From: Candidatus Binatia bacterium
GTDB taxonomy: Bacteria > Desulfobacterota > Binatia > HRBIN30
DNA length: 64,000 bases
NCBI GenBank assembly: GCA_038245295.1
Contig: JBBRSP010000032.1
Location: 1 to 64,000, forward strand
Reading direction: 5' to 3'
Shown here piece by piece: positions 1 through 64,000 of the stretch. Each line of letters starts with the position of its first letter. The first letter of the stretch is position 1. The position numbers and the translations under genes are program-made. The notes beneath the pieces were generated by a model. The model did not search any database, had not been told where the DNA came from, and worked only from the letters and a program-made list of their open reading frames with translations.

Positions 1-91
1 CGATGGACCCCCGCCGCATGTCGCCGACTTCTTCGATCCGCCTGAGCACCTCTGCGCGTTTGCCTTCCAGCTCCTCGATCGTCCTTGCCAT
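1..91 (-). CDS. Partial (5' end only) DUF6788-like small IS-associated protein
   Basis: Minus-strand ATG at 91 with AGGAGG upstream; reads MARTIEELEGKRAEVLRRIEEVGDMRRGSI and runs off the window. 'GDMRRGSI' is typical of DUF6788 IS accessory proteins. Confidence 0.55.
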   Translation of the reverse strand, partial: MARTIEELEGKRAEVLRRIEEVGDMRRGSI

Positions 92-183
92 CCCCGCCAC
101 CTCCTCTACCAGCCTTATGTACTGGTAGAATCGTGACACAAGCAAGCCCTCGTTGCAATTACCCACATCTACGACGCACACCC
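1..183 (-). mobile_element. Probable left end of an insertion sequence (ISKra4-like)
   Basis: Minus strand begins GGGTGTGCGTCGTAGATGTGGGTAA at 183, directly upstream of the DUF6788-like ORF; resembles GGGTG(C/T)GCG-type IS termini. Transposase and other end lie outside the window. Confidence 0.4.
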
Positions 184-248
184 GAAATGACCCCACTACA
201 CAATTCAGTTTGACTCGACGAAGGATCAGCTGTATCGACAGCCGCAGA

Positions 249-332
249 ATGATTTCACGCGCTTGGTTCTATTCCTTTACCTCTTTCTTTCCTTGGCCCG
301 CGAGGGCGGCGGAGAGTTGCGTGAACGAATAG
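249..332 (+). CDS. Aromatic-amino-acid attenuator leader peptide (27 aa)
   Basis: ATG 249 to TAG 332 = MISRAWFYSFTSFFPWPARAAESCVNE; 2 Trp, 4 Phe, 1 Tyr within 11 codons; lies before a terminator and DAHP synthase. Confidence 0.85.
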   Translation: MISRAWFYSFTSFFPWPARAAESCVNE

Positions 333-355
333 AAGCAAGCGTCAGCGCACATTCC

Positions 356-394
356 AAAGCCCCGAGGGACGATCTCTCGGGGCTTTTTTGTTTT
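356..394 (+). terminator. Intrinsic terminator of the attenuator
   Basis: AAAGCCCCGAG...CTCGGGGCTTT stem followed by TTTGTTTT, between leader and DAHP synthase start. Confidence 0.9.
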
Positions 395-412
395 CGGCGA
401 TGGAGGAGAGTC

Positions 413-1480
413 ATGGAAGAGTTGTTGGATGATCGAAATGTGACCGAGTCGGTGCCCCTGGCGTCACCTCGTCAGGTCAAAGCGAGTCTGCCCGTTTCTC
501 CCACTGCGGCGGCAAACGTCCGCCGCGGGCGCGGCGCGATTCGCGATGTCCTGCACGGTCGCGACGAGCAACGTCTGGTGGTTGTGGTTGGCCCGTGCTC
601 GATTCACGATCGACGCGCCGCCTTTGAATATGCCACTCGGCTGAAGCACCTCGCCGATCAAGTTTCCGACTCCCTCGTTGTCATCATGCGCACCTACTTC
701 GAAAAGCCGCGCACCACGGTCGGCTGGAAGGGGTTGATCAACGACCCGCATCTCGACGGCTCGTGCGACATCGAGGCCGGCTTACGGTTGGCGCGCGAAG
801 TTCTCCTTGAGATCAACGACATGGGGATGCCGTGTGCCGGTGAGATGCTCGATCCGATCACGCCGCAGTATGTCGGCGACTTGATCAGTTGGGCCGCCAT
901 CGGCGCGCGGACGACGGAGAGCCAGACGCACCGTGAGCTTGCCAGCGGGTTGTCGATGCCGGTGGGTTTCAAAAATGGCACCGATGGCGGACTCGATGTT
1001 GCCCTCAACGCGATGATCTCGTCGCGCCAACCGCATAGTTTCCTGGGCATCAACGTCGAGGGTGGTGCGGCCCTGGTGCGCACGTCCGGCAATCCGGACC
1101 GTCATATCGTCCTGCGCGGCGGCAGCCGCGGAACCAACTTCGACGCGGCGAGTGTTCTCCACGCCACCGCCATGGTGCGAGGCGAGGGAATCGCGCGGCC
1201 GATCATGGTCGACTGCTCGCATGACAACTCGGCCAAAGACCACACGCGCCAGGTTGGCGTCGCCCGCATCGTCGGCGAGCAGTTCTGCAGCGGCGAGCAA
1301 TCGATCATGGGTTTGCTGATCGAGAGCCATCTCGAGGCGGGCAAGCAGACATGGAAGCCGGATCAACCGGGTCGCTACGGCGTGTCGATCACCGACGCGT
1401 GTATCGGCTGGGACGACACCGAAGCCTTGCTGCTCGAGCTGGCGGCCGGGGTGGGCGCCCGACCGCGTCGCGCCGCGTGA
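413..1480 (+). CDS. aroG: DAHP synthase, class I-alpha (AroF/G/H type)
   Basis: GPCSIHD, YFEKPRTTVGWKG, IGARTTESQTHRE, GFKNGTDG, VDCSH, SITDAC motifs; start placed at ATG 413 after GGAGG. Confidence 0.95.
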   Translation: MEELLDDRNVTESVPLASPRQVKASLPVSPTAAANVRRGRGAIRDVLHGRDEQRLVVVVGPCSIHDRRAAFEYATRLKHLADQVSDSLVVIMRTYFEKPRTTVGWKGLINDPHLDGSCDIEAGLRLAREVLLEINDMGMPCAGEMLDPITPQYVGDLISWAAIGARTTESQTHRELASGLSMPVGFKNGTDGGLDVALNAMISSRQPHSFLGINVEGGAALVRTSGNPDRHIVLRGGSRGTNFDAASVLHATAMVRGEGIARPIMVDCSHDNSAKDHTRQVGVARIVGEQFCSGEQSIMGLLIESHLEAGKQTWKPDQPGRYGVSITDACIGWDDTEALLLELAAGVGARPRRAA

Positions 1481-1576
1481 TCGTGCGAAGGCCGGGCTCG
1501 AGCCGTCTGACTTGACCGTGCGTCTACCCCAGGCATATCTCAGCATGCTTCGGCACGCCGGGCAGAGGGAGAGTGA

Positions 1577-2446
1577 GTGATGTCTGGACGACTTCAGGGA
1601 AAAGTGGCGGTGATCACCGGCGGTGCCAGCGGCATCGGGCGCGCTACCGTGTTGCGATTCCTCGACGAGGGGGCTCGCGTGGTGATCGCGGATTTCAACG
1701 CGGAGACCGGCAAGCTTGTCATGGAGGAATGCGCCAAGGCGGGCCATGCCGCCAACGTGAAGTTCATCCGAACCGACGTCGCGAAGGAATCGGATGTCGA
1801 GGCTGCCGTTAATCTTGCCGTCAGCGCCTTCGGACGTCTCGACTGCATGTTCAACAATGCCGGGGTCGCCGGCGCCTTCGGACCCATCACGCATCAGTCC
1901 GTCGAAGATTGGGACTACACATTCGGCGTCCTCGTGCGCGGCGTCTTCCTCGGCATCAAACATGCGGCGCGGGTGATGAAGGCACAGGGGCAGGGCGGTT
2001 CGATCATCAACACGGCGTCGATCGCCGGGCTCTCGGGCGGCGATGGACCGCAGGCCTACTGCGCTTCCAAAGCGGCGGTGATCAACCTGTCGCGCGCCTG
2101 TGCGGTCGAGCTTGGACCGGACCTGATCCGTGTCAATGCCATCTGCCCGGGTGGCATTCTCACTCCACTCATCCACCGCGGCAGCCCGGATGCTTTGTCG
2201 CCGATCCTGCAGCAGCTGCAACCGTGGCCGGAAGCCGGTTTGCCCGAGCATATCGCCGGTGTGGCACTGTTCCTGGCAACCGAGGACGCGCGGTTCGTTA
2301 CCGGAGCCCACATTGTTGCCGATGGTGGACTCACGGCGCAGGGCGGTAACGCGATACGCGGCCTTGGCCAGGGGCAGATGTCTCTCGCGGCGGGTGTTGA
2401 TCGCGGCACGACGGGTGAGGAGATGTCGATCCGCCTCATCGAATGA
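1577..2446 (+). CDS. Short-chain dehydrogenase/reductase
   Basis: TGGASGIG, NNAG, YxxxK (YCASK). Confidence 0.93.
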   Translation: MMSGRLQGKVAVITGGASGIGRATVLRFLDEGARVVIADFNAETGKLVMEECAKAGHAANVKFIRTDVAKESDVEAAVNLAVSAFGRLDCMFNNAGVAGAFGPITHQSVEDWDYTFGVLVRGVFLGIKHAARVMKAQGQGGSIINTASIAGLSGGDGPQAYCASKAAVINLSRACAVELGPDLIRVNAICPGGILTPLIHRGSPDALSPILQQLQPWPEAGLPEHIAGVALFLATEDARFVTGAHIVADGGLTAQGGNAIRGLGQGQMSLAAGVDRGTTGEEMSIRLIE

Positions 2447-2481
2447 CGGACCTCCTTGGAAAGAGATGAGCACTGAGCTTT

Positions 2482-2624
2482 TCCTCTCCCAGCTCGAATG
2501 GCGTCGTCGCGGCTGGGAGAGGGTCGGGGTGAGGGCGTGTTGATGGATTCAGGCCGGAATAGCTGCGCGCCCTCACCCCGACCCTCTCCCACAAATCGAA
2601 GTTCCACTCCGGGTGGGAGAGGGA
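2482..2624. repeat. Inverted pair of REP-like palindromes
   Basis: GGGAGAGGGTCGGGGTGAGGGC and its reverse complement GCCCTCACCCCGACCCTCTCCC, each with its own CCTCTCCC...GGGAGAGG hairpin. Confidence 0.8.
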
Positions 2625-2670
2625 GTGGTCGGCATCCAGTGTCCGGAGACGACCCGTGGGCGGAGACCGA

Positions 2671-3897
2671 ATGATTGCCGAACCTAACACCTGGCCCGGC
2701 GTCGACACCTCGCGAGTCCCTTTCTGGGTCTACACCGATCCCGAGGTGTACCGTCGTGAACAGGAGGCCATCTTCCGGGGGCCGTTCTGGTCGTATGTCG
2801 GTCTGGCGGCTGAGATCCCCAAGCCGGGCGACTTCAAGCGCACCAGCATCGGGGATGCCTCTGTCGTGCTGGTGCGCGATAAGGCAGGCACGTTACGCGT
2901 CGTTGCCAACCGGTGTGCGCATCGCGGCGTTGCCTTCTGCATGCAGCAACACGGCAACACGCGCGACTTCACGTGCCCGTATCATCAATGGACGTACGAT
3001 CTCACCGGCAAGCTCATTGGTGTGCCGCTGCGCAAAGGGCTCAAAGGGCAGGGCGGCATGCCCGACGACTTCCGGACCGACGAGCACAACCTGCAGCAGC
3101 TGCGGGTCTGCGAGCGCCATGGTGTCATCTTTGCCTCGTTCGACGCGCAAGCGCCGCCCTTTGAAGACTACCTGGGCGCGACGATGTTGGCTTACTTCGA
3201 TCGCGTCTTCGATGGCCGCGAGCTGCGTCTGCTCGGGTACATGCGTCAGCGTATCGACAGCAACTGGAAGTTGATGTTCGAGAACATCAAGGATCCGTAT
3301 CACGCCAGCCTGCTGCATGTGTTCCTGGTGACCTTCGGTCTTTTCCGCGCCGATCAACCGTCGGAGGTCCGCATGGACGAAAGCGGTCGGCATGCGGTGC
3401 TGGTGTCGCGGCGCGGTGAACAGAAGCCCTCGACCGACACCGGCGAGATGCGTTCCTTCCTTCCCGACTTCAAATTGCAGGATACGCGGCTGTTGGCGCC
3501 GGTGAAGGAGTTCGCCGGTGATGCCACGGTCGTCATGCAGACATTGTGGCCGAACCTCATCGTGCAGCAACAATCCAACACTCTGGCGACGCGACAGATC
3601 GTCACCTGCGGACCAGGGGCGTTCGAGCTCCATTGGACCTTCTTCGGATATGCGGATGACAGTGACGAGAGGACGCAGTTGCGTCTGCGTCAGGCCAACC
3701 TCATGGGGCCGGCTGGGTTCGTGTCGGTTGACGACAGCGAGATGATGCAGATCTCGCAATCGGGCGTAGCCGGCGCGCCGAGCGCCAACGCCGTTCTCGA
3801 ACTGGGCGGACGCGATCGCGAGGACACGCCGCATATGATCACCGAGACGGCGATCCGCGGCTTCTATCAATACTATCGCCGGGTGATGGGACTGTGA
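2671..3897 (+). CDS. Rieske ring-hydroxylating oxygenase alpha subunit (salicylate hydroxylase NagG-like)
   Basis: CAHRG...CPYHQW Rieske site; NWKLMFENIKDPYHASLLH mononuclear Fe site; NLMGPAGFVSVDD. Confidence 0.9.
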   Translation: MIAEPNTWPGVDTSRVPFWVYTDPEVYRREQEAIFRGPFWSYVGLAAEIPKPGDFKRTSIGDASVVLVRDKAGTLRVVANRCAHRGVAFCMQQHGNTRDFTCPYHQWTYDLTGKLIGVPLRKGLKGQGGMPDDFRTDEHNLQQLRVCERHGVIFASFDAQAPPFEDYLGATMLAYFDRVFDGRELRLLGYMRQRIDSNWKLMFENIKDPYHASLLHVFLVTFGLFRADQPSEVRMDESGRHAVLVSRRGEQKPSTDTGEMRSFLPDFKLQDTRLLAPVKEFAGDATVVMQTLWPNLIVQQQSNTLATRQIVTCGPGAFELHWTFFGYADDSDERTQLRLRQANLMGPAGFVSVDDSEMMQISQSGVAGAPSANAVLELGGRDREDTPHMITETAIRGFYQYYRRVMGL

Positions 3898-4379
3898 GCG
3901 CGATGGAAGAGCGTTGGCGAATACGCCTCGAGGTCGAAGAGCTCTACGCCGAATATGCGGCCTGTCTCGATGGCGATCGACTCGAACACTGGCCAGAGCT
4001 GTTCACCGACGAGTGCGTCTACAAGGTCATGCCGCGCGAAAACTTCGAACGCGGCTTCCCCCTGGCGCTCATCTATTGTGAGAGTCGAGGCATGTTGCGG
4101 GATCGGGCGGCGGCGCTGCGCAAGACGTCGGTGTACGCCCCACGCTCGATCCGCCACATGATCACCGGCATCCAACTCGTCGAGAGCGCCCCGGAGACGG
4201 TGCGCTGCGAGGCAAACTTCGCGGTCTTCGAAACCCCGCGTGGCGGGTCGACGCAGATTCTTAGCGTTGGGCGGTCTTTCGATCGGCTGGAACGTGAGAA
4301 CGGAACTCTGCGCTTCCGCGAACGCATCTGCGTCTTCGATACCGAGATGGTGCCAGGGTCGCTGGTATTCCCGTTGTGA
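3894..4379 (+). CDS. Ring-hydroxylating oxygenase beta subunit
   Basis: NTF2-like LEHWPELFTDECVYKVMPREN; GTGA overlap with the alpha subunit. Confidence 0.9.
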   Translation: MSAMEERWRIRLEVEELYAEYAACLDGDRLEHWPELFTDECVYKVMPRENFERGFPLALIYCESRGMLRDRAAALRKTSVYAPRSIRHMITGIQLVESAPETVRCEANFAVFETPRGGSTQILSVGRSFDRLERENGTLRFRERICVFDTEMVPGSLVFPL

Positions 4380-4574
4380 GAGAACTCCCGGCGAAGGCCT
4401 TCAAACGAGCTCAAGGGGCGTCGTCCCGGCGCAAGAGACTGTCGATAAACCGGTAAACTCGGCTTCGCCGGGCTCAGCCTGAGCGGTTGCTGTGTTGAAC
4501 CTTGCAGATGTTTTGCCGCTCACCCTGAGCCGGCTTTGCACGTAAATTCGACGATCAACCAGCGCTCAGCTCAC

Positions 4575-4597
4575 CGCAGGCTGAAGCCTGCGCCTAC
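4575..4597. repeat. GTAG-type REP palindrome
   Basis: CGCAGGCTGAAGCCTGCGCCTAC; near-identical copies at 36221 and 47466. Confidence 0.8.
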
Positions 4598-4722
4598 CAC
4601 GCTGATACGCTAGCGAAGTGGAAACCGGCAACGCGAATTGCCGTGCAAAGCCGCCTCGCCGGCGGATCGATTCGCCGAGTCGAGGGCAGGCATTGCCAGC
4701 AATGCCTGCCCTCGAGCTGCGA

Positions 4723-5757
4723 TCAGTTGTGCACAGTCTGATGTGTGGTCGCACTCGTCGACAACCGTCGTTGCCTCACCGTCGTCGGTCGGCGCGCCAG
4801 GTTGTTCGTCGTGTCGGTATCCGCTGCGTACGTCAGCGTCGCGCTGTTGGTCACCGTCGGGAAGGCGTTGGTGCCGACCGAGACGACCAGCGTGATGGAC
4901 GAGGAGGATAAAGCGTCCAGGGCGGTCAAGCGGTCACACGTCACGACCTGACCAGCCGCACTGCAGCTCCAATCGGTACCGGTCGCCGACACGAAGCCCA
5001 GACTGGTCGGCAAGTTGTCGATGACGGTGAGGTCGCCGTTGGTGGCGAGACCGCCGAGGTTGGTGACCGTCAGGGTGTAGGTGCCGTTGTTGCCGACGCT
5101 GAACGGACCGAAGGTTGTCTTGCCGAGGGAGACGTCCGTCTTGTTGAGTTGCGGTGTCCTGGTGGCGGTTGCCGTCTTCACGGTTGTTGGTGTCAGTGTG
5201 CGCGTTGGCGTCAGGGTTGGACCGCCAGGGCTTGGTGTAGCAGTGGCGGGAACCGGGCTGCCGGTACGCGTCGGGGTGAAGGTCGGACCACGCTGACCGC
5301 GCACACTATTGGTACGCGAAGTGGAATTGTTCCCGCTGTTGGTATCGCCGTCGTAGGACACCGTGAAGACGGTTGTAACACTCGGTACCGCCGAACCATC
5401 GACGTTTACGAGTAGGCTTACGGCCAGCGTCGTCGAAGCCGAGAGCGAATCCGGATTGGAGCAGCTCAAGTTCAGGCCGGCGCTGCTGCATGTCCAGCCG
5501 CTGCTGATCGATTGAAACGACAGGCCCGTTCCCAGAGCGGCGTTCAGTGTGATCGGAGCGTTGGTTGCGTTGGGCCCCTGATTGACGACCGACAACGTGT
5601 AGCGGCCCGGAAGGCCGACGGAGAAGGTGACCGACGTGGCGCGCACCTTCAGGTCTGCGGCGGCGGCGCCCGGAATCGGCGTATTGGCGCGCGCGAGACC
5701 GGCGAGCGCGACGGTGATGAATGAAGCGAGAAAAAACGTGCGAGTTGCTGAACGCAT
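4723..5757 (-). CDS. Secreted protein with two DUF11-like Ig domains joined by a Pro/Thr linker
   Basis: Signal peptide; two YTLxVxNxG...WxCS...DTN/DTTNN repeats; PTFTPTRT...TPTRTLTPT linker. Confidence 0.8.
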   Translation of the reverse strand: MRSATRTFFLASFITVALAGLARANTPIPGAAAADLKVRATSVTFSVGLPGRYTLSVVNQGPNATNAPITLNAALGTGLSFQSISSGWTCSSAGLNLSCSNPDSLSASTTLAVSLLVNVDGSAVPSVTTVFTVSYDGDTNSGNNSTSRTNSVRGQRGPTFTPTRTGSPVPATATPSPGGPTLTPTRTLTPTTVKTATATRTPQLNKTDVSLGKTTFGPFSVGNNGTYTLTVTNLGGLATNGDLTVIDNLPTSLGFVSATGTDWSCSAAGQVVTCDRLTALDALSSSSITLVVSVGTNAFPTVTNSATLTYAADTDTTNNLARRPTTVRQRRLSTSATTHQTVHN

Positions 5758-5845
5758 AACCTACTCCTCTTTTGTGGGCGGACCGGGGGGGGCTGTTGCC
5801 TGACTATAGGCCGGGGTGTCGCGAATACAAGAAACTATTCGGTGA

Positions 5846-6847
5846 CTACCCATCCTCGCGATCCGCCTGCGTGAGTAATGTGCGAACGGTCTCGAGGCCG
5901 CCACCGCGGCGCCACATGTAACAAGAGTCGGCCTGCGCGATGAGGCCAGGGTGACGAGGTGCCGACAGCACTTGCGCCAGCCACCTGTCGGGGAAGGAAG
6001 CCCGGCACTGAATCAGGGCGGGGCCGAGCATGAGGAAGGCGTCGCGCGCCACGGGCTCGGAGGCCAGCCGGCGGTTGATCTCAGCGCTACCACCCCGACC
6101 GAGATTCAACCCCAGCAAGGTGTTGAACGTGGCCGGTTCCTCCCAGGTTAGAACGGCAAAAGAAGCGGCGCTGCGTCGCCGTTGCGCCGCTTTGATCCCC
6201 TGGATCTCCGCCGGCCAGCCGCCAAGCATTACCTCGGCGCGGACTTCGACGTGCTCGAGTAGTGTCTCGGCGGGTAAGGTGGGGGTTTGGGGAGCGAGGG
6301 CCACGAGCTCCGACAGCTGCAAGGCCATCGACATTGCCTGCTCGTCGACCTCATTGCCGTCGATGACCAGATCCCGCTGCACGGTCCAGGCGCCATCCAC
6401 CTCGCGGCGCGTGTCGCGGTGCGTCGCCACGGAGGCCAAGGCGAACTGCGCCAGGGCCAACAGGTGAGAGCAGCCGAGCGGCCCACCGAAGGTTTCCCGC
6501 AGGCTGCTGGCGAGAGCGTCTTCCACACGACAACCGATCAGATTCGCCAACCGTACACTTGGGTCACGACAGCTCTCGCCGGCGCTCGCCTCGTTGGCTT
6601 CGAAGGCGACAGTCGGCTGTGGCGCCGCAATACTGAGGATCTCGCCGGTGCGGCGATCGACGCTCAGCTCGATCTCCATGTGATGGATGATGCCGCTCCC
6701 TTGGAGGGCGCTGCCGACGGGTACGAAGCCACGTTTGCGCAAGTCGAGCAAATAGCCGCGGGCTCGCAAGGTGTCGCCGTCGTCGATCGCCAAACGTACC
6801 TGCAGAGCCCGGGTGTGGATCGGATGGCCGTGTTGGTCGATGTGCAT
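5846..6847 (-). CDS. DUF2889-like protein
   Basis: PIHTR, IIHHM, ESCR, GPLGCSHL, DSCYMW motifs. Confidence 0.65.
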   Translation of the reverse strand: MHIDQHGHPIHTRALQVRLAIDDGDTLRARGYLLDLRKRGFVPVGSALQGSGIIHHMEIELSVDRRTGEILSIAAPQPTVAFEANEASAGESCRDPSVRLANLIGCRVEDALASSLRETFGGPLGCSHLLALAQFALASVATHRDTRREVDGAWTVQRDLVIDGNEVDEQAMSMALQLSELVALAPQTPTLPAETLLEHVEVRAEVMLGGWPAEIQGIKAAQRRRSAASFAVLTWEEPATFNTLLGLNLGRGGSAEINRRLASEPVARDAFLMLGPALIQCRASFPDRWLAQVLSAPRHPGLIAQADSCYMWRRGGGLETVRTLLTQADREDG

Positions 6848-6918
6848 TGGTGATGCGTCTACCTCAGGAGCGCGCCCGGATCATCTGGCCATTTGGTCAT
6901 TTGGGTCGGCAGCCGCCC

Positions 6919-8598
6919 CTAATGCGGCATCGTACGTGCCGGGTAGTCCTTCGGGTTGTGGTCGCTGCCATGGCAGGTGAGGGCGCAGCGGCCGCTTCCG
7001 GTGCCGAGCTCGGTGTACTCGAGTTGTCCGCTACTGGACGGCGTGACGACTTGTTTGCTGGTGAGATCGCGACTCATGAAGTTGATCAGGTGCGCGTTGC
7101 GCCGCGAGCCATGGGCGTCATGGCACACGGCGCAGCTGGCTCCCTGTTCGACGACGTGCTGCCGGTGCGGGAACCCGTCGGGGCGGTTCAACAGCGTGTT
7201 GCGATCGTGGCAGCCGTAGCACAGCGCATACAGTTGGTACGACTCGGGACCGCTCGTCGCGTCGAAGTGATACTCGGCAGCAAGAATCGGCCGGTAGTTC
7301 GAGCCGTGCGGACCGCGCGGCGCCGCACTGCCGAAGGGCGCCGCGGCATCGTTGTTGTGGCAGGCGATGCAGAGCGTCCGGCTTGCGGCACTGAGTGATG
7401 GTAGCAGCCCCTGGATCGTCGAGTTGCGTCCGACATCGGCGACCGGATGAAACGACGGATTGCGCGGATCGATCTGCAGCCGAACGTTGCTTACCTGGTC
7501 GACACGGTAGACGATCGGGTCGCGGTCCTCGGTGACACCGTGGCACTTGAGGCACACTTCGTACTCGAACGTAGCTTCCCGCAGGAAAGTACCGCCGATA
7601 CTGATTCCCGAGACGCCAGTCAGCGGGCCCGGCAGTTGGCCGGCCGGCGCCGTACTGCGCGCCTGGTGGGGGTTGTGGCAATCGACGCACTCCACGTGCG
7701 GTGGCATGAAATTGGGGTTCTCGATTGGATCGTGGACATCGGTGAAACGATCGACGCGGTGGGCACTGAGCTTGTACGATTCGCGCCGCAAGTCTTTGGC
7801 GGCACTGCGCCCGTCGTGGCAGTCGAGGCAGACCGCTTCCTCGGTTGGCGCCGTCAGCAGCCGTTTGGGGTGCGGCGCCGCGTGTGAGCGATGGCAACTG
7901 AAGCAGCCGTTCTGTCCCACCGTAGCCTGGGCGGTTCCAGGCACGGCGCTCGCCTGCCCGGCACTCGCCGAGGATGTTGCGTGTGCCGACTCCTGCCAGT
8001 GCGGCAGCTTGTGACAGGTGACGCAGAGCCCGGAGTACGCCGGGTCGGTGACCAGAAACTTGGGATGGCGGTCGAGGTGCGCGTCGTGGCAGCTGGTGCA
8101 CTGCATCTGCCGGGTGTCGTCGAGGCGCACGTTGCCGGTCAGGCTCGACGGGCTGACGAGCTCGCGCCGTCGCGTCGCCAGTGACTGGTCGTAGACGAAG
8201 GAGACCGGATGGTCGTCGGACAGATCGGTGCCGAGCGTCGAGTCGGCGTCACCCTTGATTCCGCCCTTGGCGATCACGCCGTCGTGACACGATAGGCACA
8301 AACGTGAGCTGCCGGTCGGTTGCTGAACCTGCGCTTGCGTCGTGCTGCTCTCGTAGAGCTTGTAGATGACCGGTGCCAATTCCTGATTCCACAAGCCGCG
8401 CTGGGCGGCGGCGCTGTGGGGCGTGTGACAGAAGAAGCAGAGGTCGTCCCGACCAGACATCGGGACCGAGCGACCTGCGGCGGCGACTCCGCCGCGACGC
8501 GGACTGAGGTTGTGTGGTGTTTCGCGCAAGCCCGCCGAAGCGGTCAACGGGAGAACCGACACGACGATGACGACAAGCCGCCGGGCGACGCGTTTCAC
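6919..8598 (-). CDS. Multiheme cytochrome c (11 CxxCH + 1 Cx3CH); OmcE-like N-terminal tetraheme domain plus an 8-heme domain
   Basis: Signal peptide; CFFCH, CLSCH, CTSCH, CVTCH, CFSCH, CLDCH, CVDCH, CLKCH, CIACH, CYGCH, CAVCH, CALTCH. Confidence 0.92.
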   Translation of the reverse strand: MKRVARRLVVIVVSVLPLTASAGLRETPHNLSPRRGGVAAAGRSVPMSGRDDLCFFCHTPHSAAAQRGLWNQELAPVIYKLYESSTTQAQVQQPTGSSRLCLSCHDGVIAKGGIKGDADSTLGTDLSDDHPVSFVYDQSLATRRRELVSPSSLTGNVRLDDTRQMQCTSCHDAHLDRHPKFLVTDPAYSGLCVTCHKLPHWQESAHATSSASAGQASAVPGTAQATVGQNGCFSCHRSHAAPHPKRLLTAPTEEAVCLDCHDGRSAAKDLRRESYKLSAHRVDRFTDVHDPIENPNFMPPHVECVDCHNPHQARSTAPAGQLPGPLTGVSGISIGGTFLREATFEYEVCLKCHGVTEDRDPIVYRVDQVSNVRLQIDPRNPSFHPVADVGRNSTIQGLLPSLSAASRTLCIACHNNDAAAPFGSAAPRGPHGSNYRPILAAEYHFDATSGPESYQLYALCYGCHDRNTLLNRPDGFPHRQHVVEQGASCAVCHDAHGSRRNAHLINFMSRDLTSKQVVTPSSSGQLEYTELGTGSGRCALTCHGSDHNPKDYPARTMPH

Positions 8599-9635
8599 GA
8601 TGCACCCCCAAGCGAGCGAAATATCTGGACGCGTTGATTGTAGGTGTCGACGACGTAGATGCGGTCGCCATCGACGGCCAGGCCCGACGGGAGCCAGAAC
8701 TGACCGGGGTCGTGACCGCGGCCGCCGAATACCATGAGGTAGCGGCCGTCCCCGTCGAACAGCTGGACGGCATCGAAGAGAGCGTCGACAAGGTAGACGT
8801 GTCCGGCCGCATCCACGCCGATGCCCTTGGGCCGGGCGAGTTCACCGGAGCCATCACCCTGCTGACCGAAGACCCCGAGGCAGCGGCCATCGGGGTCGAA
8901 GCGCTGGACGCGAAAGTTGAGCCCGTCGGTGACATAGAGAGTGCCGCCGGCATCGACGGCCATCCAGGTCGGAAAATTGAATTCCCCCGGAGCCGCGCCG
9001 CGTTCGCCAAAACGCAACTGCAGCGCGCCCTGCGGATCGAAGACCAGGACCTGATGCTTGCCGCTGTCACTCACGTACAACCGCGAACGCGTGGCGTCGG
9101 CGGCGAGACCCGCCGGGCGCGCCCCTTTCTCCAGATCCCAGCCGCCGACGCACTCACCGTCCGCGTCGAAACTGTCGATGCGGCCGCGCGCCGCGTCGGC
9201 AACGAAGAGGCGCTGCCCGAGAAACGCCACGGCGACCGGCTCAGCGAATTTGCTCGCATCGCAGCTGGTAAGCGAGTGGGCTTTTTGCGCCGTCAGATCA
9301 TAGAGCTGCACACGCGCCGCACCCGGATCCGCCACCGCGATGCGTCGCGCGTCTACGGCGACTCCGGTTGGACGCACGATCTCAGGATCGTCGGCACCAC
9401 CAACAAGGGTGGCGAGCCGCGACCACAGGGACGGTTTGATGCCGAGATCGGCCGCGCCACCGAACGCGGAGACCCACTCGACGCGCGCCTGGTCGGGCGG
9501 AGAAGGCCACACGAGCCGCACCGCCTCGACGCCCGGGCGGCCGGCGTCCCCCCAGTGACAGGATGCCACTAGGCTGGCGAGCAAGGGCACGAGGATCAGG
9601 AGGCGCTGCCGCCAGAGTCGACGTTCGGTACCCAT
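8595..9635 (-). CDS. NHL-repeat six-bladed beta-propeller lipoprotein
   Basis: Lipobox LVASC; WPSPPDQARV; repeated PxGxAVD / FNFPT / RPKGIGVD blades. Confidence 0.88.
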   Translation of the reverse strand: MGTERRLWRQRLLILVPLLASLVASCHWGDAGRPGVEAVRLVWPSPPDQARVEWVSAFGGAADLGIKPSLWSRLATLVGGADDPEIVRPTGVAVDARRIAVADPGAARVQLYDLTAQKAHSLTSCDASKFAEPVAVAFLGQRLFVADAARGRIDSFDADGECVGGWDLEKGARPAGLAADATRSRLYVSDSGKHQVLVFDPQGALQLRFGERGAAPGEFNFPTWMAVDAGGTLYVTDGLNFRVQRFDPDGRCLGVFGQQGDGSGELARPKGIGVDAAGHVYLVDALFDAVQLFDGDGRYLMVFGGRGHDPGQFWLPSGLAVDGDRIYVVDTYNQRVQIFRSLGGAS

Positions 9636-9643
9636 ACGAGTTC

Positions 9644-11692
9644 TCAGAAGAACCGCCGTACCATGCGTAGTTCGGCGCGCATATCGTTTAGCCGCCCGCG
9701 ATAGTCGGTCCAGGTGAAGCTCGGCGCAACCTCGAAGTTGCGATACGTCCAGTGCAGCCGCACGCCGCAGTCGGCGATCTCGTCGCTGGCGACCGACGAA
9801 TCGTCGAAGGCGCGGTAGCCGGCGAAAGAGGATACCGATACGCCGAGCGGCGTGAACCAATCGACCGAGGCGCGTGCCAGATACGACCGGGAGTGGCGCT
9901 GTTGCCCCGGGTAGTCGACGAAGTACTCGTCACCACTCAGCTGAGCGCTGACGTCCTGCACCGGCTGGTACACCAGCAATTGCCCAAAGCGCAGGGCATT
10001 GGAGTCGACGATCGTCGATCGCACGAGCTCGTAGGCGGCGCTCGACTGCACGCGCACCGTGCTCCACTGCTGGCGCAATTCCAATTTGAAGCGATCGAGA
10101 TTCTGGTCGATCAGAAAGTTCGAACTCGAGGAACCGGAAAGACGCGTTTGGTCGCTGAGGATGTGCTCGTACGATGTCGCGCCCCACGGGAACTCGACGC
10201 CGGTCCTGACATCGGCCGAGGTGGTCGAGAAGTGAATGCTCGGATCGAGGTTGCTCGTGTAGCTGACCTCGAGTGGGTCGCCGGGTCGGATCACCGGACT
10301 CGTGGGCAGAATGATGATGCGCGTCAGGCTGCCTTCCTGACTGAGCACGTAGTCGACGTTCAGCGTCGTCGGTAGGCGCGAGCCGCCGCGCACGTCGACC
10401 ATGACGATGGTGTCGTTCTGCACAAACGGATTGTTCAGCGTGAATCCGGCGCCCACACCAAACACCGCCGGTGCGGTGTGCGGCTCGTCGACAACGTCGA
10501 GCTGCGACGAGGTGAAGTTGTTCTGGTCGATCTGATAGCCGCCGGAGCAGGCGGCGAAGAATTGCGCCCCCCAGGGGATCGAGCGCCGGTAATCCAAACC
10601 AGTCTGGCCGCCGTAAACCATTCGGTCTCCGGTCTGGAAGTCTTGACGCATGGCGCGAACGTTCGCCGTACTGATCAACGTGCGGTAGAGGCGGTGCAGC
10701 AGTCCGGCCGTCGCCACGTTGGTTGTGGTGACACCGCTGGTCGAGTCGCTCTGCGAGAAGCTGTAGCGGTAGTCGGTGTTGAAATCGGCGCTGTGGTCGA
10801 GGCGCATGGCCTCGTCGAGCGAGATGAAGCTTCCGGGCGACGTGCCGGTGCGTTTGAAGTAATAGAAGGCGGAATCGAGCCTGCGGTTGAGGGTGGGCCC
10901 GAAATCGAAGCTGTCCAGCGCGCGCACCGTGTGACGGTCGAAGATGTCGGTCGGATTGAGCGGGTCATCGACGTTGTTGAACTCGTAGCGCAGATCGAGG
11001 TCCGACGTTTCCCACCCCTTGTGTCCCTGGTAGCGCACCACGTTGCGCGTCTCGTCGCGTCGAAACGGGCTGCCGAAGACCGCAGAGTCCTCTTTGACCA
11101 GCTCCTGGTGCACGTCAACCAGGGAGCTGAAATTGAGCAGTCCATACTCCTTCAGGAGGCTATTCTCGCGCAGCTCGAAAACGCCGCCGTGGGTTGCGAA
11201 CGTACTGTCGGACCGACCACCGAATCCCTGCGACAAGATGCTCTGATTGCGGTTGGCGAAAAAGTTCAGGAGGTACGGACGATCGGCGAAGAGGATTCCG
11301 TCGATCGCGTAGTCGTAGAGATCACCGTTGCCATAACGCAGTGGCTCGCTGGTGACGTTGATCGCTTCCTCTTGCGACAGCCCGAAGGAGCCGCCGAAAT
11401 TGAAGGTCAGGACGCGCGGATCAAGCAAGTACGCTCCAACGTTGCGCAAGCCAATCTTCTCCTGGAAGAAAATCGTCTCGTAGATGTTGTCCGAGCGTTT
11501 GTCGTCCTGTTTTTGCCAGTTGGTGAGGAAAGAGGCCTCGCCCTGCCAACGACCGAGCGACCACGCGGCCTGGGCTCGCGCCGTGTGGGTCAGAGCCACC
11601 AGCGCGAGGCCGACCAGCGCCACGGTGCACAACCCGCTCGTCCAGCTTACCGTGACGGGGAAGCCGCTGGTCCGTTGGACCGCTGAGATCAC
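9644..11692 (-). CDS. Outer-membrane beta-barrel protein (porin-cytochrome type)
   Basis: Signal peptide, amphipathic aromatic-rich beta strands, C-terminal ELRMVRRFF; GTGA-coupled to the upstream cytochrome. Confidence 0.8.
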   Translation of the reverse strand: MISAVQRTSGFPVTVSWTSGLCTVALVGLALVALTHTARAQAAWSLGRWQGEASFLTNWQKQDDKRSDNIYETIFFQEKIGLRNVGAYLLDPRVLTFNFGGSFGLSQEEAINVTSEPLRYGNGDLYDYAIDGILFADRPYLLNFFANRNQSILSQGFGGRSDSTFATHGGVFELRENSLLKEYGLLNFSSLVDVHQELVKEDSAVFGSPFRRDETRNVVRYQGHKGWETSDLDLRYEFNNVDDPLNPTDIFDRHTVRALDSFDFGPTLNRRLDSAFYYFKRTGTSPGSFISLDEAMRLDHSADFNTDYRYSFSQSDSTSGVTTTNVATAGLLHRLYRTLISTANVRAMRQDFQTGDRMVYGGQTGLDYRRSIPWGAQFFAACSGGYQIDQNNFTSSQLDVVDEPHTAPAVFGVGAGFTLNNPFVQNDTIVMVDVRGGSRLPTTLNVDYVLSQEGSLTRIIILPTSPVIRPGDPLEVSYTSNLDPSIHFSTTSADVRTGVEFPWGATSYEHILSDQTRLSGSSSSNFLIDQNLDRFKLELRQQWSTVRVQSSAAYELVRSTIVDSNALRFGQLLVYQPVQDVSAQLSGDEYFVDYPGQQRHSRSYLARASVDWFTPLGVSVSSFAGYRAFDDSSVASDEIADCGVRLHWTYRNFEVAPSFTWTDYRGRLNDMRAELRMVRRFF

Positions 11693-12939
11693 GGAGCATC
11701 CTTGATCCCGCTGTGACAGCGCTCGCACTGGCCGATCAGCTCGGTTGCCACGTCACCATGACAGGTCGCGCAATACTTGCCGCCGGCGAGATCAGGCATG
11801 CCGAGTCTGCTGGCGCTGGTAGCCGCATCATAGAGGTTGGTGTGACAGTTGGCGCACTCGAGATAGCGGTGTGTCTTGTGAGAAAAGCTGGTGGCGCCTC
11901 CGGATGCGGCGATCGGGCCGACCGGCACGTCAAGGTCGAGTGTGCTCTCGTGGTGCCGCGCTTGCTCGAAGCTGGGGTGGCACGGCCGGCAGGTGGTGGT
12001 GATGCCAAAGGCGACCGATCCGTGGCACGAGCCGCAGTAGCGTCGCGAGTGCAGGTCGATCGCTTTAACTCCTTCCAGCTTGCTGGCGGTGGGGAACAAT
12101 CGTGGATGGCAGTTTTGACAGGACAGCCATTTGGTGTGGCTGGCGTGTGCAAAGATGGCTTTGAACGTAGGCTGCCCCGAGGACTCCATCACGACGTCGA
12201 GATCGAGCTGTGGCTGTGGCTCGGCGTTTGCCATGCGTCCCGGCCGCGGCGAAATCAGATTGTCGTTCAGGGCGCGGTTCCAATCGACGCGCCCGGTCGG
12301 ATCGCGCGGAATGTTTTGCAGGTGGCACAGGGTGCAACCGCTCTTGGTGTCGAACGCCACCGGTCCGTGGCAAGTCGCGCAGTAGCGGTTGGTGTGCACG
12401 TCCGGCGCCGGCAGCACGTCGCCGCTTTTCATCTCAAAGATGCTGTCATGGCAGTTCGCGCAGCTCAGCCATTGCCCGTGCTTCGCATGCGAGAAGGTCA
12501 CCTTGAACGCCGGATTGGCGGGGGGAACGAGATCGATATCGAGCTCGATGACGTCCTGCTGCTTGGCGTCCGGCTCGCGCCCAGGCCGTGGGGCAATCAC
12601 CTTCTCTTCTGCGGCCCGCGTCCAATCGGGATTTCCGACCGCGTCCTTGGGAAGCTTACGCACCACGTCGTCGAAGGTGGCGAACGCGTTGGGCCCACGT
12701 GCCTCGGCACCAAGCTGCACGTCATCCTGCGGTGGTACCGTCGGGGTTGGCGTGGCGGACGGCGGATGGCGCGGGCTGCGCGCCACCTGAGGCGGGGGCG
12801 TCTCGTCTGACGGAATATCCGCGAACAAGAACGCGAGAACGCGCTGACGGTCCTCCGCGCCGCATCCGACAACCCCTGCCACGAAGGCCAGAGCGAGCAG
12901 CAGCAGAACGACCGGCCTTGCCTGGGCCACCGACGTCAC
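11689..12939 (-). CDS. Nonaheme lipoprotein cytochrome (three c7-type triheme domains)
   Basis: Lipobox VVGC; 9 CxxCH in three FxHxxH...CxNCH...YCxxCHG...CxxCH repeats; GTG start overlapping the upstream stop. Confidence 0.9.
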   Translation of the reverse strand: MTSVAQARPVVLLLLALAFVAGVVGCGAEDRQRVLAFLFADIPSDETPPPQVARSPRHPPSATPTPTVPPQDDVQLGAEARGPNAFATFDDVVRKLPKDAVGNPDWTRAAEEKVIAPRPGREPDAKQQDVIELDIDLVPPANPAFKVTFSHAKHGQWLSCANCHDSIFEMKSGDVLPAPDVHTNRYCATCHGPVAFDTKSGCTLCHLQNIPRDPTGRVDWNRALNDNLISPRPGRMANAEPQPQLDLDVVMESSGQPTFKAIFAHASHTKWLSCQNCHPRLFPTASKLEGVKAIDLHSRRYCGSCHGSVAFGITTTCRPCHPSFEQARHHESTLDLDVPVGPIAASGGATSFSHKTHRYLECANCHTNLYDAATSASRLGMPDLAGGKYCATCHGDVATELIGQCERCHSGIKDAP

Positions 12940-13265
12940 GGCCCGATGTGGCAACGCTGGCACATGTCGGTGCCAAACGCGGCCTTGCCATTGTGGCAGG
13001 CTCCGCACGATTGCCCCTTCGCCATCGCCGCCATGGTCGGCGCTTCGCCTCGCTTCATGGCGAAGAGATCGTCGTGGCAGGCGTAACATTTGTATTGGAT
13101 GCGATGCACCCAGTGCGGGAAGTAGGCGATGGCGATCTCACCGGCGGGGCGTTGGCGCGGATAGACGATGTCACCCAGCGTCCCGGCGCGCGCCGGCAAA
13201 GCGCCAGTGACCAGAAGCCCCAGCATCAGGCCGAGGAACATGCGTGCGAGATGGTGGCGGGCCAC
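12936..13265 (-). CDS. Periplasmic triheme c7-type cytochrome
   Basis: Signal peptide; FPHWVH, CYACH, CGACHNG, CQRCH. Confidence 0.92.
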   Translation of the reverse strand: MARHHLARMFLGLMLGLLVTGALPARAGTLGDIVYPRQRPAGEIAIAYFPHWVHRIQYKCYACHDDLFAMKRGEAPTMAAMAKGQSCGACHNGKAAFGTDMCQRCHIGP

Positions 13266-13290
13266 GTCCTAAACCTCCGGGGAGAACCTG

Positions 13291-13338
13291 CGTTCGGCGA
13301 AGAAGCCCATGGGTGCTGCGGGGCCTCTTCGCCGAACG
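13291..13338 (-). terminator. 18-bp GC-rich stem-loop directly 3' of the OmcE-like gene (mRNA stabiliser or partial terminator)
   Basis: CGTTCGGCGAAGAAGCCC / GGGCCTCTTCGCCGAACG inverted repeat; no clear U-tract. Confidence 0.65.
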
Positions 13339-13346
13339 AGTCACGA

Positions 13347-13997
13347 CTAGATGTCGTGGCAGGTGCTGCAGATCGCGCTGCCGCCGTTGTCGATCTTCAA
13401 GAACGGCGGATACGCGTTGTCATGTGGATTGTGGCACGAGCCACACTGGACGAAGCCTGCCGAGTCGTAGTTGACTGCGTTGCCGGCCGGCACCGTCTTG
13501 AAACCGGTGAAGCCGGTAACGTTCGCCGGCTTGGTGACGCCCAACGGATGGTTCGTCCCCATGGCAGCCGGGTTCAGGAAGGCGGCGGACCCGGACGTCA
13601 ACTTCCCTGCCGTGACGTTGGGGCCACTGACGGTACCACCTGTGTCGCGGATCAAGTCACCCAGGGCAATCGTGCCGTCATGACAGCTCATGCAGGCGCG
13701 CGATCCCGCCAGGGCGGTGCTGGTCATGGAGGTCGGCAGAGTCGTCCCCCGGACCGTCGTGGTGGGTGCCCAGGTGAGGTTCTGGATCGTCATATTGTGA
13801 TTCCACAGTGGCCGGGCCGCTGCCGGCTGGCTGTTGTGAGTCACGTGGCAGAACACGCATGTTTGCGTCTGCGTATTCGACTTGATTGCCCCGCCGCCCG
13901 TCGAGCTCAAGTCGTGCTTCGTGCCGGCAATCGGCAAGGCAAGTGCAAGCCCCGGCGTCAGCAGGGCAAGAGCGAGAAAGACGAAGCGCTTTCTCAT
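13347..13997 (-). CDS. omcE: OmcE-like tetraheme cytochrome c (candidate nanowire subunit)
   Basis: 216 aa with signal peptide; IAGTKHDLSS, CVFCHVTHN, PLWNH, CMSCHDG, NHP, CGSCHNPHDN, PFL, terminal CSTCH follow the Geobacter OmcE motif order as recalled; strong GAGGAGG RBS. Confidence 0.8.
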   Translation of the reverse strand: MRKRFVFLALALLTPGLALALPIAGTKHDLSSTGGGAIKSNTQTQTCVFCHVTHNSQPAAARPLWNHNMTIQNLTWAPTTTVRGTTLPTSMTSTALAGSRACMSCHDGTIALGDLIRDTGGTVSGPNVTAGKLTSGSAAFLNPAAMGTNHPLGVTKPANVTGFTGFKTVPAGNAVNYDSAGFVQCGSCHNPHDNAYPPFLKIDNGGSAICSTCHDI

Positions 13998-14087
13998 GAT
14001 GTACCCTCCTCGTATGTGTTGTGATTGTTTCTGAGACATCTAAGGGCCTCGTTTCCTTTCAGCTGTGTTTCCGTTTCACCCCCGCCC

Positions 14088-15176
14088 TCAACGTCCTCCT
14101 TTCTCGCCTCGCGGAATGGCCGCACCGGACGACAACTGGACGCTGTCTTCGACGGCGGTGCCGATCAGCTCGTAAACGCCGACCCGTTTTCCGAACGTGT
14201 CGGAAACGTAGATGCGGTTGCGGTTGTCGATGGCGATGGCGGTAGGATTCGTCAGCAGCCCCGGATAGGAGCCGACGCCGCCGAAGATCATCAGCAGCTG
14301 ACCGTGCTGATTGAACATCTGCACGTTGCTCCAACGCGAGTCGACGACGTAGATGTTGCCGAACGTGTCGATGGCGACGCCCTTCGGTCGCGCGAAGTTG
14401 CCGAGCTGGTCGCCCGACTCACCAAACTTCCAGAGAAACTTGCCGCTCGAGTCGAAAACTTGAATGCGATTGTTGACCGAGTCGACCACGTAGAGCCGGC
14501 CGTCAGCGTCGAGGTTGGCGAATGTCGGGAAGTTGAATTCGCCGTCGGCGCCGCCGCGCTTGCCGATTTCCTGCACCAACTGGCCGCCGAGATCGAAGAC
14601 GCGGATGCAATGCCCTTGCGGCGTATCATTGCGGCCAGTGTCGACGACGTAAAGGCGCTGCCGCGTGTTGTCGACGGCGATGCCGGTCGGATGAATCAAG
14701 AGGTCCTTGCCGATGTTGCGCAGGAAGCCGCCGCCTCTGTCATAGACACGAACGCTCTGCGTCCCGGTGTCGGTGACGTACACGTTCTCCGCATCGTCGA
14801 GGGCGACGCCCACCGGCATCGCCAGGGCATACCGCTCGTCGTCGCCGATGCTGCGTAACGTGCCAGTCTTGGAATCGAAGACGAACACGGCGTTCCACAC
14901 GTGGTCGGCGACGTAGACGCGCTCGCCGTCCGCCGACACGGCCAGACCCATCGGCTGGTAGAGGGCGCGCGTCTTGTCGCTGCCGGCCAGCAGTTCGCGC
15001 ACAGACGGACCGCCGACATCATCGCGCGACTGGAGCGTGCCGATGAGCTTGATGCGCGGCGCGTCGGGCGGATCCGGCCAGAATACTTCTGGAAGTTGGG
15101 ATTGCTGCGTCGCGCAACCGGTGCAGTTTAAGGCGACGCTCATGACCAGCATGACGGAGACGGTGAGTGTTTTCAC
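14088..15176 (-). CDS. NHL-repeat beta-propeller lipoprotein
   Basis: CTGC lipobox; FWPDPPDAPRI; six NHL blades; paralog of 8595-9635. Confidence 0.88.
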   Translation of the reverse strand: MKTLTVSVMLVMSVALNCTGCATQQSQLPEVFWPDPPDAPRIKLIGTLQSRDDVGGPSVRELLAGSDKTRALYQPMGLAVSADGERVYVADHVWNAVFVFDSKTGTLRSIGDDERYALAMPVGVALDDAENVYVTDTGTQSVRVYDRGGGFLRNIGKDLLIHPTGIAVDNTRQRLYVVDTGRNDTPQGHCIRVFDLGGQLVQEIGKRGGADGEFNFPTFANLDADGRLYVVDSVNNRIQVFDSSGKFLWKFGESGDQLGNFARPKGVAIDTFGNIYVVDSRWSNVQMFNQHGQLLMIFGGVGSYPGLLTNPTAIAIDNRNRIYVSDTFGKRVGVYELIGTAVEDSVQLSSGAAIPRGEKGGR

Positions 15177-15189
15177 AGCGTCTCGCAAA

Positions 15190-15303
15190 TGCAATTCCCG
15201 TGCTCTGCAGCCATGCATCGTGACACGATATAGAACGATCCCATTTTAGTGTTCTCTCTGCAAATGCTTGCATGGTCTGATGGCTGTTCCGCAGAGCTTT
15301 GCA
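15190..15303 (-). promoter_or_regulatory. Internal promoter: sigma54-like element with paired palindromic activator sites
   Basis: Minus strand GAGCACGGGAATTGCA (15205-15190; one mismatch in the -24 GG); TGCAAATGCTTGCA at 15259 and CGCAGAGCTTTGCA at 15290. Confidence 0.55.
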
Positions 15304-15345
15304 GGCGAATGAATGACGCAGTGACGTGCGAGTGACACCACGGGC

Positions 15346-18006
15346 TCAGCGCGCATAGTTGATTCTGTAGGATTCCGTTCCGTGGCAGGTTGGCGTGCAG
15401 GTACCGCCGGTCGTCGTTTCCGTATAGCTGATGATACCTGGCGTTCTTCCGGTGGCGATGAGGTGCGGCTGGGTCGCCACGCCGTGCGAGTCGTGGCAGG
15501 CGTAACAAGGGTATTGATGATCGCCGAGATGTTTCGTGTGGCCTTCGTCCGTCGCCGGTAGATTGAAGCGACTGTAACTCTTCTCGGTGATGGTCGCTCC
15601 CTCGTTGGCGTAGGTGTTGTAACGATGACAGGCGAAGCATTCTTCGGTGGACGCCATGACGCGCCGTGCGCTGGACGCAATTGCCGGCTGCTTGAGCAGG
15701 TAGCGATTCTGCGACCCGTGCGGGCCGCGCACCGTCGGGTCATCGCTGCTGTGGCAGTCGCCGCAGTACATCTGCGCCGAGCCGGTCCAGCCATTGATGA
15801 AGGAGAGGACGTTGACGTTGGTGTTCTTCCCGACAGCCTCAACCGGATGGTACGAGCGGTTGTTGCTGTTGAAGACGACGGCGAGATTCGACTGACCGGC
15901 CGGCTGCGTCGTCCAGGAGGAGTGGCACTTGAAGCACATCTGGTACTCGGCGACGGGCGCTGTCGAATCGCTCTTGTTGCGAAACGTGTATGCCGGGGTC
16001 GTTCCTGCCGCACCGTTGGTGACGGCGACACGTGATACGCCGCGAAGGTGATTGGAGAGGGCCGGCGCCGCAGGGGCTGCCGAGTCGGCGCGCGCCGCAT
16101 GGGAGTTGTGACAATCCTCACACTCGGCGTGACGGTTGGCGTTTCCAAATGCCGCCGAAGTGCCAGCCTCGGTGTTGCTGTGGCGGCCGCTGTAGTCGTC
16201 GGTCGGATGTCGGTAGGTCTTGGTATCCTGCAGCAGGATGTTCTTTGCCGCCGGGCCTCCGTCGTGGCAGGCGTAGCAAAGCTTCTCTTCGCGGTTGGCC
16301 AATAGGTTCGGATAGTCCTGCGTCGGCGTGCTGCCATCGGGCCAACCGTGGGTCATGTGACAATTCGTGCAAGACCCACGCTTCGTTGTGTCGATGACAC
16401 GCGGCAAACGCGTGCCGAACGACGGCCCCGGCCACAACGCGCCGGTCGTTGGATTCAAGTGCGCCGCCGGGGAGACCGTGTCGGCGAGGCTGTGGCAGTC
16501 AGTGCAGAGGGCGTTGAGATTCGACAGGCGCGCCAATGTCCCATCCGTGGCTCCGCCGTTGTTATGGAGCTGATGACACGACATGCACTGCACTTTGTGG
16601 GTCGTCTTGTCCAAGGGAATGGTCGACGGCGTCTTGTAGGCACCGGCCGGCAACACGACACCCACCGGGTGCGAGCCGAGAGCCGAGCCGTTGACATTGC
16701 GGGCACTGTGACAGTCGAGGCACGTTTGGTTGGTGTCGTCGTCCAGACGCTGACAATGGCGGCCGTTGCCGCCGGGGCCGGGCGTGCCACTCGGGCCGGG
16801 GGTCGGATAGGCCGGAGCTGTCGGATCGAACGGTTGGGCCATCTGGCTGTGCTCGTTGTGGCACGACGAACACGTAACCTTGCCGCTCGCCAGGCGCGCC
16901 GCCAGGGCCAGCGACGTTGGCTGATTGATGTCGCTGTTGGCATAGACGGTCCACTGATCGTTCAGCTTGAACGCCGGTGGTGGCGTGGCGTTCGCGAACG
17001 TTATGTTGATGCCCTCGTCGAGGCCGACATTGCTGCCGGTCGTGATGCCCGTGGTTGCCGGTGCGGCGACGAGGTACTCGATCTGGACATCATCGACGTA
17101 GACAAAGTCGGTCGCTCCCGCGGTGCCGCTCCCGAGAAAGCGAATGTACGTGGTGGTTGCGATGAAAGCGCTGAGGTCGAAGGCTTGCGCTACCACGGCA
17201 TTGTCGCAGGCATTGAGATTGTATGTAGCGAGCGTTGTCCATGTTGCACCGTCGGTGCTGGCCTGCAGCGCCACATTCGCGGTGCTGGTGTTCGGACACG
17301 TCGCCAGTTGACGTCGGTAGCTGAAGCTCAGTAGCGCGGAAGTGGCGCCGGTTGATGTGGACGGTCGTTGGATGGCCCTGGTGTTGATCGTGCCGCCGCC
17401 AATGCGCAAGCAATTGCCGGCGACACAGGCGGCGTTGGCGACGACACGCAGGACGCCGGCGTTGACGCCGTCCGCCTCGACCACCTCCTGCCACGGTGTG
17501 GCTGTCCACGTTCGAGTGCCGTTGCTCCCGTTGAAAGCGATGGTCGTAAACTCGTCGCGATAGGTCTGCGCCGCCGGCAACGAGGTCGTCCATCCAAACT
17601 TGGCAACGCCCACATCACCGGGCGTCGTGATCGTCAACGTGTAACTCTTCGAGTAACGCCCGCTGAAAGTACCTGCCGAGGTTACCTTGCCGGGCGACGT
17701 GTTGGCCGGGCTCGCCTTGACCCAACCCGAAGCGCCCGAGTCCCAGCGATGTGATGTGCCTCCCACTCCCGGCACCGCCTCGTCGGAATCGGCAAACGGC
17801 ATGGTCGCGGCCAAACCGCCGCTACTGTGGCAGCTCATGCACAAGTTCGGATTGCCGGCGATCTTGGTGATCGCTCCGCCAGGGGCGTGGTGTGTGATGT
17901 GGCAACTGGCGCAGGTGATCGAGTTGCTGGAGTCATGCGGCGGGTCGAGGGCCAGCGCCGGCGTCGTGAACGCGAGGAGGACGAGCAGCAGCAATCGTGC
18001 GCTCAT
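15346..18006 (-). CDS. Large multiheme cytochrome c (13 CxxCH + 1 Cx3CH) with an inserted non-heme beta-sandwich region
   Basis: Signal peptide; hemes 1-2, then ~300 aa without heme motifs, then 12 more motifs ending CTPTCH. Confidence 0.92.
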   Translation of the reverse strand: MSARLLLLVLLAFTTPALALDPPHDSSNSITCASCHITHHAPGGAITKIAGNPNLCMSCHSSGGLAATMPFADSDEAVPGVGGTSHRWDSGASGWVKASPANTSPGKVTSAGTFSGRYSKSYTLTITTPGDVGVAKFGWTTSLPAAQTYRDEFTTIAFNGSNGTRTWTATPWQEVVEADGVNAGVLRVVANAACVAGNCLRIGGGTINTRAIQRPSTSTGATSALLSFSYRRQLATCPNTSTANVALQASTDGATWTTLATYNLNACDNAVVAQAFDLSAFIATTTYIRFLGSGTAGATDFVYVDDVQIEYLVAAPATTGITTGSNVGLDEGINITFANATPPPAFKLNDQWTVYANSDINQPTSLALAARLASGKVTCSSCHNEHSQMAQPFDPTAPAYPTPGPSGTPGPGGNGRHCQRLDDDTNQTCLDCHSARNVNGSALGSHPVGVVLPAGAYKTPSTIPLDKTTHKVQCMSCHQLHNNGGATDGTLARLSNLNALCTDCHSLADTVSPAAHLNPTTGALWPGPSFGTRLPRVIDTTKRGSCTNCHMTHGWPDGSTPTQDYPNLLANREEKLCYACHDGGPAAKNILLQDTKTYRHPTDDYSGRHSNTEAGTSAAFGNANRHAECEDCHNSHAARADSAAPAAPALSNHLRGVSRVAVTNGAAGTTPAYTFRNKSDSTAPVAEYQMCFKCHSSWTTQPAGQSNLAVVFNSNNRSYHPVEAVGKNTNVNVLSFINGWTGSAQMYCGDCHSSDDPTVRGPHGSQNRYLLKQPAIASSARRVMASTEECFACHRYNTYANEGATITEKSYSRFNLPATDEGHTKHLGDHQYPCYACHDSHGVATQPHLIATGRTPGIISYTETTTGGTCTPTCHGTESYRINYAR

Positions 18007-20981
18007 GGCGCCACCCACCCGACGAAGCCATGCAAATCCACGGTGGAGCTCGGGGCCAGGTCAATCGCCTCCCCGAGCAAGGCGCCGTGAATTGCCGCGG
18101 CGCGCCCGACATGAATACGTCGGCTTGCCACGATCGAGCCGGTGACGGCGGACTCCCGCTTCAGTGCAGCCGACTGGTCCACGACGAACAGCACACGCTC
18201 GGGCGATAGGCCCTCGGTGTCGATGCGTGCTGCCGAACCGAGGATGAGACGGCCGTGTACGCGCACGATCACTGTATCGGTGCCGCCATCACCGGCCAAA
18301 GTCAGTCGACTTCCGGGGCCGAGGATGAGGTTGTTCAGGTCGACGACGACTTGTCCGCCACCAAGACTACCGGCAGCCGGGAGGCGGCGGCTAGCGGCGC
18401 GCCCCAGCGTTAGCGTGCCAAGAATGAGATCCGGTCGCGGTGCGAGGCCGGCGAGCTGCGCCAGCCGACGTGTCGCCAATGTCCGCGCCGCGACACACTC
18501 GGAGAGCGCCACGCTGTTGCCGGTTGTATCAACGCGTCCACTGACGCTGGTGGCCTCGATCCCGCTGACACTACCGCCGCCGGTGCTGGCATCGCCGCTG
18601 GTCGAACTGCCATGGCGAAAGGCGACGGCACGGCCGCTGTCGGCCCACGCTGTCAGGTTGCCGTCGACGCGCGCGAAGAGACCGAGCTTCAACTCCTCGA
18701 CACAGATCTCGCCGAGGACGATCGTATCGCTGCCGAGTTTGGTCGTGCGACGCACGTGTGTAGGCAGGGGCCAGCGCAGCAGGGCGTAGTTCGCGGTGAC
18801 GAAGCGGCCGCGACAGGAACCGGCTCCGTTACAGGTATCACCCACGGTCGCGGCATCCAGGTCATCGCAAGGCTTTGTGGAGAATGGGTGTCCACAAGTG
18901 CCCGCCGAGTCGCAAATGTCGTCCGTGCAGTCGTTGCCATCGTTGCAGTCCCGTAAGGCGCCCCGGCACACACCGCCGGCGCAGTTGTCACCGAGCGTGC
19001 AAGCATTGCCGTCGTCGCACGCAGCCGAGTTGTTGCCGCGGGCGCAGCCGCTAGCCGGATTGCAGCTGTCATCGGTGCAGTCGTTGGCGTCATTGCAATC
19101 ACGCGCCGCGCCGCGGCAGGTGCCGTCGCCGCAGGTGTCACCCACGGTGCAGGCATTGCCGTCGTCGCACGCAGCCGAGTTGTTGCCGTGGGCGCAGCCG
19201 CTCGTCGGATTGCAGCCGTCATCGGTGCAGTCGTTGCTGTCATTGCAGTCGCGCGGCGCGCCGCCACAAATGCCGCTGCCGCAGGTGTCACCCAGGGTGC
19301 AAGCGCTGCCGTCGTCGCAGGGCGAGATGTTGTCGGCGTGGAGGCAGCCACTGGCGGGGGCGCAGCTGTCGTCGGTGCAGGTATTGTTGTCGTTGCAGTC
19401 GAGCGCCGCGCCGGTGCAGACTCCGCCGCCGCAGGTATCACCCGAGGTGCAAGCGTTGGCATCGTCACAGGCTGCCGTGTTTGGGCTGAAGACACAGCCG
19501 TTCGGCGCATCACACGAATCGTCGGTGCAGACATTGCCGTCGTCGCAATGGAGCGCCCGTCCGACACAGACTCCGGCGCTGCAAGTATCTTCGATAGTGC
19601 AGGCGTCGCCATCTTCGCAGCCACCGCCGTCCGCCTTGGCCCGAACCGTGCAGCCGCTGGGGACAAGGCATACCGCCTCGCTACACTGCGGGTCGGCGTC
19701 GCCGAGAGGGCAGAGGGTGCCCGGGCCACAGATCGTCACCTGCAGCGCCGTCGAGCCCTCGAAGTGCATGGCGCCGATGGAACCGGTGAGCTGGACGGTC
19801 GCGGCACCTTGCGCCGGCAGTGTGGTGAGCAACTGGGCTGTATCAAATTCGACGCGCAGGTCGGCCACACCGTTGTTGTCATGATCGCCGCTGGTGACGG
19901 TGGCGGAAGCGTGGATGCCATTGGCGGTGATAGTCGATGGGTCGATCTGGTCCGGTGAGTATCCCGGCACTTCGATGTAGGCCGCGACTACCGGCGGCGG
20001 CGTCGCACGTTCGATGGGATCCGGAGCGATCTGGGCCACAGCGGGTGCGACGCTTTCGGGATCGGTGAAGGTGCCGAGACTGAAGACTTCGAGGCGAGCG
20101 TTATTGGCGGCGGCGATGAAGAGGCGATTAGAGGAATCAATCGCCAGACTCACGGGGATCCTCAACTGGCCCGGGGCATCGCCGAAGTCGCCGAGATAAC
20201 TTACGAAGTCGCCGTTACGATCGAGGACCTCGACGCGGCCTTCGACGGAGTCCGCCACGTAGACGCGCCCCTGGGCGTCGAGAGCGATTCCTTGCGGCAT
20301 GTTGAACTTGCCGGCGCTGTTTCCCTGGGCGCCGAAGCAGGACAGGAATGTGCCGTCGGCGGCGAAGGTCTCGACGCGATAGTTGAGTTGGTCGACAACG
20401 AGGACCTGCCGTGTCGCCGCATCTACAGCGACGGCGACGGGGACGTTGAACTGGCCATCGCCGCTGCCTTGTCCTCCGAACGCGAACAGGGGAGCACCAC
20501 CGGCCGCGTAGACTTTGACGCTGTGGGCGGCGCTGTCGACGATGTACAGATTACCGGTAACGGCCTCGATCGCGATGTCGTTCGGCAGCCCGAGCTCGCC
20601 GGCGCCGCGGCCGCATTGAAAGAGCTGCTGCCAGGCGGCGTCGAACGCCGTGACACTGCCCGTGGCGGCATCGCCGACGTAGATTGTGTCATTGCCGGCG
20701 ACGGCAACACTTGTTGGGCGAGCAACGGGCTTGGTCCGCGACAAGACCCGGCCGTTTGCCGCCCGCACGACGATCTCGTTGAGCGCCGAATCGACGATGT
20801 AAAGGTTGCCCGACGGAGTCGCGGCGACACGACTCGGCACGCCAAAAGGGGCTCGATAGGCGCGCAGGTATGACGCCGGTGGTGCCGGCAATGCTGAGGT
20901 GCCGCCACCTCCACACAACCCATGCGCCGTCGAGGAGAGTAGCAGCGCGGGAAGAACGAGAAGTCGTATTGGGAGTGACAT
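18003..20981 (-). CDS. Secreted modular protein: NHL propeller, Cys-rich CDDGNACT repeats, C-terminal beta-helix-like domain
   Basis: Signal peptide; NHL blades; 50-aa Cys repeats; C-terminal RVLFVV/GSIVA/GALLG beta-solenoid-like pattern. Confidence 0.8.
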   Translation of the reverse strand: MSLPIRLLVLPALLLSSTAHGLCGGGGTSALPAPPASYLRAYRAPFGVPSRVAATPSGNLYIVDSALNEIVVRAANGRVLSRTKPVARPTSVAVAGNDTIYVGDAATGSVTAFDAAWQQLFQCGRGAGELGLPNDIAIEAVTGNLYIVDSAAHSVKVYAAGGAPLFAFGGQGSGDGQFNVPVAVAVDAATRQVLVVDQLNYRVETFAADGTFLSCFGAQGNSAGKFNMPQGIALDAQGRVYVADSVEGRVEVLDRNGDFVSYLGDFGDAPGQLRIPVSLAIDSSNRLFIAAANNARLEVFSLGTFTDPESVAPAVAQIAPDPIERATPPPVVAAYIEVPGYSPDQIDPSTITANGIHASATVTSGDHDNNGVADLRVEFDTAQLLTTLPAQGAATVQLTGSIGAMHFEGSTALQVTICGPGTLCPLGDADPQCSEAVCLVPSGCTVRAKADGGGCEDGDACTIEDTCSAGVCVGRALHCDDGNVCTDDSCDAPNGCVFSPNTAACDDANACTSGDTCGGGVCTGAALDCNDNNTCTDDSCAPASGCLHADNISPCDDGSACTLGDTCGSGICGGAPRDCNDSNDCTDDGCNPTSGCAHGNNSAACDDGNACTVGDTCGDGTCRGAARDCNDANDCTDDSCNPASGCARGNNSAACDDGNACTLGDNCAGGVCRGALRDCNDGNDCTDDICDSAGTCGHPFSTKPCDDLDAATVGDTCNGAGSCRGRFVTANYALLRWPLPTHVRRTTKLGSDTIVLGEICVEELKLGLFARVDGNLTAWADSGRAVAFRHGSSTSGDASTGGGSVSGIEATSVSGRVDTTGNSVALSECVAARTLATRRLAQLAGLAPRPDLILGTLTLGRAASRRLPAAGSLGGGQVVVDLNNLILGPGSRLTLAGDGGTDTVIVRVHGRLILGSAARIDTEGLSPERVLFVVDQSAALKRESAVTGSIVASRRIHVGRAAAIHGALLGEAIDLAPSSTVDLHGFVGWVAP
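18860..19620 (-). repeat. Intragenic 150-bp tandem repeat encoding 50-aa Cys-rich units
   Basis: GCATTGCCGTCGTCGCACGCAGCCGAGTTGTTGCCG at 19003 and 19153; degenerate copies at 19303 and 19453. Confidence 0.85.
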
Positions 20982-20995
20982 GGTGCGGCTGTCCG

Positions 20996-22378
20996 TCAGT
21001 GGGCGACCTGTTTGGAGCGGAAGGTGGCGGTGTCATGGCACGTTGCGCATTGTGTTCCCTGCTTGGCGCAGCTGGCCGTGGTGTTGCTGTGGCACGAGAC
21101 ACATTGGCGACCGACCTCGCTGTAGGAGCGCGAGCGGTGGCACTGGCTACAGATCAGGCGCGTGTGAGCGCCGGTGAGAGGGAAAGGGCTGGCGTCGTGA
21201 TCGAACAGCACCTGGCGGCTCCAGCCCCGTTCATCGTGACAGCTCTCACATCGGGTTCCTTGTTGATGATTGTGCACGTCGTCATCGCGGTGGCACGAGT
21301 AACAGGTGGTCGACTGCCGCTCGGCGCGTGGCTCGGCGCGGTGGCAATTCGTGCACGGTGTCTCCTTGTGGCGGCCACGCAGCGCGAAATGTGTGTGGCG
21401 ATCGTGGTCGAAGGTCGGTCGGCGCCAGTCGATGGGTGTGTGACACGACTCGCAGGTGTTGCCGAAATGCCCCTGATGCCTGTCGTCGCGGGCGTGGCAG
21501 CTGACGCAGGTGGCAGAGGTGTGGTCCGCCGCCGTGCCGGGTTTGTGGCAGCTGACACAGGCGGTTGCCGCGTGCCGACCGATCAAGGGGAAGGATGTCT
21601 TGCGCGCGTGGTCGAAGATGGCGCCGGTCCAACCGCGCGTCGTGTGGCACGCCAGGCAGTTGCTGCCGAAGGTTCCCTGGTGGCGGTCGTTCTTAGAATG
21701 ACAGGCAACGCATTCTGTGGGCGTCGGCTTGAAGCGCCGACTCGTATGGCAGCTCTCGCAGCGCAGCGTCTGATGTCGATCCCGCAAGGGGAAGCGAGTT
21801 GCGCTGTGGTCGAACTGTGCCGGCTTCCAGCCGCTCTCGTCGTGGCAACTCGTGCAGGCCATACCGAGTGTGCCGTCGTGCGGATCCTTTGTCTGGTTGT
21901 GGCAGTCGCTACACGCCGAGGGGGCGTCGCGAAAGCGGGTGTCGGCGGGATGGCAACCTTCACAGTCGAGCTTGGTGTGACCTCCGACGAGCGGCATGTC
22001 GGTGAGGCGATGATCAAAGGTGCGGCGTTCGAGATGGATCAGGGTCGCGTCGCGGCCCTTGTGTTCAGCGTGGCAGGATTTGCATTGCTGCGCCTTGACT
22101 GTCGGCTCGTGCCCGTGGAAGCCGCGGCTGGAATCGAGATCGCCGGCGACGTCCGTATGGCACGCCAGGCAGAGACGGTCCTGCGACGCCTTTTCGAAAG
22201 GCTCATGGCATTTGCCGCACGCCTTCTCCGTCGCCGCATGCTTCTCTGTGACTTGTCCAGGCATAACTAGTGATTCAACCCATGTGGCTCGCGCCGGCCC
22301 AGGGACCCAGATCATCAACACAGCGGCCATCACGATCACGCACGCTCTGGATCGGGTCGCCCACAGTCCCCACCGCAT
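20996..22378 (-). CDS. 18-heme periplasmic cytochrome c built from triheme repeats
   Basis: 18 CxxCH; repeated FDHxxTxFPLxGxH...CxxCH...CxxCH...H.G..G..CxxCH units; N-terminal signal. Confidence 0.92.
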   Translation of the reverse strand: MRWGLWATRSRACVIVMAAVLMIWVPGPARATWVESLVMPGQVTEKHAATEKACGKCHEPFEKASQDRLCLACHTDVAGDLDSSRGFHGHEPTVKAQQCKSCHAEHKGRDATLIHLERRTFDHRLTDMPLVGGHTKLDCEGCHPADTRFRDAPSACSDCHNQTKDPHDGTLGMACTSCHDESGWKPAQFDHSATRFPLRDRHQTLRCESCHTSRRFKPTPTECVACHSKNDRHQGTFGSNCLACHTTRGWTGAIFDHARKTSFPLIGRHAATACVSCHKPGTAADHTSATCVSCHARDDRHQGHFGNTCESCHTPIDWRRPTFDHDRHTHFALRGRHKETPCTNCHRAEPRAERQSTTCYSCHRDDDVHNHQQGTRCESCHDERGWSRQVLFDHDASPFPLTGAHTRLICSQCHRSRSYSEVGRQCVSCHSNTTASCAKQGTQCATCHDTATFRSKQVAH

Positions 22379-22381
22379 GGC

Positions 22382-23332
22382 TCAATACATGTTCACCGCG
22401 ATGACGTGCAGGACTCCTGCAAGCACCAACATAATGAACAGCGGAATGTGCAGCGCGTGCCAGAGCGAGAACAGTCGCTCGAAGGCGCCGAACTGCAGAT
22501 CTTTGACAAGGGCGTTCATGTAGTCGCGGATGACCTCGGCGGTTTCCTCCTCGTTCAGGCGAGTACCGCAGCCTTCGGGTTGAGTGCCCCGGGTGGCCGC
22601 CAGCAGATCACGATGCAGGTCGCGTACAATGCGACGCTGCACCCAGGCGGCATAAAACGGCAGGACCAGGATCCGAAATAGACGACTGACGAGACCCGTG
22701 CGTTGGGCTCCGGCACGACGTGCGAACCGTGCCAGGCGCTGTGCGGCGTCGGATGTCGGGGGTAGCCGTTCCTCCAAGGTGTGGGCGGACGAGTCGAGCA
22801 TCGCATCGAGGTCTTTGATGGTGGCGCGTGCGCCGTAGAGGCCGTGGCTGATGCGTGTGTAGATGTAGCGGCCGACGACGCCGCTGGCCGACACGATCAG
22901 CATCGAAAACAATGCGACATTACTGTTGGGCGCCCCCAGGTGGAAGCCACAGTGGAATAGGATCAGCACGGGGCCGATGACCCCGAGCAGCATGTGCGTG
23001 CGGAACCAGTGGCTCAGGGAACCCCAGGAGCGCATGAAGCGTAGCGACTTGCGGGCCGGGTACAGGGCCAGAATAAGCATGGCTGAGGCGCCGGCGATGC
23101 CAAGTCCGTAACCGAGCCCATGTTTTGGTGTGATCCCGAGATGATCCCGGGAACTCCAGCCGAGAGTCACGGTGATCGCGACGACGCCGGTAAACAGGAT
23201 GGCGGAAAGGCTCGGGTTGTGTGCCTTGCGGTGGACCCGCCGCGGTCGCGTCGCCGATTGTGAATCGTCATCACGGGCACGCCCGGTAAGATGGATCGAG
23301 AAGGGGCGAGCAACACTCATCGTCGACTCCAT
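22382..23332 (-). CDS. His-rich integral membrane protein (cytochrome b / ferric-reductase-TM-like)
   Basis: About 5 hydrophobic segments; WFRTHMLLGVIGPVLILFH and LWHALHIPLF...VLHV intramembrane His pairs. Confidence 0.7.
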   Translation of the reverse strand: MESTMSVARPFSIHLTGRARDDDSQSATRPRRVHRKAHNPSLSAILFTGVVAITVTLGWSSRDHLGITPKHGLGYGLGIAGASAMLILALYPARKSLRFMRSWGSLSHWFRTHMLLGVIGPVLILFHCGFHLGAPNSNVALFSMLIVSASGVVGRYIYTRISHGLYGARATIKDLDAMLDSSAHTLEERLPPTSDAAQRLARFARRAGAQRTGLVSRLFRILVLPFYAAWVQRRIVRDLHRDLLAATRGTQPEGCGTRLNEEETAEVIRDYMNALVKDLQFGAFERLFSLWHALHIPLFIMLVLAGVLHVIAVNMY

Positions 23333-23399
23333 TCCCCGTCGCCGGTTCCCTGCATTGGTTTGGACTTCGTCAGCATCATCAAATCCGTGAGTGCGTCAG

Positions 23400-23415
23400 T
23401 GCAAACCTCATGCCC
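23400..23415 (-). promoter_or_regulatory. Candidate sigma54 (-24/-12) promoter for the cytochrome operon
   Basis: Minus strand GGGCATGAGGTTTGCA, exact GG-N10-GC spacing. Confidence 0.65.
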
Positions 23416-23472
23416 TGATTTGAGGGGGCTGTGCGAAGCACGGGAACCTTGCCGAAGTGGCAATTCGGCAAA

Positions 23473-23518
23473 CGCAAGAGTTTGCGGAGCGGCAAGGTTG
23501 TCACTGCAAACGCTTGCA
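23473..23518. promoter_or_regulatory. Paired palindromic upstream activator sites
   Basis: CGCAAGAGTTTGCG (23473) and TGCAAACGCTTGCA (23505), 32 bp apart; same motif pair at 15259/15290. Confidence 0.6.
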
Positions 23519-23570
23519 GTGCAGTGGGTACGTTGCGCAGGCGAGGTCTACATCGTTCTTGTCGGCTGAG

Positions 23571-23586
23571 CGGCATTGCACTTGCA
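23571..23586 (+). promoter_or_regulatory. Candidate sigma54 promoter for the flavoprotein gene
   Basis: CGGCATTGCACTTGCA, exact GG-N10-GC spacing. Confidence 0.6.
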
Positions 23587-23628
23587 TCGTCGGCGGTATG
23601 TGGATGGCCATGGCAGGATGAAGTTGGG

Positions 23629-24972
23629 GTGAGCAGTCAGTTCGAAGCAGCGGTGCGTGCTTTGTGGAGCGAAGAGTTCATTCGCTTCCCAATTTACGCG
23701 ATGACGATGAGCCTGATCTGGGCTGCGTATTGGACCCGTCGCCTGAGGCAGCAGCGGCGCACGGTGCGCATGCTGGAGACGGCGGTCGCGGCTGGTCTGA
23801 GTGATCCGCCATCCCTGCACCCCGTCATCAATGAGGCGCACTGCATCGGTTGCCGGTCGTGCGTTACCGCTTGTCCGGAGGGTGATGTGCTCGGCGTGAT
23901 CGATGGTAAGGCACGTCTGGTCAATCCAAGTCACTGTATCGGTCACGGCGCCTGCAAGCGCGCTTGCCCGATGAACGCCATCGACCTTGTCTTCGGCACG
24001 GAGAGGCGTGGCGTCGACATCCCGTTTGTCAGCAGCGAGTTCGAGACCAATGTTCCCGGGGTGTTCATCGCCGGCGAGCTCGGCGGAATGGGGCTGATCC
24101 GCAATGCCGCCGAGCAGGGCCAGCAGGCAATCACCGCGATTGCCGAGCGTCGTGACAAAAGCGGTGACGCCGAGCTCGACGTGTTGATCGTCGGAGCGGG
24201 ACCGGCCGGAATCGCCGCGTCATTGGCCGCCGCCGAGAAGCGGTTGCGTTATGTGACGATCGAGCAGGAAGTGCGCGGCGGAACCGTGGCGCACTATCCG
24301 CGCGGCAAGATCGTCATGACGGAGCCGGTGAATTTGCCACTGGTCGGCAAGACCCGCCTGCGTGAGACAACCAAGGAAGCCTTGCTCGCCTTCTGGGAAG
24401 CGATCGAGAAGGAACACGGGCTGAGCATTCATTACGCCGAGCGCCTCGAATCGATCATCGCGGAGCGCGACGGGTTTCTTGTGCGTACCTCGAGTGCCGT
24501 CTACCGTGCGCGCGCCGTGTTGCTGGCGATCGGCCGCCGTGGTTCACCGCGCAAGCTTGATGTTCCAGGTGAGGAGGTTGCGAAGGTCGTCTATCGCCTG
24601 ATCGATGCGGCGCAGTATGACGGCAAACACGTACTGGTGGTCGGTGGTGGCGACAGCGCGATCGAGGCGGCTGTCAGCCTGTCCGAGCGACCGGGGACAC
24701 AGGTAACCCTGTCCTACCGCGGCGCGGCGTTCTCGCGCACCCGCGAGAAAAACCGCCAACTGCTTGCGGCGGCCGCCGCCAAACATCGGCTCAGCGTCGT
24801 CCTCGAATCGTCGGTTCGAGAAATTCTGGCCGCCGATGTGATTCTGGAACACCACGGTGCACAGCGCCTTATCCCCAACGACGCGGTGATCGTCTGTGCC
24901 GGCGGCATCCTGCCGACGCAGCTGCTCAAAGACATTGGGGTGCGCGTCGAAACCAAATATGGAACCGCATGA
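23629..24972 (+). CDS. 4Fe-4S dicluster / FAD-dependent NAD(P)H oxidoreductase (thioredoxin-reductase-like fold), N-terminal membrane anchor
   Basis: CIGCRSCVTACP and CIGHGACKRACP; GAGPAG FAD site; GGGDSA and SYR NADPH site. Start uncertain (GTG 23629 or ATG 23701). Confidence 0.85.
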   Translation: MSSQFEAAVRALWSEEFIRFPIYAMTMSLIWAAYWTRRLRQQRRTVRMLETAVAAGLSDPPSLHPVINEAHCIGCRSCVTACPEGDVLGVIDGKARLVNPSHCIGHGACKRACPMNAIDLVFGTERRGVDIPFVSSEFETNVPGVFIAGELGGMGLIRNAAEQGQQAITAIAERRDKSGDAELDVLIVGAGPAGIAASLAAAEKRLRYVTIEQEVRGGTVAHYPRGKIVMTEPVNLPLVGKTRLRETTKEALLAFWEAIEKEHGLSIHYAERLESIIAERDGFLVRTSSAVYRARAVLLAIGRRGSPRKLDVPGEEVAKVVYRLIDAAQYDGKHVLVVGGGDSAIEAAVSLSERPGTQVTLSYRGAAFSRTREKNRQLLAAAAAKHRLSVVLESSVREILAADVILEHHGAQRLIPNDAVIVCAGGILPTQLLKDIGVRVETKYGTA

Positions 24973-25001
24973 CATATGGGACGAATGGGATGGATTGCCC
25001 G

Positions 25002-25907
25002 TTAGGAGGCCAGCAGCCCGGCGCGCCGCAGGACCCCGTCGAGCTTTTCCTCCAGTTGATTGGTGGCGGGGACCATCGGCAAACGATGCTCGTTGCGCGG
25101 CAGCAGGCCGAGTCGCTTCATCATGTATTTCATCGGAATCGGGTTGGTGTCGAAGAACACCGCCTGGTTGAGCTCGAACAATGTGTAGTGGAGAGCCCGC
25201 GCCGCGGCGAGGTTGCCGCTGGCGACGGCATCGTAAAGTTGCACCACCTTCTGCGGCGCCAGGTTGCCGACGGCGTTCATCATGCCGCAGGCGCCGAGCG
25301 CCAGCATTGGGAAGCTCAACTCTTCGAGACCAACGAAGATGCGGAACTCGAAGCCGAGTTTGGTCAGCGCCTGACTGACATACGTCAGATCGTTAGCGGC
25401 GTGTTTCATCCCGACCAGTTGTGGCACCTTCTCGGCGATGCGTTCGAGAGTCTCGACCTCGACGTTCACGCCGGTGCGCCCCGGGATATTGTAGATGAGG
25501 AGCGGCAGCTCGGAGCGTGAGGCGAGATCGACGTAGTAGTCGACGAGGCCGCGTTGCGGTGGGCGAATGTAGTAGGGCGTAACAATGAGCAGCGCATCCG
25601 CACCTACCGCTTCGGCTTGGGTCACCAGATCGAGTGTCTCGTGGTGCGACTGCGCTCCGACGGCGGCGACCACAGGCACGCGTCCGGCGGCCGTGTCGAT
25701 CGCCACCTCGAGGAGCTGGGCGCGTTCGGCAAGTGTCAGTGTGCTCGGCTCGGCGGTGGTACCGCAGACGACGATGCCGTGGGAGCCCTGCTGGATCTGG
25801 CGCTCGACGGTCTCGGCGAACGTGTCGTAGTCGACGTCGCCGTCACGAAACGGCGTGACGAGCGGAGGGTAGGAGCCGCGCAACGCATCTTTGTCGAGGC
25901 CAATCAT
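25002..25907 (-). CDS. DHDPS/NAL-family aldolase (HpaI-like)
   Basis: PLVTPF, CGTTAE, TPYY, IYNIPGRTG, GMKH, TNPIPMK. Confidence 0.85.
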   Translation of the reverse strand: MIGLDKDALRGSYPPLVTPFRDGDVDYDTFAETVERQIQQGSHGIVVCGTTAEPSTLTLAERAQLLEVAIDTAAGRVPVVAAVGAQSHHETLDLVTQAEAVGADALLIVTPYYIRPPQRGLVDYYVDLASRSELPLLIYNIPGRTGVNVEVETLERIAEKVPQLVGMKHAANDLTYVSQALTKLGFEFRIFVGLEELSFPMLALGACGMMNAVGNLAPQKVVQLYDAVASGNLAAARALHYTLFELNQAVFFDTNPIPMKYMMKRLGLLPRNEHRLPMVPATNQLEEKLDGVLRRAGLLAS

Positions 25908-27007
25908 TCGTCTCCCTCCCGTCCCTCCCGATTCGTATAAAACCCCTGCTGCGCCCCAAGCACCGCAAACGGCTTCTTCAGATCTTCCTGCCAGAGCAAT
26001 GACTCCATAGCGATGTTGAGCGGGCTATCCTGGATGGTGAGCTCATAGACCGGCTGGTCGTGCGAGGCGTGATTGTGCACACCCCAACCCGGGGCGGAGA
26101 GCATCAGATCGCCCGCCTTCCACTCATAGATCTTGCCTTCCACCGTGCTGCGCCCGCTGCCGGCAAAGAAGTAGTTGATCGCCGCCGAGGTGTGGCGGTG
26201 TGGGCGGTCGACGATCCCGGGCGGACGAATGGTGATGGTGGCGAAGAAGTTCTGGGTTGTGCCGTTGGTGCGGCCTGTGGCTGGGTTGTACATGAGATAC
26301 AGTCGTCGTCCGATGTACGACTTCCCCAGCGCCTCCAGTTTGTCGAGATGCTCTTTGACGAGTTTCCATGGCCAGTGCAGCGAGCGCGACTCGACAGGTT
26401 GCGGACTGATGAGTTGCTCATACGGCTTCAAGAAGGCGCCATCCGACGTCAGTTGAAAGGTGCCGAACGGACTCTGGCGCCGCGGGTCGGCATCGTTGCC
26501 GTCGCCGATTTCGCCCGCACCGGTCGCTGTTTCCTCCGGCGGATGTTCGTCCACGACGTGGACGTTCATTTTCTCGAGCAGTGGCGCATTGCTGTAGGTC
26601 AGGCGAACTTGCAGCTCGGCACCATCATTGACGACGCTGTAGGTGTGCATCGACGGCGTATTCCACACATCGTAGCGGGAGAATGGAATCCGCCGGCCGC
26701 CGACGCTGGCCGCACCGCTACCGGCAATGCAGAAGTTGACCTGTGTCGAGTTGTGGCGCATCGGCGCCGTCCGTTCGCCCGGATGCAGCACGTCGATACT
26801 GACGCGAATACCCGGCGCCAGGCCGAGACCTGGAGCGGTGGCCCGTGGGTGAACGATCGACGTCGAGCGCCGGCCATTCGCCGGCGGTGCCAAAGCCGCG
26901 AGGCGGGCAATCTCCACGTCGATGGAGGCCTTCGGAATGAGCAGCGCCGGCCACAGGTCGAGGTCGGGGCTGTGTGTGTCGGTGAGATCGATGAACGTTG
27001 CTTCCAT
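25904..27007 (-). CDS. Bicupin, gentisate 1,2-dioxygenase-like ring-cleavage enzyme
   Basis: RPHRHTSAAINY and WGVHNH; N-terminal cupin MRHNS...MHTY. Confidence 0.75.
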   Translation of the reverse strand: MEATFIDLTDTHSPDLDLWPALLIPKASIDVEIARLAALAPPANGRRSTSIVHPRATAPGLGLAPGIRVSIDVLHPGERTAPMRHNSTQVNFCIAGSGAASVGGRRIPFSRYDVWNTPSMHTYSVVNDGAELQVRLTYSNAPLLEKMNVHVVDEHPPEETATGAGEIGDGNDADPRRQSPFGTFQLTSDGAFLKPYEQLISPQPVESRSLHWPWKLVKEHLDKLEALGKSYIGRRLYLMYNPATGRTNGTTQNFFATITIRPPGIVDRPHRHTSAAINYFFAGSGRSTVEGKIYEWKAGDLMLSAPGWGVHNHASHDQPVYELTIQDSPLNIAMESLLWQEDLKKPFAVLGAQQGFYTNREGREGDE

Positions 27008-27011
27008 ACTC

Positions 27012-27965
27012 TTACTCCGGTGGCAGAGGCTTGCCGCGTCCGGCGGCTTTGGCGCGTCGTAGCACTTCCAGGCCGAGCGAAACATCGGCGAGGCCGGTGC
27101 CCATTGCTTTGAACAAAGTTAGGTCGGCGCCGGCTGGTCGCGTCCAATTCTCCGCGACCAACTGGTGTAACGGCACAACTCGCTTCCACGAGTCGGGCGT
27201 CGTGAAGTGGGCGCGAAACTCGGCCGAAAGCTTCTGTGTCGCAGCCACCGAGTCGGCGCTGACGGTGGTGCAGCGTTCCAGAATATCGCTGGTGAACTCC
27301 TGTCTTTCCGGTGTGATGGCGCCGATGGCGTTGATGTGAGTCCCGGGCCCCAGCATGGCGGCATGCAGGAACGGCTGACGCGCGCGCGTTGCCAGGGTGA
27401 CGATGGTAGCGCCGACGAGAGCTTCCTCCAGTGAAGCGCTGTCGATGACGTCGATCGGCAACGTCGCGGCGATCTTGTCACGCAACGCGGCGCGGTGATT
27501 GGCGGTCGGGCTGAAGACGTGGACTCGTTTGAGGGGGCGAACGACGGCGGTGGCCTCGACTTGTGGCAGCGCCTGCTTACCGGTGCCGATGATTGCCATC
27601 ACCGTGGCGTCATCGGCAGCCAGGCGCTGCGTCGCGACGGCAGAAATGCCGGATGTGCGCATCTGGCCTAAACGGAAGGCCTCGATGATCGCCAACAACG
27701 TGCCGCAGTCACTGTCGAAGAGGATCAAGAGGGGAGATGCGCCGCCGCCGGTATGAGCCCAGGTCTTGGTCCCGGCGACGTGTTCTCCTGGCACCGTCGC
27801 ACCGATCGCGTGTAGCGTATGGCTGGCGCCATAGGTGACATGGGTCTTCACCATATTTTCGGCTGCGCCGCTCGCTTCGAGGCGCAGCCCACGTTCGAGT
27901 GCGGCGATGGCACTCGGCAGATCGAGTAATAACTCGACGTCGCTTTCGGTGAGCCATAAGGCCAT
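27012..27965 (-). CDS. Ornithine cyclodeaminase / mu-crystallin family protein
   Basis: LGQMRTSG, IIGTGKQA, HINAIG, FKAMGTGLAD. Confidence 0.9.
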   Translation of the reverse strand: MALWLTESDVELLLDLPSAIAALERGLRLEASGAAENMVKTHVTYGASHTLHAIGATVPGEHVAGTKTWAHTGGGASPLLILFDSDCGTLLAIIEAFRLGQMRTSGISAVATQRLAADDATVMAIIGTGKQALPQVEATAVVRPLKRVHVFSPTANHRAALRDKIAATLPIDVIDSASLEEALVGATIVTLATRARQPFLHAAMLGPGTHINAIGAITPERQEFTSDILERCTTVSADSVAATQKLSAEFRAHFTTPDSWKRVVPLHQLVAENWTRPAGADLTLFKAMGTGLADVSLGLEVLRRAKAAGRGKPLPPE

Positions 27966-28080
27966 ACGATCATTCCATCTCGCGAAGGACGAGCGATGTC
28001 CAGTAGAGCCCGGGTACGCTACCGCGAGCATCCTTCTGCCCTCGGCGGGCCCCCGCCTGAATGAATTCGCCGCGCGGACC

Positions 28081-28884
28081 CTATCCGGCGGCCGCTTCCA
28101 GCGGCGCAAAGGCACGCCGCATCTCGTCGTGAATCCGGCCGTTCGATGCGAGGGTATGCTCGCCGAACAAATCAAAGGCAGCGCCGTGGAAGTTGCTCAA
28201 CCGCCCGCCTGCTTCCTCGACGATCAGCCAGCCGGCCGCTGTATCCCACGGATGTAGTCGCCACTCCCAAAACCCCTCGAAGCGCCCGCAGGCGACGTAA
28301 CAGAGATCGAGCGCGGCCGAGCCGAAACGCCGCACGTCGCGTGCTTCGCGGATGAAGGTGGCGAAGTAGGGGAGGTAGGAGTTGAGCCGCTCACGCCTGT
28401 CGTACGGGAAACCCGTGGCGAGCAGCGAGTCCTGCAATCGCTCGGTGGCCGAAACATGGATCGCGGCGCCGTTGAGCCATGCCCCCTGGCCGCGTCGCGC
28501 CGTGAAGGTCTCGTTGGCGACGGGATTGTGGACGATGGCGAACTCGACACACGTGCCACGCGCCGCGGCCAGTGAGATGGCGAAATGCGGCACGCCGTGC
28601 GCGAAGTTCACCGTTCCGTCGAGGGGGTCGAGATACCAGACCCACTCGTCTGCTGCCGGGCGCGTGAGGTGATGGCTCGCGGCGGCTTCCTCGCCGATTA
28701 CCCGATGGGTCGGGAAGGCCTGCCGCAATTTGTGGGTGACGAGCGTTTCGATCTCTCGGTCGGTTTGCGTCACCAGATCGACCGGACCTTTGAAAGCGAT
28801 TTCCTTGGCTTGCGCCCAGGCGAGTCGCATTTGCGGCGATACGTCCGCCACAATTTGCTGCGCCACGCGTGCGATGTCGTCCAT
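28081..28884 (-). CDS. suhB: Inositol monophosphatase family protein
   Basis: DLVTQTD, GEE, DPLDGTVNF, RRFGSAALDL, PWDTAAG. Confidence 0.9.
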   Translation of the reverse strand: MDDIARVAQQIVADVSPQMRLAWAQAKEIAFKGPVDLVTQTDREIETLVTHKLRQAFPTHRVIGEEAAASHHLTRPAADEWVWYLDPLDGTVNFAHGVPHFAISLAAARGTCVEFAIVHNPVANETFTARRGQGAWLNGAAIHVSATERLQDSLLATGFPYDRRERLNSYLPYFATFIREARDVRRFGSAALDLCYVACGRFEGFWEWRLHPWDTAAGWLIVEEAGGRLSNFHGAAFDLFGEHTLASNGRIHDEMRRAFAPLEAAAG

Positions 28885-28993
28885 TCCGCCGCCCTCGCAG
28901 AATGGCTTTGGGCGCGCAAGAACAGGGCTCGGCTCCCTGTGGGCCAGCAGGGCGTGACCCATTCCTGTCGTGACGCTTAGCGGGGGTCGAATC

Positions 28994-29017
28994 GGGCGGT
29001 TCTCGAACCGCCCCTAC
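28994..29017. repeat. REP-like palindrome, second class
   Basis: GGGCGGTTCTCGAACCGCCCCTAC; near-identical copy at 61107-61133. Confidence 0.75.
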
Positions 29018-29094
29018 AGCCGTTCTACGAGCTCGGGTTGGCCAAGTCGCAACCGAGATGGACAGTTGCCCGCCGACTAAAGTAGGAGAAGACC

Positions 29095-30030
29095 ATGCTG
29101 ACGAAGCCGCACAAGCTCTCCCACGAGGACATGGATCGCCTGCGTAGCGCCTGCGGTCGGCGCGACGTCGACCTGACGCGCAGCGTGTTTGGACCTGACA
29201 GCATCACCTGGCGCGTCAATCGCGAGATCGCACTGCTGGGTGGCGGCGGGTGCGCGCTGTTCTTACAGGTGGCCCACCCGTTGGTTGCCGCGGGCGTCGC
29301 ACGATTCAGCAATTTCAAAGGCGACCCGCTCAAACGGCTGTACCGCACGCTGGAACTGATGCTGACCATCACGTTCTCCGATGCCGCAAGTGCCATCGGC
29401 GCGGCGCGTGAGATCGAACGTATGCATCGACGTGTTCACGGATTACTCGACGCGGCTGTCGGTCCGTTTCCGAAGGGTACCGAGTACGATGCCAACGACC
29501 CGGACTTGCAGTTGTGGGTGCATGCGACCTTGGTCGAAACCGGGCTGCGGGTCTACGAAATGTTCATCGGCCCGCTCAGCGAAGACGAGCGTGAGCAGTA
29601 CTACGATGAGTCGAAGGTCGTCGCGCTGATTCTTGGAATTCCGGGCCTCAAGATCCCGCGCGATTGGCGGCGATTCGTGCAGTACTACCGCGACACGGTC
29701 GAGAGCGACGCACTCACGATCAGCCCCGCGGCGCGCGACATCACAACCGCGATCATGGCGCCTGATACGCCGTTCGGACTGAAGTTTGTCCTGCCACCAG
29801 TCAATGTGTTGAGCGTCGGTTTGCTGCCCGATGTGATCCGTACACGCTACGGATTATCCTGGGGCACTGTCCAGGAGGGCATTCTCCGGGCCGCAGTTCT
29901 CGCGATACAAGCCGTGATACCGCTGTTGCCCGAGATGGCGCGCTTTTTCCCGCAAGCGCGCGAGGCCGCGATTCGCGACGGGTTACATAGCGAGGCCGTT
30001 CGGAACCACACGGCCGCAGTGTCGGTCTAG
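29095..30030 (+). CDS. MpaB / DUF2236 oxygenase-family protein
   Basis: FGPDSITWRV, LQVAHPLVAAGV, YDANDPDLQLWVHATL. Confidence 0.88.
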   Translation: MLTKPHKLSHEDMDRLRSACGRRDVDLTRSVFGPDSITWRVNREIALLGGGGCALFLQVAHPLVAAGVARFSNFKGDPLKRLYRTLELMLTITFSDAASAIGAAREIERMHRRVHGLLDAAVGPFPKGTEYDANDPDLQLWVHATLVETGLRVYEMFIGPLSEDEREQYYDESKVVALILGIPGLKIPRDWRRFVQYYRDTVESDALTISPAARDITTAIMAPDTPFGLKFVLPPVNVLSVGLLPDVIRTRYGLSWGTVQEGILRAAVLAIQAVIPLLPEMARFFPQAREAAIRDGLHSEAVRNHTAAVSV

Positions 30031-30032
30031 TC

Positions 30033-31142
30033 ATGGCTGTCGATTTCGTACGCACGGGCATCATCGGCTGTGGTCGCATTTCAACGCTGCAGGCGCTTGG
30101 CTACCTCGACCATCCGCGGGCGCGCGTCCAGGCGGTCTGCGATTCGAATCTTGCCTTGGCACGACAGCGGGCCGGTGAATGGGGGTGTGAGCGGATCTAC
30201 GAGCGAGTCGACGACCTGCTGGCCGATGACACGGTGGACGCGGTTGAGATCCTCTTGCCGCATCACTTGCATCGCGACGTGGCGGTAGCGGCGCTGCGTG
30301 CCGGCAAACATGTCTCGCTGCAAAAGCCGCCGACGCTGACACTCGGCGAGTTGGCCGAGATCGATGCCGCGGCGCGCCAGACCGGGCAGGTGTTCCGCGT
30401 GTTCGAGAACTTCATGTACTACCCGCCGCATCGGCAGGCGCTCGAGTTGATCCACGGCGGCGCCATCGGTGAGCCGTTGTCGGTGCGTATCAAGACCGCC
30501 GCCGGCCGTTTTGGTGACGGTTGGGACGTACCCGGATCGGCAACCGCATGGCGCATGAACCCGGCGAGCTGCGGCGGTGGGCCGACGTGCTTCGATCACG
30601 GTTACCACTGTTACAACATGGCGCGTTTCTTCGTCGCCGAGCCGGTCGAGCGCGTGCATGCCTTCATCCATGTCAACCACTTCGGCGACAGCGCCCTCTA
30701 CGATGGACCGGCGCTCATCTCATGGAAGTATGCCGGTGTGGCCAAGTACGGCAGCTGGGAAGTGATCGCGTCGCTCGGGATGCGCGTGCGCTCGCGCTAC
30801 TACGCGTCCGACGACCGCATCGAGATCCACGGCCACGACGGCATACTCTGGATCAATCGCTGCACCGGCAAGCTGCTCGATGAGCCGTCGGTGGTACTGT
30901 ATCGCGACGGCGAAACGCGTGCCTGGCATGATCTCGCTACGGACTGGGCGGAGAGCTTTCGCTTAGGAGCACACGACTTCATCGATGCTCTTCTCGAGGG
31001 CAGGCCTGTGTCGCAAGGCTATGCCGATGCCGAAGCGACCCTGCGCTTTGCCATCGCCGCGCACGTGTCCGCGTGCGAAAAACGCGAGGTTGCTCTCTCC
31101 GAGATCGGCGCAGAAACACCGGCGCGCCTGCCTGACAATTGA
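30033..31142 (+). CDS. Gfo/Idh/MocA oxidoreductase
   Basis: GIIGCGRI, LPHHLH, AGKHVSLQKP, DHGYH. Confidence 0.88.
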   Translation: MAVDFVRTGIIGCGRISTLQALGYLDHPRARVQAVCDSNLALARQRAGEWGCERIYERVDDLLADDTVDAVEILLPHHLHRDVAVAALRAGKHVSLQKPPTLTLGELAEIDAAARQTGQVFRVFENFMYYPPHRQALELIHGGAIGEPLSVRIKTAAGRFGDGWDVPGSATAWRMNPASCGGGPTCFDHGYHCYNMARFFVAEPVERVHAFIHVNHFGDSALYDGPALISWKYAGVAKYGSWEVIASLGMRVRSRYYASDDRIEIHGHDGILWINRCTGKLLDEPSVVLYRDGETRAWHDLATDWAESFRLGAHDFIDALLEGRPVSQGYADAEATLRFAIAAHVSACEKREVALSEIGAETPARLPDN

Positions 31143-31316
31143 TACCGAGCCGTTGCTGTTTGTAAGGGAAAGAGTGTTAGGGGGCAGGGGCACGGGGGGA
31201 CCGTGCCCCTGGCACGCCGATGTGTTTATTGGGGGCAAAGCATCGGCGTGTCCCATTTTCTCTAGCGCATCTTATTTCGTTTTCCTACCCGCCCTTTTCA
31301 AAAAAGTTGGCGATTG

Positions 31317-34300
31317 TCACGGTGAACACGGCGTGCTGCACGTCATGCAGGCACCGCTCGCATCGAAGGCGCTTTGCGGGCACCACGAGACCCCCAAGGG
31401 CAAGCCGGCAGTGCTGGCCAGTTCGCAACACTTCGTCTGCAAGGTCGGGAAATAGCGACTCGCCTCACACGTCGATGAGCCGACGAAACAGACACCGTCG
31501 GCGTCGATCATCGTCGGTGGAGGAGGCGTTGTCCCGACCACGACGGACGTCGGATTGCACAAGCTGGGAAGTGAGTTGCCGCGGGGATCACTCGCCACCT
31601 GGCCGGTGCATCCAACCGGATAGCTACCGTTGGGCGCGTTGGCGGGGACGCTGACAACGCAGCTGAACATCGGCGCGCCGTCGGGGATGGGCGCGACATT
31701 GTCGAGCGCGAAGATCAGGGCACGAACCGTCGGGCATTGCCCATCCGGCGTGCACTTGTCTGCCACGAATCGGAACGCCGACTGCGGCTTCTCAATCGCG
31801 GGATTTACCTTGCACACGGGAGCCCCCGTCGTGTCACGAGTGATCTCGAGCGGAGCGACCGGTTGTAGGTCCACCTGGACCCCGGCAACCGCCAGACCAG
31901 CCGATGCCAGGTACGCTTCGATCGTTGCTGAACCACCCGCCAACGTCGTGTTGCTCACGAGGCGAATCGCGACGGCACGCATGGGGTCGATGATTGGTGT
32001 CGACGTTGGTTTAGGGGTCGGGCGCGCCGTTGGAGTTGGCTTGCTGCCATCCGGGTTAAAGACCGTCACGCCGATACGCACGACCGGATCGTAGTAGAGG
32101 TAGAAGCGACCGAAGATGGTGTAGTCGCCAGGCACCACCGTGTTGCCGCGATCGTCCTTGAGATCCCAATAAGCGCGCAACTGGTACTTGAGCGCTGCGT
32201 CGTCACGACCCGGGGCTGCGCTGGGCAGGAACGGTTCACCACAGCCTTCCTCGCGGATCGTTCGCACGCGCTCGTCGCCGCGATAGACGTACAGGTCGAG
32301 GCATGGGTCGAAGATGCCGCCGTGCGGTTGGGTTTCGGTGACAGAGTAACGCAGCGTCACCAGGCCCGGAGCCGTGTAGGTATCGCAGTCCGATTCGAGG
32401 GTGACGCGGTTGAAGTCATCCGACCATAAGGCCCGGTTGACATTCTGCGCATCGCAATAGGCGAGCTCCGATGTCTCGAAGACTTCGATCGACAGTTCGT
32501 TGCTGCGCTGCCCGTTGAGTTCGGCCCACAAGCGGACCGTGCCTGCCGCGCGCGCCGTAAGAACGCCAGGGGTGTCGAAGGAAGCAAGGTTCGCATTACT
32601 CGTCTTCCATGTCGCTGTGGGCGTTATGTCGCGACTTATGCCCACGTCGTAGGTTGCCGTTGCATGGAAGAATCGTTGGTCGGCCTTTGCCACGACACGG
32701 TCGCCGCCTTCTTGATAGATCGACAGGTTGGTGAGAGTTGCCTCGTTGACGATGCGAAGGTCAACCCGGTCGCTATTGTTCCCGGCGAGCGAAGCGGTGA
32801 CCCCGGCGCTGCCGGCCTGCTTGGCTGTGAACACGCCGGACGCGTCGATCGTGCCGATTGTTTCGTCGCTGCTGAGCCAGGTGACTTCCTTCGTCACCTC
32901 ACGCCATTCGCCGGTATCGTAGTGGGCGGTGGCGTGGAAGCTCACCATGTCGCCGCGCAGCAGGGTGAATGAGTAGCCGCAGTCAAAACAAGGACTGCTT
33001 CCATCGGAGGCAATCGGACCACCGGTGATTGCCGGATAGGCGATGTCGCCGGGGTAGATGGACAACGAGACCAAAGTCGATTCCGCGACGATGCGGATCT
33101 CAAGCTTGTCGCTGGAAACACCAGCGAGGGACGCCGTAACCCCGGCGGTTCCCGCGGCCGTCGCTGTGAACGTCCCTTTGTCGATTGTGGCGCTCGCGGC
33201 GGGGTCGACAGTCCATTCGACCTTGTCGGTTACGTTTTCATAAGAGCCATCGGCAAACTCGGCGTAGGCGCCAAACTGTAGGGTGGTTCCGAGACGGACG
33301 ACCTGACCGCAGTTGGGCCGCGGCAACAAGTCGGCCGTCGGTGCCGCGTAGTAGCAAGGCGGTAGGGACGAGGGCAGGGCGGCGCCCGGAGCACCGCTGG
33401 CGCGATCGTCAGCGAAGATCGGACCACAGAAGCAAGATTCGTTCTGGACGCTGAGCTGGCGCACGGCCGGACGATCAACGACGGCCAGGTTGGCGGAGCG
33501 ATCGGTGTCTCCAAGCTTGGCGTGGATTGCTGTGGTGCCTGTACGCAGAGCGTTGATGCGGCCCCACGAATCGACTGTCGCGATAGTGTCATCCGACGAC
33601 GACCATTGCACCAGATAGGTGACGTCCACCACGGAGCCGTCTGAGAGTTGTGCCGTTGCGAAGGCCTGCACCGTTCGTCCAACGACGAGTTGCGGCTGGA
33701 TGGCAATCGTGATGTCGGTGAGGTCGATGGGATCACAAGAGGGAAGGCACGCCGTGCGTGGACAATCGTCGCAGCCCTCGCAACTCGGCACACACACGCA
33801 GCGGTCGCCCGGCATTTTGCAAGTGGAATCCTCGGAGCAACGATATGGCCGGGTGCCCGGGGTATCGACGCAGATGCCGGGACTTTCGCAGTTATCACAG
33901 AAGGGGCACGCCGCCAGACAGGCGCACAGGTAGGCGTCGCCGCAGCCGCCGTCTCCGGCGCAGGACCATGTCGAGGTCTGACAACCGCGCGCGTCGAAGT
34001 GGCCATCGCGATCCAGATCGCTGTAGGTTGCGCGTGGGTCGCCAAGCTCCACCACCTTGCCGTTTTCGAACACAACCACAGTGGCGTAGGGCCCGTGGAT
34101 TTCGCGTATCGTATGGCCATCCTGTAAGTAGGTGATGTCGCTACGGAGTAGGCCTTGGCCAACCTCGGCGCGTACCGTGGCGCTGCCGTCGGCCCCGACC
34201 ACAAAGGGGAGGTCGATCGGCACGAGGTTGCCGCCGACCGTCTTGGTCAGACGGAGCGTGTAACGACCAGGAGCCAGGTTTTCGATGCGGAACTGGCCGT

Positions 34301-34670
34301 CTTTCCCAGTGACTCCGACCTTGGCGTTGTTCTCATCGACGATCCAGTCGGCGTTTGAAAGAGAATGTTCGAAGGAAGCCTCGTCGCCTTTTGAACCCCA
34401 ACCCGGCGGTGGCGCGCCCAGGTCGACCGCACCCTGGGCGGCGACGTCGCTGCCGACCACGACGAGTCCCGCGACGGCGTTGCTGCTCACCGTGGTCGGC
34501 GTCGCGGTCGGCCGTGACGTGGCCGTACGTGTCGGGCTCAAAGTTGCCGTTGCGACGTTTCCCGGGATCGTCAGATCCGAACCACCGCCGCCGCAACCGG
34601 CGGCGAGCGTGATCAGGATCGCGAATGTTGCGGTGGCCCATGTGTGGAGAACGGCGTGGCGTGCGGTCAT
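31317..34670 (-). CDS. Large surface lipoprotein: P/T linkers, Cys-rich segment, four Big_2-like Ig domains, cohesin-like domain
   Basis: ATG 34670 after GGAGG; lipobox LAAGC; repeated ATAxxxDG..DVT..V.W.SS...ATID..G units; C-terminal VAGVQVDL...VRALIFALDNV...FSCVVSVPANA. Confidence 0.8.
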   Translation of the reverse strand: MTARHAVLHTWATATFAILITLAAGCGGGGSDLTIPGNVATATLSPTRTATSRPTATPTTVSSNAVAGLVVVGSDVAAQGAVDLGAPPPGWGSKGDEASFEHSLSNADWIVDENNAKVGVTGKDGQFRIENLAPGRYTLRLTKTVGGNLVPIDLPFVVGADGSATVRAEVGQGLLRSDITYLQDGHTIREIHGPYATVVVFENGKVVELGDPRATYSDLDRDGHFDARGCQTSTWSCAGDGGCGDAYLCACLAACPFCDNCESPGICVDTPGTRPYRCSEDSTCKMPGDRCVCVPSCEGCDDCPRTACLPSCDPIDLTDITIAIQPQLVVGRTVQAFATAQLSDGSVVDVTYLVQWSSSDDTIATVDSWGRINALRTGTTAIHAKLGDTDRSANLAVVDRPAVRQLSVQNESCFCGPIFADDRASGAPGAALPSSLPPCYYAAPTADLLPRPNCGQVVRLGTTLQFGAYAEFADGSYENVTDKVEWTVDPAASATIDKGTFTATAAGTAGVTASLAGVSSDKLEIRIVAESTLVSLSIYPGDIAYPAITGGPIASDGSSPCFDCGYSFTLLRGDMVSFHATAHYDTGEWREVTKEVTWLSSDETIGTIDASGVFTAKQAGSAGVTASLAGNNSDRVDLRIVNEATLTNLSIYQEGGDRVVAKADQRFFHATATYDVGISRDITPTATWKTSNANLASFDTPGVLTARAAGTVRLWAELNGQRSNELSIEVFETSELAYCDAQNVNRALWSDDFNRVTLESDCDTYTAPGLVTLRYSVTETQPHGGIFDPCLDLYVYRGDERVRTIREEGCGEPFLPSAAPGRDDAALKYQLRAYWDLKDDRGNTVVPGDYTIFGRFYLYYDPVVRIGVTVFNPDGSKPTPTARPTPKPTSTPIIDPMRAVAIRLVSNTTLAGGSATIEAYLASAGLAVAGVQVDLQPVAPLEITRDTTGAPVCKVNPAIEKPQSAFRFVADKCTPDGQCPTVRALIFALDNVAPIPDGAPMFSCVVSVPANAPNGSYPVGCTGQVASDPRGNSLPSLCNPTSVVVGTTPPPPTMIDADGVCFVGSSTCEASRYFPTLQTKCCELASTAGLPLGVSWCPQSAFDASGACMTCSTPCSP

Positions 34671-34694
34671 GGCGGACCCTCCTTCAATGGTTGG

Positions 34695-34745
34695 GAAGTA
34701 AACAAAAGTTGTTTGCTTGTCAATCAAAAAGGTTTTGTGTAGGTT
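34695..34745. promoter_or_regulatory. AT-rich divergent promoter with palindromic operator candidate
   Basis: AAGTAAACAAAAGTTGTTTGCTT imperfect inverted repeat and a minus-strand TTGACA, between divergent genes. Confidence 0.5.
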
Positions 34746-34754
34746 GCGCTGCGG

Positions 34755-35564
34755 ATGGCGGCGACGACTACAACCCTCAAGCGTATCGGCGACGTGTTCT
34801 ACGAAACACGCGTGATGGCAGGCCGGCAATTCACGGTCCGGCGTTATGCCGCCGAGGTTCTCGGTGATGCCGTCGACGCGGTGATGCTCAGTTACATCGA
34901 GAAGGGCAAACGATTCCCGAGCGAGGCTTTGGTGCGACGGTTGGCCGCGGCAAGTGGCCAGGACGCGCATGATGTGCTTGCCATTCTGTGGCGCGATCGG
35001 ATGCTCTACGGATTTGCCAAGGAACTGCGCCGCCTTCTGACTGCACCGCGCGCTCTCGACGGTGTTGAGGACGCGGAGCTGGCCGTGCGCATCAGTCAAG
35101 CGATCGCGGCGTTGCCCGATGACGAGAGCTGGATCACACGCCGCGAGTGGCGTGCCGAGTTTGTCGGTGCATCGCGGCGCGCGGCACGCACGAATCCAAA
35201 GCCGGCCGATGTCGGTGACCTGGTCGAACAGACGCTGCGTGAGCGCGGCCTGATTGAAGTGCGTGGCCAGAAGGTGCGCCGCAAGGGCCGCCACTTCGTC
35301 GCCGAAGGAGTAGAGGAGCGCCAAGCGCTGGCGATCGAGTTCTGCACTTTGTTCGCCAAGGGCCTTGTCGACAAGCTGGCGCTCGCTGACCAAGACACCG
35401 GTACGTATCTGCGTAATCACTATCTCAACATCGAGACCAAGCGACTTGCCGAGTTTCAGAAGCGTCTCGACGCGGCTTTGCGTGGGTTGGCGCAGGAGTT
35501 TGCGGGCGATGCCTCGGACGACACGAAGTTCCTCAACGTGCTCGTCACGTCGACGCCCCTCTAG
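34755..35564 (+). CDS. XRE-type HTH transcriptional regulator
   Basis: VMLSYIEKGKRFPSEALVRRLA HTH signature; C-terminal domain unassigned. Confidence 0.65.
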   Translation: MAATTTTLKRIGDVFYETRVMAGRQFTVRRYAAEVLGDAVDAVMLSYIEKGKRFPSEALVRRLAAASGQDAHDVLAILWRDRMLYGFAKELRRLLTAPRALDGVEDAELAVRISQAIAALPDDESWITRREWRAEFVGASRRAARTNPKPADVGDLVEQTLRERGLIEVRGQKVRRKGRHFVAEGVEERQALAIEFCTLFAKGLVDKLALADQDTGTYLRNHYLNIETKRLAEFQKRLDAALRGLAQEFAGDASDDTKFLNVLVTSTPL

Positions 35565-35576
35565 GAGATTTGCACC

Positions 35577-36194
35577 ATGACCCTGCTCCCACTTGCTTCG
35601 ATGATCCGTCGCTGTGCCGTTGCCCTCGTGATGGCGCTGGTTGTCGCCGGTTGCGGCGGCGGTAGCGGCTCGAGCGGCTTCGATGCGGCGTTCAGTGAGA
35701 ACGGGGCAATCATGCAAGCGCTGGCCGAGTCGCACTGTGTGGCACATGCGGGATTGTCGATCTGTCCGGCCGACGTGGCCACACCACCCGGTGCTCCAGG
35801 GGCCGTGGAAACCGGACTCGATCAGGCGGGTAGCGTGGCGTGTGCGCCGTCGACCGATGGAGCTTGCAGCTTCTCCTTGCCGTTCATGCCACTGGGTTTT
35901 CCGTCGAATGCCGCCTTTCGCGTCGTCAGTCGCTCGGTGGGCCCGCTGAGGCCATGGCGCATGGGGGCGTTGCCGATGCCCAATGGCCCCCCCGATAGTG
36001 GAGACCTCGAAGTGCCGGTCAATTTCCCGGCGGCGGGTGGTGATCGTCCGGCGCCACTTCACGTACAGATCGCGGTTCTCGTTTATCTGAAACCGTTGCC
36101 GAGCAACGTGCCTTCCATGGCTGACGGCTTGGCGTCCTTCGATGCCGACTTTGCGTTTGTGACGCAGCAACTGACGGCAGGGGTGCAGCCGTAG
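35577..36194 (+). CDS. Hypothetical lipoprotein
   Basis: GGAG RBS; lipobox VVAGC followed by Gly/Ser linker. Confidence 0.7.
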   Translation: MTLLPLASMIRRCAVALVMALVVAGCGGGSGSSGFDAAFSENGAIMQALAESHCVAHAGLSICPADVATPPGAPGAVETGLDQAGSVACAPSTDGACSFSLPFMPLGFPSNAAFRVVSRSVGPLRPWRMGALPMPNGPPDSGDLEVPVNFPAAGGDRPAPLHVQIAVLVYLKPLPSNVPSMADGLASFDADFAFVTQQLTAGVQP

Positions 36195-36220
36195 GGTGAG
36201 GCAAGGCTTGGGTGTTACGC

Positions 36221-36303
36221 CGCAGGCTAAAGCCTGCGCCTACCGGGCTCAGGCGCCAACCGAAATGGTAATAAGGCAGCCTGCGGGAGCGCGGTAGGCG
36301 CAG
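36221..36303. repeat. GTAG-type REP pair between convergent genes
   Basis: CGCAGGCTAAAGCCTGCGCCTAC and inverted GTAGGCGCAG. Confidence 0.75.
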
Positions 36304-36319
36304 TCCTGCCCGCCAACTA

Positions 36320-37363
36320 CTAGGGCAGCGGCTGCTGCTGCGTCACGCAGTGGAAGGCGCCGAGACCCCAGACGAGCTCACGTGAGGAGATTCCCACAAC
36401 CCGACGGGTAGGGAAGCAATCCCGCAGCACCGCAAGCGCGGCGGCGTCTTTCGGATCGTCGAAGATCGGTACCAGCACGGCGCTGTTGCCGATGTAGAAG
36501 TTGGCGTAACTCGCCGGTAGTTGCTGGTCCTCGTAAATGACTGGTCGCGGCATCGGTAGGGTCAGTACACGCAGGGGCTGACCATCCTGGTCGGTCATGC
36601 CGCGCAATCGTTTCAAGTTGTCTTGCAGGGGCGCGTAGTTCGCATCGTTCGGGTCGTCTTCGACAACCGTCACGACCGTTGTCGGATCAACAAAGCGCGT
36701 CAGATCGTCGACGTGTCCATCCGTATCGTCCCCGACAATCCCATCTCCCAGCCACAAGACATTTCGCACTCCAAGGTGTGACGCGAGGATTGCCTCGATC
36801 TCGGCCTTCTTCAGGTGTGGGTTGCGATTCGGGTTGAGCAGGCACGCTTCCGTGGTCAGAACCGTGCCGGCACCATTCACGTCGACCGACCCACCTTCGA
36901 GGACAACGCCGGGCTCGAACAAGGGTAGGTCGAGAATCTCGGCGACACGTTGTGGAACGACGTCGTCTTGCTCCCACGGCGGATATTTCCCACCCCACGC
37001 ATTGTAGATCCAATCGATGATCGCCAGTTCCCTGCCATTGGTGACGAACATCGGGCCGTGATCACGTGCCCAGGCGTCGTTGGTCGGCACGACGTGCAGG
37101 CTGACGTGGTCGAGATTGACGCCCGCTGCGCTCAACTGGGCGCGGACATTGGACTGCATGGGCGTATTGAGGACGAGGATGTTGACGTGCTCGCCGGGCG
37201 TAAGGGCGCGTACCATTTCGACCCAGATTGCCGGAATCGGTTCGAAGTTGCCCGGCCACGAAGCTTCCTTGTGCGGCCAAGACAGCCACGTCGCCGCATG
37301 CGGAGCCCACTCGGCCGGCATGCGCCAACCCTGCGCGGCCGGTGTTCCCGTCAATCGCCGCAT
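36320..37363 (-). CDS. aguA: Agmatine deiminase
   Basis: RMPAEW, DAWARDHGP, LEGGS, DDTDGHVD, ASYANF, GLGAFHCVTQQQP. Confidence 0.95.
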   Translation of the reverse strand: MRRLTGTPAAQGWRMPAEWAPHAATWLSWPHKEASWPGNFEPIPAIWVEMVRALTPGEHVNILVLNTPMQSNVRAQLSAAGVNLDHVSLHVVPTNDAWARDHGPMFVTNGRELAIIDWIYNAWGGKYPPWEQDDVVPQRVAEILDLPLFEPGVVLEGGSVDVNGAGTVLTTEACLLNPNRNPHLKKAEIEAILASHLGVRNVLWLGDGIVGDDTDGHVDDLTRFVDPTTVVTVVEDDPNDANYAPLQDNLKRLRGMTDQDGQPLRVLTLPMPRPVIYEDQQLPASYANFYIGNSAVLVPIFDDPKDAAALAVLRDCFPTRRVVGISSRELVWGLGAFHCVTQQQPLP

Positions 37364-37366
37364 GAT

Positions 37367-38251
37367 CTACTCGCGATCGAGGTAGCGCTTTACCAGACCA
37401 CCGTAAGCGTCGATTCGCCGATCACGCAGAAACGGCCAGTTGCGGCGCGTCTCTTCAATGAGGCGCCGATCACAATCGACAATCAGGATCTCCTCACGAT
37501 CGTGACTGGCCTGCGCCAGGATGCGACCGAACGGGTCGGCGATGAACGAACCGCCCCAGAATTCGAGAGTGCCTTCGTGGCCGACGCGATTAGCGACGGC
37601 GACAAAGATGCCGTTCGCCACGGCATGACTGCGCTGGATCGTTTGCCAGGCGTCGTGTTGAGCGGGACCGAACTCGTCTTTCTCGTGTTTGTGCCAGCCG
37701 ATCGCCGTCGGGTAGAAGAGCACCTCCGCACCACTCAAGGCGGTGAGCCGGGCGGCCTCGGGGAACCACTGATCCCAGCACACGAGTGTGCCGATGCGGG
37801 CGTTTCCCGCTTCAAAGCTGCGGAACCCCGTATCGCCGGGGGTGAAGTAGAACTTCTCAAAATAGAGCGGGTCGTCCGGGATGTGCATCTTGCGATACAG
37901 GCCCGTCAGAGTGCCGTCCGGACCCATCACGATCGCCGTGTTGTGATACACGCCGGCAGCCCGCTTCTCGAAGATGGAACCGACAACCGTAATGCGGTGC
38001 TTGGCGGCGACGCGTCCGAGCGCCTCGCTACTGGGTCCAGGAATGGTCTCGGCGAGGTCGAACAGCGCGGCATCTTCGCGCTGACAAAAGTACTGCGACG
38101 TGAACAGCTCTTGCGTGCAGACGACCTGGGCGCCCTTCGATACTGCCTCGTTGATGCGATCGACGGCCTTGGCCAGGTTTGCCGCCACGTCGGTGCCGCA
38201 ACTCATCTGCACCACGGCAACACGCAAGGAGGAGCTTGCTGGTGTGCTCAT
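37367..38251 (-). CDS. aguB: N-carbamoylputrescine amidase (nitrilase family)
   Basis: QELF, YRKMHIPDDP, EKFYFTPGD, VCWDQWFPE; adjacent to aguA. Alternative start at 38287. Confidence 0.9.
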   Translation of the reverse strand: MSTPASSSLRVAVVQMSCGTDVAANLAKAVDRINEAVSKGAQVVCTQELFTSQYFCQREDAALFDLAETIPGPSSEALGRVAAKHRITVVGSIFEKRAAGVYHNTAIVMGPDGTLTGLYRKMHIPDDPLYFEKFYFTPGDTGFRSFEAGNARIGTLVCWDQWFPEAARLTALSGAEVLFYPTAIGWHKHEKDEFGPAQHDAWQTIQRSHAVANGIFVAVANRVGHEGTLEFWGGSFIADPFGRILAQASHDREEILIVDCDRRLIEETRRNWPFLRDRRIDAYGGLVKRYLDRE

Positions 38252-38489
38252 GCGGCGCTCGATAAGCTGCGCCGGAGAGTGATGCAAGAGCGTGTCGCAA
38301 GTCCACGGCGGATTCGATGGCGCTAACGCGCTCGCAGCCCGCTCACCGCGATCTGCGATCGCTCGAAGAAGCGGTCAGCGCAAGCTTTTGCTTGCGCTGA
38401 GCCTTGTGGCGGGACCCAAACTGACTTCGTTGACTTAACTCCGGTTGCGTTCCACAACCACAGATCATCTCAAGAGGGCGAGGAGAGTT

Positions 38490-39587
38490 ATGAATTTTGA
38501 CTTCTCAGACGAGCAGAAGTTGCTGCGCCAGACCGCGCGAGAATTTCTGGACAAGAATGCACCGCTGACCTTGTGCCGAGCCGTGTTGGAGTCGGACGCT
38601 TCCTTCTCCGATACTCTGTGGAAGAGTGTCTCGGAGCTCGGCTGGCTTGCCACGTCGATTCCCGAAGAGTTCGGTGGCGCCGGCTTCGGGCGCCTCGAGA
38701 TGGCGGTCCTGGCCGAAGAGGCCGGTCGCGTTCTGGCGCCAATCCCGTTTTCGTCGACCGCCTACCTGGCGACCGAAGCGCTGCTGCTCGCCGGAACGGA
38801 AGAGCAGAAGAAGCGCTTCCTGCCGCGTATCGCCACCGGCGAATGGATCGGTGCCTTCGCGCACAATGAAGGTGCCGGCGAGCCCGGACCCAAGCAGATC
38901 GCCACGGCGCTGAAGGACAAACTCAAGGGCAGCAAGTCTCCCGTCGCCGACGGGGATATCGCCCACTTCGCGATCGTCACCGCCAAGAGCGGCAAGGAAG
39001 TGGGTCTCGCGATCGTCGAGCTGGGCGGCCGCGGGATCACCCGCAGCACTCTGCGCTCGATCGACCCGAGCCGGTCGCTTGCGACGCTGACCTTCAAGAA
39101 CGCCCCGGCCGAATGGCTAGGCGGCGCACCGTGCGGCTGGGATAAGATCCAGAACCTGCTCGATCGCAGCGCCGTCCTGATGGCCTTCGAACAACTTGGT
39201 GGGGCGACGCGCGCCTTCGAGCTGACGCGCGAATATGTCCTCGGCCGCTACGCCTTCGGGCGGCCCGTCGCCTCCTTCCAGGCGATCAAGCACCGCCTGG
39301 CCGACCTCTACGTCGCCATCGAGCTGGCGCGTTCGAATTGTTACTACGCCGCCTGGGCTCTGGAGAACGACGCACCGCAGCTCGGTGTCGCTGCGTGTGG
39401 CGCGCGTGTCAGCGCCAGCGACGCCTTCGAGCTCGCCAGCAAGGAAATGGTTCAGATGCACGGCGGTGTCGGCTTCACCTGGGAGTTCGACTGCCATCTC
39501 TTCTACCGCCGCGCCAAGTACCTCGGCAGTATTCTCGGGAGTCCCAACCTGTGGCGCGAACAGTTGGTGCAGCGCCTCGGCGCCTGA
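38490..39587 (+). CDS. Acyl-CoA dehydrogenase (short subunit of a probable heteromeric pair)
   Basis: MNFDFSDEQ, FGRPVASFQAIKH, QMHGGVGFTWE. Confidence 0.92.
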   Translation: MNFDFSDEQKLLRQTAREFLDKNAPLTLCRAVLESDASFSDTLWKSVSELGWLATSIPEEFGGAGFGRLEMAVLAEEAGRVLAPIPFSSTAYLATEALLLAGTEEQKKRFLPRIATGEWIGAFAHNEGAGEPGPKQIATALKDKLKGSKSPVADGDIAHFAIVTAKSGKEVGLAIVELGGRGITRSTLRSIDPSRSLATLTFKNAPAEWLGGAPCGWDKIQNLLDRSAVLMAFEQLGGATRAFELTREYVLGRYAFGRPVASFQAIKHRLADLYVAIELARSNCYYAAWALENDAPQLGVAACGARVSASDAFELASKEMVQMHGGVGFTWEFDCHLFYRRAKYLGSILGSPNLWREQLVQRLGA

Positions 39588-39604
39588 TCTGAAGGAGAGA
39601 AGAC

Positions 39605-40843
39605 ATGGACTTCAACGATACCCCCGAAGAAGCAGCATTCCGTGCCGAAGCGCGGGCGTGGCTCCAAGCCAACGCCGAACCCCTGACCGCCGGCGAAAGC
39701 CCGGGCGAGCTCGAACGCACCAATCCCGAGATCGTCAAACGCTCTCAAGCCTGGCAGGCCAAGAAGGCCGACAACGGTTGGGCCTGCATCACCTGGCCGA
39801 AGGAGTTCGGTGGTCGCGGCGCCACGTCGATTCAGTCGGTCATCTGGGGCCAGGAAGAGGGCAAGTTTCGTACGCCTCCCAACATCTTCGGCATCGGCCA
39901 GGGCATGCTTGGACCGACGATCATGGTGCACGGCACGCAAGAGCAGAAGGATCGCTACATCCGCCCGATGCTGCGCGGCGAAGAGATCTGGTGCCAGATG
40001 TTCAGCGAGCCGAGCGCCGGCTCCGATCTCGCCGGCTTGCGCACGACCGCCGTGCGTGACGGCGATGACTGGATCATCAACGGCCAGAAGATCTGGACCA
40101 CCGGCGCGCAGTACTGCAAGTGGGGCATGATCGTCACCCGCACCGACCCCAACGCAGAGAAGCACAAGGGCATTACCTACTTCATCCTCGATATGGAGTC
40201 GCCCGGCATCGAAATCCGTCCGATCAAACAGATCAACGGCATGTCGGGATTCAATGAAGTGTTCTTCACCGACGTGCGCGTTTCCGACAAGAACCGCGTC
40301 GGCGCCGTGAACGACGGCTGGCGCGGCGCCTTGACGACCTTGATGAACGAGCGCCACTCGATCGGCGCCGGTGGCGGCGGGCCGGACTTCAACGATCTGA
40401 TTCGCCTCACCAAGGAAGTCCAGTGGAACGGCAAACCGGCCTTCGAGGACGCGGGTGTGCGCCAACGCCTGGCCGACTTTTATGTTCGCTTGAAGGGTTT
40501 GCAGTACACCGGCTATCGCGGCCAGACGGCACTGTCGCGTGGTTCTACGCCGGGCCCGGAGAGCTCGATCGGCAAGCTGGTCGGTGCACCCCTGCGCCAG
40601 GATATCGCCGCATTCGCGATCAGCCTCCAGGGTGCGGCCGGCGCCATTCTCGATCGCGGCGACGGGGTCGAAGAGGGCGTCTGGCAGCAGATGTACCTGG
40701 GGACCCCCGGGCTGCGCTTGGCCGGTGGCACAGACGAAATCCTGCGCAACATCATCGCCGAACGTGTGCTTGGCCTGCCCCCGGAAATTCGCGCCGACAA
40801 GGGGATGCCGTTCAAAGACATCCCCACAGGCCCGAAGAGCTGA
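39605..40843 (+). CDS. Acyl-CoA dehydrogenase
   Basis: WCQMFSEPSAGSDLA, NGQKIWT, FNEVFF, AGGTDEILRN. Confidence 0.93.
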   Translation: MDFNDTPEEAAFRAEARAWLQANAEPLTAGESPGELERTNPEIVKRSQAWQAKKADNGWACITWPKEFGGRGATSIQSVIWGQEEGKFRTPPNIFGIGQGMLGPTIMVHGTQEQKDRYIRPMLRGEEIWCQMFSEPSAGSDLAGLRTTAVRDGDDWIINGQKIWTTGAQYCKWGMIVTRTDPNAEKHKGITYFILDMESPGIEIRPIKQINGMSGFNEVFFTDVRVSDKNRVGAVNDGWRGALTTLMNERHSIGAGGGGPDFNDLIRLTKEVQWNGKPAFEDAGVRQRLADFYVRLKGLQYTGYRGQTALSRGSTPGPESSIGKLVGAPLRQDIAAFAISLQGAAGAILDRGDGVEEGVWQQMYLGTPGLRLAGGTDEILRNIIAERVLGLPPEIRADKGMPFKDIPTGPKS

Positions 40844-40958
40844 ACCACCGTTCATCCACCACGCCCGACGCCCTCTACCCAATACGCCCGACCCCACCCA
40901 ATTGGTGGTAGGGCGTGGTGGGTAGGGCGCCGGGGGTGGATGGCGGCCTCATAGAAGT

Positions 40959-42155
40959 ATGGTTCATCGTCGCGCCTTCGCACTCCTCGTCGTTTGTCTC
41001 GTGTCGGTGGGCATGGGGCAGTCGATGTTATTTTCGATCTTGCCGCCGGCGGCGCGGCAGATCGGCATTTCACCGTTTCAAGTTTCAACGATTTTTTCGA
41101 CCTCGGCCTTTCTATGGGTGTTCGTTAGCCCATGGTGGGGACGGCGCAGCGATACCAGTGGGCGGCGCAAGATCATTCTCATCGGCTTGCTCGGCTACGC
41201 GCTTTCGATGGCGTCGCTCGGCGGGGTGATTCAGATCGGCTTGTGGGGTTGGCTGCCGGCGATCTTCATCTATCCGATGATGATCGCCTCGCGTTGTATC
41301 TTCGCGCTCATCGGGTCGGGGACTGGTCCGGCCGCCAACGCCTACATCGCCGATCGTACGACGCGCGCCGAGCGCACCGCCGGCGTGGCCCTGGTCAGTG
41401 CCGCGATGGGTATGGGCGAAACGATCGGCCCTGGCGTCGGCGCGGCGCTGGCCAATGTTGGTCTGCTGGCGCCTCTCTTCCTGTCCGCGGCTCTGGCTGT
41501 CGTCAGTGCGTTTACGATCTGGAAGTTCCTCCCGGAGGAGGGCACGCCACACGGCAAGACCGAGCAGCGACCGCCGATGATGAGTCCGCTCGATGGGCGC
41601 GTCCTGCCATTTCTGGCGGTGACGACATCCCTGCAGGCCGTGCGGGCGACAACCGTCATCACGTTCGCGTTCTTCCTGCAGGATAGTTTGAAACTCGATC
41701 AGACGGCAACCGTTCGATACTCGAGCCTCGGCTTCGTTGTGCTCGCTGTGTCCGGCTTGTTTTCGCAATTGGTCATCGTCCAACGCTTTCGACCGCGAGC
41801 CCAGACGATGATGCGAGTCGGTGTACTGCTGATGATCGGCGCCTTCGCCATGCTTGTGTTCGGCAACGATTATGCCGTGTTTGTCGGTGCCCTGTGCAGT
41901 CTTGGTCTTGGTCTCGGTCTCGTGCGACCCGGTTCGGCCGCCGCTGCCTCTCTGTCTGTCGAACCGAACGAGCAAGGTTCCGTGGCGGGGGTTCTGGGTG
42001 GCGTGTCGGTGATCGGCAACGTCTTCGGGCCACTGCTGGGGACGCGCCTCTATGAATACTCTCATGTCGCACCCTATCTCATGAACCTGATCATCATGAG
42101 TTTGTCCGCCGTGCTCATCTTTACCAGTCGGCGCGTGAGACGGGTCCACGTATGA
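40959..42155 (+). CDS. MFS transporter (TetA/DHA1-like)
   Basis: About 12 TM segments; WGRRSDTSGRRK motif A; AYIADRT. Confidence 0.9.
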   Translation: MVHRRAFALLVVCLVSVGMGQSMLFSILPPAARQIGISPFQVSTIFSTSAFLWVFVSPWWGRRSDTSGRRKIILIGLLGYALSMASLGGVIQIGLWGWLPAIFIYPMMIASRCIFALIGSGTGPAANAYIADRTTRAERTAGVALVSAAMGMGETIGPGVGAALANVGLLAPLFLSAALAVVSAFTIWKFLPEEGTPHGKTEQRPPMMSPLDGRVLPFLAVTTSLQAVRATTVITFAFFLQDSLKLDQTATVRYSSLGFVVLAVSGLFSQLVIVQRFRPRAQTMMRVGVLLMIGAFAMLVFGNDYAVFVGALCSLGLGLGLVRPGSAAAASLSVEPNEQGSVAGVLGGVSVIGNVFGPLLGTRLYEYSHVAPYLMNLIIMSLSAVLIFTSRRVRRVHV

Positions 42156-43138
42156 AGCGGTTCTTTACGCATGCGGAGTTCTTGCGCGACTACGGCGAAC
42201 GTTTCACGACCGTGTGTCGGCAGTACGACGCGTCGCTCGAACCCTTACTTCTGCCCGACGATGTCAACCTGCGCCTCGACGACGACACGTTGGCGAGTAT
42301 CGAGGTCGCTTGTTTCACCGGTACATTCGAGTCGGACGGCGTGTTCACCAAACGCTACCTCGGCAGCACGCTACGTGCGCCGAATCTGCGTTGGATGCAC
42401 TTGCCCAACGCGGGCGTCGACCATCCGGTGTTTGGGCAACTACTGGCCAAGGGCGTGCGTCTGACCAACTCATCGGGGGCCACCGCCGAGCCGATCGCCC
42501 AGACGGCGATTGCCGGCATGTTGGCCCTGGCGCGCGGCTTCCCGGATTGGTGGCGCGCCCAACAGCAGCACGAGTGGCGACCGCATTCGTATCGGCCGCG
42601 CGACCTGCGCGGCCAGACGATGGTGATCGTTGGCCTCGGCGCCATCGGCAACGAGATCGCGCGTTTGGCGCGCGCCTTTGGCCTCCGCGTGGTCGGTGTC
42701 CGGCGCAGTCCTCAACGCGCCGACGATCACGCCGATCAGGTTGTGCCCGTCAACCAACTCGATGGCGTGTTGCCGCAAGCCGACTGGCTCGTGCTAGCAT
42801 GTCCGCTCACCGACGAGACACGCGGTCTGATCAACGCCGCTGCGTTGGCGCACCTGCGTCCAAGCGCTCGTATCCTTAACGTGGCCCGCGGACCCGTGGT
42901 GGAGGAAAGCGCGATGGTCGAGGCGCTGCGCAGCGGGCGCCTGGCGGGTGCCTATCTCGATGTCTTCGAAGAAGAACCATTGGCGTCTGCATCGCCGTTG
43001 TGGGACCTGCCGAATGTCATCGTCACACCACACAACTCAGCGGCATCCGATGGAAACCGCGCCCGTGTGACGGAGATCTTCTTCCGCAACCTGGAGGATT
43101 GGCTGCGCGGTGAGCCGCTGGAGAACGAGGTGCGTTAA
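42152..43138 (+). CDS. D-2-hydroxyacid dehydrogenase
   Basis: GLGAIG, CPLTDETRGLI, NVARG, LDVFEEEPL, TPHN. Confidence 0.92.
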   Translation: MKRFFTHAEFLRDYGERFTTVCRQYDASLEPLLLPDDVNLRLDDDTLASIEVACFTGTFESDGVFTKRYLGSTLRAPNLRWMHLPNAGVDHPVFGQLLAKGVRLTNSSGATAEPIAQTAIAGMLALARGFPDWWRAQQQHEWRPHSYRPRDLRGQTMVIVGLGAIGNEIARLARAFGLRVVGVRRSPQRADDHADQVVPVNQLDGVLPQADWLVLACPLTDETRGLINAAALAHLRPSARILNVARGPVVEESAMVEALRSGRLAGAYLDVFEEEPLASASPLWDLPNVIVTPHNSAASDGNRARVTEIFFRNLEDWLRGEPLENEVR

Positions 43139-43322
43139 ACCTGCCCACGCAAAATTCAAGGCGCAGGGTCGTCATCCTGACCACGCTTCGAACCACTCGC
43201 CTTCGCCTCGCTCCGGCGCGCAAGCAGGATGTTGACCGATTACTCGGATAGGATCCGTGATGGTTGACTGGCTCCTGCTCCGCCGGGTGGAGTTCCTCCG
43301 CGGCGCCGGAAAGCGCAGCGAG

Positions 43323-44039
43323 TCACGGACGCGCGCAGGTTCCGAAGCCGGCGTAACATGAGCCATTGATGCAATGGCCGTCGCCGCAGACGACGTCGCT
43401 TTGGCAACTCGTGCGCGCGCACCTCCCCAACTCTTCGTCGTGGAGGAGCCCCTTGGACATGTAGTTCGACCCGCAGTCTTCGTCAGAAGAGCAGTACGCA
43501 GGCTGGCAGCGGTCGTCCGCCCCGCAGATTGATGCCTGCCCGCAATCGGCATCAGTCGCGCAGATCTGCCGACACACATGTGCCGGGGCACAAGGACAGA
43601 GTGACGGTGGTACCGGGTCGCAGACCGTGGAGCCGAAACGGAGCCCTCGTGATGTGCAGTCGAAAGTGGTGACACAATCACTGTCAAAGTGCTGGCACGA
43701 GGTGCACCCGGCGAATTCGCCGGGACTCACGCATGTCATCCCTAGCTCGCAGTCTCCCGTGAATTGGCAGGGGCAGCCCTGAAGCGAGTGAATCGTAGCG
43801 ATAGTCAATTCATCCACGGAGACGAACCCGTCATCGTTTAGATCTGCGGGCCTGCATTGGCGAAGCGCGCTACCATTTCTGCTGTCCAGGGCGATCGTGA
43901 CGCCGAGCACTATTTCGTCAACGCCAACTTCCCCATCCCTATTGCAATCACCACCACAGCGGAGCTGGCTCGCCGCGGGCGACGCGAAGAGCAGTGCTCC
44001 CAAGAGCAGGATCGAACACGTGGCATTCGGACCAATCAT
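43323..44039 (-). CDS. Secreted protein with dockerin-like domain and Cys-rich repeats
   Basis: GGGAGG RBS; signal peptide; CGGDCNRDGEVGVDEI and ADLNDDGFVSVDEL duplicated Ca-binding loops; CxxDxDC repeats. Confidence 0.7.
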   Translation of the reverse strand: MIGPNATCSILLLGALLFASPAASQLRCGGDCNRDGEVGVDEIVLGVTIALDSRNGSALRQCRPADLNDDGFVSVDELTIATIHSLQGCPCQFTGDCELGMTCVSPGEFAGCTSCQHFDSDCVTTFDCTSRGLRFGSTVCDPVPPSLCPCAPAHVCRQICATDADCGQASICGADDRCQPAYCSSDEDCGSNYMSKGLLHDEELGRCARTSCQSDVVCGDGHCINGSCYAGFGTCARP

Positions 44040-44127
44040 CAATTGCCTCCCAACCCGAACCGCGTCGTCTCGTCCCCCTCGCCAGTTGTCAACCACGTTT
44101 CTCACGGCTCGCGCACAACGCATCAAG

Positions 44128-44934
44128 TCATCGCCGACGTCTGGGAGACGCTTCGATCGCGCGTAATCGGGCGAGCGCCGCTTCCTTCTCGGCACGCTCC
44201 TGCTCGAGCAGGGCTCGTGCGGACGCTGCATCGGCGCGGGCGGCCTCTTTCTCTAGGCGCTCGTGCTCCGCTGCGGCGCGGGCATCTTCTTTTGATTGTC
44301 GTTCGTGCTCTTTCTCCAACCGCTCCGCCTCCTCGGCAGTTGCGAAAAACTCGCTACCGTTGGCACCGATACCAATGCGAAGACGCGTCTCGCCGTTGGC
44401 CCCCACTGCCACCAGCCAGCAACCAAGAACCTTGGAACGCACGCGATCGTCATTGGTCGATTCGATTCGTACCAGGCCGCGTTTCCCAACCGGGCGGAAC
44501 ACCTGCCAGCGTACTCGTTGCTTGTTCTGGCGATGATCCGGGTCGAAGACGAGTAGTTCCTTGATGCCGAGGTCGTCATAGCGATCGATGACCTCGATGT
44601 AGTCCTTCTCCCAGTCATGCGACACCACCTCGAGGGCAAACGACGGGACAACCTCGTCCACCCATGTCTTCCAACTCCGTACCCGGCGACGCGGGCTGAT
44701 GCCTGGGAGGACGTAGATATCGGGCGACACACGCGCGTGCGCGTCGTGCGGCCGGTAGTAGATGAACTGGTCGGCGCCAACGAGAGCGACGATGCGTCGG
44801 CTGCTGAGCCAGCGCTGCAAGAGGGGACGCAACATCTCCACGATCCAGCGTTGTAGGATGTCCTCGCCCAGGCGCTCCTCCTCAGGATAGATGGTCGGAT
44901 CGGGAACTCGTCGCCCGGCAGCACTGCCCTTCAT
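44128..44934 (-). CDS. Uma2 (DUF820) PD-(D/E)XK family protein with coiled-coil tail
   Basis: VSPDIYV, PSFALEVVS, YDDLGIKELLVFDP; charged EKE/ERA tail. Confidence 0.85.
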   Translation of the reverse strand: MKGSAAGRRVPDPTIYPEEERLGEDILQRWIVEMLRPLLQRWLSSRRIVALVGADQFIYYRPHDAHARVSPDIYVLPGISPRRRVRSWKTWVDEVVPSFALEVVSHDWEKDYIEVIDRYDDLGIKELLVFDPDHRQNKQRVRWQVFRPVGKRGLVRIESTNDDRVRSKVLGCWLVAVGANGETRLRIGIGANGSEFFATAEEAERLEKEHERQSKEDARAAAEHERLEKEAARADAASARALLEQERAEKEAALARLRAIEASPRRRR

Positions 44935-45096
44935 GACTCGACCCTATCGTCAACGAAACGAGCAGGCAACGACTGCAACACATCTCTGCGTTGCATCTAT
45001 GGCTTGCCCACCTGTGCCTCTGCGGTGAGAAATTCCTCCGTAGGCTCGGCGGAGGAGGCTTGAATTCCCGCGCCGATCATCCAATGAACTTGATCC

Positions 45097-45726
45097 ATGG
45101 AATTCCAATCGGTCATCGAGTCCACTCCGGCGTGCCGCTTCTACCGCTCTGATCCGGTTCCTGACGACGTGCTGCGTCGCATCCTCGATGCGGCGCGCTT
45201 TGCGCCGACCGGTGGCAATCGCCAACCCGTCCGCCTGATCGCCGTGCGCGATGCGGGTCTGCGGCAACAGCTTGCGGATCTGTATCTGCCGCTGTGGAAA
45301 CGTTTCATGGAACGTTACGCCAAAGCCGGCGTGACGCCGGCCACGTCGAAGGTCATCGCCAATTCCGACGCGATGGCCGAGAACCTGGCGCAGATACCTG
45401 TACTGATCGTCGTGTGTGCCGTCTTGGGAGATGTCTTGGCAACGGACCGCCAACTCGACCGCCTGAGCATCGTCGGCGGCGCATCTGTTTACCCGGCCGT
45501 TCAGAATCTCATGCTGAAGGCGCGTGACGAAGGACTCGGCACCGCCCTGACGACGTTGCTGTGTTACGTCGAGGCGGATGTGAAGAAGCTACTGGGAATT
45601 CCAGACGAGGTCTCGACCGCAGCGATGTTGCCGCTCGGCTATCCGTCGCAACCGTTCCCAAAGCGAGTCCACCGCCGGCCGCTGGCGGAGATCGCTTTCG
45701 TCGATCGCTTCGGTTCGGCTCTGTGA
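45097..45726 (+). CDS. Nitroreductase family protein
   Basis: DPVPDDVL, ARFAPTGGNRQP, AVQNLML, GLGT, PLGYP. Confidence 0.9.
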   Translation: MEFQSVIESTPACRFYRSDPVPDDVLRRILDAARFAPTGGNRQPVRLIAVRDAGLRQQLADLYLPLWKRFMERYAKAGVTPATSKVIANSDAMAENLAQIPVLIVVCAVLGDVLATDRQLDRLSIVGGASVYPAVQNLMLKARDEGLGTALTTLLCYVEADVKKLLGIPDEVSTAAMLPLGYPSQPFPKRVHRRPLAEIAFVDRFGSAL

Positions 45727-45738
45727 GCAGCGAAGTCT

Positions 45739-45818
45739 TCACCGCAGAGGCGCAGAGAACGCAGAGAGGATACGGGGAACATTCTTAGGGCTCTGCGCGC
45801 TCCGCGACTCTGCGGTGA
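45739..45818. repeat. Long imperfect inverted repeat (CGCAGAG family)
   Basis: TCACCGCAGAGGCGCAGAGAACGCAGAG ... CTCTGCGCGCTCCGCGACTCTGCGGTGA between convergent genes. Confidence 0.7.
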
Positions 45819-45833
45819 GAGTTCGCGTGAAGG

Positions 45834-46184
45834 TTAGAAGCCTTCCGGCGCCGCGCCCTTGTGGTCGCGGTGGTGACCCATCATCCCAGGGCCCATCGGC
45901 CGACCTGCATCGAGCTCCTCTTTCGAGAGGGCCCCGTCACCGTTGGTGTCGAGGTGCTTGAAGCGCGCCGCTTCCATTTGCTGGCGCACGAGCTCGTGAA
46001 ATTTGGTGAACTCCGCCGGGCTCAGTGTGCCACTCTTGTCGGCGTCGGCCTGCACGAAAGCAGCGTCTCGCGCCGCCGTCATCTCGGCGCGACGGTCCGT
46101 GCCGGCAATTGCGGTGCCGTTGAGCACCCACATCGCGCCAATGACGATGACGCCGGTGCAGAGAAATGCGCTTGTTCGGTTCAT
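45834..46184 (-). CDS. Secreted EF-hand protein
   Basis: Signal peptide; DADKSGTLSPAEF and DTNGDGALSKEEL. Confidence 0.85.
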   Translation of the reverse strand: MNRTSAFLCTGVIVIGAMWVLNGTAIAGTDRRAEMTAARDAAFVQADADKSGTLSPAEFTKFHELVRQQMEAARFKHLDTNGDGALSKEELDAGRPMGPGMMGHHRDHKGAAPEGF

Positions 46185-46401
46185 ATCCTTGTCCTCCTTC
46201 GGACGTCGATGGGTCATAGACCTATGCGACTCATACGACCTATATCCTGTATGTCTTCAACGGCCGAGACGGAAAAATCCGTCGCTGCTTGACCTGCATC
46301 TAGGCTGGCGCGCCGAGTGGCCGCCCTCTCAAGGTCCCTCTCTCGCTCACGCGAGAGAATTCCGGTATCGTCCGCCCACTTTTCGCTCGGGAGGATGCAC
46401 G

Positions 46402-47406
46402 GTGAAACTCGATACCGGTTTGCCAACAGGACTCAGTGAATGTGGCGCGGCGGCCAAGACGGCCGAGGAGATGGGCTTCGACGGCTTGTGGACCGCGGAG
46501 ACGGCTCACGACCCGTTCTTCCCGTTGGTCGTGGCAGCGCAGCAGACCTCACACGTGAAGCTGGGCACGTCGATCGCCGTCGCCTTTCCGCGTAGCCCGA
46601 TGGTGCTGGCGCAGATTGCCTGGGACCTGCAGGTCCATTCTCAGGGCCGTTTCATCCTCGGTCTGGGCACGCAGATCAAGGCGCACAACGAACGTCGCTT
46701 CGGCATCAAGTGGGAACATCCAGGGCCGAAGTTGCGCGAGATGATCCAGATGATCCATGCCATCTGGGATTGTTGGCAGACCAACGCGCGGCCGAACTTT
46801 CAGGGGCAGTTCTACAACTTCTCGTTGATGACCCCGTTCTTCAACCCGGGCCCGATCCCGTACAAACTGCCGGAGATCTACATCGCCGGAGTCAACGAAT
46901 ACATGTGCCGCCTGGCCGGCGAGCTCTGCGAAGGGTTCCACGTGCACCCGTTCCATTCGATCCAACACCTTGACGAAGTCGTGCTGCCGAATATCGCCAA
47001 GGGCACGGAGAAGGCTGGCCGCAAGCGCAGCGACCTGGCGTTGTCGAGCAGTGTCTTTGTGGTCACCGGTAAGAACCGGGACGAGGTCGAAGCAATGAAG
47101 GCACCGGTGAAACAGCAGATCGCCTTTTATGCGTCGACTCCCGCCTACGTCGGCGTCCTCGATGTACACGGTTGGGCCGACGTTGGTCCGCGTCTTACCG
47201 AGCGCTCGAAGAAGGGCGACTGGGCCGGCATGGCCGACGAGATCACCGACGAGATGCTCGAGCACTATGCCGTCGTCGCGACCTACGACGACCTCGTCGA
47301 TCGCATCAAGAAGAAATACACCGGCTATCTCGATCGCCTTGGGTTCTACTTCCCGATCAAGCGGGAAGGCCCGTGGCCGGAGATCGTCAAGGCGTTCAAG
47401 GGCTGA
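46402..47406 (+). CDS. LLM-class F420-dependent oxidoreductase
   Basis: GTG after GGAGG; AETAHDPF, AVAFPRSPM, GRFILGLGTQIKAH, FYASTPAY. Confidence 0.9.
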   Translation: MKLDTGLPTGLSECGAAAKTAEEMGFDGLWTAETAHDPFFPLVVAAQQTSHVKLGTSIAVAFPRSPMVLAQIAWDLQVHSQGRFILGLGTQIKAHNERRFGIKWEHPGPKLREMIQMIHAIWDCWQTNARPNFQGQFYNFSLMTPFFNPGPIPYKLPEIYIAGVNEYMCRLAGELCEGFHVHPFHSIQHLDEVVLPNIAKGTEKAGRKRSDLALSSSVFVVTGKNRDEVEAMKAPVKQQIAFYASTPAYVGVLDVHGWADVGPRLTERSKKGDWAGMADEITDEMLEHYAVVATYDDLVDRIKKKYTGYLDRLGFYFPIKREGPWPEIVKAFKG

Positions 47407-47412
47407 CCTTCC

Positions 47413-47488
47413 GTCGCAAGCTGAAGCTTGCGACGACCGAACTCGGCTTCTGCCGGGCATAATCGGTAGGCGCAGGCTTTAGCCTGCG
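47413..47488. repeat. REP pair
   Basis: GTCGCAAGCTGAAGCTTGCGAC and GTAGGCGCAGGCTTTAGCCTGCG. Confidence 0.75.
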
Positions 47489-47535
47489 ATCGGCCTGCCA
47501 CCAGACGTCCACCCTCCTGCATCGAAGGAGATCCA

Positions 47536-47895
47536 ATGCCCGACCTGACCCGCTACGCCAAAAAGAATACCGTGAACCTCACCACCACCGGCCGCAAGTC
47601 GGGAAAGAAGTTCACCGCGCCGATCTGGTTCGTCGTCGACGACCCGTCGACTGTACTGGTGCAACACGTCCGCGGCGAGCCGTCGAACTGGTACAAGAAC
47701 CTCCTGAAGAACCCGGATGTCGAAGTCGACTTTGGGGAAGGCCCACTCAAGGCCACGGCGAGACCTATCACTGATGCCGCCGGGATCGCGCGCGTTCTTG
47801 TTCTGATCCGCAAGAAGCACTGGATTACGGCGCGGTTTCTGCAGCGTGGTGCGATCAAACCGGTCGCGGCAACGATTCGGTTGGCACAGGCATGA
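47536..47895 (+). CDS. Ddn-like deazaflavin (F420H2)-dependent reductase
   Basis: LTTTGRKSGK and NWYKNLLKNPDVEV. Confidence 0.85.
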   Translation: MPDLTRYAKKNTVNLTTTGRKSGKKFTAPIWFVVDDPSTVLVQHVRGEPSNWYKNLLKNPDVEVDFGEGPLKATARPITDAAGIARVLVLIRKKHWITARFLQRGAIKPVAATIRLAQA

Positions 47896-48779
47896 AGACC
47901 ATCGGACTCATCGGCCTCGGCATCATGGGCCGCCCGATGGCCCGCAACCTTCTCAAGGCCGGCTTCGAGGTTGTCGTCCACTCGCGTACCCAGGCGAAGG
48001 TCGACGAGCTTGTGACCGCCGGTGCGCGAGCGGCAAAGACTCCCGCCGACGTCGCGCGCCAGGTCGAAGCGGTGATCACGATGGTTCCGGACACGCCGGA
48101 TGTGCAGGCTGTGATGCTCGGTGCCAACGGCGTCATTGCTGGGGCGCACGACGGACTGATCGCCATCGACATGAGTACCATCTCGCCCCAGGCGACGAGC
48201 GAGATAGCCGCGGCGTTGGCGCAGCGTGGCGTGGCGATGCTCGACGCGCCGGTCTCCGGCGGTGAGGTCGGCGCGATCAACGGCAATCTTTCGATCATGG
48301 TTGGTGGCGAGACGGCGGACTTTGAACGATGCAAGCCGGTCTTCGAAGCGATGGGCAAGAAGATCACTCACGTCGGGCCGACGAGCCACGGCCAGATCAC
48401 CAAGCTGTGCAATCAGGTCGCCGGCGTTTTGAGTCTGCAGGCGGTGTGTGAGGCGTTAACCCTCGCGGCCAAGGCGGGAGTTGATCGCGCGAAAGTCATC
48501 GAAGCCTTGTCGGGTGGCTCGGCCGATTCGTGGAACATGCGCAACCAGGGGCCGAAAATGTTGAAGCGCGACTTTGCACCCGGCTTCTTCGTCCACCTGC
48601 AGCAGAAGGATCTTCGTCTGGCGCTGGAGTTGGCGCAAACGCTGCACGCACCGCTGCCAGGGGCTGCCTTGCTGCACGAGCTGTTCAGTGTCGTCGAAGC
48701 GGCGGGTGGGCGCGAGCAGGGTGTGCAAGCCTTGGTCCGGGCGCTCGAGATCATGGGTGGGACAGAGGTCGGTCCGTAG
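47892..48779 (+). CDS. Beta-hydroxyacid dehydrogenase (GarR/MmsB family)
   Basis: GLIGLGIMG, DMSTISP, DAPVSGGE, KLCNQ, QKDL. Confidence 0.92.
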   Translation: MKTIGLIGLGIMGRPMARNLLKAGFEVVVHSRTQAKVDELVTAGARAAKTPADVARQVEAVITMVPDTPDVQAVMLGANGVIAGAHDGLIAIDMSTISPQATSEIAAALAQRGVAMLDAPVSGGEVGAINGNLSIMVGGETADFERCKPVFEAMGKKITHVGPTSHGQITKLCNQVAGVLSLQAVCEALTLAAKAGVDRAKVIEALSGGSADSWNMRNQGPKMLKRDFAPGFFVHLQQKDLRLALELAQTLHAPLPGAALLHELFSVVEAAGGREQGVQALVRALEIMGGTEVGP

Positions 48780-48800
48780 CTCGCTACCGCGCGTGAGCCG

Positions 48801-50327
48801 ATGGATGAATCAGTCGAGATCCGCCGCGGCAACTCGCGCATCCTCCTGGTGGCGCCGCATGGCGGGCGCCGCGCTCCCGTCGATGCACTCAACCCGCCAC
48901 CAAACCTGCGTGTGAACGACGTCTTTACACCCGACCTCACACGGCTGCTCGCCGAGCGCCTCGACGCGACGGCGATCATCAATGAGACAATCGATCGCAA
49001 CGACATCGACCTGAACCGCATCTCACAAGTCACCAAGCGCGCCGCCTGGTTCCTCGACGTGTTGCATGTCGAGATCGAGCGCTTGCGGCAGCGGCATGGA
49101 GTGGTCGTCGCTTTGTTCGTGCATGGTTGGAACACCGGGCAACCAATCTGCGATCTCGGCATCGGTGGTTCGTTGATCGACGAGGCATTGGTTGTTCCAG
49201 AAGGCGCCGGGCTGACGGTAAGCGAGAGCTTTCGCGTCAATGCGCTTCAGCAACTGAGAGAGGAGTGTGCGGTTCGTCGCATCGCGACCGCGGTTGGTGA
49301 ACGCTACGCGGCGAGCCATCGTAACAACCTCCTGCAGTTGTTCGCCCTCGAACGGCACCACCACGTCGAGGCCGTGCAGCTCGAGCTGGCCATTCCGCTG
49401 CGGATGCCCGGCGAGTGGCGCGATCGCTTTCTCGACGCATGCGTGGCGACCTTCACGGTCCCGCAACGCGTGCGGAGCCCGTTCGAGATACCGTCGCGCC
49501 GCGATGAATCGGCACCGTTGAGCCTGCAGTTCTACGACCCGCGTGCCGCCGTCGGTCTCTTCACCGGAACAGGCCGGCTCGGCGCGATGCTCGGTGGTCG
49601 TCTGCTGTTGTTCCTGGGGGAGAAGCGTATCGCGCTGTTCACCGGCGAAGCAGCGGTGCGCGGAGGTCGCTCGCTGCTGCCGCTGCGCCTGACGGGGCAG
49701 GGGAGTGAGGTGGACCTGTCGTTTGACGGCCCGATGCTATTTCTCGAAGACGGCGCCGACTACCTCGATCTCGAAGCGGCCTTTGGTCGCTCGCGCCTCA
49801 TCCATGCCGAAGTCGAGATCCATTTCACGGCGTCGGTGGGTGAAGCAGCACAGCTGGGACATTGTGTCGGTCGCCTGCGCGCCGATGGAAACGAGCACAT
49901 CATCGAGGCGAATGGCTTTGCCAATGCCGGAGCCTGGCGCGGCAGTGGCGCGCACGAGCAGACAATGCTGAGTGCGGCGTTTGCCAACGGCGCCGGAGAG
50001 CTCGTGCGCTACGATCACAGTCGCGACGAGTTCCTGGAGATGCGGTTCTCTCCGGCCGGTGTGACGACGGGGACAAACGGCAGGGTGGAGATCACGCCCG
50101 AGGAAGATCCCTACGTGCCGCAATCCCTGGCGCTGCATGCCGATGATGCTGCGCCGATGCGGGTTGTTCCGCTCTCCCGGATGAGCATCCTGCGGACCGC
50201 TGGCGGGGGCGCCGCCCGCGTCACCTTCGGCGTCGCCCGCTTCGAAGCGGAGAGGGGCGATGGTTTTGGTGTCTTCGAGTACACACGCCCGATCGGCGCG
50301 CCAAGTGGTCAGCGCAAGGCGCCGTGA
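48801..50327 (+). CDS. Two-domain hypothetical protein; N-terminus resembles N-formylglutamate amidohydrolase
   Basis: LLVAPHGG, ND, DLNR, FVHG, AVQLEL motifs; beta-rich C-terminal half ending GFGVFEY. Confidence 0.55.
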   Translation: MDESVEIRRGNSRILLVAPHGGRRAPVDALNPPPNLRVNDVFTPDLTRLLAERLDATAIINETIDRNDIDLNRISQVTKRAAWFLDVLHVEIERLRQRHGVVVALFVHGWNTGQPICDLGIGGSLIDEALVVPEGAGLTVSESFRVNALQQLREECAVRRIATAVGERYAASHRNNLLQLFALERHHHVEAVQLELAIPLRMPGEWRDRFLDACVATFTVPQRVRSPFEIPSRRDESAPLSLQFYDPRAAVGLFTGTGRLGAMLGGRLLLFLGEKRIALFTGEAAVRGGRSLLPLRLTGQGSEVDLSFDGPMLFLEDGADYLDLEAAFGRSRLIHAEVEIHFTASVGEAAQLGHCVGRLRADGNEHIIEANGFANAGAWRGSGAHEQTMLSAAFANGAGELVRYDHSRDEFLEMRFSPAGVTTGTNGRVEITPEEDPYVPQSLALHADDAAPMRVVPLSRMSILRTAGGGAARVTFGVARFEAERGDGFGVFEYTRPIGAPSGQRKAP

Positions 50328-50749
50328 ACCGCCGGCTTGCCGCTCAACACGACGACGGTCTGTCTCACCGCGCAGATGCGCCAGCCATCAGCGTGGCGCT
50401 GCAAGCGATGCTCGTAGTTGCCGGCCGTGTCGAGACGGTCGGCTACATCTTTCTGTGACACGCGAAAGATTTGGTAAGCCGAGTAACACGTCGCCTCGTC
50501 CCCGCTGATTGTAACCTCGTGATTGGTGCTCAGGTGGAGCGTGCGCACGCCCGCCAGTCCGGTCTCCCGCGCTCGCACGTAATCATTGGCTGATACCCGC
50601 GCTGGCGGTTCGCCACGGAACTCGGAGTAGTCGGTGTCGAGCTCGTCGGTGAGCAGCGATCGCAGGCGCGGCCAGTCTTGCCGATCAAAGGCATTCGCGA
50701 AAGCGACGATGGTATCGATGACTGCGGCGCGGTCGATGAGACGTTGCAT
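50309..50749 (-). CDS. NTF2/SnoaL-like protein
   Basis: FDRQDW, TLHLSTNH, GNYEHRL, GWRI. Confidence 0.85.
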   Translation of the reverse strand: MQRLIDRAAVIDTIVAFANAFDRQDWPRLRSLLTDELDTDYSEFRGEPPARVSANDYVRARETGLAGVRTLHLSTNHEVTISGDEATCYSAYQIFRVSQKDVADRLDTAGNYEHRLQRHADGWRICAVRQTVVVLSGKPAVHGALR

Positions 50750-50761
50750 CGGAGGATGAGG

Positions 50762-51799
50762 TCAAACAGCCAACAGTGCTCGAGTGCGGCGGATCACATC
50801 CTGCCAGCGCTCCATCACAGCTGCCCCCTTCTCCCACGACTCGCTGGCGAAGTAGTGAATGATGTGGTCGGCGATGCCCTTGTACCGATCGACGATCTTC
50901 TGCGGCAGCTCGGCCCAGGTGCTGGTGATGGCGTAGACTTCGAGCATCTCGTCGGTGATCATTGCGGCCATTCCTGGAATGTCGCCCTGGCGTTGCAGCG
51001 CGGTCAGACTTTCTGAGACGCCACTCCAGCCGTGGATCTCGAACACCTCTTTGTAGGCCGGCGTCGAGCCGTAGAAGGCGATCTGGAAGCGGGCGCGCTG
51101 GCGCCACTCCTCGCGTTCTTCGACGCTGTCGCCGACGATGGCGAAGATCGGGCAGGCGAGTTTCACTTGCTTCGGATCGCGCCCGGCCTTCTTGGCCCCG
51201 GCGGCGACATTCGGGATCAGAACCTCGTCGAGAAACTTGCGCGAGTGGAACGGGTGGACGTGGACGCCGTCGGCGACCTCGCCGCAGGCGCGCAGCATCC
51301 ATGGACGCACCGCCGCAAGGTAGATCGGGATCTCCGGGTAGTCGATTGGTCCGGGAGTCCAGATGCCGAGCAGGCTGAAGTTGTAGAAGTCGCCTTTAAA
51401 GCTGAGACGCTCCTGTCCCTGGAAGGCCCGGAAGATGGCGCGCAAGGCAAGCACATACTCGCGTAGTCGCGCGCCCGGGTGATCATAGGTGGTGGAGAAG
51501 CGACGCTCGATATGTGCCTTGATTTGAGTGCCGAGGCCGAGAATGAATCGGCCCTTGGTTGCTTCGGCAAGCTCCCAGGCGATCTGAGCTGTCACCATTG
51601 GGCTGCGTGGGAAGGCCGTGGCGATGGCGGTTCCGGTGCCGAGGTCCGGTGCGGCGATCGTGCTGGCGGCGCAGTTGAGGTAGGCGGTGCGCCCCGCCTC
51701 GGCGAGCCACAAGCGATCGTAGCCGGCCGCCGCCAGAGCGCGCGAACGCTCACCGGCTTTGTGCAGCTCGAGTCCTGATCCGAACGCGTCGATTTCCAT
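50762..51799 (-). CDS. LLM-class F420-dependent oxidoreductase (paralog of 46402)
   Basis: AFPRSPM, GRFILGLGTQIKAH, HVHPFHS, FYGSTPAY. Confidence 0.9.
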   Translation of the reverse strand: MEIDAFGSGLELHKAGERSRALAAAGYDRLWLAEAGRTAYLNCAASTIAAPDLGTGTAIATAFPRSPMVTAQIAWELAEATKGRFILGLGTQIKAHIERRFSTTYDHPGARLREYVLALRAIFRAFQGQERLSFKGDFYNFSLLGIWTPGPIDYPEIPIYLAAVRPWMLRACGEVADGVHVHPFHSRKFLDEVLIPNVAAGAKKAGRDPKQVKLACPIFAIVGDSVEEREEWRQRARFQIAFYGSTPAYKEVFEIHGWSGVSESLTALQRQGDIPGMAAMITDEMLEVYAITSTWAELPQKIVDRYKGIADHIIHYFASESWEKGAAVMERWQDVIRRTRALLAV

Positions 51800-51895
51800 A
51801 AAGCCCTCACTCGGGCGGAGCACGCCACTCTGTGGCGCCCGGCTGCGGAATTTGCGGAGCCAGCGTTGGGCGGCGCCGAGCGCTGTGCTTCGGCA

Positions 51896-52333
51896 TCAAG
51901 GGCGCGTCGGAAGCTCAGCGGTGAAGCTGCCGCTGATCGCAGTCTCGCCCTTCTGATTGAGGGCCACGACATCGCCCTCGATGAAGTGCTTGCCGTCGCT
52001 GTCGCTCTTCTTCGTGACCTTGCCTTTGCAGGTGATCGTGTCGCCGGGCCACACGCGCGTCGCGAAGCGCACCTTGAACTTGCGCAGATTCTCGCGGCCG
52101 ACGTAGTCGGTGACACACTTGCTGACGAAGCCGGCGTTGAGCATGCCGTGCGAGAAGGTGCTCGGCAGGCCGACCTTCTGTGCGAACGGCTCGTCGTGGT
52201 GCATCGGGTTGAAGTCGCCGGAGGCGCCGGCGTACTTGACGAGGTCGGTGCGCGACAGATTCTCGACGACGAAAGCCGGCACTTCGTCGCCTTCCTTGAC
52301 GTCTTCGAAGAAGAGTTTCTTTAGCTCAGCCAT
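51896..52333 (-). CDS. MaoC-family dehydratase
   Basis: YAGASGDFNPMHHD, HGML, VWPGD. Confidence 0.92.
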   Translation of the reverse strand: MAELKKLFFEDVKEGDEVPAFVVENLSRTDLVKYAGASGDFNPMHHDEPFAQKVGLPSTFSHGMLNAGFVSKCVTDYVGRENLRKFKVRFATRVWPGDTITCKGKVTKKSDSDGKHFIEGDVVALNQKGETAISGSFTAELPTRP

Positions 52334-52401
52334 GATTCACCTCGTTTTGTGAGTTCCCATGGAACCTATGCGACCCATGGGACTCATAGGTCGTATGCTC
52401 G

Positions 52402-53565
52402 CTACGCTGTCGCCTGCAAGCTTTCTGGATGATCAAGCACCACCTGAGCTACGAGCTCACGATTCCAGGTGGCGTCACCGAAGGTCACTTCCGATCCCTT
52501 CGCCCGCTTGAAGTACAGGTGCATGTCGTGCTCCCACGTGAAGCCGATGCCGCCATGGATCTGGATGCCCTCGCCGCTGACGATGCGATAGGCATCGGAG
52601 CAATAGGCCTTGGCCATGCAGGCGGCGAGATGTGCTTCGGTAACGTTGTTGGCGACGGCCCAGGCGGCGTAGTAGGTCGCTGACTTCGAGCTTTCGACCT
52701 GTACCATCATGTTGGCGCACTTGTGTTGAATCGCCTGGAAGCTGCCGATCGGCTTTCCGAACTGCTCGCGCACCTTGGCGTAGTCGACGCTCATTTCGAG
52801 CACCTTCTGCATGCCGCCGCACATCTCGGCGCACAGGGCGACCTTGGCGCGATCGATGAGACGTCCGAGCAGCGGCCATCCCTGCCCTGCTTTGCCGAGC
52901 ACGGCGTCTTTGCCGACGTTGACGCCGGTGAAGGTGACTTCACAGAGCTTGCGCGTCTGATCCATCGTCTTGAGGACCGAACGTTTCACGCCGTCGGCCT
53001 TGGCATCGACGATGAATAGCGTGATGCCCTTTTCGCCCTTCTTGCCGGCGGTGCGGGTGGGGACGATCAGGATGTCGGAGTTGTGTGCGTCGTGCACGAA
53101 TAGTTTTGTGCCGTTCAGTGTGAAGCCGTCGGCCGTCTTGGTTGCGGCGAGCATGATGCCATCGGCATCCCAGCGGCCGCTCTCCTCGACTTGCGCCAGC
53201 GTCGCCTTCAGCGTGCCGTCGCAGATGCCGGGCAGGTACTTCTTCTTCTGCGCCTTGCTGCCGCCGAGGTCGATCGCCAGGCCGCCCAGGATGACGGTCG
53301 AAAAGTACGGACCCGGCATGACGCAACGGCCCATCTCTTCCAGAACAACGACGAGGTCGACCATGTTGAGGCCGCTGCCGCCGTATTCCTCCGGGAAGAT
53401 GAGGCCGGTCCAGCCGAGGCCGGCAAGCTTGTTCCACTGCTCCCCGGAGTAACCGGTCTCGTCATCCATCATCTTGCGCACATAGGTCATGGCGCATTCG
53501 GTATCGAGAAATTGGCGCGCACTCTGGCGCAGCATGTCCTGCTCTTCACTGAATCCGAAATCCAT
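52402..53565 (-). CDS. Acyl-CoA dehydrogenase
   Basis: MDFGFSEEQ, REQFGKPIGSFQAIQH, QIHGGIGFTWE. Confidence 0.93.
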   Translation of the reverse strand: MDFGFSEEQDMLRQSARQFLDTECAMTYVRKMMDDETGYSGEQWNKLAGLGWTGLIFPEEYGGSGLNMVDLVVVLEEMGRCVMPGPYFSTVILGGLAIDLGGSKAQKKKYLPGICDGTLKATLAQVEESGRWDADGIMLAATKTADGFTLNGTKLFVHDAHNSDILIVPTRTAGKKGEKGITLFIVDAKADGVKRSVLKTMDQTRKLCEVTFTGVNVGKDAVLGKAGQGWPLLGRLIDRAKVALCAEMCGGMQKVLEMSVDYAKVREQFGKPIGSFQAIQHKCANMMVQVESSKSATYYAAWAVANNVTEAHLAACMAKAYCSDAYRIVSGEGIQIHGGIGFTWEHDMHLYFKRAKGSEVTFGDATWNRELVAQVVLDHPESLQATA

Positions 53566-53657
53566 CTAAAGCGTCCTCCGCCGGTTTGCTGAACGTTCGT
53601 TAACCCGGGGGATTTATGCGTTCTGCAACCAAGAAGCAACGGGGCGGGTTCCCGCCA

Positions 53658-53741
53658 AAGGGTCCTGTCCCCTTTTTCGGCAGGCTCAAGCCTGTTGGCG
53701 CCTCGATGTTTCAGCTCGGCCAAAAGGGTCCTGACCCCTTT
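53658..53741. repeat. Two copies of an AAAGGGTCCTG(T/A)CCCCTTT palindrome
   Basis: Copies at ~53658 and ~53722 in a divergent intergenic region. Confidence 0.7.
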
Positions 53742-53787
53742 GGCTTCACTGGTGCCGCGCTAAGAGTGGTGGTCTCGGAGCACGACG

Positions 53788-54918
53788 TTGTCACAAGCCA
53801 TCAAAGATCAGATCCGTGCCGCCGCCCTCGAGCTCGGCTTCGCCCGTTGCGGCTTCGCGCGCCCGACCCGTCCGCCGCACGCCGATTTCGTCGAGCTTTG
53901 GGTGGAGGAGGGCAATGCCGCCGGCATGGCCTACCTCGGTAAACGCCTGGGGCGCCGCCTCGATCCGACAAACGTTCTCAAGACGGTGCGCAGCATCATC
54001 ACTCTCTCGAATCGTTATGCCCCGCCGCCACTGCCGCCGCACGACTGGCGTGAATCGTTGCGCGGGCGCATCGCCGCCTACGCTCTCGGCGGCGACTATC
54101 ACAAAGCGATTGGGCCGCGGCTGGCGCAGCTGGCGCGTCAGATCGAAATGCTGACGCCGGGCTCGCGCGCACTTTGGTACATCGATACCGGCGCCATCCT
54201 CGAACGCGAATGGGCCAGCCTCGGCGGCATCGGCTGGTTCGGCAAGAACACCAACATCCTGCGGCGCGATGACGGCTCGTGGTTCTTCCTTGGAGAGATC
54301 TTCACGTCGCTCGACCTTGAGCCGGATGCGCCGGTCGCCGACCACTGCGGCACGTGTACACGCTGTCTCGATTCATGCCCGACGGGGGCGCTGGCGCCAG
54401 GGTACAAGCTCGATGCGCGGCGTTGCATCTCGTATTGGACCATCGAGCACCGCGGCGCCATTCCGCTGGAGATGCGGCCGCTGCTTGGCAATTGGATTTT
54501 CGGTTGTGACGAGTGCCAGGAGGTTTGTCCCTGGAACGACGATCACAAGCCGCCCGAGGCCGCTGCCTCGCCGCTGTTGCCCTATCTCCCCGATCTTCTC
54601 GCGCTGGATGATGCGGCGTTCGAAGCAACCTATCGCGATACGTCCCTGTGGCGCACCAAACGCGACGGCTTGTTGCGTAATGTGGCGATCGCCCTCGGCA
54701 ACAGTGGCAACCCCGGGGCCGTACCGGCACTCGGCACGGCTTTGCGCTCCGACGCATCGCCTCTAGTACGTTTGCACTCGGCGTGGGCGCTGGGTGTGCT
54801 TGGGACGAGTGCGGCGCGAACTGCTCTCGATCGTGCCTTGGTGTCGGAAGCCGACGACAATGTGTTGAACGAGATCCACGACGCGCTCGCCGGTGGTCCA
54901 ACGTCAAAGTCAAATTGA
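53788..54918 (+). CDS. queG: tRNA epoxyqueuosine reductase
   Basis: YALGGDYH, IDTG, GWFGKN, GSWFFLG, CGTCTRCLDSCPT, CISY, FGCDECQEVCPWN; HEAT-like tail. Confidence 0.95.
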   Translation: MSQAIKDQIRAAALELGFARCGFARPTRPPHADFVELWVEEGNAAGMAYLGKRLGRRLDPTNVLKTVRSIITLSNRYAPPPLPPHDWRESLRGRIAAYALGGDYHKAIGPRLAQLARQIEMLTPGSRALWYIDTGAILEREWASLGGIGWFGKNTNILRRDDGSWFFLGEIFTSLDLEPDAPVADHCGTCTRCLDSCPTGALAPGYKLDARRCISYWTIEHRGAIPLEMRPLLGNWIFGCDECQEVCPWNDDHKPPEAAASPLLPYLPDLLALDDAAFEATYRDTSLWRTKRDGLLRNVAIALGNSGNPGAVPALGTALRSDASPLVRLHSAWALGVLGTSAARTALDRALVSEADDNVLNEIHDALAGGPTSKSN

Positions 54919-54996
54919 CGCGGCGCGCGAGAACTTGCGGCGCGCACCTTGCGCGGCGCGGGGGCTGAAGTCTAAAGCGCCTTTACCGGAGACTGG

Positions 54997-55821
54997 ATGT
55001 CGGAAGCACGCGAGAGATTCATGGCGATTGCGCGCCAGGACGACGACGCGATCGATGTTGCAGAAGCGGCGTTGTGGATCGCCAAGGAGGAGTACCCTTC
55101 CCTCGACGTCAGCCAATGTCTCTCCGAATTTGATCGTCTGGCGGCGCGTCTCGATGCGGAACGCGCCAAGAAGCTGTCGATCGCCGAGCGCGTCGCTCGA
55201 CTCAATCACTTCCTGTTTGTCGATTGCGGCTTCAGCGGTAACCAGGACGACTACTACGATCCACGCAACAGTTTCCTCAATGACGTCATGGAGCGCCGCA
55301 CGGGAATTCCGATCACGTTGAGCACCGTGTATTGCGAAGTCGGCCGCCGTGTCGGCTTGCCGCTCCGCGGCGTCGCCTTTCCCGGGCACTTTCTGGTGAA
55401 GTACGAGAGTGATCCCGCCATCATCATCGACCCATTCTACGGCACGACGCTGACGCACGAGGAATGCGAAGAACGCCTACAGAACATCTATGGGCCGAAA
55501 GCCCGGCTTGATCCGCGCCTGCTGCAGGCGGCATCCCCGCGCGAGATCTTGGTGCGTTTGCTCAGCAATCTGAAACAGGTGTGGGTCGAGAAGAGTGACT
55601 CGATGCGGGCTCTCGCCTGTGTTGATCGGATCCTGCTGTTGACGCCGCAAGCGCCGCGCGAGCTGCGCGACCGCGGCATCCTCTACCAGAAGCTCGAGTG
55701 TTACTCGGCGGCGTTGCGCGACCTGGATGCGTATCTGCGTCTGGCTCCGAACGATGATGCCGCCGATGCCATCCGCGCCCTCCTGCCTGATTTACATCGC
55801 CAGGCTTCGCAGCTGCAGTAG
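54997..55821 (+). CDS. SirB1/YchA-like transglutaminase-fold plus TPR protein
   Basis: YYDPRNSFLN, GIPITLS, FPGHFL, IDPF, RDRG. Confidence 0.88.
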   Translation: MSEARERFMAIARQDDDAIDVAEAALWIAKEEYPSLDVSQCLSEFDRLAARLDAERAKKLSIAERVARLNHFLFVDCGFSGNQDDYYDPRNSFLNDVMERRTGIPITLSTVYCEVGRRVGLPLRGVAFPGHFLVKYESDPAIIIDPFYGTTLTHEECEERLQNIYGPKARLDPRLLQAASPREILVRLLSNLKQVWVEKSDSMRALACVDRILLLTPQAPRELRDRGILYQKLECYSAALRDLDAYLRLAPNDDAADAIRALLPDLHRQASQLQ

Positions 55822-55840
55822 TGCGGTTCCTGACGCGCCC

Positions 55841-56938
55841 TCAGGACTGGATGTTGTCGCGTCCGAGACCGGCAAACCACTCGAGGATGCGCACGTTCTC
55901 CGAACGCGGATAGGTGTGCGAGAGTTCCGCGAGCTCGCGATAGGTGAGGTCGGCGCCGGCGCGCTCCAGGACGTCGCGCGTGAAGCGCGCCATCTGTACC
56001 GGGAACAGGAAGTCGAGAGCGCCGTGCACGAGATAGATCGGTTTGCCGGCAGCGCGTTCGAGGTTGCCGACGTCTTCGTTGGCCGGATGTAGGACACCAC
56101 ACAACGGCGCAATGGCGCGGTAAACGTCGGGATGCAACAGGCCATAGAGCAGGCCAAAGGTGGCGCCGTCCGAGAGCCCGGTCATGAGAATGCGCCGGCG
56201 ATCGATACGGTAGTGGCCATCAAGCCAGACGAGAATTTGCAGGATGCCCGTATCGTCGCCTTCGCCCCACGTATCGAGTAGCGCGCTCGGTGCCAGCAGA
56301 ATGTAGCCAAGGCTGCGCGCCTCGCGCACCCAGGTCCACAGAAAGTCGCGGCCATTCCCCGAGCCGCCGTGTAGCGCGACGATCACCGGCCACTCGCGCT
56401 CCGGTGTATAGGACTCCGGCACATACAGACTGAAGCCGCCGTGCTCGCCGCCGCGGCTCACATGCGTCAGGCCGACCCGCTCGTTGGCATTGGGGTTGGG
56501 CTCATCCGATGGCGAACTCCCCGGCAAATCCCAGAACCCTGTAAACGGCTGCAGCGCCTGGCGCAGGATGTAAAACATCTCGGTGGCGCAGGCACAGTGA
56601 TGCATGGCGGCGAGGATGCGCTCGATACTCTCTGGAGGGAACATCGTGGGGAACGCGGCGAAGTTTTCGTAGGCTTGCACGATGTGGGTGAAGCCCTCGC
56701 GGAAGCGCTCGGCGAATGGTTTGAGCTCTTCCGGCGGCGGGCTGTGCTCGAGCTCCGCGTCGGCTGCCGCGATGGCGTTGCCGAACAGGGCGGTTGCCTC
56801 GACGGCAAGGGCGGCACTGCGTTGCGGCGCCAACTTCTCGAAGGCGCCTTCCATCCACTCGAGATAGCGACGGGCGATCTTGCTCGCAGCGACAGTGGCG
56901 GCGAGATACTGAGTTTCTTCGGGGCTGTAGTCGGCCAT
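55841..56938 (-). CDS. Phospholipase/carboxylesterase (alpha/beta hydrolase) with helical N-domain
   Basis: ALHGGSG, TGLSDG nucleophile elbow, HGALD, SHTY. Confidence 0.85.
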   Translation of the reverse strand: MADYSPEETQYLAATVAASKIARRYLEWMEGAFEKLAPQRSAALAVEATALFGNAIAAADAELEHSPPPEELKPFAERFREGFTHIVQAYENFAAFPTMFPPESIERILAAMHHCACATEMFYILRQALQPFTGFWDLPGSSPSDEPNPNANERVGLTHVSRGGEHGGFSLYVPESYTPEREWPVIVALHGGSGNGRDFLWTWVREARSLGYILLAPSALLDTWGEGDDTGILQILVWLDGHYRIDRRRILMTGLSDGATFGLLYGLLHPDVYRAIAPLCGVLHPANEDVGNLERAAGKPIYLVHGALDFLFPVQMARFTRDVLERAGADLTYRELAELSHTYPRSENVRILEWFAGLGRDNIQS

Positions 56939-56955
56939 TGCCGTCGGGTGCCGGG

Positions 56956-57708
56956 TTACCGGAACAGATCCATCTCACGTGGGCGGATCAGCGGCTTGGC
57001 GCTGCCTTCGGCTGGTGCGAATTCGTAGCCGCGCACGAGAACCGCCGGTACACCGTCACCTTTTTTCATCAGCAGACCAGCAGCGGCGGCGAGGGCGTCG
57101 CCCTGGGCCATGAAGGTGTGGTGCAGCTCGCGGCCGTTCATGTCGGTCGACCCTCGTAGGTCGAGGATGGCGTCCATGCCGGCGAGGCCAAGGGCGAAGT
57201 CGACGAGGCCGTCACGCCAAGGGCGGCCAAAGGTATCGGTGATGATGACCGCGACGGCGACACCGGTGCGTTTGCGGATCTCGCTTCGCAGTGCCTGCGC
57301 CGAAGCGTCCGGGTCGACAGGCAAGAGGATCACCGTGTCGGGCGCGAGCGCATTGGATTCGTCGACGCCGGCGTTGGCGCAGACCCAGCCCGGACCCGTT
57401 TCGACGATCAGATGGCCGCGGTCCATCTTGATGATGCGGCTCGTCTCACCCAGGATGACCTCGACGATACGCGGATCCTTATCCTCCGTTTGCGCGGCGA
57501 TGCTCTTGGCGAACGGTGAGGCTTCGATGTCGGCGAGGCGGACGATGCGGCCCTCGGCTTTGGAGACGACCTTCTGACACACGATAACGATATCGCCGTC
57601 GGCGAAATCGATCTTCGACTGACGCGCGCCATCTAGGATGAGGGTCGCAAGATCGTCTCCCGGTTTTACCGGTGGGATACCGTTGATTGGCGCGAGACTC
57701 AGGCTCAC
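56956..57708 (-). CDS. cofE: F420-0:gamma-glutamyl ligase (no C-terminal nitroreductase domain)
   Basis: QKVVSKAEG, CANAGVDESN, LLPVDPD, DTFGRPWR, terminal DLFR. Confidence 0.95.
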   Translation of the reverse strand: MSLSLAPINGIPPVKPGDDLATLILDGARQSKIDFADGDIVIVCQKVVSKAEGRIVRLADIEASPFAKSIAAQTEDKDPRIVEVILGETSRIIKMDRGHLIVETGPGWVCANAGVDESNALAPDTVILLPVDPDASAQALRSEIRKRTGVAVAVIITDTFGRPWRDGLVDFALGLAGMDAILDLRGSTDMNGRELHHTFMAQGDALAAAAGLLMKKGDGVPAVLVRGYEFAPAEGSAKPLIRPREMDLFR

Positions 57709-58652
57709 TGGTCGAGCTCCTTTAGGACAGCCGCGGCGAGGCGTTTCGACTTCGCCGGTGTGGTCATCAGGGTGTCGGTCACCAAGACCCGCATGCCCAG
57801 ACGCGCGATCGACGGCGCGTAACGCACGTCTCGCTCGTCGATGACGAACAGGTCCACGAAATCGGTGTAGAGCTTGGCAACGCCGAGCGGCGACACGTCG
57901 TGCCCGAGGCCGCGTAGCATGCGATGCAGGGGACCTTTTACGGGCAGACCTCCAACAATGGGACTAATCGCGGCGACCTGAGCCGAGGCCTTGGCCAGCG
58001 CCTGGCGCACACCCTTGAGCGCGACGATCGGGCCGATGCTCACGAAGGGGTTACTCGGCGGTAGGATGATGTGCTCCGCCGCACGAATGGCGGTAAGTAC
58101 TCCCGTCGCCGGTGCCGCGGCTTTGGCGCCGCGTGCCTCGATGCGTTGGACAACACCGATGCCGCGTTGGTGTACCAGGTATTCTTGAAAGGGTAGGGCG
58201 CCGCGCTTCGCTACCGTCACGAAGGTGCGCACCGAAGCGTCAGTCATCGGCAGAACCGTGGGCTTCACCTCGAGCGCACGCGCCAACTCGGCCGTTACCT
58301 TCGATAGCCTGACGCCGCGCCGCAAAGACTCGGTGCGATAGATGTGTGTCGCCAGGTCGCGATCGCCGAGCTGAAACCACGCATCCGGATAGAAGCGGCG
58401 TAGGGCATCTAGACTCGTGTAGGTGTCGCCGGCGATACCCCAGCCCTGTTGCACCGACGCGAGGCCGGCGAGGGTGTAGAGGATTGTGTCGACGTCGGGA
58501 CTGACGTGCAGCCCGAAAAACGTCTCATCGTCACCGGTGTTGACAATGACGGTGAGACGTCGCGGGTCAATGAGTGAGTTGAGGCCCCGCAGAAACCGCG
58601 CTGCGCCCACTCCTCCAACCAGAACTGTTATGCGCTTCGTGTACTTGGCCAT
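57705..58652 (-). CDS. cofD: 2-phospho-L-lactate transferase
   Basis: GGVGAARF, VNTGDD, SPDVD, WFQLGDRDLATH, PSNPFVSI, VKGP. Confidence 0.95.
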   Translation of the reverse strand: MAKYTKRITVLVGGVGAARFLRGLNSLIDPRRLTVIVNTGDDETFFGLHVSPDVDTILYTLAGLASVQQGWGIAGDTYTSLDALRRFYPDAWFQLGDRDLATHIYRTESLRRGVRLSKVTAELARALEVKPTVLPMTDASVRTFVTVAKRGALPFQEYLVHQRGIGVVQRIEARGAKAAAPATGVLTAIRAAEHIILPPSNPFVSIGPIVALKGVRQALAKASAQVAAISPIVGGLPVKGPLHRMLRGLGHDVSPLGVAKLYTDFVDLFVIDERDVRYAPSIARLGMRVLVTDTLMTTPAKSKRLAAAVLKELDQ

Positions 58653-59811
58653 CGGAGACCTTGCCATACAGGGTTGTACGCTCTTCGGGAATACGCCCCA
58701 CGCCTTCAATTAACGCGCGGATGCTCTCGACCGGCAGGTACTCGCCGGCGTCGGCGCCGGCCGACTTGGAGATTTGCTCTTCCATCAGCGTACCGCCGAA
58801 GTCGTTGCAACCGGCACCCAGCGTGATCTGCGACAACTCGAGGCCCAACTTGACCCACGAGGTCTGCAGGTTGTCGATCCAGCCGCGCAGCATGAGACGC
58901 GAGAACGCGTACATGCGCACGTCCGGGATGCCCTTTGGTGGGGGATCAACCAGGCCCTTCTGGTACAGCGCCGTGTAGGTATGGATGAAACGCAGCGGCA
59001 CGAACTCGGTGAAGCCGCCGGTCTCCTTTTGAATCGTGCGCAACAGCTCGAGGTGGCGCACCACGTGTTCGGGCTTCTCAATGTGTGCGTACATCACGGT
59101 CGATGTCGTGCGGACGCCGACGCGATGCGCCGTGGTGATGATTTCCACCCAGGTGCGCACGTCGACTTTCTTATGACTCAAGACTTCTCGAATCTCGTCG
59201 TCGAGGATTTCTGCCGCGGTCCCAGGGATCGTTCCCAGCCCCGCATCGCGCAGCATCGAGATGTAGTCGTGGTAATTCATGCCGGTGCGGCGCGCGCCGT
59301 ACATGATCTCCATCGGCGAGAAGGCGTGCACGTGTAGCTGCGGGAAGCGCTTCTTGATGTCGACCAGGAGGTCGCGATAGCCGAAGGCGTCCATCTCGGG
59401 ATTGATGCCGCCCTGCATGCACACTTCGGTGGCGCCGCGATCGATGGCGTCCTGGATCTTTCCGAGGACGATCTCATTCGAGTCGGTGCGTGCGTCTTCG
59501 TCCTTGCGATGCCGCGCGAAGGCGCAGAACTGGCAGCCTACGAAACAGACATTGGTGAAGTTGACGTTGCGGTTGACGACATACGTGACGACGTCTCCCA
59601 CATCCTCGCGGCGAATGTGATCCGCCGTACGAATCAGTGCCGCCAGATCGGTGCCGGTGGCGTGGAGCAACGCCAGACCGTCTTCGAAGCCGAGCTCTTG
59701 GCGATTGAGCGAGCGTTCGAGAATCGCGCGCATCGTGGGCGACGCTTCACCAAGAAGCGAGTCGAGCGAGCCCGACTCGAACACGAGATCACGCAGTTTG
59801 TGGATCAACAT
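58567..59811 (-). CDS. cofH: FO synthase subunit CofH (radical SAM)
   Basis: VTYVVNRNVNFTNVCFVGCQFC, EVCMQGG, PGTAAEIL, QTSWVKLG, GGTLMEE. Confidence 0.93.
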   Translation of the reverse strand: MLIHKLRDLVFESGSLDSLLGEASPTMRAILERSLNRQELGFEDGLALLHATGTDLAALIRTADHIRREDVGDVVTYVVNRNVNFTNVCFVGCQFCAFARHRKDEDARTDSNEIVLGKIQDAIDRGATEVCMQGGINPEMDAFGYRDLLVDIKKRFPQLHVHAFSPMEIMYGARRTGMNYHDYISMLRDAGLGTIPGTAAEILDDEIREVLSHKKVDVRTWVEIITTAHRVGVRTTSTVMYAHIEKPEHVVRHLELLRTIQKETGGFTEFVPLRFIHTYTALYQKGLVDPPPKGIPDVRMYAFSRLMLRGWIDNLQTSWVKLGLELSQITLGAGCNDFGGTLMEEQISKSAGADAGEYLPVESIRALIEGVGRIPEERTTLYGKVSDGQVHEAHNSSGWRSGRSAVSAGPQLTH

Positions 59812-61019
59812 AGTTCAACTCCTCTGTCGGCGGCACAGGCTACTACATGGGGATGTAGGCTGGAATCGAGGAACTCCGAACGCTCGACGTAGTCGGCGTA
59901 GATCGGCAAACGCGGCCGCAGGGCAAAGCCCGCTTCCGTGCAGGTTTGCGCCAGAGCGGCGATGTGCGGCCAGGGCGCCTCGGGATTGACGAAGTCCGGC
60001 GTCAGCGGCGAGATACCGCCCCAATCGTTGATGCCGGCATCGATCAGCAAGCGATGGTCCGATGGGCTGAGGTTGGGTGGCGCCTGAATGTTCATGTCAG
60101 GCATCATCAGCCGTGCGATGGCAATGACCTTGGCGATCTCGACGTTCTCCGGCTCCGGATGGGCCGCCATCTTGGTGGTCGGCTTGGCGCGGAAATTCTG
60201 AATGATGATTTCTTGAATGTGACCAAAGTCGGCGTGTGCTTGGGCAATGGCAACGAGGCTATCGATGACCTCGGCGCGGTTCTCGCCGATGCCGAGCAGG
60301 ATCCCGGTCGTGAACGGAATCTGCAGCTCGCCGGCCTCGCGAATCATTTGCAGGCGCCGCACCGGGTCCTTGTCGGGTGCATGGTGATGCGCCTCACCCT
60401 TGCCGCGCAAACGCGGGCTGATGTTTTCGAGCATCAGACCCATACTGACGTTGACCGGCTTCAGGGCGCGCATCTCGTCGCGGCTCATCAAGCCGGCGTT
60501 GGTGTGCGGCAAGAGGCCTTCTTGGATGGCGATCTCGCAGGCCTGACCGACGTAGCTGATCGTCGACTCATGCCCGAGCGCCGCGAGGGTATGGCGATAG
60601 CTCTTGAACGCAACTTCCGGCTTGTCGCCGAGGCACATGAGCGCCTCGATGCAGCGCAGTTTATTGGCCTGACGACTGCTGGCGCGAATCTCTTCAGGGA
60701 GCATGGTCCATGCCTGTGCATCCTCCGGGTCAGCACGGAATGTACAGTAGGCGCAGCGGTCGCGGCATAGGTTGGTCACCGGCACGAAGACCTTGGGCGA
60801 GTAGGTGAGGCGGCGCCCCTTACGGGAAGTACGCACAAATCCGGCGGTAGCGATCAGCGCGCCAATCTCAGCGCTCGTCTCCGTGTTCAATAGTTCAAGC
60901 GCCTTGGTTGGCTTGAGTGGCTCGCCGCGTAGGGCGCGCTCGAGTGTGGCACCCGCGGTGGCGCTGACGGCGGAAAGTCCGGGCGCCTCGTGTGCGGCAG
61001 GCGCGGCTGCGTCGAACAT
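59805..61019 (-). CDS. cofG: FO synthase subunit CofG (radical SAM)
   Basis: TYSPKVF, CRDRCAYC, LLPHTN, PFTTGILLGIGE, QAPPNL, DWGGISP, NPEAPWP. Confidence 0.93.
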   Translation of the reverse strand: MFDAAAPAAHEAPGLSAVSATAGATLERALRGEPLKPTKALELLNTETSAEIGALIATAGFVRTSRKGRRLTYSPKVFVPVTNLCRDRCAYCTFRADPEDAQAWTMLPEEIRASSRQANKLRCIEALMCLGDKPEVAFKSYRHTLAALGHESTISYVGQACEIAIQEGLLPHTNAGLMSRDEMRALKPVNVSMGLMLENISPRLRGKGEAHHHAPDKDPVRRLQMIREAGELQIPFTTGILLGIGENRAEVIDSLVAIAQAHADFGHIQEIIIQNFRAKPTTKMAAHPEPENVEIAKVIAIARLMMPDMNIQAPPNLSPSDHRLLIDAGINDWGGISPLTPDFVNPEAPWPHIAALAQTCTEAGFALRPRLPIYADYVERSEFLDSSLHPHVVACAADRGVELC

Positions 61020-61129
61020 AGCGTCGTTGCTACCACAACCGAATCGACTGCCATAGTGGGTGTCGCATTCTTGGGAAGGATCGCCTGTTTACCGAGATTC
61101 CTGTTCGTGGGGCGGTTCGCGAACCGCCC

Positions 61130-61837
61130 CTACGATGGGTGTCGGGCAGGAGGCGCGAGGCCTGCATCGGCTTGCGGCTTGAAGCGGCGACGCACGCGCA
61201 GCGTCAGCACCCCGTCGTCGGCGCGATGTGTCTCGAGGCAAACGCGTAGGCGTTCAAGGTCGGCGCCGCTGAAGATCGCCGCGCTCAGGGCGACGATGGT
61301 CTCGAAAAGAGCTTCCGGCATGCGGCCGATCGTCACATCGGGGTCCACCGCGTCATCAAAGAGGAGCTCAATCACGCTGGCATCGGTTCGGCCGACCGTT
61401 TCGCGCACCATGCCGATGAAGCGATCGAGCTTCGTCGGACCGAGTGTGAGAGGATAAAATGTCTGCTCGACGGCACGTCGCAGATGGGACTCCTCGATGC
61501 TGACGGAGGCTTCGACGAGGCTCAGGCTTCCGGGACGGAAGTGCACCGTGGGCGGCGCGTCAATCGAGTCGCGGCTGAGGCTCAGGACGAACGACTTCTC
61601 GCCGTTGGTGACTTGAATCTGCGCGCTGGCGGCGGGATCCCACATGGGGTGTGTGCTCTGAATGGCGTCGCCGTCGATGCGTAGGTGCGTCAGACTGTGC
61701 CCGGCATGGGCTGCGAGAAATGTGGTCAGATCCGTGTCGTCGGCCGCGACCAGGGCGTGCGACAGGAGGGGTAGGGCGGTGCCGCAATCACGGCAGCCGA
61801 GCCAACCTGATGCGGCACTAGTGGAGGGACGAGGCAC
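61130..61837 (-). CDS. Hypothetical protein with CxxC...HxxH motif
   Basis: Start overlaps the kinase stop; CRDC and HAGH. Confidence 0.55.
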   Translation of the reverse strand: MPRPSTSAASGWLGCRDCGTALPLLSHALVAADDTDLTTFLAAHAGHSLTHLRIDGDAIQSTHPMWDPAASAQIQVTNGEKSFVLSLSRDSIDAPPTVHFRPGSLSLVEASVSIEESHLRRAVEQTFYPLTLGPTKLDRFIGMVRETVGRTDASVIELLFDDAVDPDVTIGRMPEALFETIVALSAAIFSGADLERLRVCLETHRADDGVLTLRVRRRFKPQADAGLAPPARHPS

Positions 61838-62912
61838 TCGGCGCTCCGTTGGGAAGGCGTAGTTCGACGTAGGTCCCAGCCTGGGTCTTGCTACGGACGT
61901 CGAGCTCGCCGCCGAGCAGGTTGGTCAGTCTCGTCGCCAGACGCAGCCCAAGCCCGAGGCCACGATGGCTGCGCGAGTGTGAGGCGTCGGCTTGTGTCAG
62001 CCCCTGCAGAGCGCGCCGCAAGTCCTCGTCGCTCATGCCAACCCCAGTGTCTTGAATGCCGATGCTGAGCATCTTGTTGCCCACGGCGATCCGAACGTCG
62101 AGCTGGCCGCTGCCGGTGAACTTCATGGCGTTGTCGAGCAACGCGTCGAGGATGCGTTCCACCATGCCCTCGTCGCTGAACAGATGGTACGCGTCCGGCG
62201 CTCCCACCAGGCTCACATCGAGATGTTTAGCGAGAGCGATCGGGCGGGCGCGGTCGATGGCGCGGCGCACGGTGGCGACAATGTCGAACGTGTCGGCGAA
62301 CGGCTCGACGTCGCCCGCCTCGATGGCGTTGAGCAACATGACATCTTCGATGAGCTGCAACAGGTCGACCGAATTGGTGCGGATACGTCCGAGCGCAAAC
62401 CGCTGATCCTCGGTGAGGATCGGATGCAATTCGTCGCCGAGAATCGAGCTGTAGCCGATGATGGCGCTCAACGGCGTGCGCAACTCGTGCGACAGATTGG
62501 AGAGAAAGTCTTCCTTGGCGCTGCGACTACGCAGGCGCGAGCGTCGCCGAGCCACGGCGCGACGCACCAGCTCGGTTACCTGGGGTACGTCGAATGGCTT
62601 GGCGATGTAGTCGAAGGCGCCGAACCGGATACCGTCGAGCGCCGTGTCGAGGGAGCTGTATCCGGTGACGATGATCACCTCGATGTCCGGGTCGAACTGT
62701 TTGATGCGTTCGAGGACTTCAACCCCCGGCATCACCGGCATGCGTAAATCGAGCGTCACGACGTCGACCGAACGCTGTCGGATGACTTCCAACGCCTCCA
62801 TCCCACCGCTGGCCACCACCACATCGTACGACGTCTTGAAGATCATCCGCAGCGACTCGGCCGGACCGCGTTCGTCGTCTACAATTAAAAGCGTTGCGCG
62901 TTCATCGGCCAT
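61818..62912 (-). CDS. Hybrid receiver-histidine kinase
   Basis: IVDDE, DLRMP, AKPF receiver; SHELRTPL H-box; NAMKFT, DTGVG, GLGL. Confidence 0.93.
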   Translation of the reverse strand: MADERATLLIVDDERGPAESLRMIFKTSYDVVVASGGMEALEVIRQRSVDVVTLDLRMPVMPGVEVLERIKQFDPDIEVIIVTGYSSLDTALDGIRFGAFDYIAKPFDVPQVTELVRRAVARRRSRLRSRSAKEDFLSNLSHELRTPLSAIIGYSSILGDELHPILTEDQRFALGRIRTNSVDLLQLIEDVMLLNAIEAGDVEPFADTFDIVATVRRAIDRARPIALAKHLDVSLVGAPDAYHLFSDEGMVERILDALLDNAMKFTGSGQLDVRIAVGNKMLSIGIQDTGVGMSDEDLRRALQGLTQADASHSRSHRGLGLGLRLATRLTNLLGGELDVRSKTQAGTYVELRLPNGAPSASSLH

Positions 62913-62941
62913 CGAGTCCCCTTCTGCAATGTGCAGAACGG

Positions 62942-62957
62942 AGCACGTGTGGTGCCA
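62942..62957 (-). promoter_or_regulatory. Candidate sigma54 promoter
   Basis: Minus strand TGGCACCACACGTGCT, GG-N10-GC. Confidence 0.6.
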
Positions 62958-63135
62958 ACCGAGCCGTGGCGAGCGTGATGCGCTGGGGGAATGGACCTAA
63001 GCAGTTGGTCTCAGGGATAAAACTCGATGAAAATCGTTCGGTGTCGAACCCCCGAACGATCCTCTGCCGTACTCTTGCAGTTCGAAATTGTACGACGCGG
63101 CCCTGGGCCGTTCGCTTCTGTACGGACCCGCCAGG

Positions 63136-63552
63136 TCACTTTTCTTGGAGCGAACTCACATACTCGGTAATCTGTAGTGCCTTGCCACGCGCTCTGGTCT
63201 CCGCATTCAAGCTCATGCCGTCTTCGGCCCGGAAGATGTCGCCCCACACCGGCATGTCGGCATCACCATGGGCGCGGACCGTTTCACGGCCGTCAATGAT
63301 TCGAATCATACGGTTGAACGGGAAATCACCGTGGTTCGCCTTGGCGATCTGGGTCAGATCCGACGGTTTCGGCCGCAGGTACTGCGAGACGACACCTTCG
63401 CCTTTGCCGTTTTCGCCATGACAGGCGCTGCAGTAACGCATGTAGGCCGCCTTCGACGGGCCGCGGGGTTCGGCGGTGACGGCCGACACCGAGGCCAGCG
63501 CGAGCAGCATGCTCGTCGCGACCACGCCTTGAACGATCATTCGGACATTCAT
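63136..63552 (-). CDS. Monoheme cytochrome c
   Basis: AAGGAG RBS; signal peptide; YCSACHG, PSDLT, MPVWG. Confidence 0.9.
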   Translation of the reverse strand: MNVRMIVQGVVATSMLLALASVSAVTAEPRGPSKAAYMRYCSACHGENGKGEGVVSQYLRPKPSDLTQIAKANHGDFPFNRMIRIIDGRETVRAHGDADMPVWGDIFRAEDGMSLNAETRARGKALQITEYVSSLQEK

Positions 63553-63579
63553 GAGAGATCTCCTTCGAACGATTAGCCG

Positions 63580-63595
63580 TGCAAAGTACCTGCCA
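63580..63595 (-). promoter_or_regulatory. Candidate sigma54 promoter
   Basis: Minus strand TGGCAGGTACTTTGCA, GG-N10-GC. Confidence 0.65.
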
Positions 63596-63882
63596 TCGTA
63601 CCGGCACGCAGGCAAGACAGGAAAAACACGAACGGAGCTGAGTCGGTTCCCATTGGCAAGAACGTTACGCCTCAAGTTGGGTCGGACGTCCGCTGTCCGC
63701 AGCAAACGAGATCCCTGAGTTGCATCGCTTCTCTGTTGCTGTGCGGTGGCGTATGGTCAGGCGACTCGAGGAGTATCGGTTTGAGTTCAACCAATCCGGC
63801 CTCGAGCCCGGTCAAACCGAATGTGCCAACCAACCTCGCCTCGTATTACTGATGTTCGAATTCGTTGCCGGACGCGCAATTT

Positions 63883-63960
63883 GACAGGATGGACAGGATA
63901 TACAGGATGAACCCGACAAGAACGCGCTCTCTGTTCCATCCTGCTTATCCTGCCTGTCCT
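63883..63960. repeat. ACAGGAT 9-bp-period repeats with inverted ATCCTG copies
   Basis: GACAGGATGGACAGGATATACAGGATG ... CATCCTGCTTATCCTGCCTGTCC. Confidence 0.65.
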
Positions 63961-64000
63961 CCGGAGCCTCAGCGCAGGTGGGTCCATCCTGTTGAATTTG

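What the first reader, a model, noticed from the sequence alone, without database searches (positions are those of the whole stretch)
20996..24972. FeS-flavoprotein, heme-b-like membrane protein and 18-heme cytochrome: possible quinone-independent NAD(P)H entry module
Seen: a thioredoxin-reductase-fold flavoprotein with no redox CxxC in the reductase domain but two ferredoxin motifs (one with His, CIGHGAC) and a hydrophobic N-terminus. It is divergent from a membrane protein with paired intramembrane His, followed by an 18-heme cytochrome. No CymA/NapC, ImcH or NrfD-type quinol oxidase is visible in the island. Inference: pyridine nucleotide is wired directly to periplasmic hemes; direction (export or uptake) is unknown.
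Basis: inference. Interest (0 to 1): 0.75.

Follow-up and report, generated by a model that had tools for sequence, protein, structure and literature searches.

The report
PCC3 heme wire with flavoprotein partner
These three genes form the inner half of a predicted but never tested "PCC3" protein wire across the bacterial cell envelope, and its membrane protein is nearly always encoded beside an NAD(P)H-type iron-sulfur flavoprotein, which hints that the wire is fed from the cytoplasm and not from quinones.

Summary
The window carries a membrane-anchored 2x FeS + FAD/NAD(P) flavoprotein (likely start 23629, not 23431). It lies divergent from a 316-aa five-helix protein with two invariant HX13H pairs, which is followed 3 nt later by a cytochrome with 18 CxxCH.

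The last two are not new. They match the "inner membrane protein" and periplasmic multiheme cytochrome of the PCC3 cluster (He et al. 2017, PMC5566968), which is predicted but untested.

What the PCC3 papers I searched do not mention is the flavoprotein. It lies within 10 kb of the membrane protein in 65 of 80 genomes, divergent and under 1.5 kb away in 46. In two genome samples it co-occurs with it in 26 of 28 and 8 of 10 flavoprotein-bearing genomes.

Best reading (about 0.5): a split, NOX-like chain, NAD(P)H > FAD > 2 FeS > 2 haem b > 18 haem c > outer module. Independence from quinones is not shown. One complete chromosome keeps the membrane protein and cytochrome without the flavoprotein. 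In other genomes the flavoprotein travels with cytochrome-c maturation genes and a periplasmic ankyrin/Sel1 protein, which allows a biogenesis role.

Complex modelling was unavailable. This scan has reported the same association on other DNA many times.

The parts
23629..24972 (+). Membrane-anchored FeS-flavoprotein, 447 aa from the likely GTG start at 23629.
   Evidence: Pfam and NCBIfam hits. Start inferred from 60 homologues and from the 447-aa gene call P0122. AF2 model mean pLDDT 87.5.
23680..23736 (+). Single N-terminal transmembrane helix (residues 18-36 of the 447-aa form), oriented N-out, C-in.
   Evidence: Across 58 sequences K+R averages 0.7 before the helix and 4.9 after it. AF2 gives a long helix at 15-54.
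23818..23970 (+). Two-cluster ferredoxin domain: C72-x2-C75-x2-C78-x3-C82-P and C103-x2-H106-x2-C109-x3-C113-P (447-aa numbering).
   Evidence: C72, C78, C82, C103, H106, C109 and C113 are invariant in 58 of 58 sequences. Position 75 is Cys in 49 and Ser in 9.
24184..24948 (+). TrxR-fold FAD and NAD(P)H domain with GAGPAG and GGGDSA motifs and conserved R364/R370. It has no CxxC.
   Evidence: Pyr_redox_3 E 1.7e-39. Invariant columns. Best solved relatives by sequence and fold are YpdA/Bdr 7a7b and TrxR-type FNRs.
23333..23628 (.). Divergent intergenic region between the flavoprotein gene and the membrane-protein operon.
   Evidence: Coordinates. No sigma-70 consensus match was found.
22382..23332 (-). 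PCC3-type inner membrane protein (IMP), 316 aa, five TM helices, putative di-haem b.
   Evidence: No Pfam family. At least 1903 homologues. Matches the motifs of He et al. 2017. AF2 model mean pLDDT 82.8.
22943..23008 (-). TM3 with W109-x3-H113-x13-H127.
   Evidence: H113 and H127 are invariant in 89 of 89 sequences.
22469..22858 (-). Cytoplasmic helical insert of about 130 aa between TM4 and TM5. It is a candidate docking face for the flavoprotein (inference).
   Evidence: Mean K+R of 22 in this segment. Helices at 172-189, 195-208 and 214-247, plus a helix from 254 that runs on into TM5.
22394..22468 (-). TM5 with W291-H292-x2-H295-x13-H309.
   Evidence: W291, H292, H295 and H309 are invariant in 89 of 89 sequences.
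20996..22378 (-). Periplasmic 18-haem cytochrome c made of six c7-type trihaem units, with a signal peptide. It starts 3 nt after the IMP stop.
   Evidence: 18 CxxCH. Cytochrome_C7 E 1e-21. tblastn relatives after the IMP in 80 of 80 loci.
18003..20981 (-). 992-aa secreted NHL-repeat and Cys-rich-repeat protein.
   Evidence: NHL E 5.5e-21 and Dicty_CTDC repeats. Shared only with the nearest relative L002 (1 of 80 loci).
15346..18018 (-). 890-aa cytochrome with 13 CxxCH and 1 CX4CH, a candidate outer or extracellular cytochrome.
   Evidence: Relative found in 1 of 80 loci.
6919..15218 (-). Second, outer block: NHL protein, 4-haem cytochrome, 9-haem c7 cytochrome, 694-aa barrel-like protein (signal peptide, C-terminal RRFF), NHL protein, and an MtrC-like cytochrome with 11 CxxCH + 1 longer-spaced CXnCH site.
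   Evidence: Assigning the 694-aa protein as a porin is inference from its signal peptide and C-terminal Phe.

Best explanation
The three genes are the cytoplasm-to-periplasm half of a PCC3-type trans-envelope multihaem conduit.

The flavoprotein is held at the inner face of the membrane by one N-terminal helix. It takes a hydride from NAD(P)H on FAD, with conserved Arg residues suggesting NADPH. It then passes single electrons through its two fused FeS clusters. The second cluster has an invariant His in place of a Cys ligand.

From there electrons go to the cytoplasm-side haem b of the five-helix membrane protein (ligands H113 and H295), then to the periplasm-side haem b (H127 and H309). They continue into the 18-haem c7-repeat cytochrome and on to the NHL/cytochrome/barrel proteins encoded downstream.

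In logic this is a split NADPH-oxidase or ferric-reductase arrangement, lengthened by an FeS wire and a haem-c wire.

Shown here: domain content, conserved ligand residues, topology by charge bias, and tight, two-way gene co-occurrence. Inferred: haem b binding, physical contact between flavoprotein and membrane protein, direction, and independence from quinones.

Outward flow (NAD(P)H to the surface) is the more likely direction. It is downhill in potential and goes with the membrane potential, whereas inward flow to NAD(P)+ is opposed by both. This rests on established bioenergetics and was not tested here.
For: Match to the PCC3 IMP definition:
- five TM helices;
- WX3HX13H on TM3 and TM5, and SGxxG on TM4, invariant in 89 of 89 sequences.

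Gene linkage:
- A 7-33-haem ORF sits on the same strand at the IMP stop in 80 of 80 genome loci.
- The flavoprotein lies within 10 kb of the IMP in 65 of 80 loci: 46 divergent with a gap under 1.5 kb, 12 divergent and farther, 3 upstream on the same strand, 4 downstream.
- Of the 15 loci without it, 9 have under 9 kb of upstream flank.
- Of 5 full-flank cases searched genome-wide, 4 hold the flavoprotein elsewhere, 2 of them about 12 kb away on what appears to be the IMP's contig (contig identity inferred from the record names).

Genome samples:
- Class sample: flavoprotein in 28 of 251 genomes and IMP in 30 of 250, with 26 having both. Twenty have the pair on one contig within 2.5 kb. One genome has two copies of each, each copy paired. 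Both flavoprotein-only matches lie at contig ends.
- Own-phylum sample: flavoprotein in 10 of 251 and IMP-like in 14 of 251, with 8 having both. One of the 2 flavoprotein-only genomes has an IMP-like match at E 2.6e-15.

Other support:
- The flavoprotein is more conserved than the IMP (median 56% against 40% identity).
- FeS ligands, GxGxxG motifs and Arg residues are invariant in 58 of 58, and there is no conserved Cys in the flavodomain.
- The fold matches TrxR-type FNR and YpdA.
- Charge bias places the FeS/FAD domains and the IMP's 130-aa insert in the cytoplasm.
- Patristic distances of the two proteins correlate (Spearman 0.46 over 51 loci; 0 of 999 label permutations reached it). This is confounded by shared ancestry.
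Against:
- The IMP has no detectable relative among solved structures by sequence (best E 0.25).
- Its fold matches are only generic helical bundles (Foldseek found none at E<=0.001; best VIA Z was 11.1, within the noise range for helical proteins). A haem-b fold is therefore not demonstrated.
- hhalign of the IMP profile against this genome's own ferric-reductase-domain and cytochrome b proteins gave probabilities of 0.1-0.35%.
- One complete chromosome (L015/G001) has ankyrin protein, IMP and a 27-haem cytochrome but no flavoprotein at E<=1e-20.
- Two further genomes in the class sample have a strong IMP and no flavoprotein (G354, G493). The IMP-cytochrome core can therefore stand without the flavoprotein.
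- No IMP-flavoprotein fusion was found. The only longer form was an IMP-cytochrome fusion.
- In other lineages the flavoprotein is co-transcribed with CcmF/G/H/I genes or a periplasmic ankyrin/Sel1 protein. That fits a biogenesis role equally well.
Confidence: 0.5

Rival explanations
1. This is the published model. The IMP is a quinone-reactive di-haem cytochrome b that links the periplasmic cytochrome to the quinone pool (He et al. 2017). The flavoprotein is then an optional second input or output, or a regulator, and not the main route.
For: - He et al. propose this, by analogy with cytochrome b of bc1 and of hydrogenase (passages read).
- The IMP-cytochrome core exists without the flavoprotein in a complete chromosome and in 2 genomes of the class sample.
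- Short IMP-like relatives in this phylum sit beside Ni_hydr_CYTB quinone-type cytochromes b (L093, L094).
- The flavoprotein's distribution is nested within that of the IMP, as expected of an add-on.
Against: - No quinone-site family or motif is detectable in the IMP.
- The flavoprotein is present with the great majority of full-length IMPs and is more conserved than the IMP.
- A membrane-anchored NAD(P)H-FeS module placed head-to-head with the IMP gene in 46 of 80 loci is hard to explain as incidental.
Confidence: 0.25
2. Biogenesis or maintenance role. The flavoprotein, working with or without the IMP, supplies reducing equivalents for assembling the giant cytochromes, for example by keeping haem iron or CxxCH thiols reduced. 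It would then belong with the maturation and chaperone genes and not with the respiratory chain.
For: - Where the flavoprotein and IMP genes are more than 1.5 kb apart, the genes between them are CcmF, a CcmG-like redoxin, CcmH and CycH/CcmI-TPR, on the flavoprotein's strand (L036, L042, L081; TPR only in L032, L035, L048, L075).
- Ccm-family clusters occur in 7-25 of 81 sources.
- A signal-peptide Sel1 + ankyrin repeat protein directly follows the flavoprotein gene; its cluster is found in 54 of 81 sources.
Against: - In this genome neither link exists. The only CcmF is on another contig, and no ankyrin/Sel1 homologue was found at E<=1e-5 in a genome 96.6% complete.
- No known cytochrome-c maturation system uses such a flavoprotein (recalled, not searched).
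- Co-location of Ccm genes with very large cytochromes is expected whatever the flavoprotein does.
Confidence: 0.15
3. Same chain run inwards. Electrons taken up from an external low-potential donor (cathode, reduced minerals, a syntrophic partner) are delivered to NAD(P)+ for biosynthesis.
For: - PCC3 was first found in Fe(II) oxidisers and is discussed as an uptake route.
- TrxR-type FNRs are reversible (recalled).
- NarI-NarH shows that a di-haem b can feed cytoplasmic FeS clusters (recalled analogy).
Against: - Inward electron movement is opposed by the membrane potential.
- From Fe(II)-type donors it is also strongly uphill to NAD(P)+, and no energy-coupling subunit is encoded here (established bioenergetics, inference).
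- In Sideroxydans ES-1 both PCC3 clusters were down-regulated on Fe(II) (passage read).
Confidence: 0.1

Closest known systems
PCC3 porin-cytochrome c gene cluster (He, Barco, Emerson and Roden 2017, PMC5566968; Gallionellaceae pangenome PMC10734462)
   Same: - An IMP of about 300 aa with five TM helices, two WX3HX13H motifs and SGxxG.
- A periplasmic cytochrome built of many repeated haem units directly downstream.
- Further cytochromes and a barrel-like protein in the same operon.
   Different: - The published cluster has four genes, and the IMP is modelled as quinone-linked. I found no mention of a flavoprotein in the PCC3 papers searched.
- This periplasmic cytochrome has 18 haems. He et al. 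give a median of 21, the Gallionellaceae pangenome paper 21-27.
- This outer half (NHL proteins, 890-aa cytochrome, 694-aa barrel-like protein) has tblastn relatives in only 0-2 of the 80 other loci.
NADPH oxidase / ferric reductase (NOX, FRE, FRO; ferric-reductase domain PF01794)
   Same: - Works alike on paper: NAD(P)H, then FAD, then two bis-His haems b stacked across the membrane on two helices with about 13-residue His spacing, then an outside acceptor.
- The protein atlas names the nearest cluster "Ferric reductase like" (automatic name, score 0.97).
   Different: - Not a detectable member. PF01794 was not among the 25 families most often matched (of 52 found) by the 89 IMPs at E<=1, and hhalign probability was 0.2-0.35%.
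- Five helices, not six (the six is recalled).
- The dehydrogenase is a separate protein of TrxR fold, with two FeS clusters inserted.
- The acceptor is a haem-c wire.
TrxR-fold flavoenzymes: YpdA/Bdr bacillithiol-disulfide reductase (7a7b), thioredoxin reductase, TrxR-type ferredoxin-NADP+ reductases (3ab1, 3lzw, 6gar)
   Same: - Two-Rossmann FAD/NAD(P)H fold (Foldseek E 1e-19 to 1e-16; hmmsearch E 1e-42 to 1e-17).
- Like the FNRs, it lacks the redox CxxC.
   Different: - Scores fall below the family cut-offs (YpdA 150 bits against 339.9; TrxR 80.5 against 343).
- The YpdA active-site Cys position in GGGPCG is Ala here (alignment).
- It carries a fused N-terminal TM helix and a two-cluster ferredoxin domain with a CxxHxxC motif.
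Quinol dehydrogenases that feed multihaem conduits (CymA/NapC-NirT, ImcH, CbcL, NrfD-type)
   Same: Same position in the pathway, as the inner-membrane entry to periplasmic cytochromes.
   Different: - No such family occurs among the island's ORFs.
- The IMP has no c-haems and no NrfD or NapC match.
- The genome has one weak NapC/NirT-family match elsewhere.
Uet undecahaem conduit of Ca. Tenderia electrophaga (as described in PMC10734462)
   Same: The outer block at 6919-15218 has the same kinds of parts: tetrahaem, c7 trihaem units, NHL-repeat proteins, a barrel and an 11-12-haem cytochrome.
   Different: - Homology to Uet proteins was not tested.
- No peptidyl-prolyl isomerase is present.
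- The c7 units are fused into one 9-haem protein.

Membership tests
PCC3 inner membrane protein (He et al. 2017) | About 300 aa with five transmembrane helices | tested here: met
   316 aa. Hydropathy gives five segments. AF2 helices lie at 42-60, 72-96, 106-128, 135-166 and 254-315.
PCC3 inner membrane protein (He et al. 2017) | WX3HX13H on helices 3 and 5, and SGXXG on helix 4 | tested here: met
   H113, H127, W291, H295, H309, S150, G151 and G154 are invariant in 89 of 89; W109 is conserved in at least 90%. The motif definition was read.
PCC3 gene cluster | Periplasmic multihaem cytochrome encoded next to the IMP | tested here: met
   An 18-CxxCH gene starts 3 nt after the IMP stop. The same pairing occurs in 80 of 80 loci.
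PCC3 gene cluster | Porin and extracellular multihaem cytochrome in the same cluster | tested here: inconclusive
   Candidates exist: a 694-aa protein with a signal peptide and C-terminal RRFF, and an 890-aa cytochrome with 13+1 haem sites. They have tblastn relatives in 0 and 1 of 80 loci, and no barrel prediction was run.
Ferric-reductase domain / NOX (PF01794) | Sequence membership in the family | tested here: not met
   No Pfam hit for the window protein. PF01794 was not among the 25 families most often matched (of 52 found) by the 89 members at E<=1. hhalign probability was 0.35% and 0.2% against this genome's two PF01794 proteins.
Ferric-reductase domain / NOX (PF01794) | Shared fold with two stacked bis-His haems | tested here: inconclusive
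   Foldseek against PDB gave no match at E<=0.001. VIA wide gave only generic helical bundles. A designed two-haem bundle, 7ah0, scored Z 8.9 and Dcytb 5zlg scored Z 7.8, both within noise.
Haem b binding | Bound haem b shown experimentally | not testable with these tools
   Only four invariant, suitably spaced His residues on two helices.
Thioredoxin reductase | Redox-active CxxC in the NADPH domain | tested here: not met
   There is no conserved Cys outside the ferredoxin domain in 58 sequences. The TIGR01292 score is 80.5 against a cut-off of 343.
YpdA/Bdr bacillithiol-disulfide reductase | Family score and the Cys in the GGGPCG FAD motif | tested here: not met
   TIGR04018 scores 150 bits against 339.9. 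The aligned position is Ala (GAGPAG). That this Cys is essential is recalled.
TrxR-type ferredoxin-NADP+ reductase | TrxR fold without CxxC, with FAD and NAD(P)H motifs | tested here: met
   Foldseek hits 3ab1, 6gar and 3lzw at E 1e-16 to 1e-17. GxGPxG, GGGDxA, R364 and R370 are invariant. Activity was not tested, so this shows fold-level likeness and not proof of membership.
2x[4Fe-4S] ferredoxin domain | Two CxxCxxCxxxCP motifs | tested here: inconclusive
   Motif 1 is canonical here, with Cys at the second position in 49 of 58 and Ser in 9. Motif 2 has His for the second Cys in 58 of 58. The cluster types (4Fe or 3Fe, His-ligated or not) cannot be read from sequence.
Cytochrome c7-type multihaem repeats | CxxCH in trihaem units matching PF14522 | tested here: met
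   18 CxxCH in six triplets. PF14522 E 1e-21, three stretches.

The most novel reading that the evidence does not exclude
PCC3 conduits are a widespread, two-membrane-spanning bacterial counterpart of NADPH oxidase and ferric reductase. Cytoplasmic NAD(P)H would be wired straight to the cell surface with no quinone step, through FAD, two FeS clusters (one His-ligated at the exit), two haems b in a membrane-protein family with no detectable known relatives, and 18 to more than 60 haems c. That would make PCC3 an electron-export or redox-valve device and not the iron-oxidation uptake route assumed in the literature.
Probability: 0.35. Interest if true: 0.85.

Novelty: new variant of a known kind. 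Interest (0 to 1): 0.65.

Why it matters
Every established extracellular electron-transfer pathway of Gram-negative bacteria starts at the quinone pool, through CymA, ImcH, CbcL and similar proteins.

If PCC3 is instead fed by an NAD(P)H flavoprotein through a di-haem b protein, it would be a different entry principle. It would also be a non-energy-conserving one.

PCC3 genes are currently used as putative iron-oxidation markers in Gallionellaceae, Leptothrix, sulfur-oxidising symbionts and many uncultured groups. Their interpretation would change.

The idea is directly testable in cultured carriers. The finding also gives a function-level lead for two very large families that carry only generic or no names: at least 1903 IMP hits and at least 8000 flavoprotein hits.

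Tried and rejected
Contact therefore remains untested.
- Fold searches with the IMP model gave nothing specific.
- A PDB sequence search with the IMP profile gave nothing (best E 0.25).
- hhalign of the IMP profile against this genome's MsrQ-like, NOX-like and cytochrome b proteins gave probability 0.35% or less. The NOX-like alignment did place H113 and H127 on an HX13H of that protein, but without statistical support.
- Pfam scans of all 89 IMPs at E<=1 gave only weak recurrent DUF4405 hits (17 of 89, best E 0.017). That DUF4405 belongs with two-haem cytochromes is recalled and not checked.
- A search for longer fused forms of the IMP found 1 protein, an IMP-cytochrome fusion, and no IMP-flavoprotein fusion. 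The tool itself calls this weak evidence.
- I tested whether the IMP's cytoplasmic insert tracks flavoprotein presence, using the spacing between the two HX13H motifs. It is 171-186 in 89 PCC3 IMPs. It is 170, 204 and 170 in 3 flavoprotein-positive genomes, against 172, 140, 90 and 90 in 4 flavoprotein-negative ones. This is suggestive but too few cases, with one clear exception.
- The promoter and terminator scan of 23250-25100 was uninformative.
- I rejected thiol-disulfide reductase (TrxR or YpdA) as the flavoprotein's chemistry, because no Cys is conserved in the flavodomain.

Full report
**What is in the window**

On the minus strand an operon runs from 23332 down to about 6919. It encodes, in order:
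- a 316-aa membrane protein (22382-23332);
- 3 nt later, a 460-aa cytochrome with 18 CxxCH in six triplets (20996-22378);
- a 992-aa NHL and Cys-rich repeat protein;
- an 890-aa cytochrome with 13 CxxCH plus one CX4CH;
- an NHL protein;
- a 4-haem cytochrome;
- a 9-haem c7-type cytochrome;
- a 694-aa protein with a signal peptide and a C-terminal RRFF;
- another NHL protein;
- an MtrC-like cytochrome with 11 CxxCH sites plus one longer-spaced CXnCH site.

Divergent from the operon, on the plus strand, lies the flavoprotein ORF. However, 60 homologues are about 430-470 aa and start about 10 residues before the hydrophobic helix. The protein collection's own gene call for this contig is 447 aa (P0122). 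GTG 23629, with AGGA upstream, gives exactly that length. I therefore use 23629-24972 and 447-aa numbering below.

**The membrane protein and the cytochrome are the published PCC3 pair**

He et al. [quoted passage not shown] The IMP is about 300 aa with five helices, SGXXG on helix 4 and WX3HX13H on helices 3 and 5. They hypothesised that it is a quinone-active di-haem cytochrome b.

The window protein has all of these features. In an alignment of 89 homologues the following are invariant: H113, H127, S150, G151, G154, W291, H292, H295 and H309; W109 is conserved in at least 90%. The family is large, with 1903 hits at E<=0.001 among 8000 scored. It has no Pfam model.

A scan of one genome per species found 586 loci encoding a relative of the IMP, and the best 80 were kept with flanks of up to 10 kb.
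- All 80 of 80 have a tblastn relative of the 18-haem cytochrome.
- All 80 have a same-strand ORF with 7-33 CxxCH at the IMP stop. The low counts are at contig ends or in split ORFs.

The flavoprotein is present in 65 of 80 loci:
- 46 divergent with a gap under 1.5 kb;
- 12 on the divergent strand but 1.7-7.5 kb away;
- 3 upstream on the same strand;
- 4 downstream, 7.6-9.1 kb away.

Of the 15 loci without it, 9 have less than 9 kb of upstream flank. Five of the 6 full-flank cases were searched genome-wide. Four have the flavoprotein elsewhere. Two of these are about 12 kb from the IMP on what appears to be the same contig (inferred from the record names), one is on another contig, and one is a 42%-identical copy far away. 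One, a complete Nitrospinaceae chromosome, has none at E<=1e-20.

I tested the reverse direction in two genome samples.

| Sample | Flavoprotein | IMP or IMP-like | Both |
|---|---|---|---|
| Class of G005 (the record title of its locus names a Thioalkalispiraceae bacterium) | 28 of 251 | 30 of 250 | 26 |
| The window's own phylum | 10 of 251 | 14 of 251 | 8 |

In the class sample:
- 20 genomes have the pair on one contig within 2.5 kb, 3 have it 6.5-17.5 kb apart, and 3 have it on different contigs.
- One genome has two copies of each gene, each copy paired.
- Both flavoprotein-only matches sit at contig ends.
- Two genomes (G354, G493) have a strong IMP and no flavoprotein.
- Two have only weak IMP-like matches (E about 1e-17).

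In the phylum sample:
- One of the two flavoprotein-only genomes has an IMP-like match at E 2.6e-15 with the larger profile.
- The other shows flavoprotein plus ankyrin protein on a contig that ends 300 bp later.
- The 6 IMP-like-only genomes carry short, weakly matching relatives (E 1e-16 to 1e-24).

Kin are not independent, so I give no p-value. The flavoprotein is also better conserved than the IMP, at median 56% against 40% identity to the window proteins.

**The flavoprotein**

The alignment holds 58 sequences. From 65 loci with a hit I dropped 5 partial hits, then 3 rows with a stop or an over-long ORF, and added the window sequence. It shows:
- one N-terminal helix, with K+R of 0.7 before it and 4.9 after it, which implies N-out, C-in;
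- motif 1, C72-x2-[C in 49, S in 9]-x2-C78-x3-C82-P;
- motif 2, C103-x2-H106-x2-C109-x3-C113-P, with the His invariant in 58 of 58;
- GxGPxG and GGGDxA dinucleotide motifs;
- invariant R364 and R370 after the second Rossmann strand, which suggests NADPH (inference);
- no conserved Cys in the flavodomain.

It is therefore neither a thioredoxin reductase nor a YpdA-type disulfide reductase. The family scores are far below the cut-offs, and the YpdA Cys position is Ala. By fold it matches YpdA and TrxR-type ferredoxin-NADP+ reductases (model pLDDT 87.5).

In effect it is an FNR-like enzyme with its ferredoxin fused to it and tethered to the membrane. Databases name it only "NAD(P)-binding domain-containing protein", "thioredoxin reductase" or "4Fe-4S ferredoxin".

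**The IMP**

Charge bias across 89 sequences puts three segments in the cytoplasm: the N-tail (K+R 7.2), the TM2-3 loop (5.1) and the 130-aa insert between TM4 and TM5 (22). The short TM1-2 loop (1.4), the TM3-4 loop (0.4) and the 3-residue C-tail (0) fall in the periplasm.

H113 and H295 would then hold a cytoplasm-side haem, and H127 and H309 a periplasm-side haem. This is inference.

The AF2 model (pLDDT 82.8, pTM 0.72) is all-helical, with a long cytoplasmic helical bundle. No solved structure matches it specifically. Profile comparison with this genome's ferric-reductase-domain and cytochrome b proteins is insignificant. So it works like a NOX or cytochrome b membrane domain on paper, but I cannot file it in those families.

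**Other neighbours, and a rival they raise**

I clustered 1078 ORFs from the 80 loci plus the window. This revealed a fourth common partner that is absent here: a protein of about 650 aa with Sel1 and ankyrin repeats and a signal peptide.
- It directly follows the flavoprotein gene (nominal gaps -137 to +36 nt for the full-length ORFs, the larger overlaps reflecting my over-extended ORF starts); its cluster is found in 54 of 81 sources.
- It was not found in this genome at E<=1e-5 (96.6% complete).
- It is also absent from the nearest relative, L002.

Where the flavoprotein and the IMP are separated, the intervening genes are CcmF, a CcmG-like redoxin, CcmH and CycH-type TPR proteins. Ccm-family clusters occur in 7-25 of 81 sources.

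This permits a biogenesis reading of the flavoprotein. In this genome, though, the only CcmF is on another contig.

Short IMP-like proteins of the same phylum (190-267 aa) are each followed by a 7-16-haem cytochrome. They have other partners: Ni_hydr_CYTB, a 2Fe-2S ferredoxin, or NarJ-like plus EB_dh. This suggests a general "membrane relay plus cytochrome" unit with exchangeable inputs.

**Mechanism and direction**

The most economical reading is NAD(P)H > FAD > FeS > FeS(His) > haem b (inner) > haem b (outer) > 18 haems c > outer module.

Outward flow is downhill, from about -320 mV to typical multihaem potentials, and goes with the membrane potential. Inward flow to NAD(P)+ is opposed by both. 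This is established bioenergetics and was not tested here.

Such a route would conserve no energy at this step, so it would act as a redox valve or reductase and not as a coupling site.

The flavoprotein-less IMP-cytochrome clusters show that the core can use some other donor or acceptor. "Quinone-independent" therefore remains unproven.

**Literature and earlier notes**

- In He et al. 2017 the terms FAD, pyridine nucleotide, 4Fe-4S and flavoprotein do not occur in the main text.
- The Gallionellaceae pangenome paper, the ES-1 transcriptome and magnetite papers, the CL21 paper and the Leptothrix paper describe PCC3 as four genes, or as its cytochrome and porin genes only. The passages found do not mention a flavoprotein.
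- Full-text searches combining PCC3 with flavoprotein, oxidoreductase or ankyrin terms found nothing relevant.
- Subscription-only papers and preprint supplements were not searchable.

This scan's own notes already record the PCC3-flavoprotein association on other DNA: 130 notes in at least 97 genomes. One of them is marked "part of it fell" on a later check, without saying which part. I treated these notes as leads and re-derived the counts above independently.

**Not done**

- Complex modelling was unavailable.
- I did not check that the flavoprotein flanks the named ES-1 clusters.

Noticed in passing
L041:6408-8345 (-) and relatives. Not found in the window or in G000.: A signal-peptide protein of about 650 aa with Sel1 and ankyrin repeats directly follows the flavoprotein gene; its cluster is found in 54 of 81 sources. 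It is a fourth conserved partner of the PCC3 inner module, and it is missing from this genome and from its nearest relative L002.
   Followed up: partly
L036:3863-7872, L042:5692-9858, L081:5380-9636, L073:5402-9873: In several alpha- and gammaproteobacterial loci a CcmF / redoxin / CcmH / CycH-TPR set lies between the flavoprotein and the IMP, on the flavoprotein's strand (in L073 on the opposite strand). It may be a dedicated haem lyase for the giant cytochromes.
   Followed up: partly
window 6919-15218 (-): The outer block comprises a 4-haem cytochrome, a 9-haem c7x3 cytochrome, a 694-aa barrel-like protein ending in RRFF, two NHL proteins and an 11+1-haem MtrC-like cytochrome. It has the same kinds of parts as the Uet conduit described in PMC10734462. 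Homology was not tested.
   Followed up: no
window 18003-20981 (-): A 992-aa secreted protein joins an NHL beta-propeller, many Cys-rich Dicty_CTDC-like repeats and an ice-binding-like C-terminal region. It sits between two multihaem cytochromes and is shared only with L002 among the 80 loci.
   Followed up: no
L096:6356-11197 (+) and L095:8095-11169 (+): IMP-like genes in two genomes of the same phylum are followed by ORFs with 68 and 44 CxxCH motifs.
   Followed up: no
L092:8083-8430 (-), L093:4571-5230 (-), L094:6817-7548 (+), L091:1700-3244 (+): Short IMP-like proteins (190-267 aa, two HX13H), each with a 7-16-haem cytochrome, have other neighbours in place of the flavoprotein: a 2Fe-2S ferredoxin, Ni_hydr_CYTB cytochromes b, or NarJ-like plus EB_dh.
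   Followed up: partly
L015 (complete Nitrospinaceae chromosome, G001): This chromosome has ankyrin protein, IMP and a 27-haem cytochrome, but no flavoprotein anywhere at E<=1e-20. It is the clearest counter-example to an obligatory flavoprotein.
   Followed up: yes
window 5846-6847 (-) and 4723-5757 (-): DUF2889 and DUF11 proteins close the minus-strand gene run after the last cytochrome. Whether they belong to the system is unknown.
   Followed up: no
G000:C13:33117-33467 (L083): The same genome also encodes a classical fused ferric-reductase-domain + FAD/NAD protein (472 aa) and an MsrQ-like protein (L082). A canonical NOX/FRE-type enzyme therefore coexists with the PCC3-type module.
   Followed up: no
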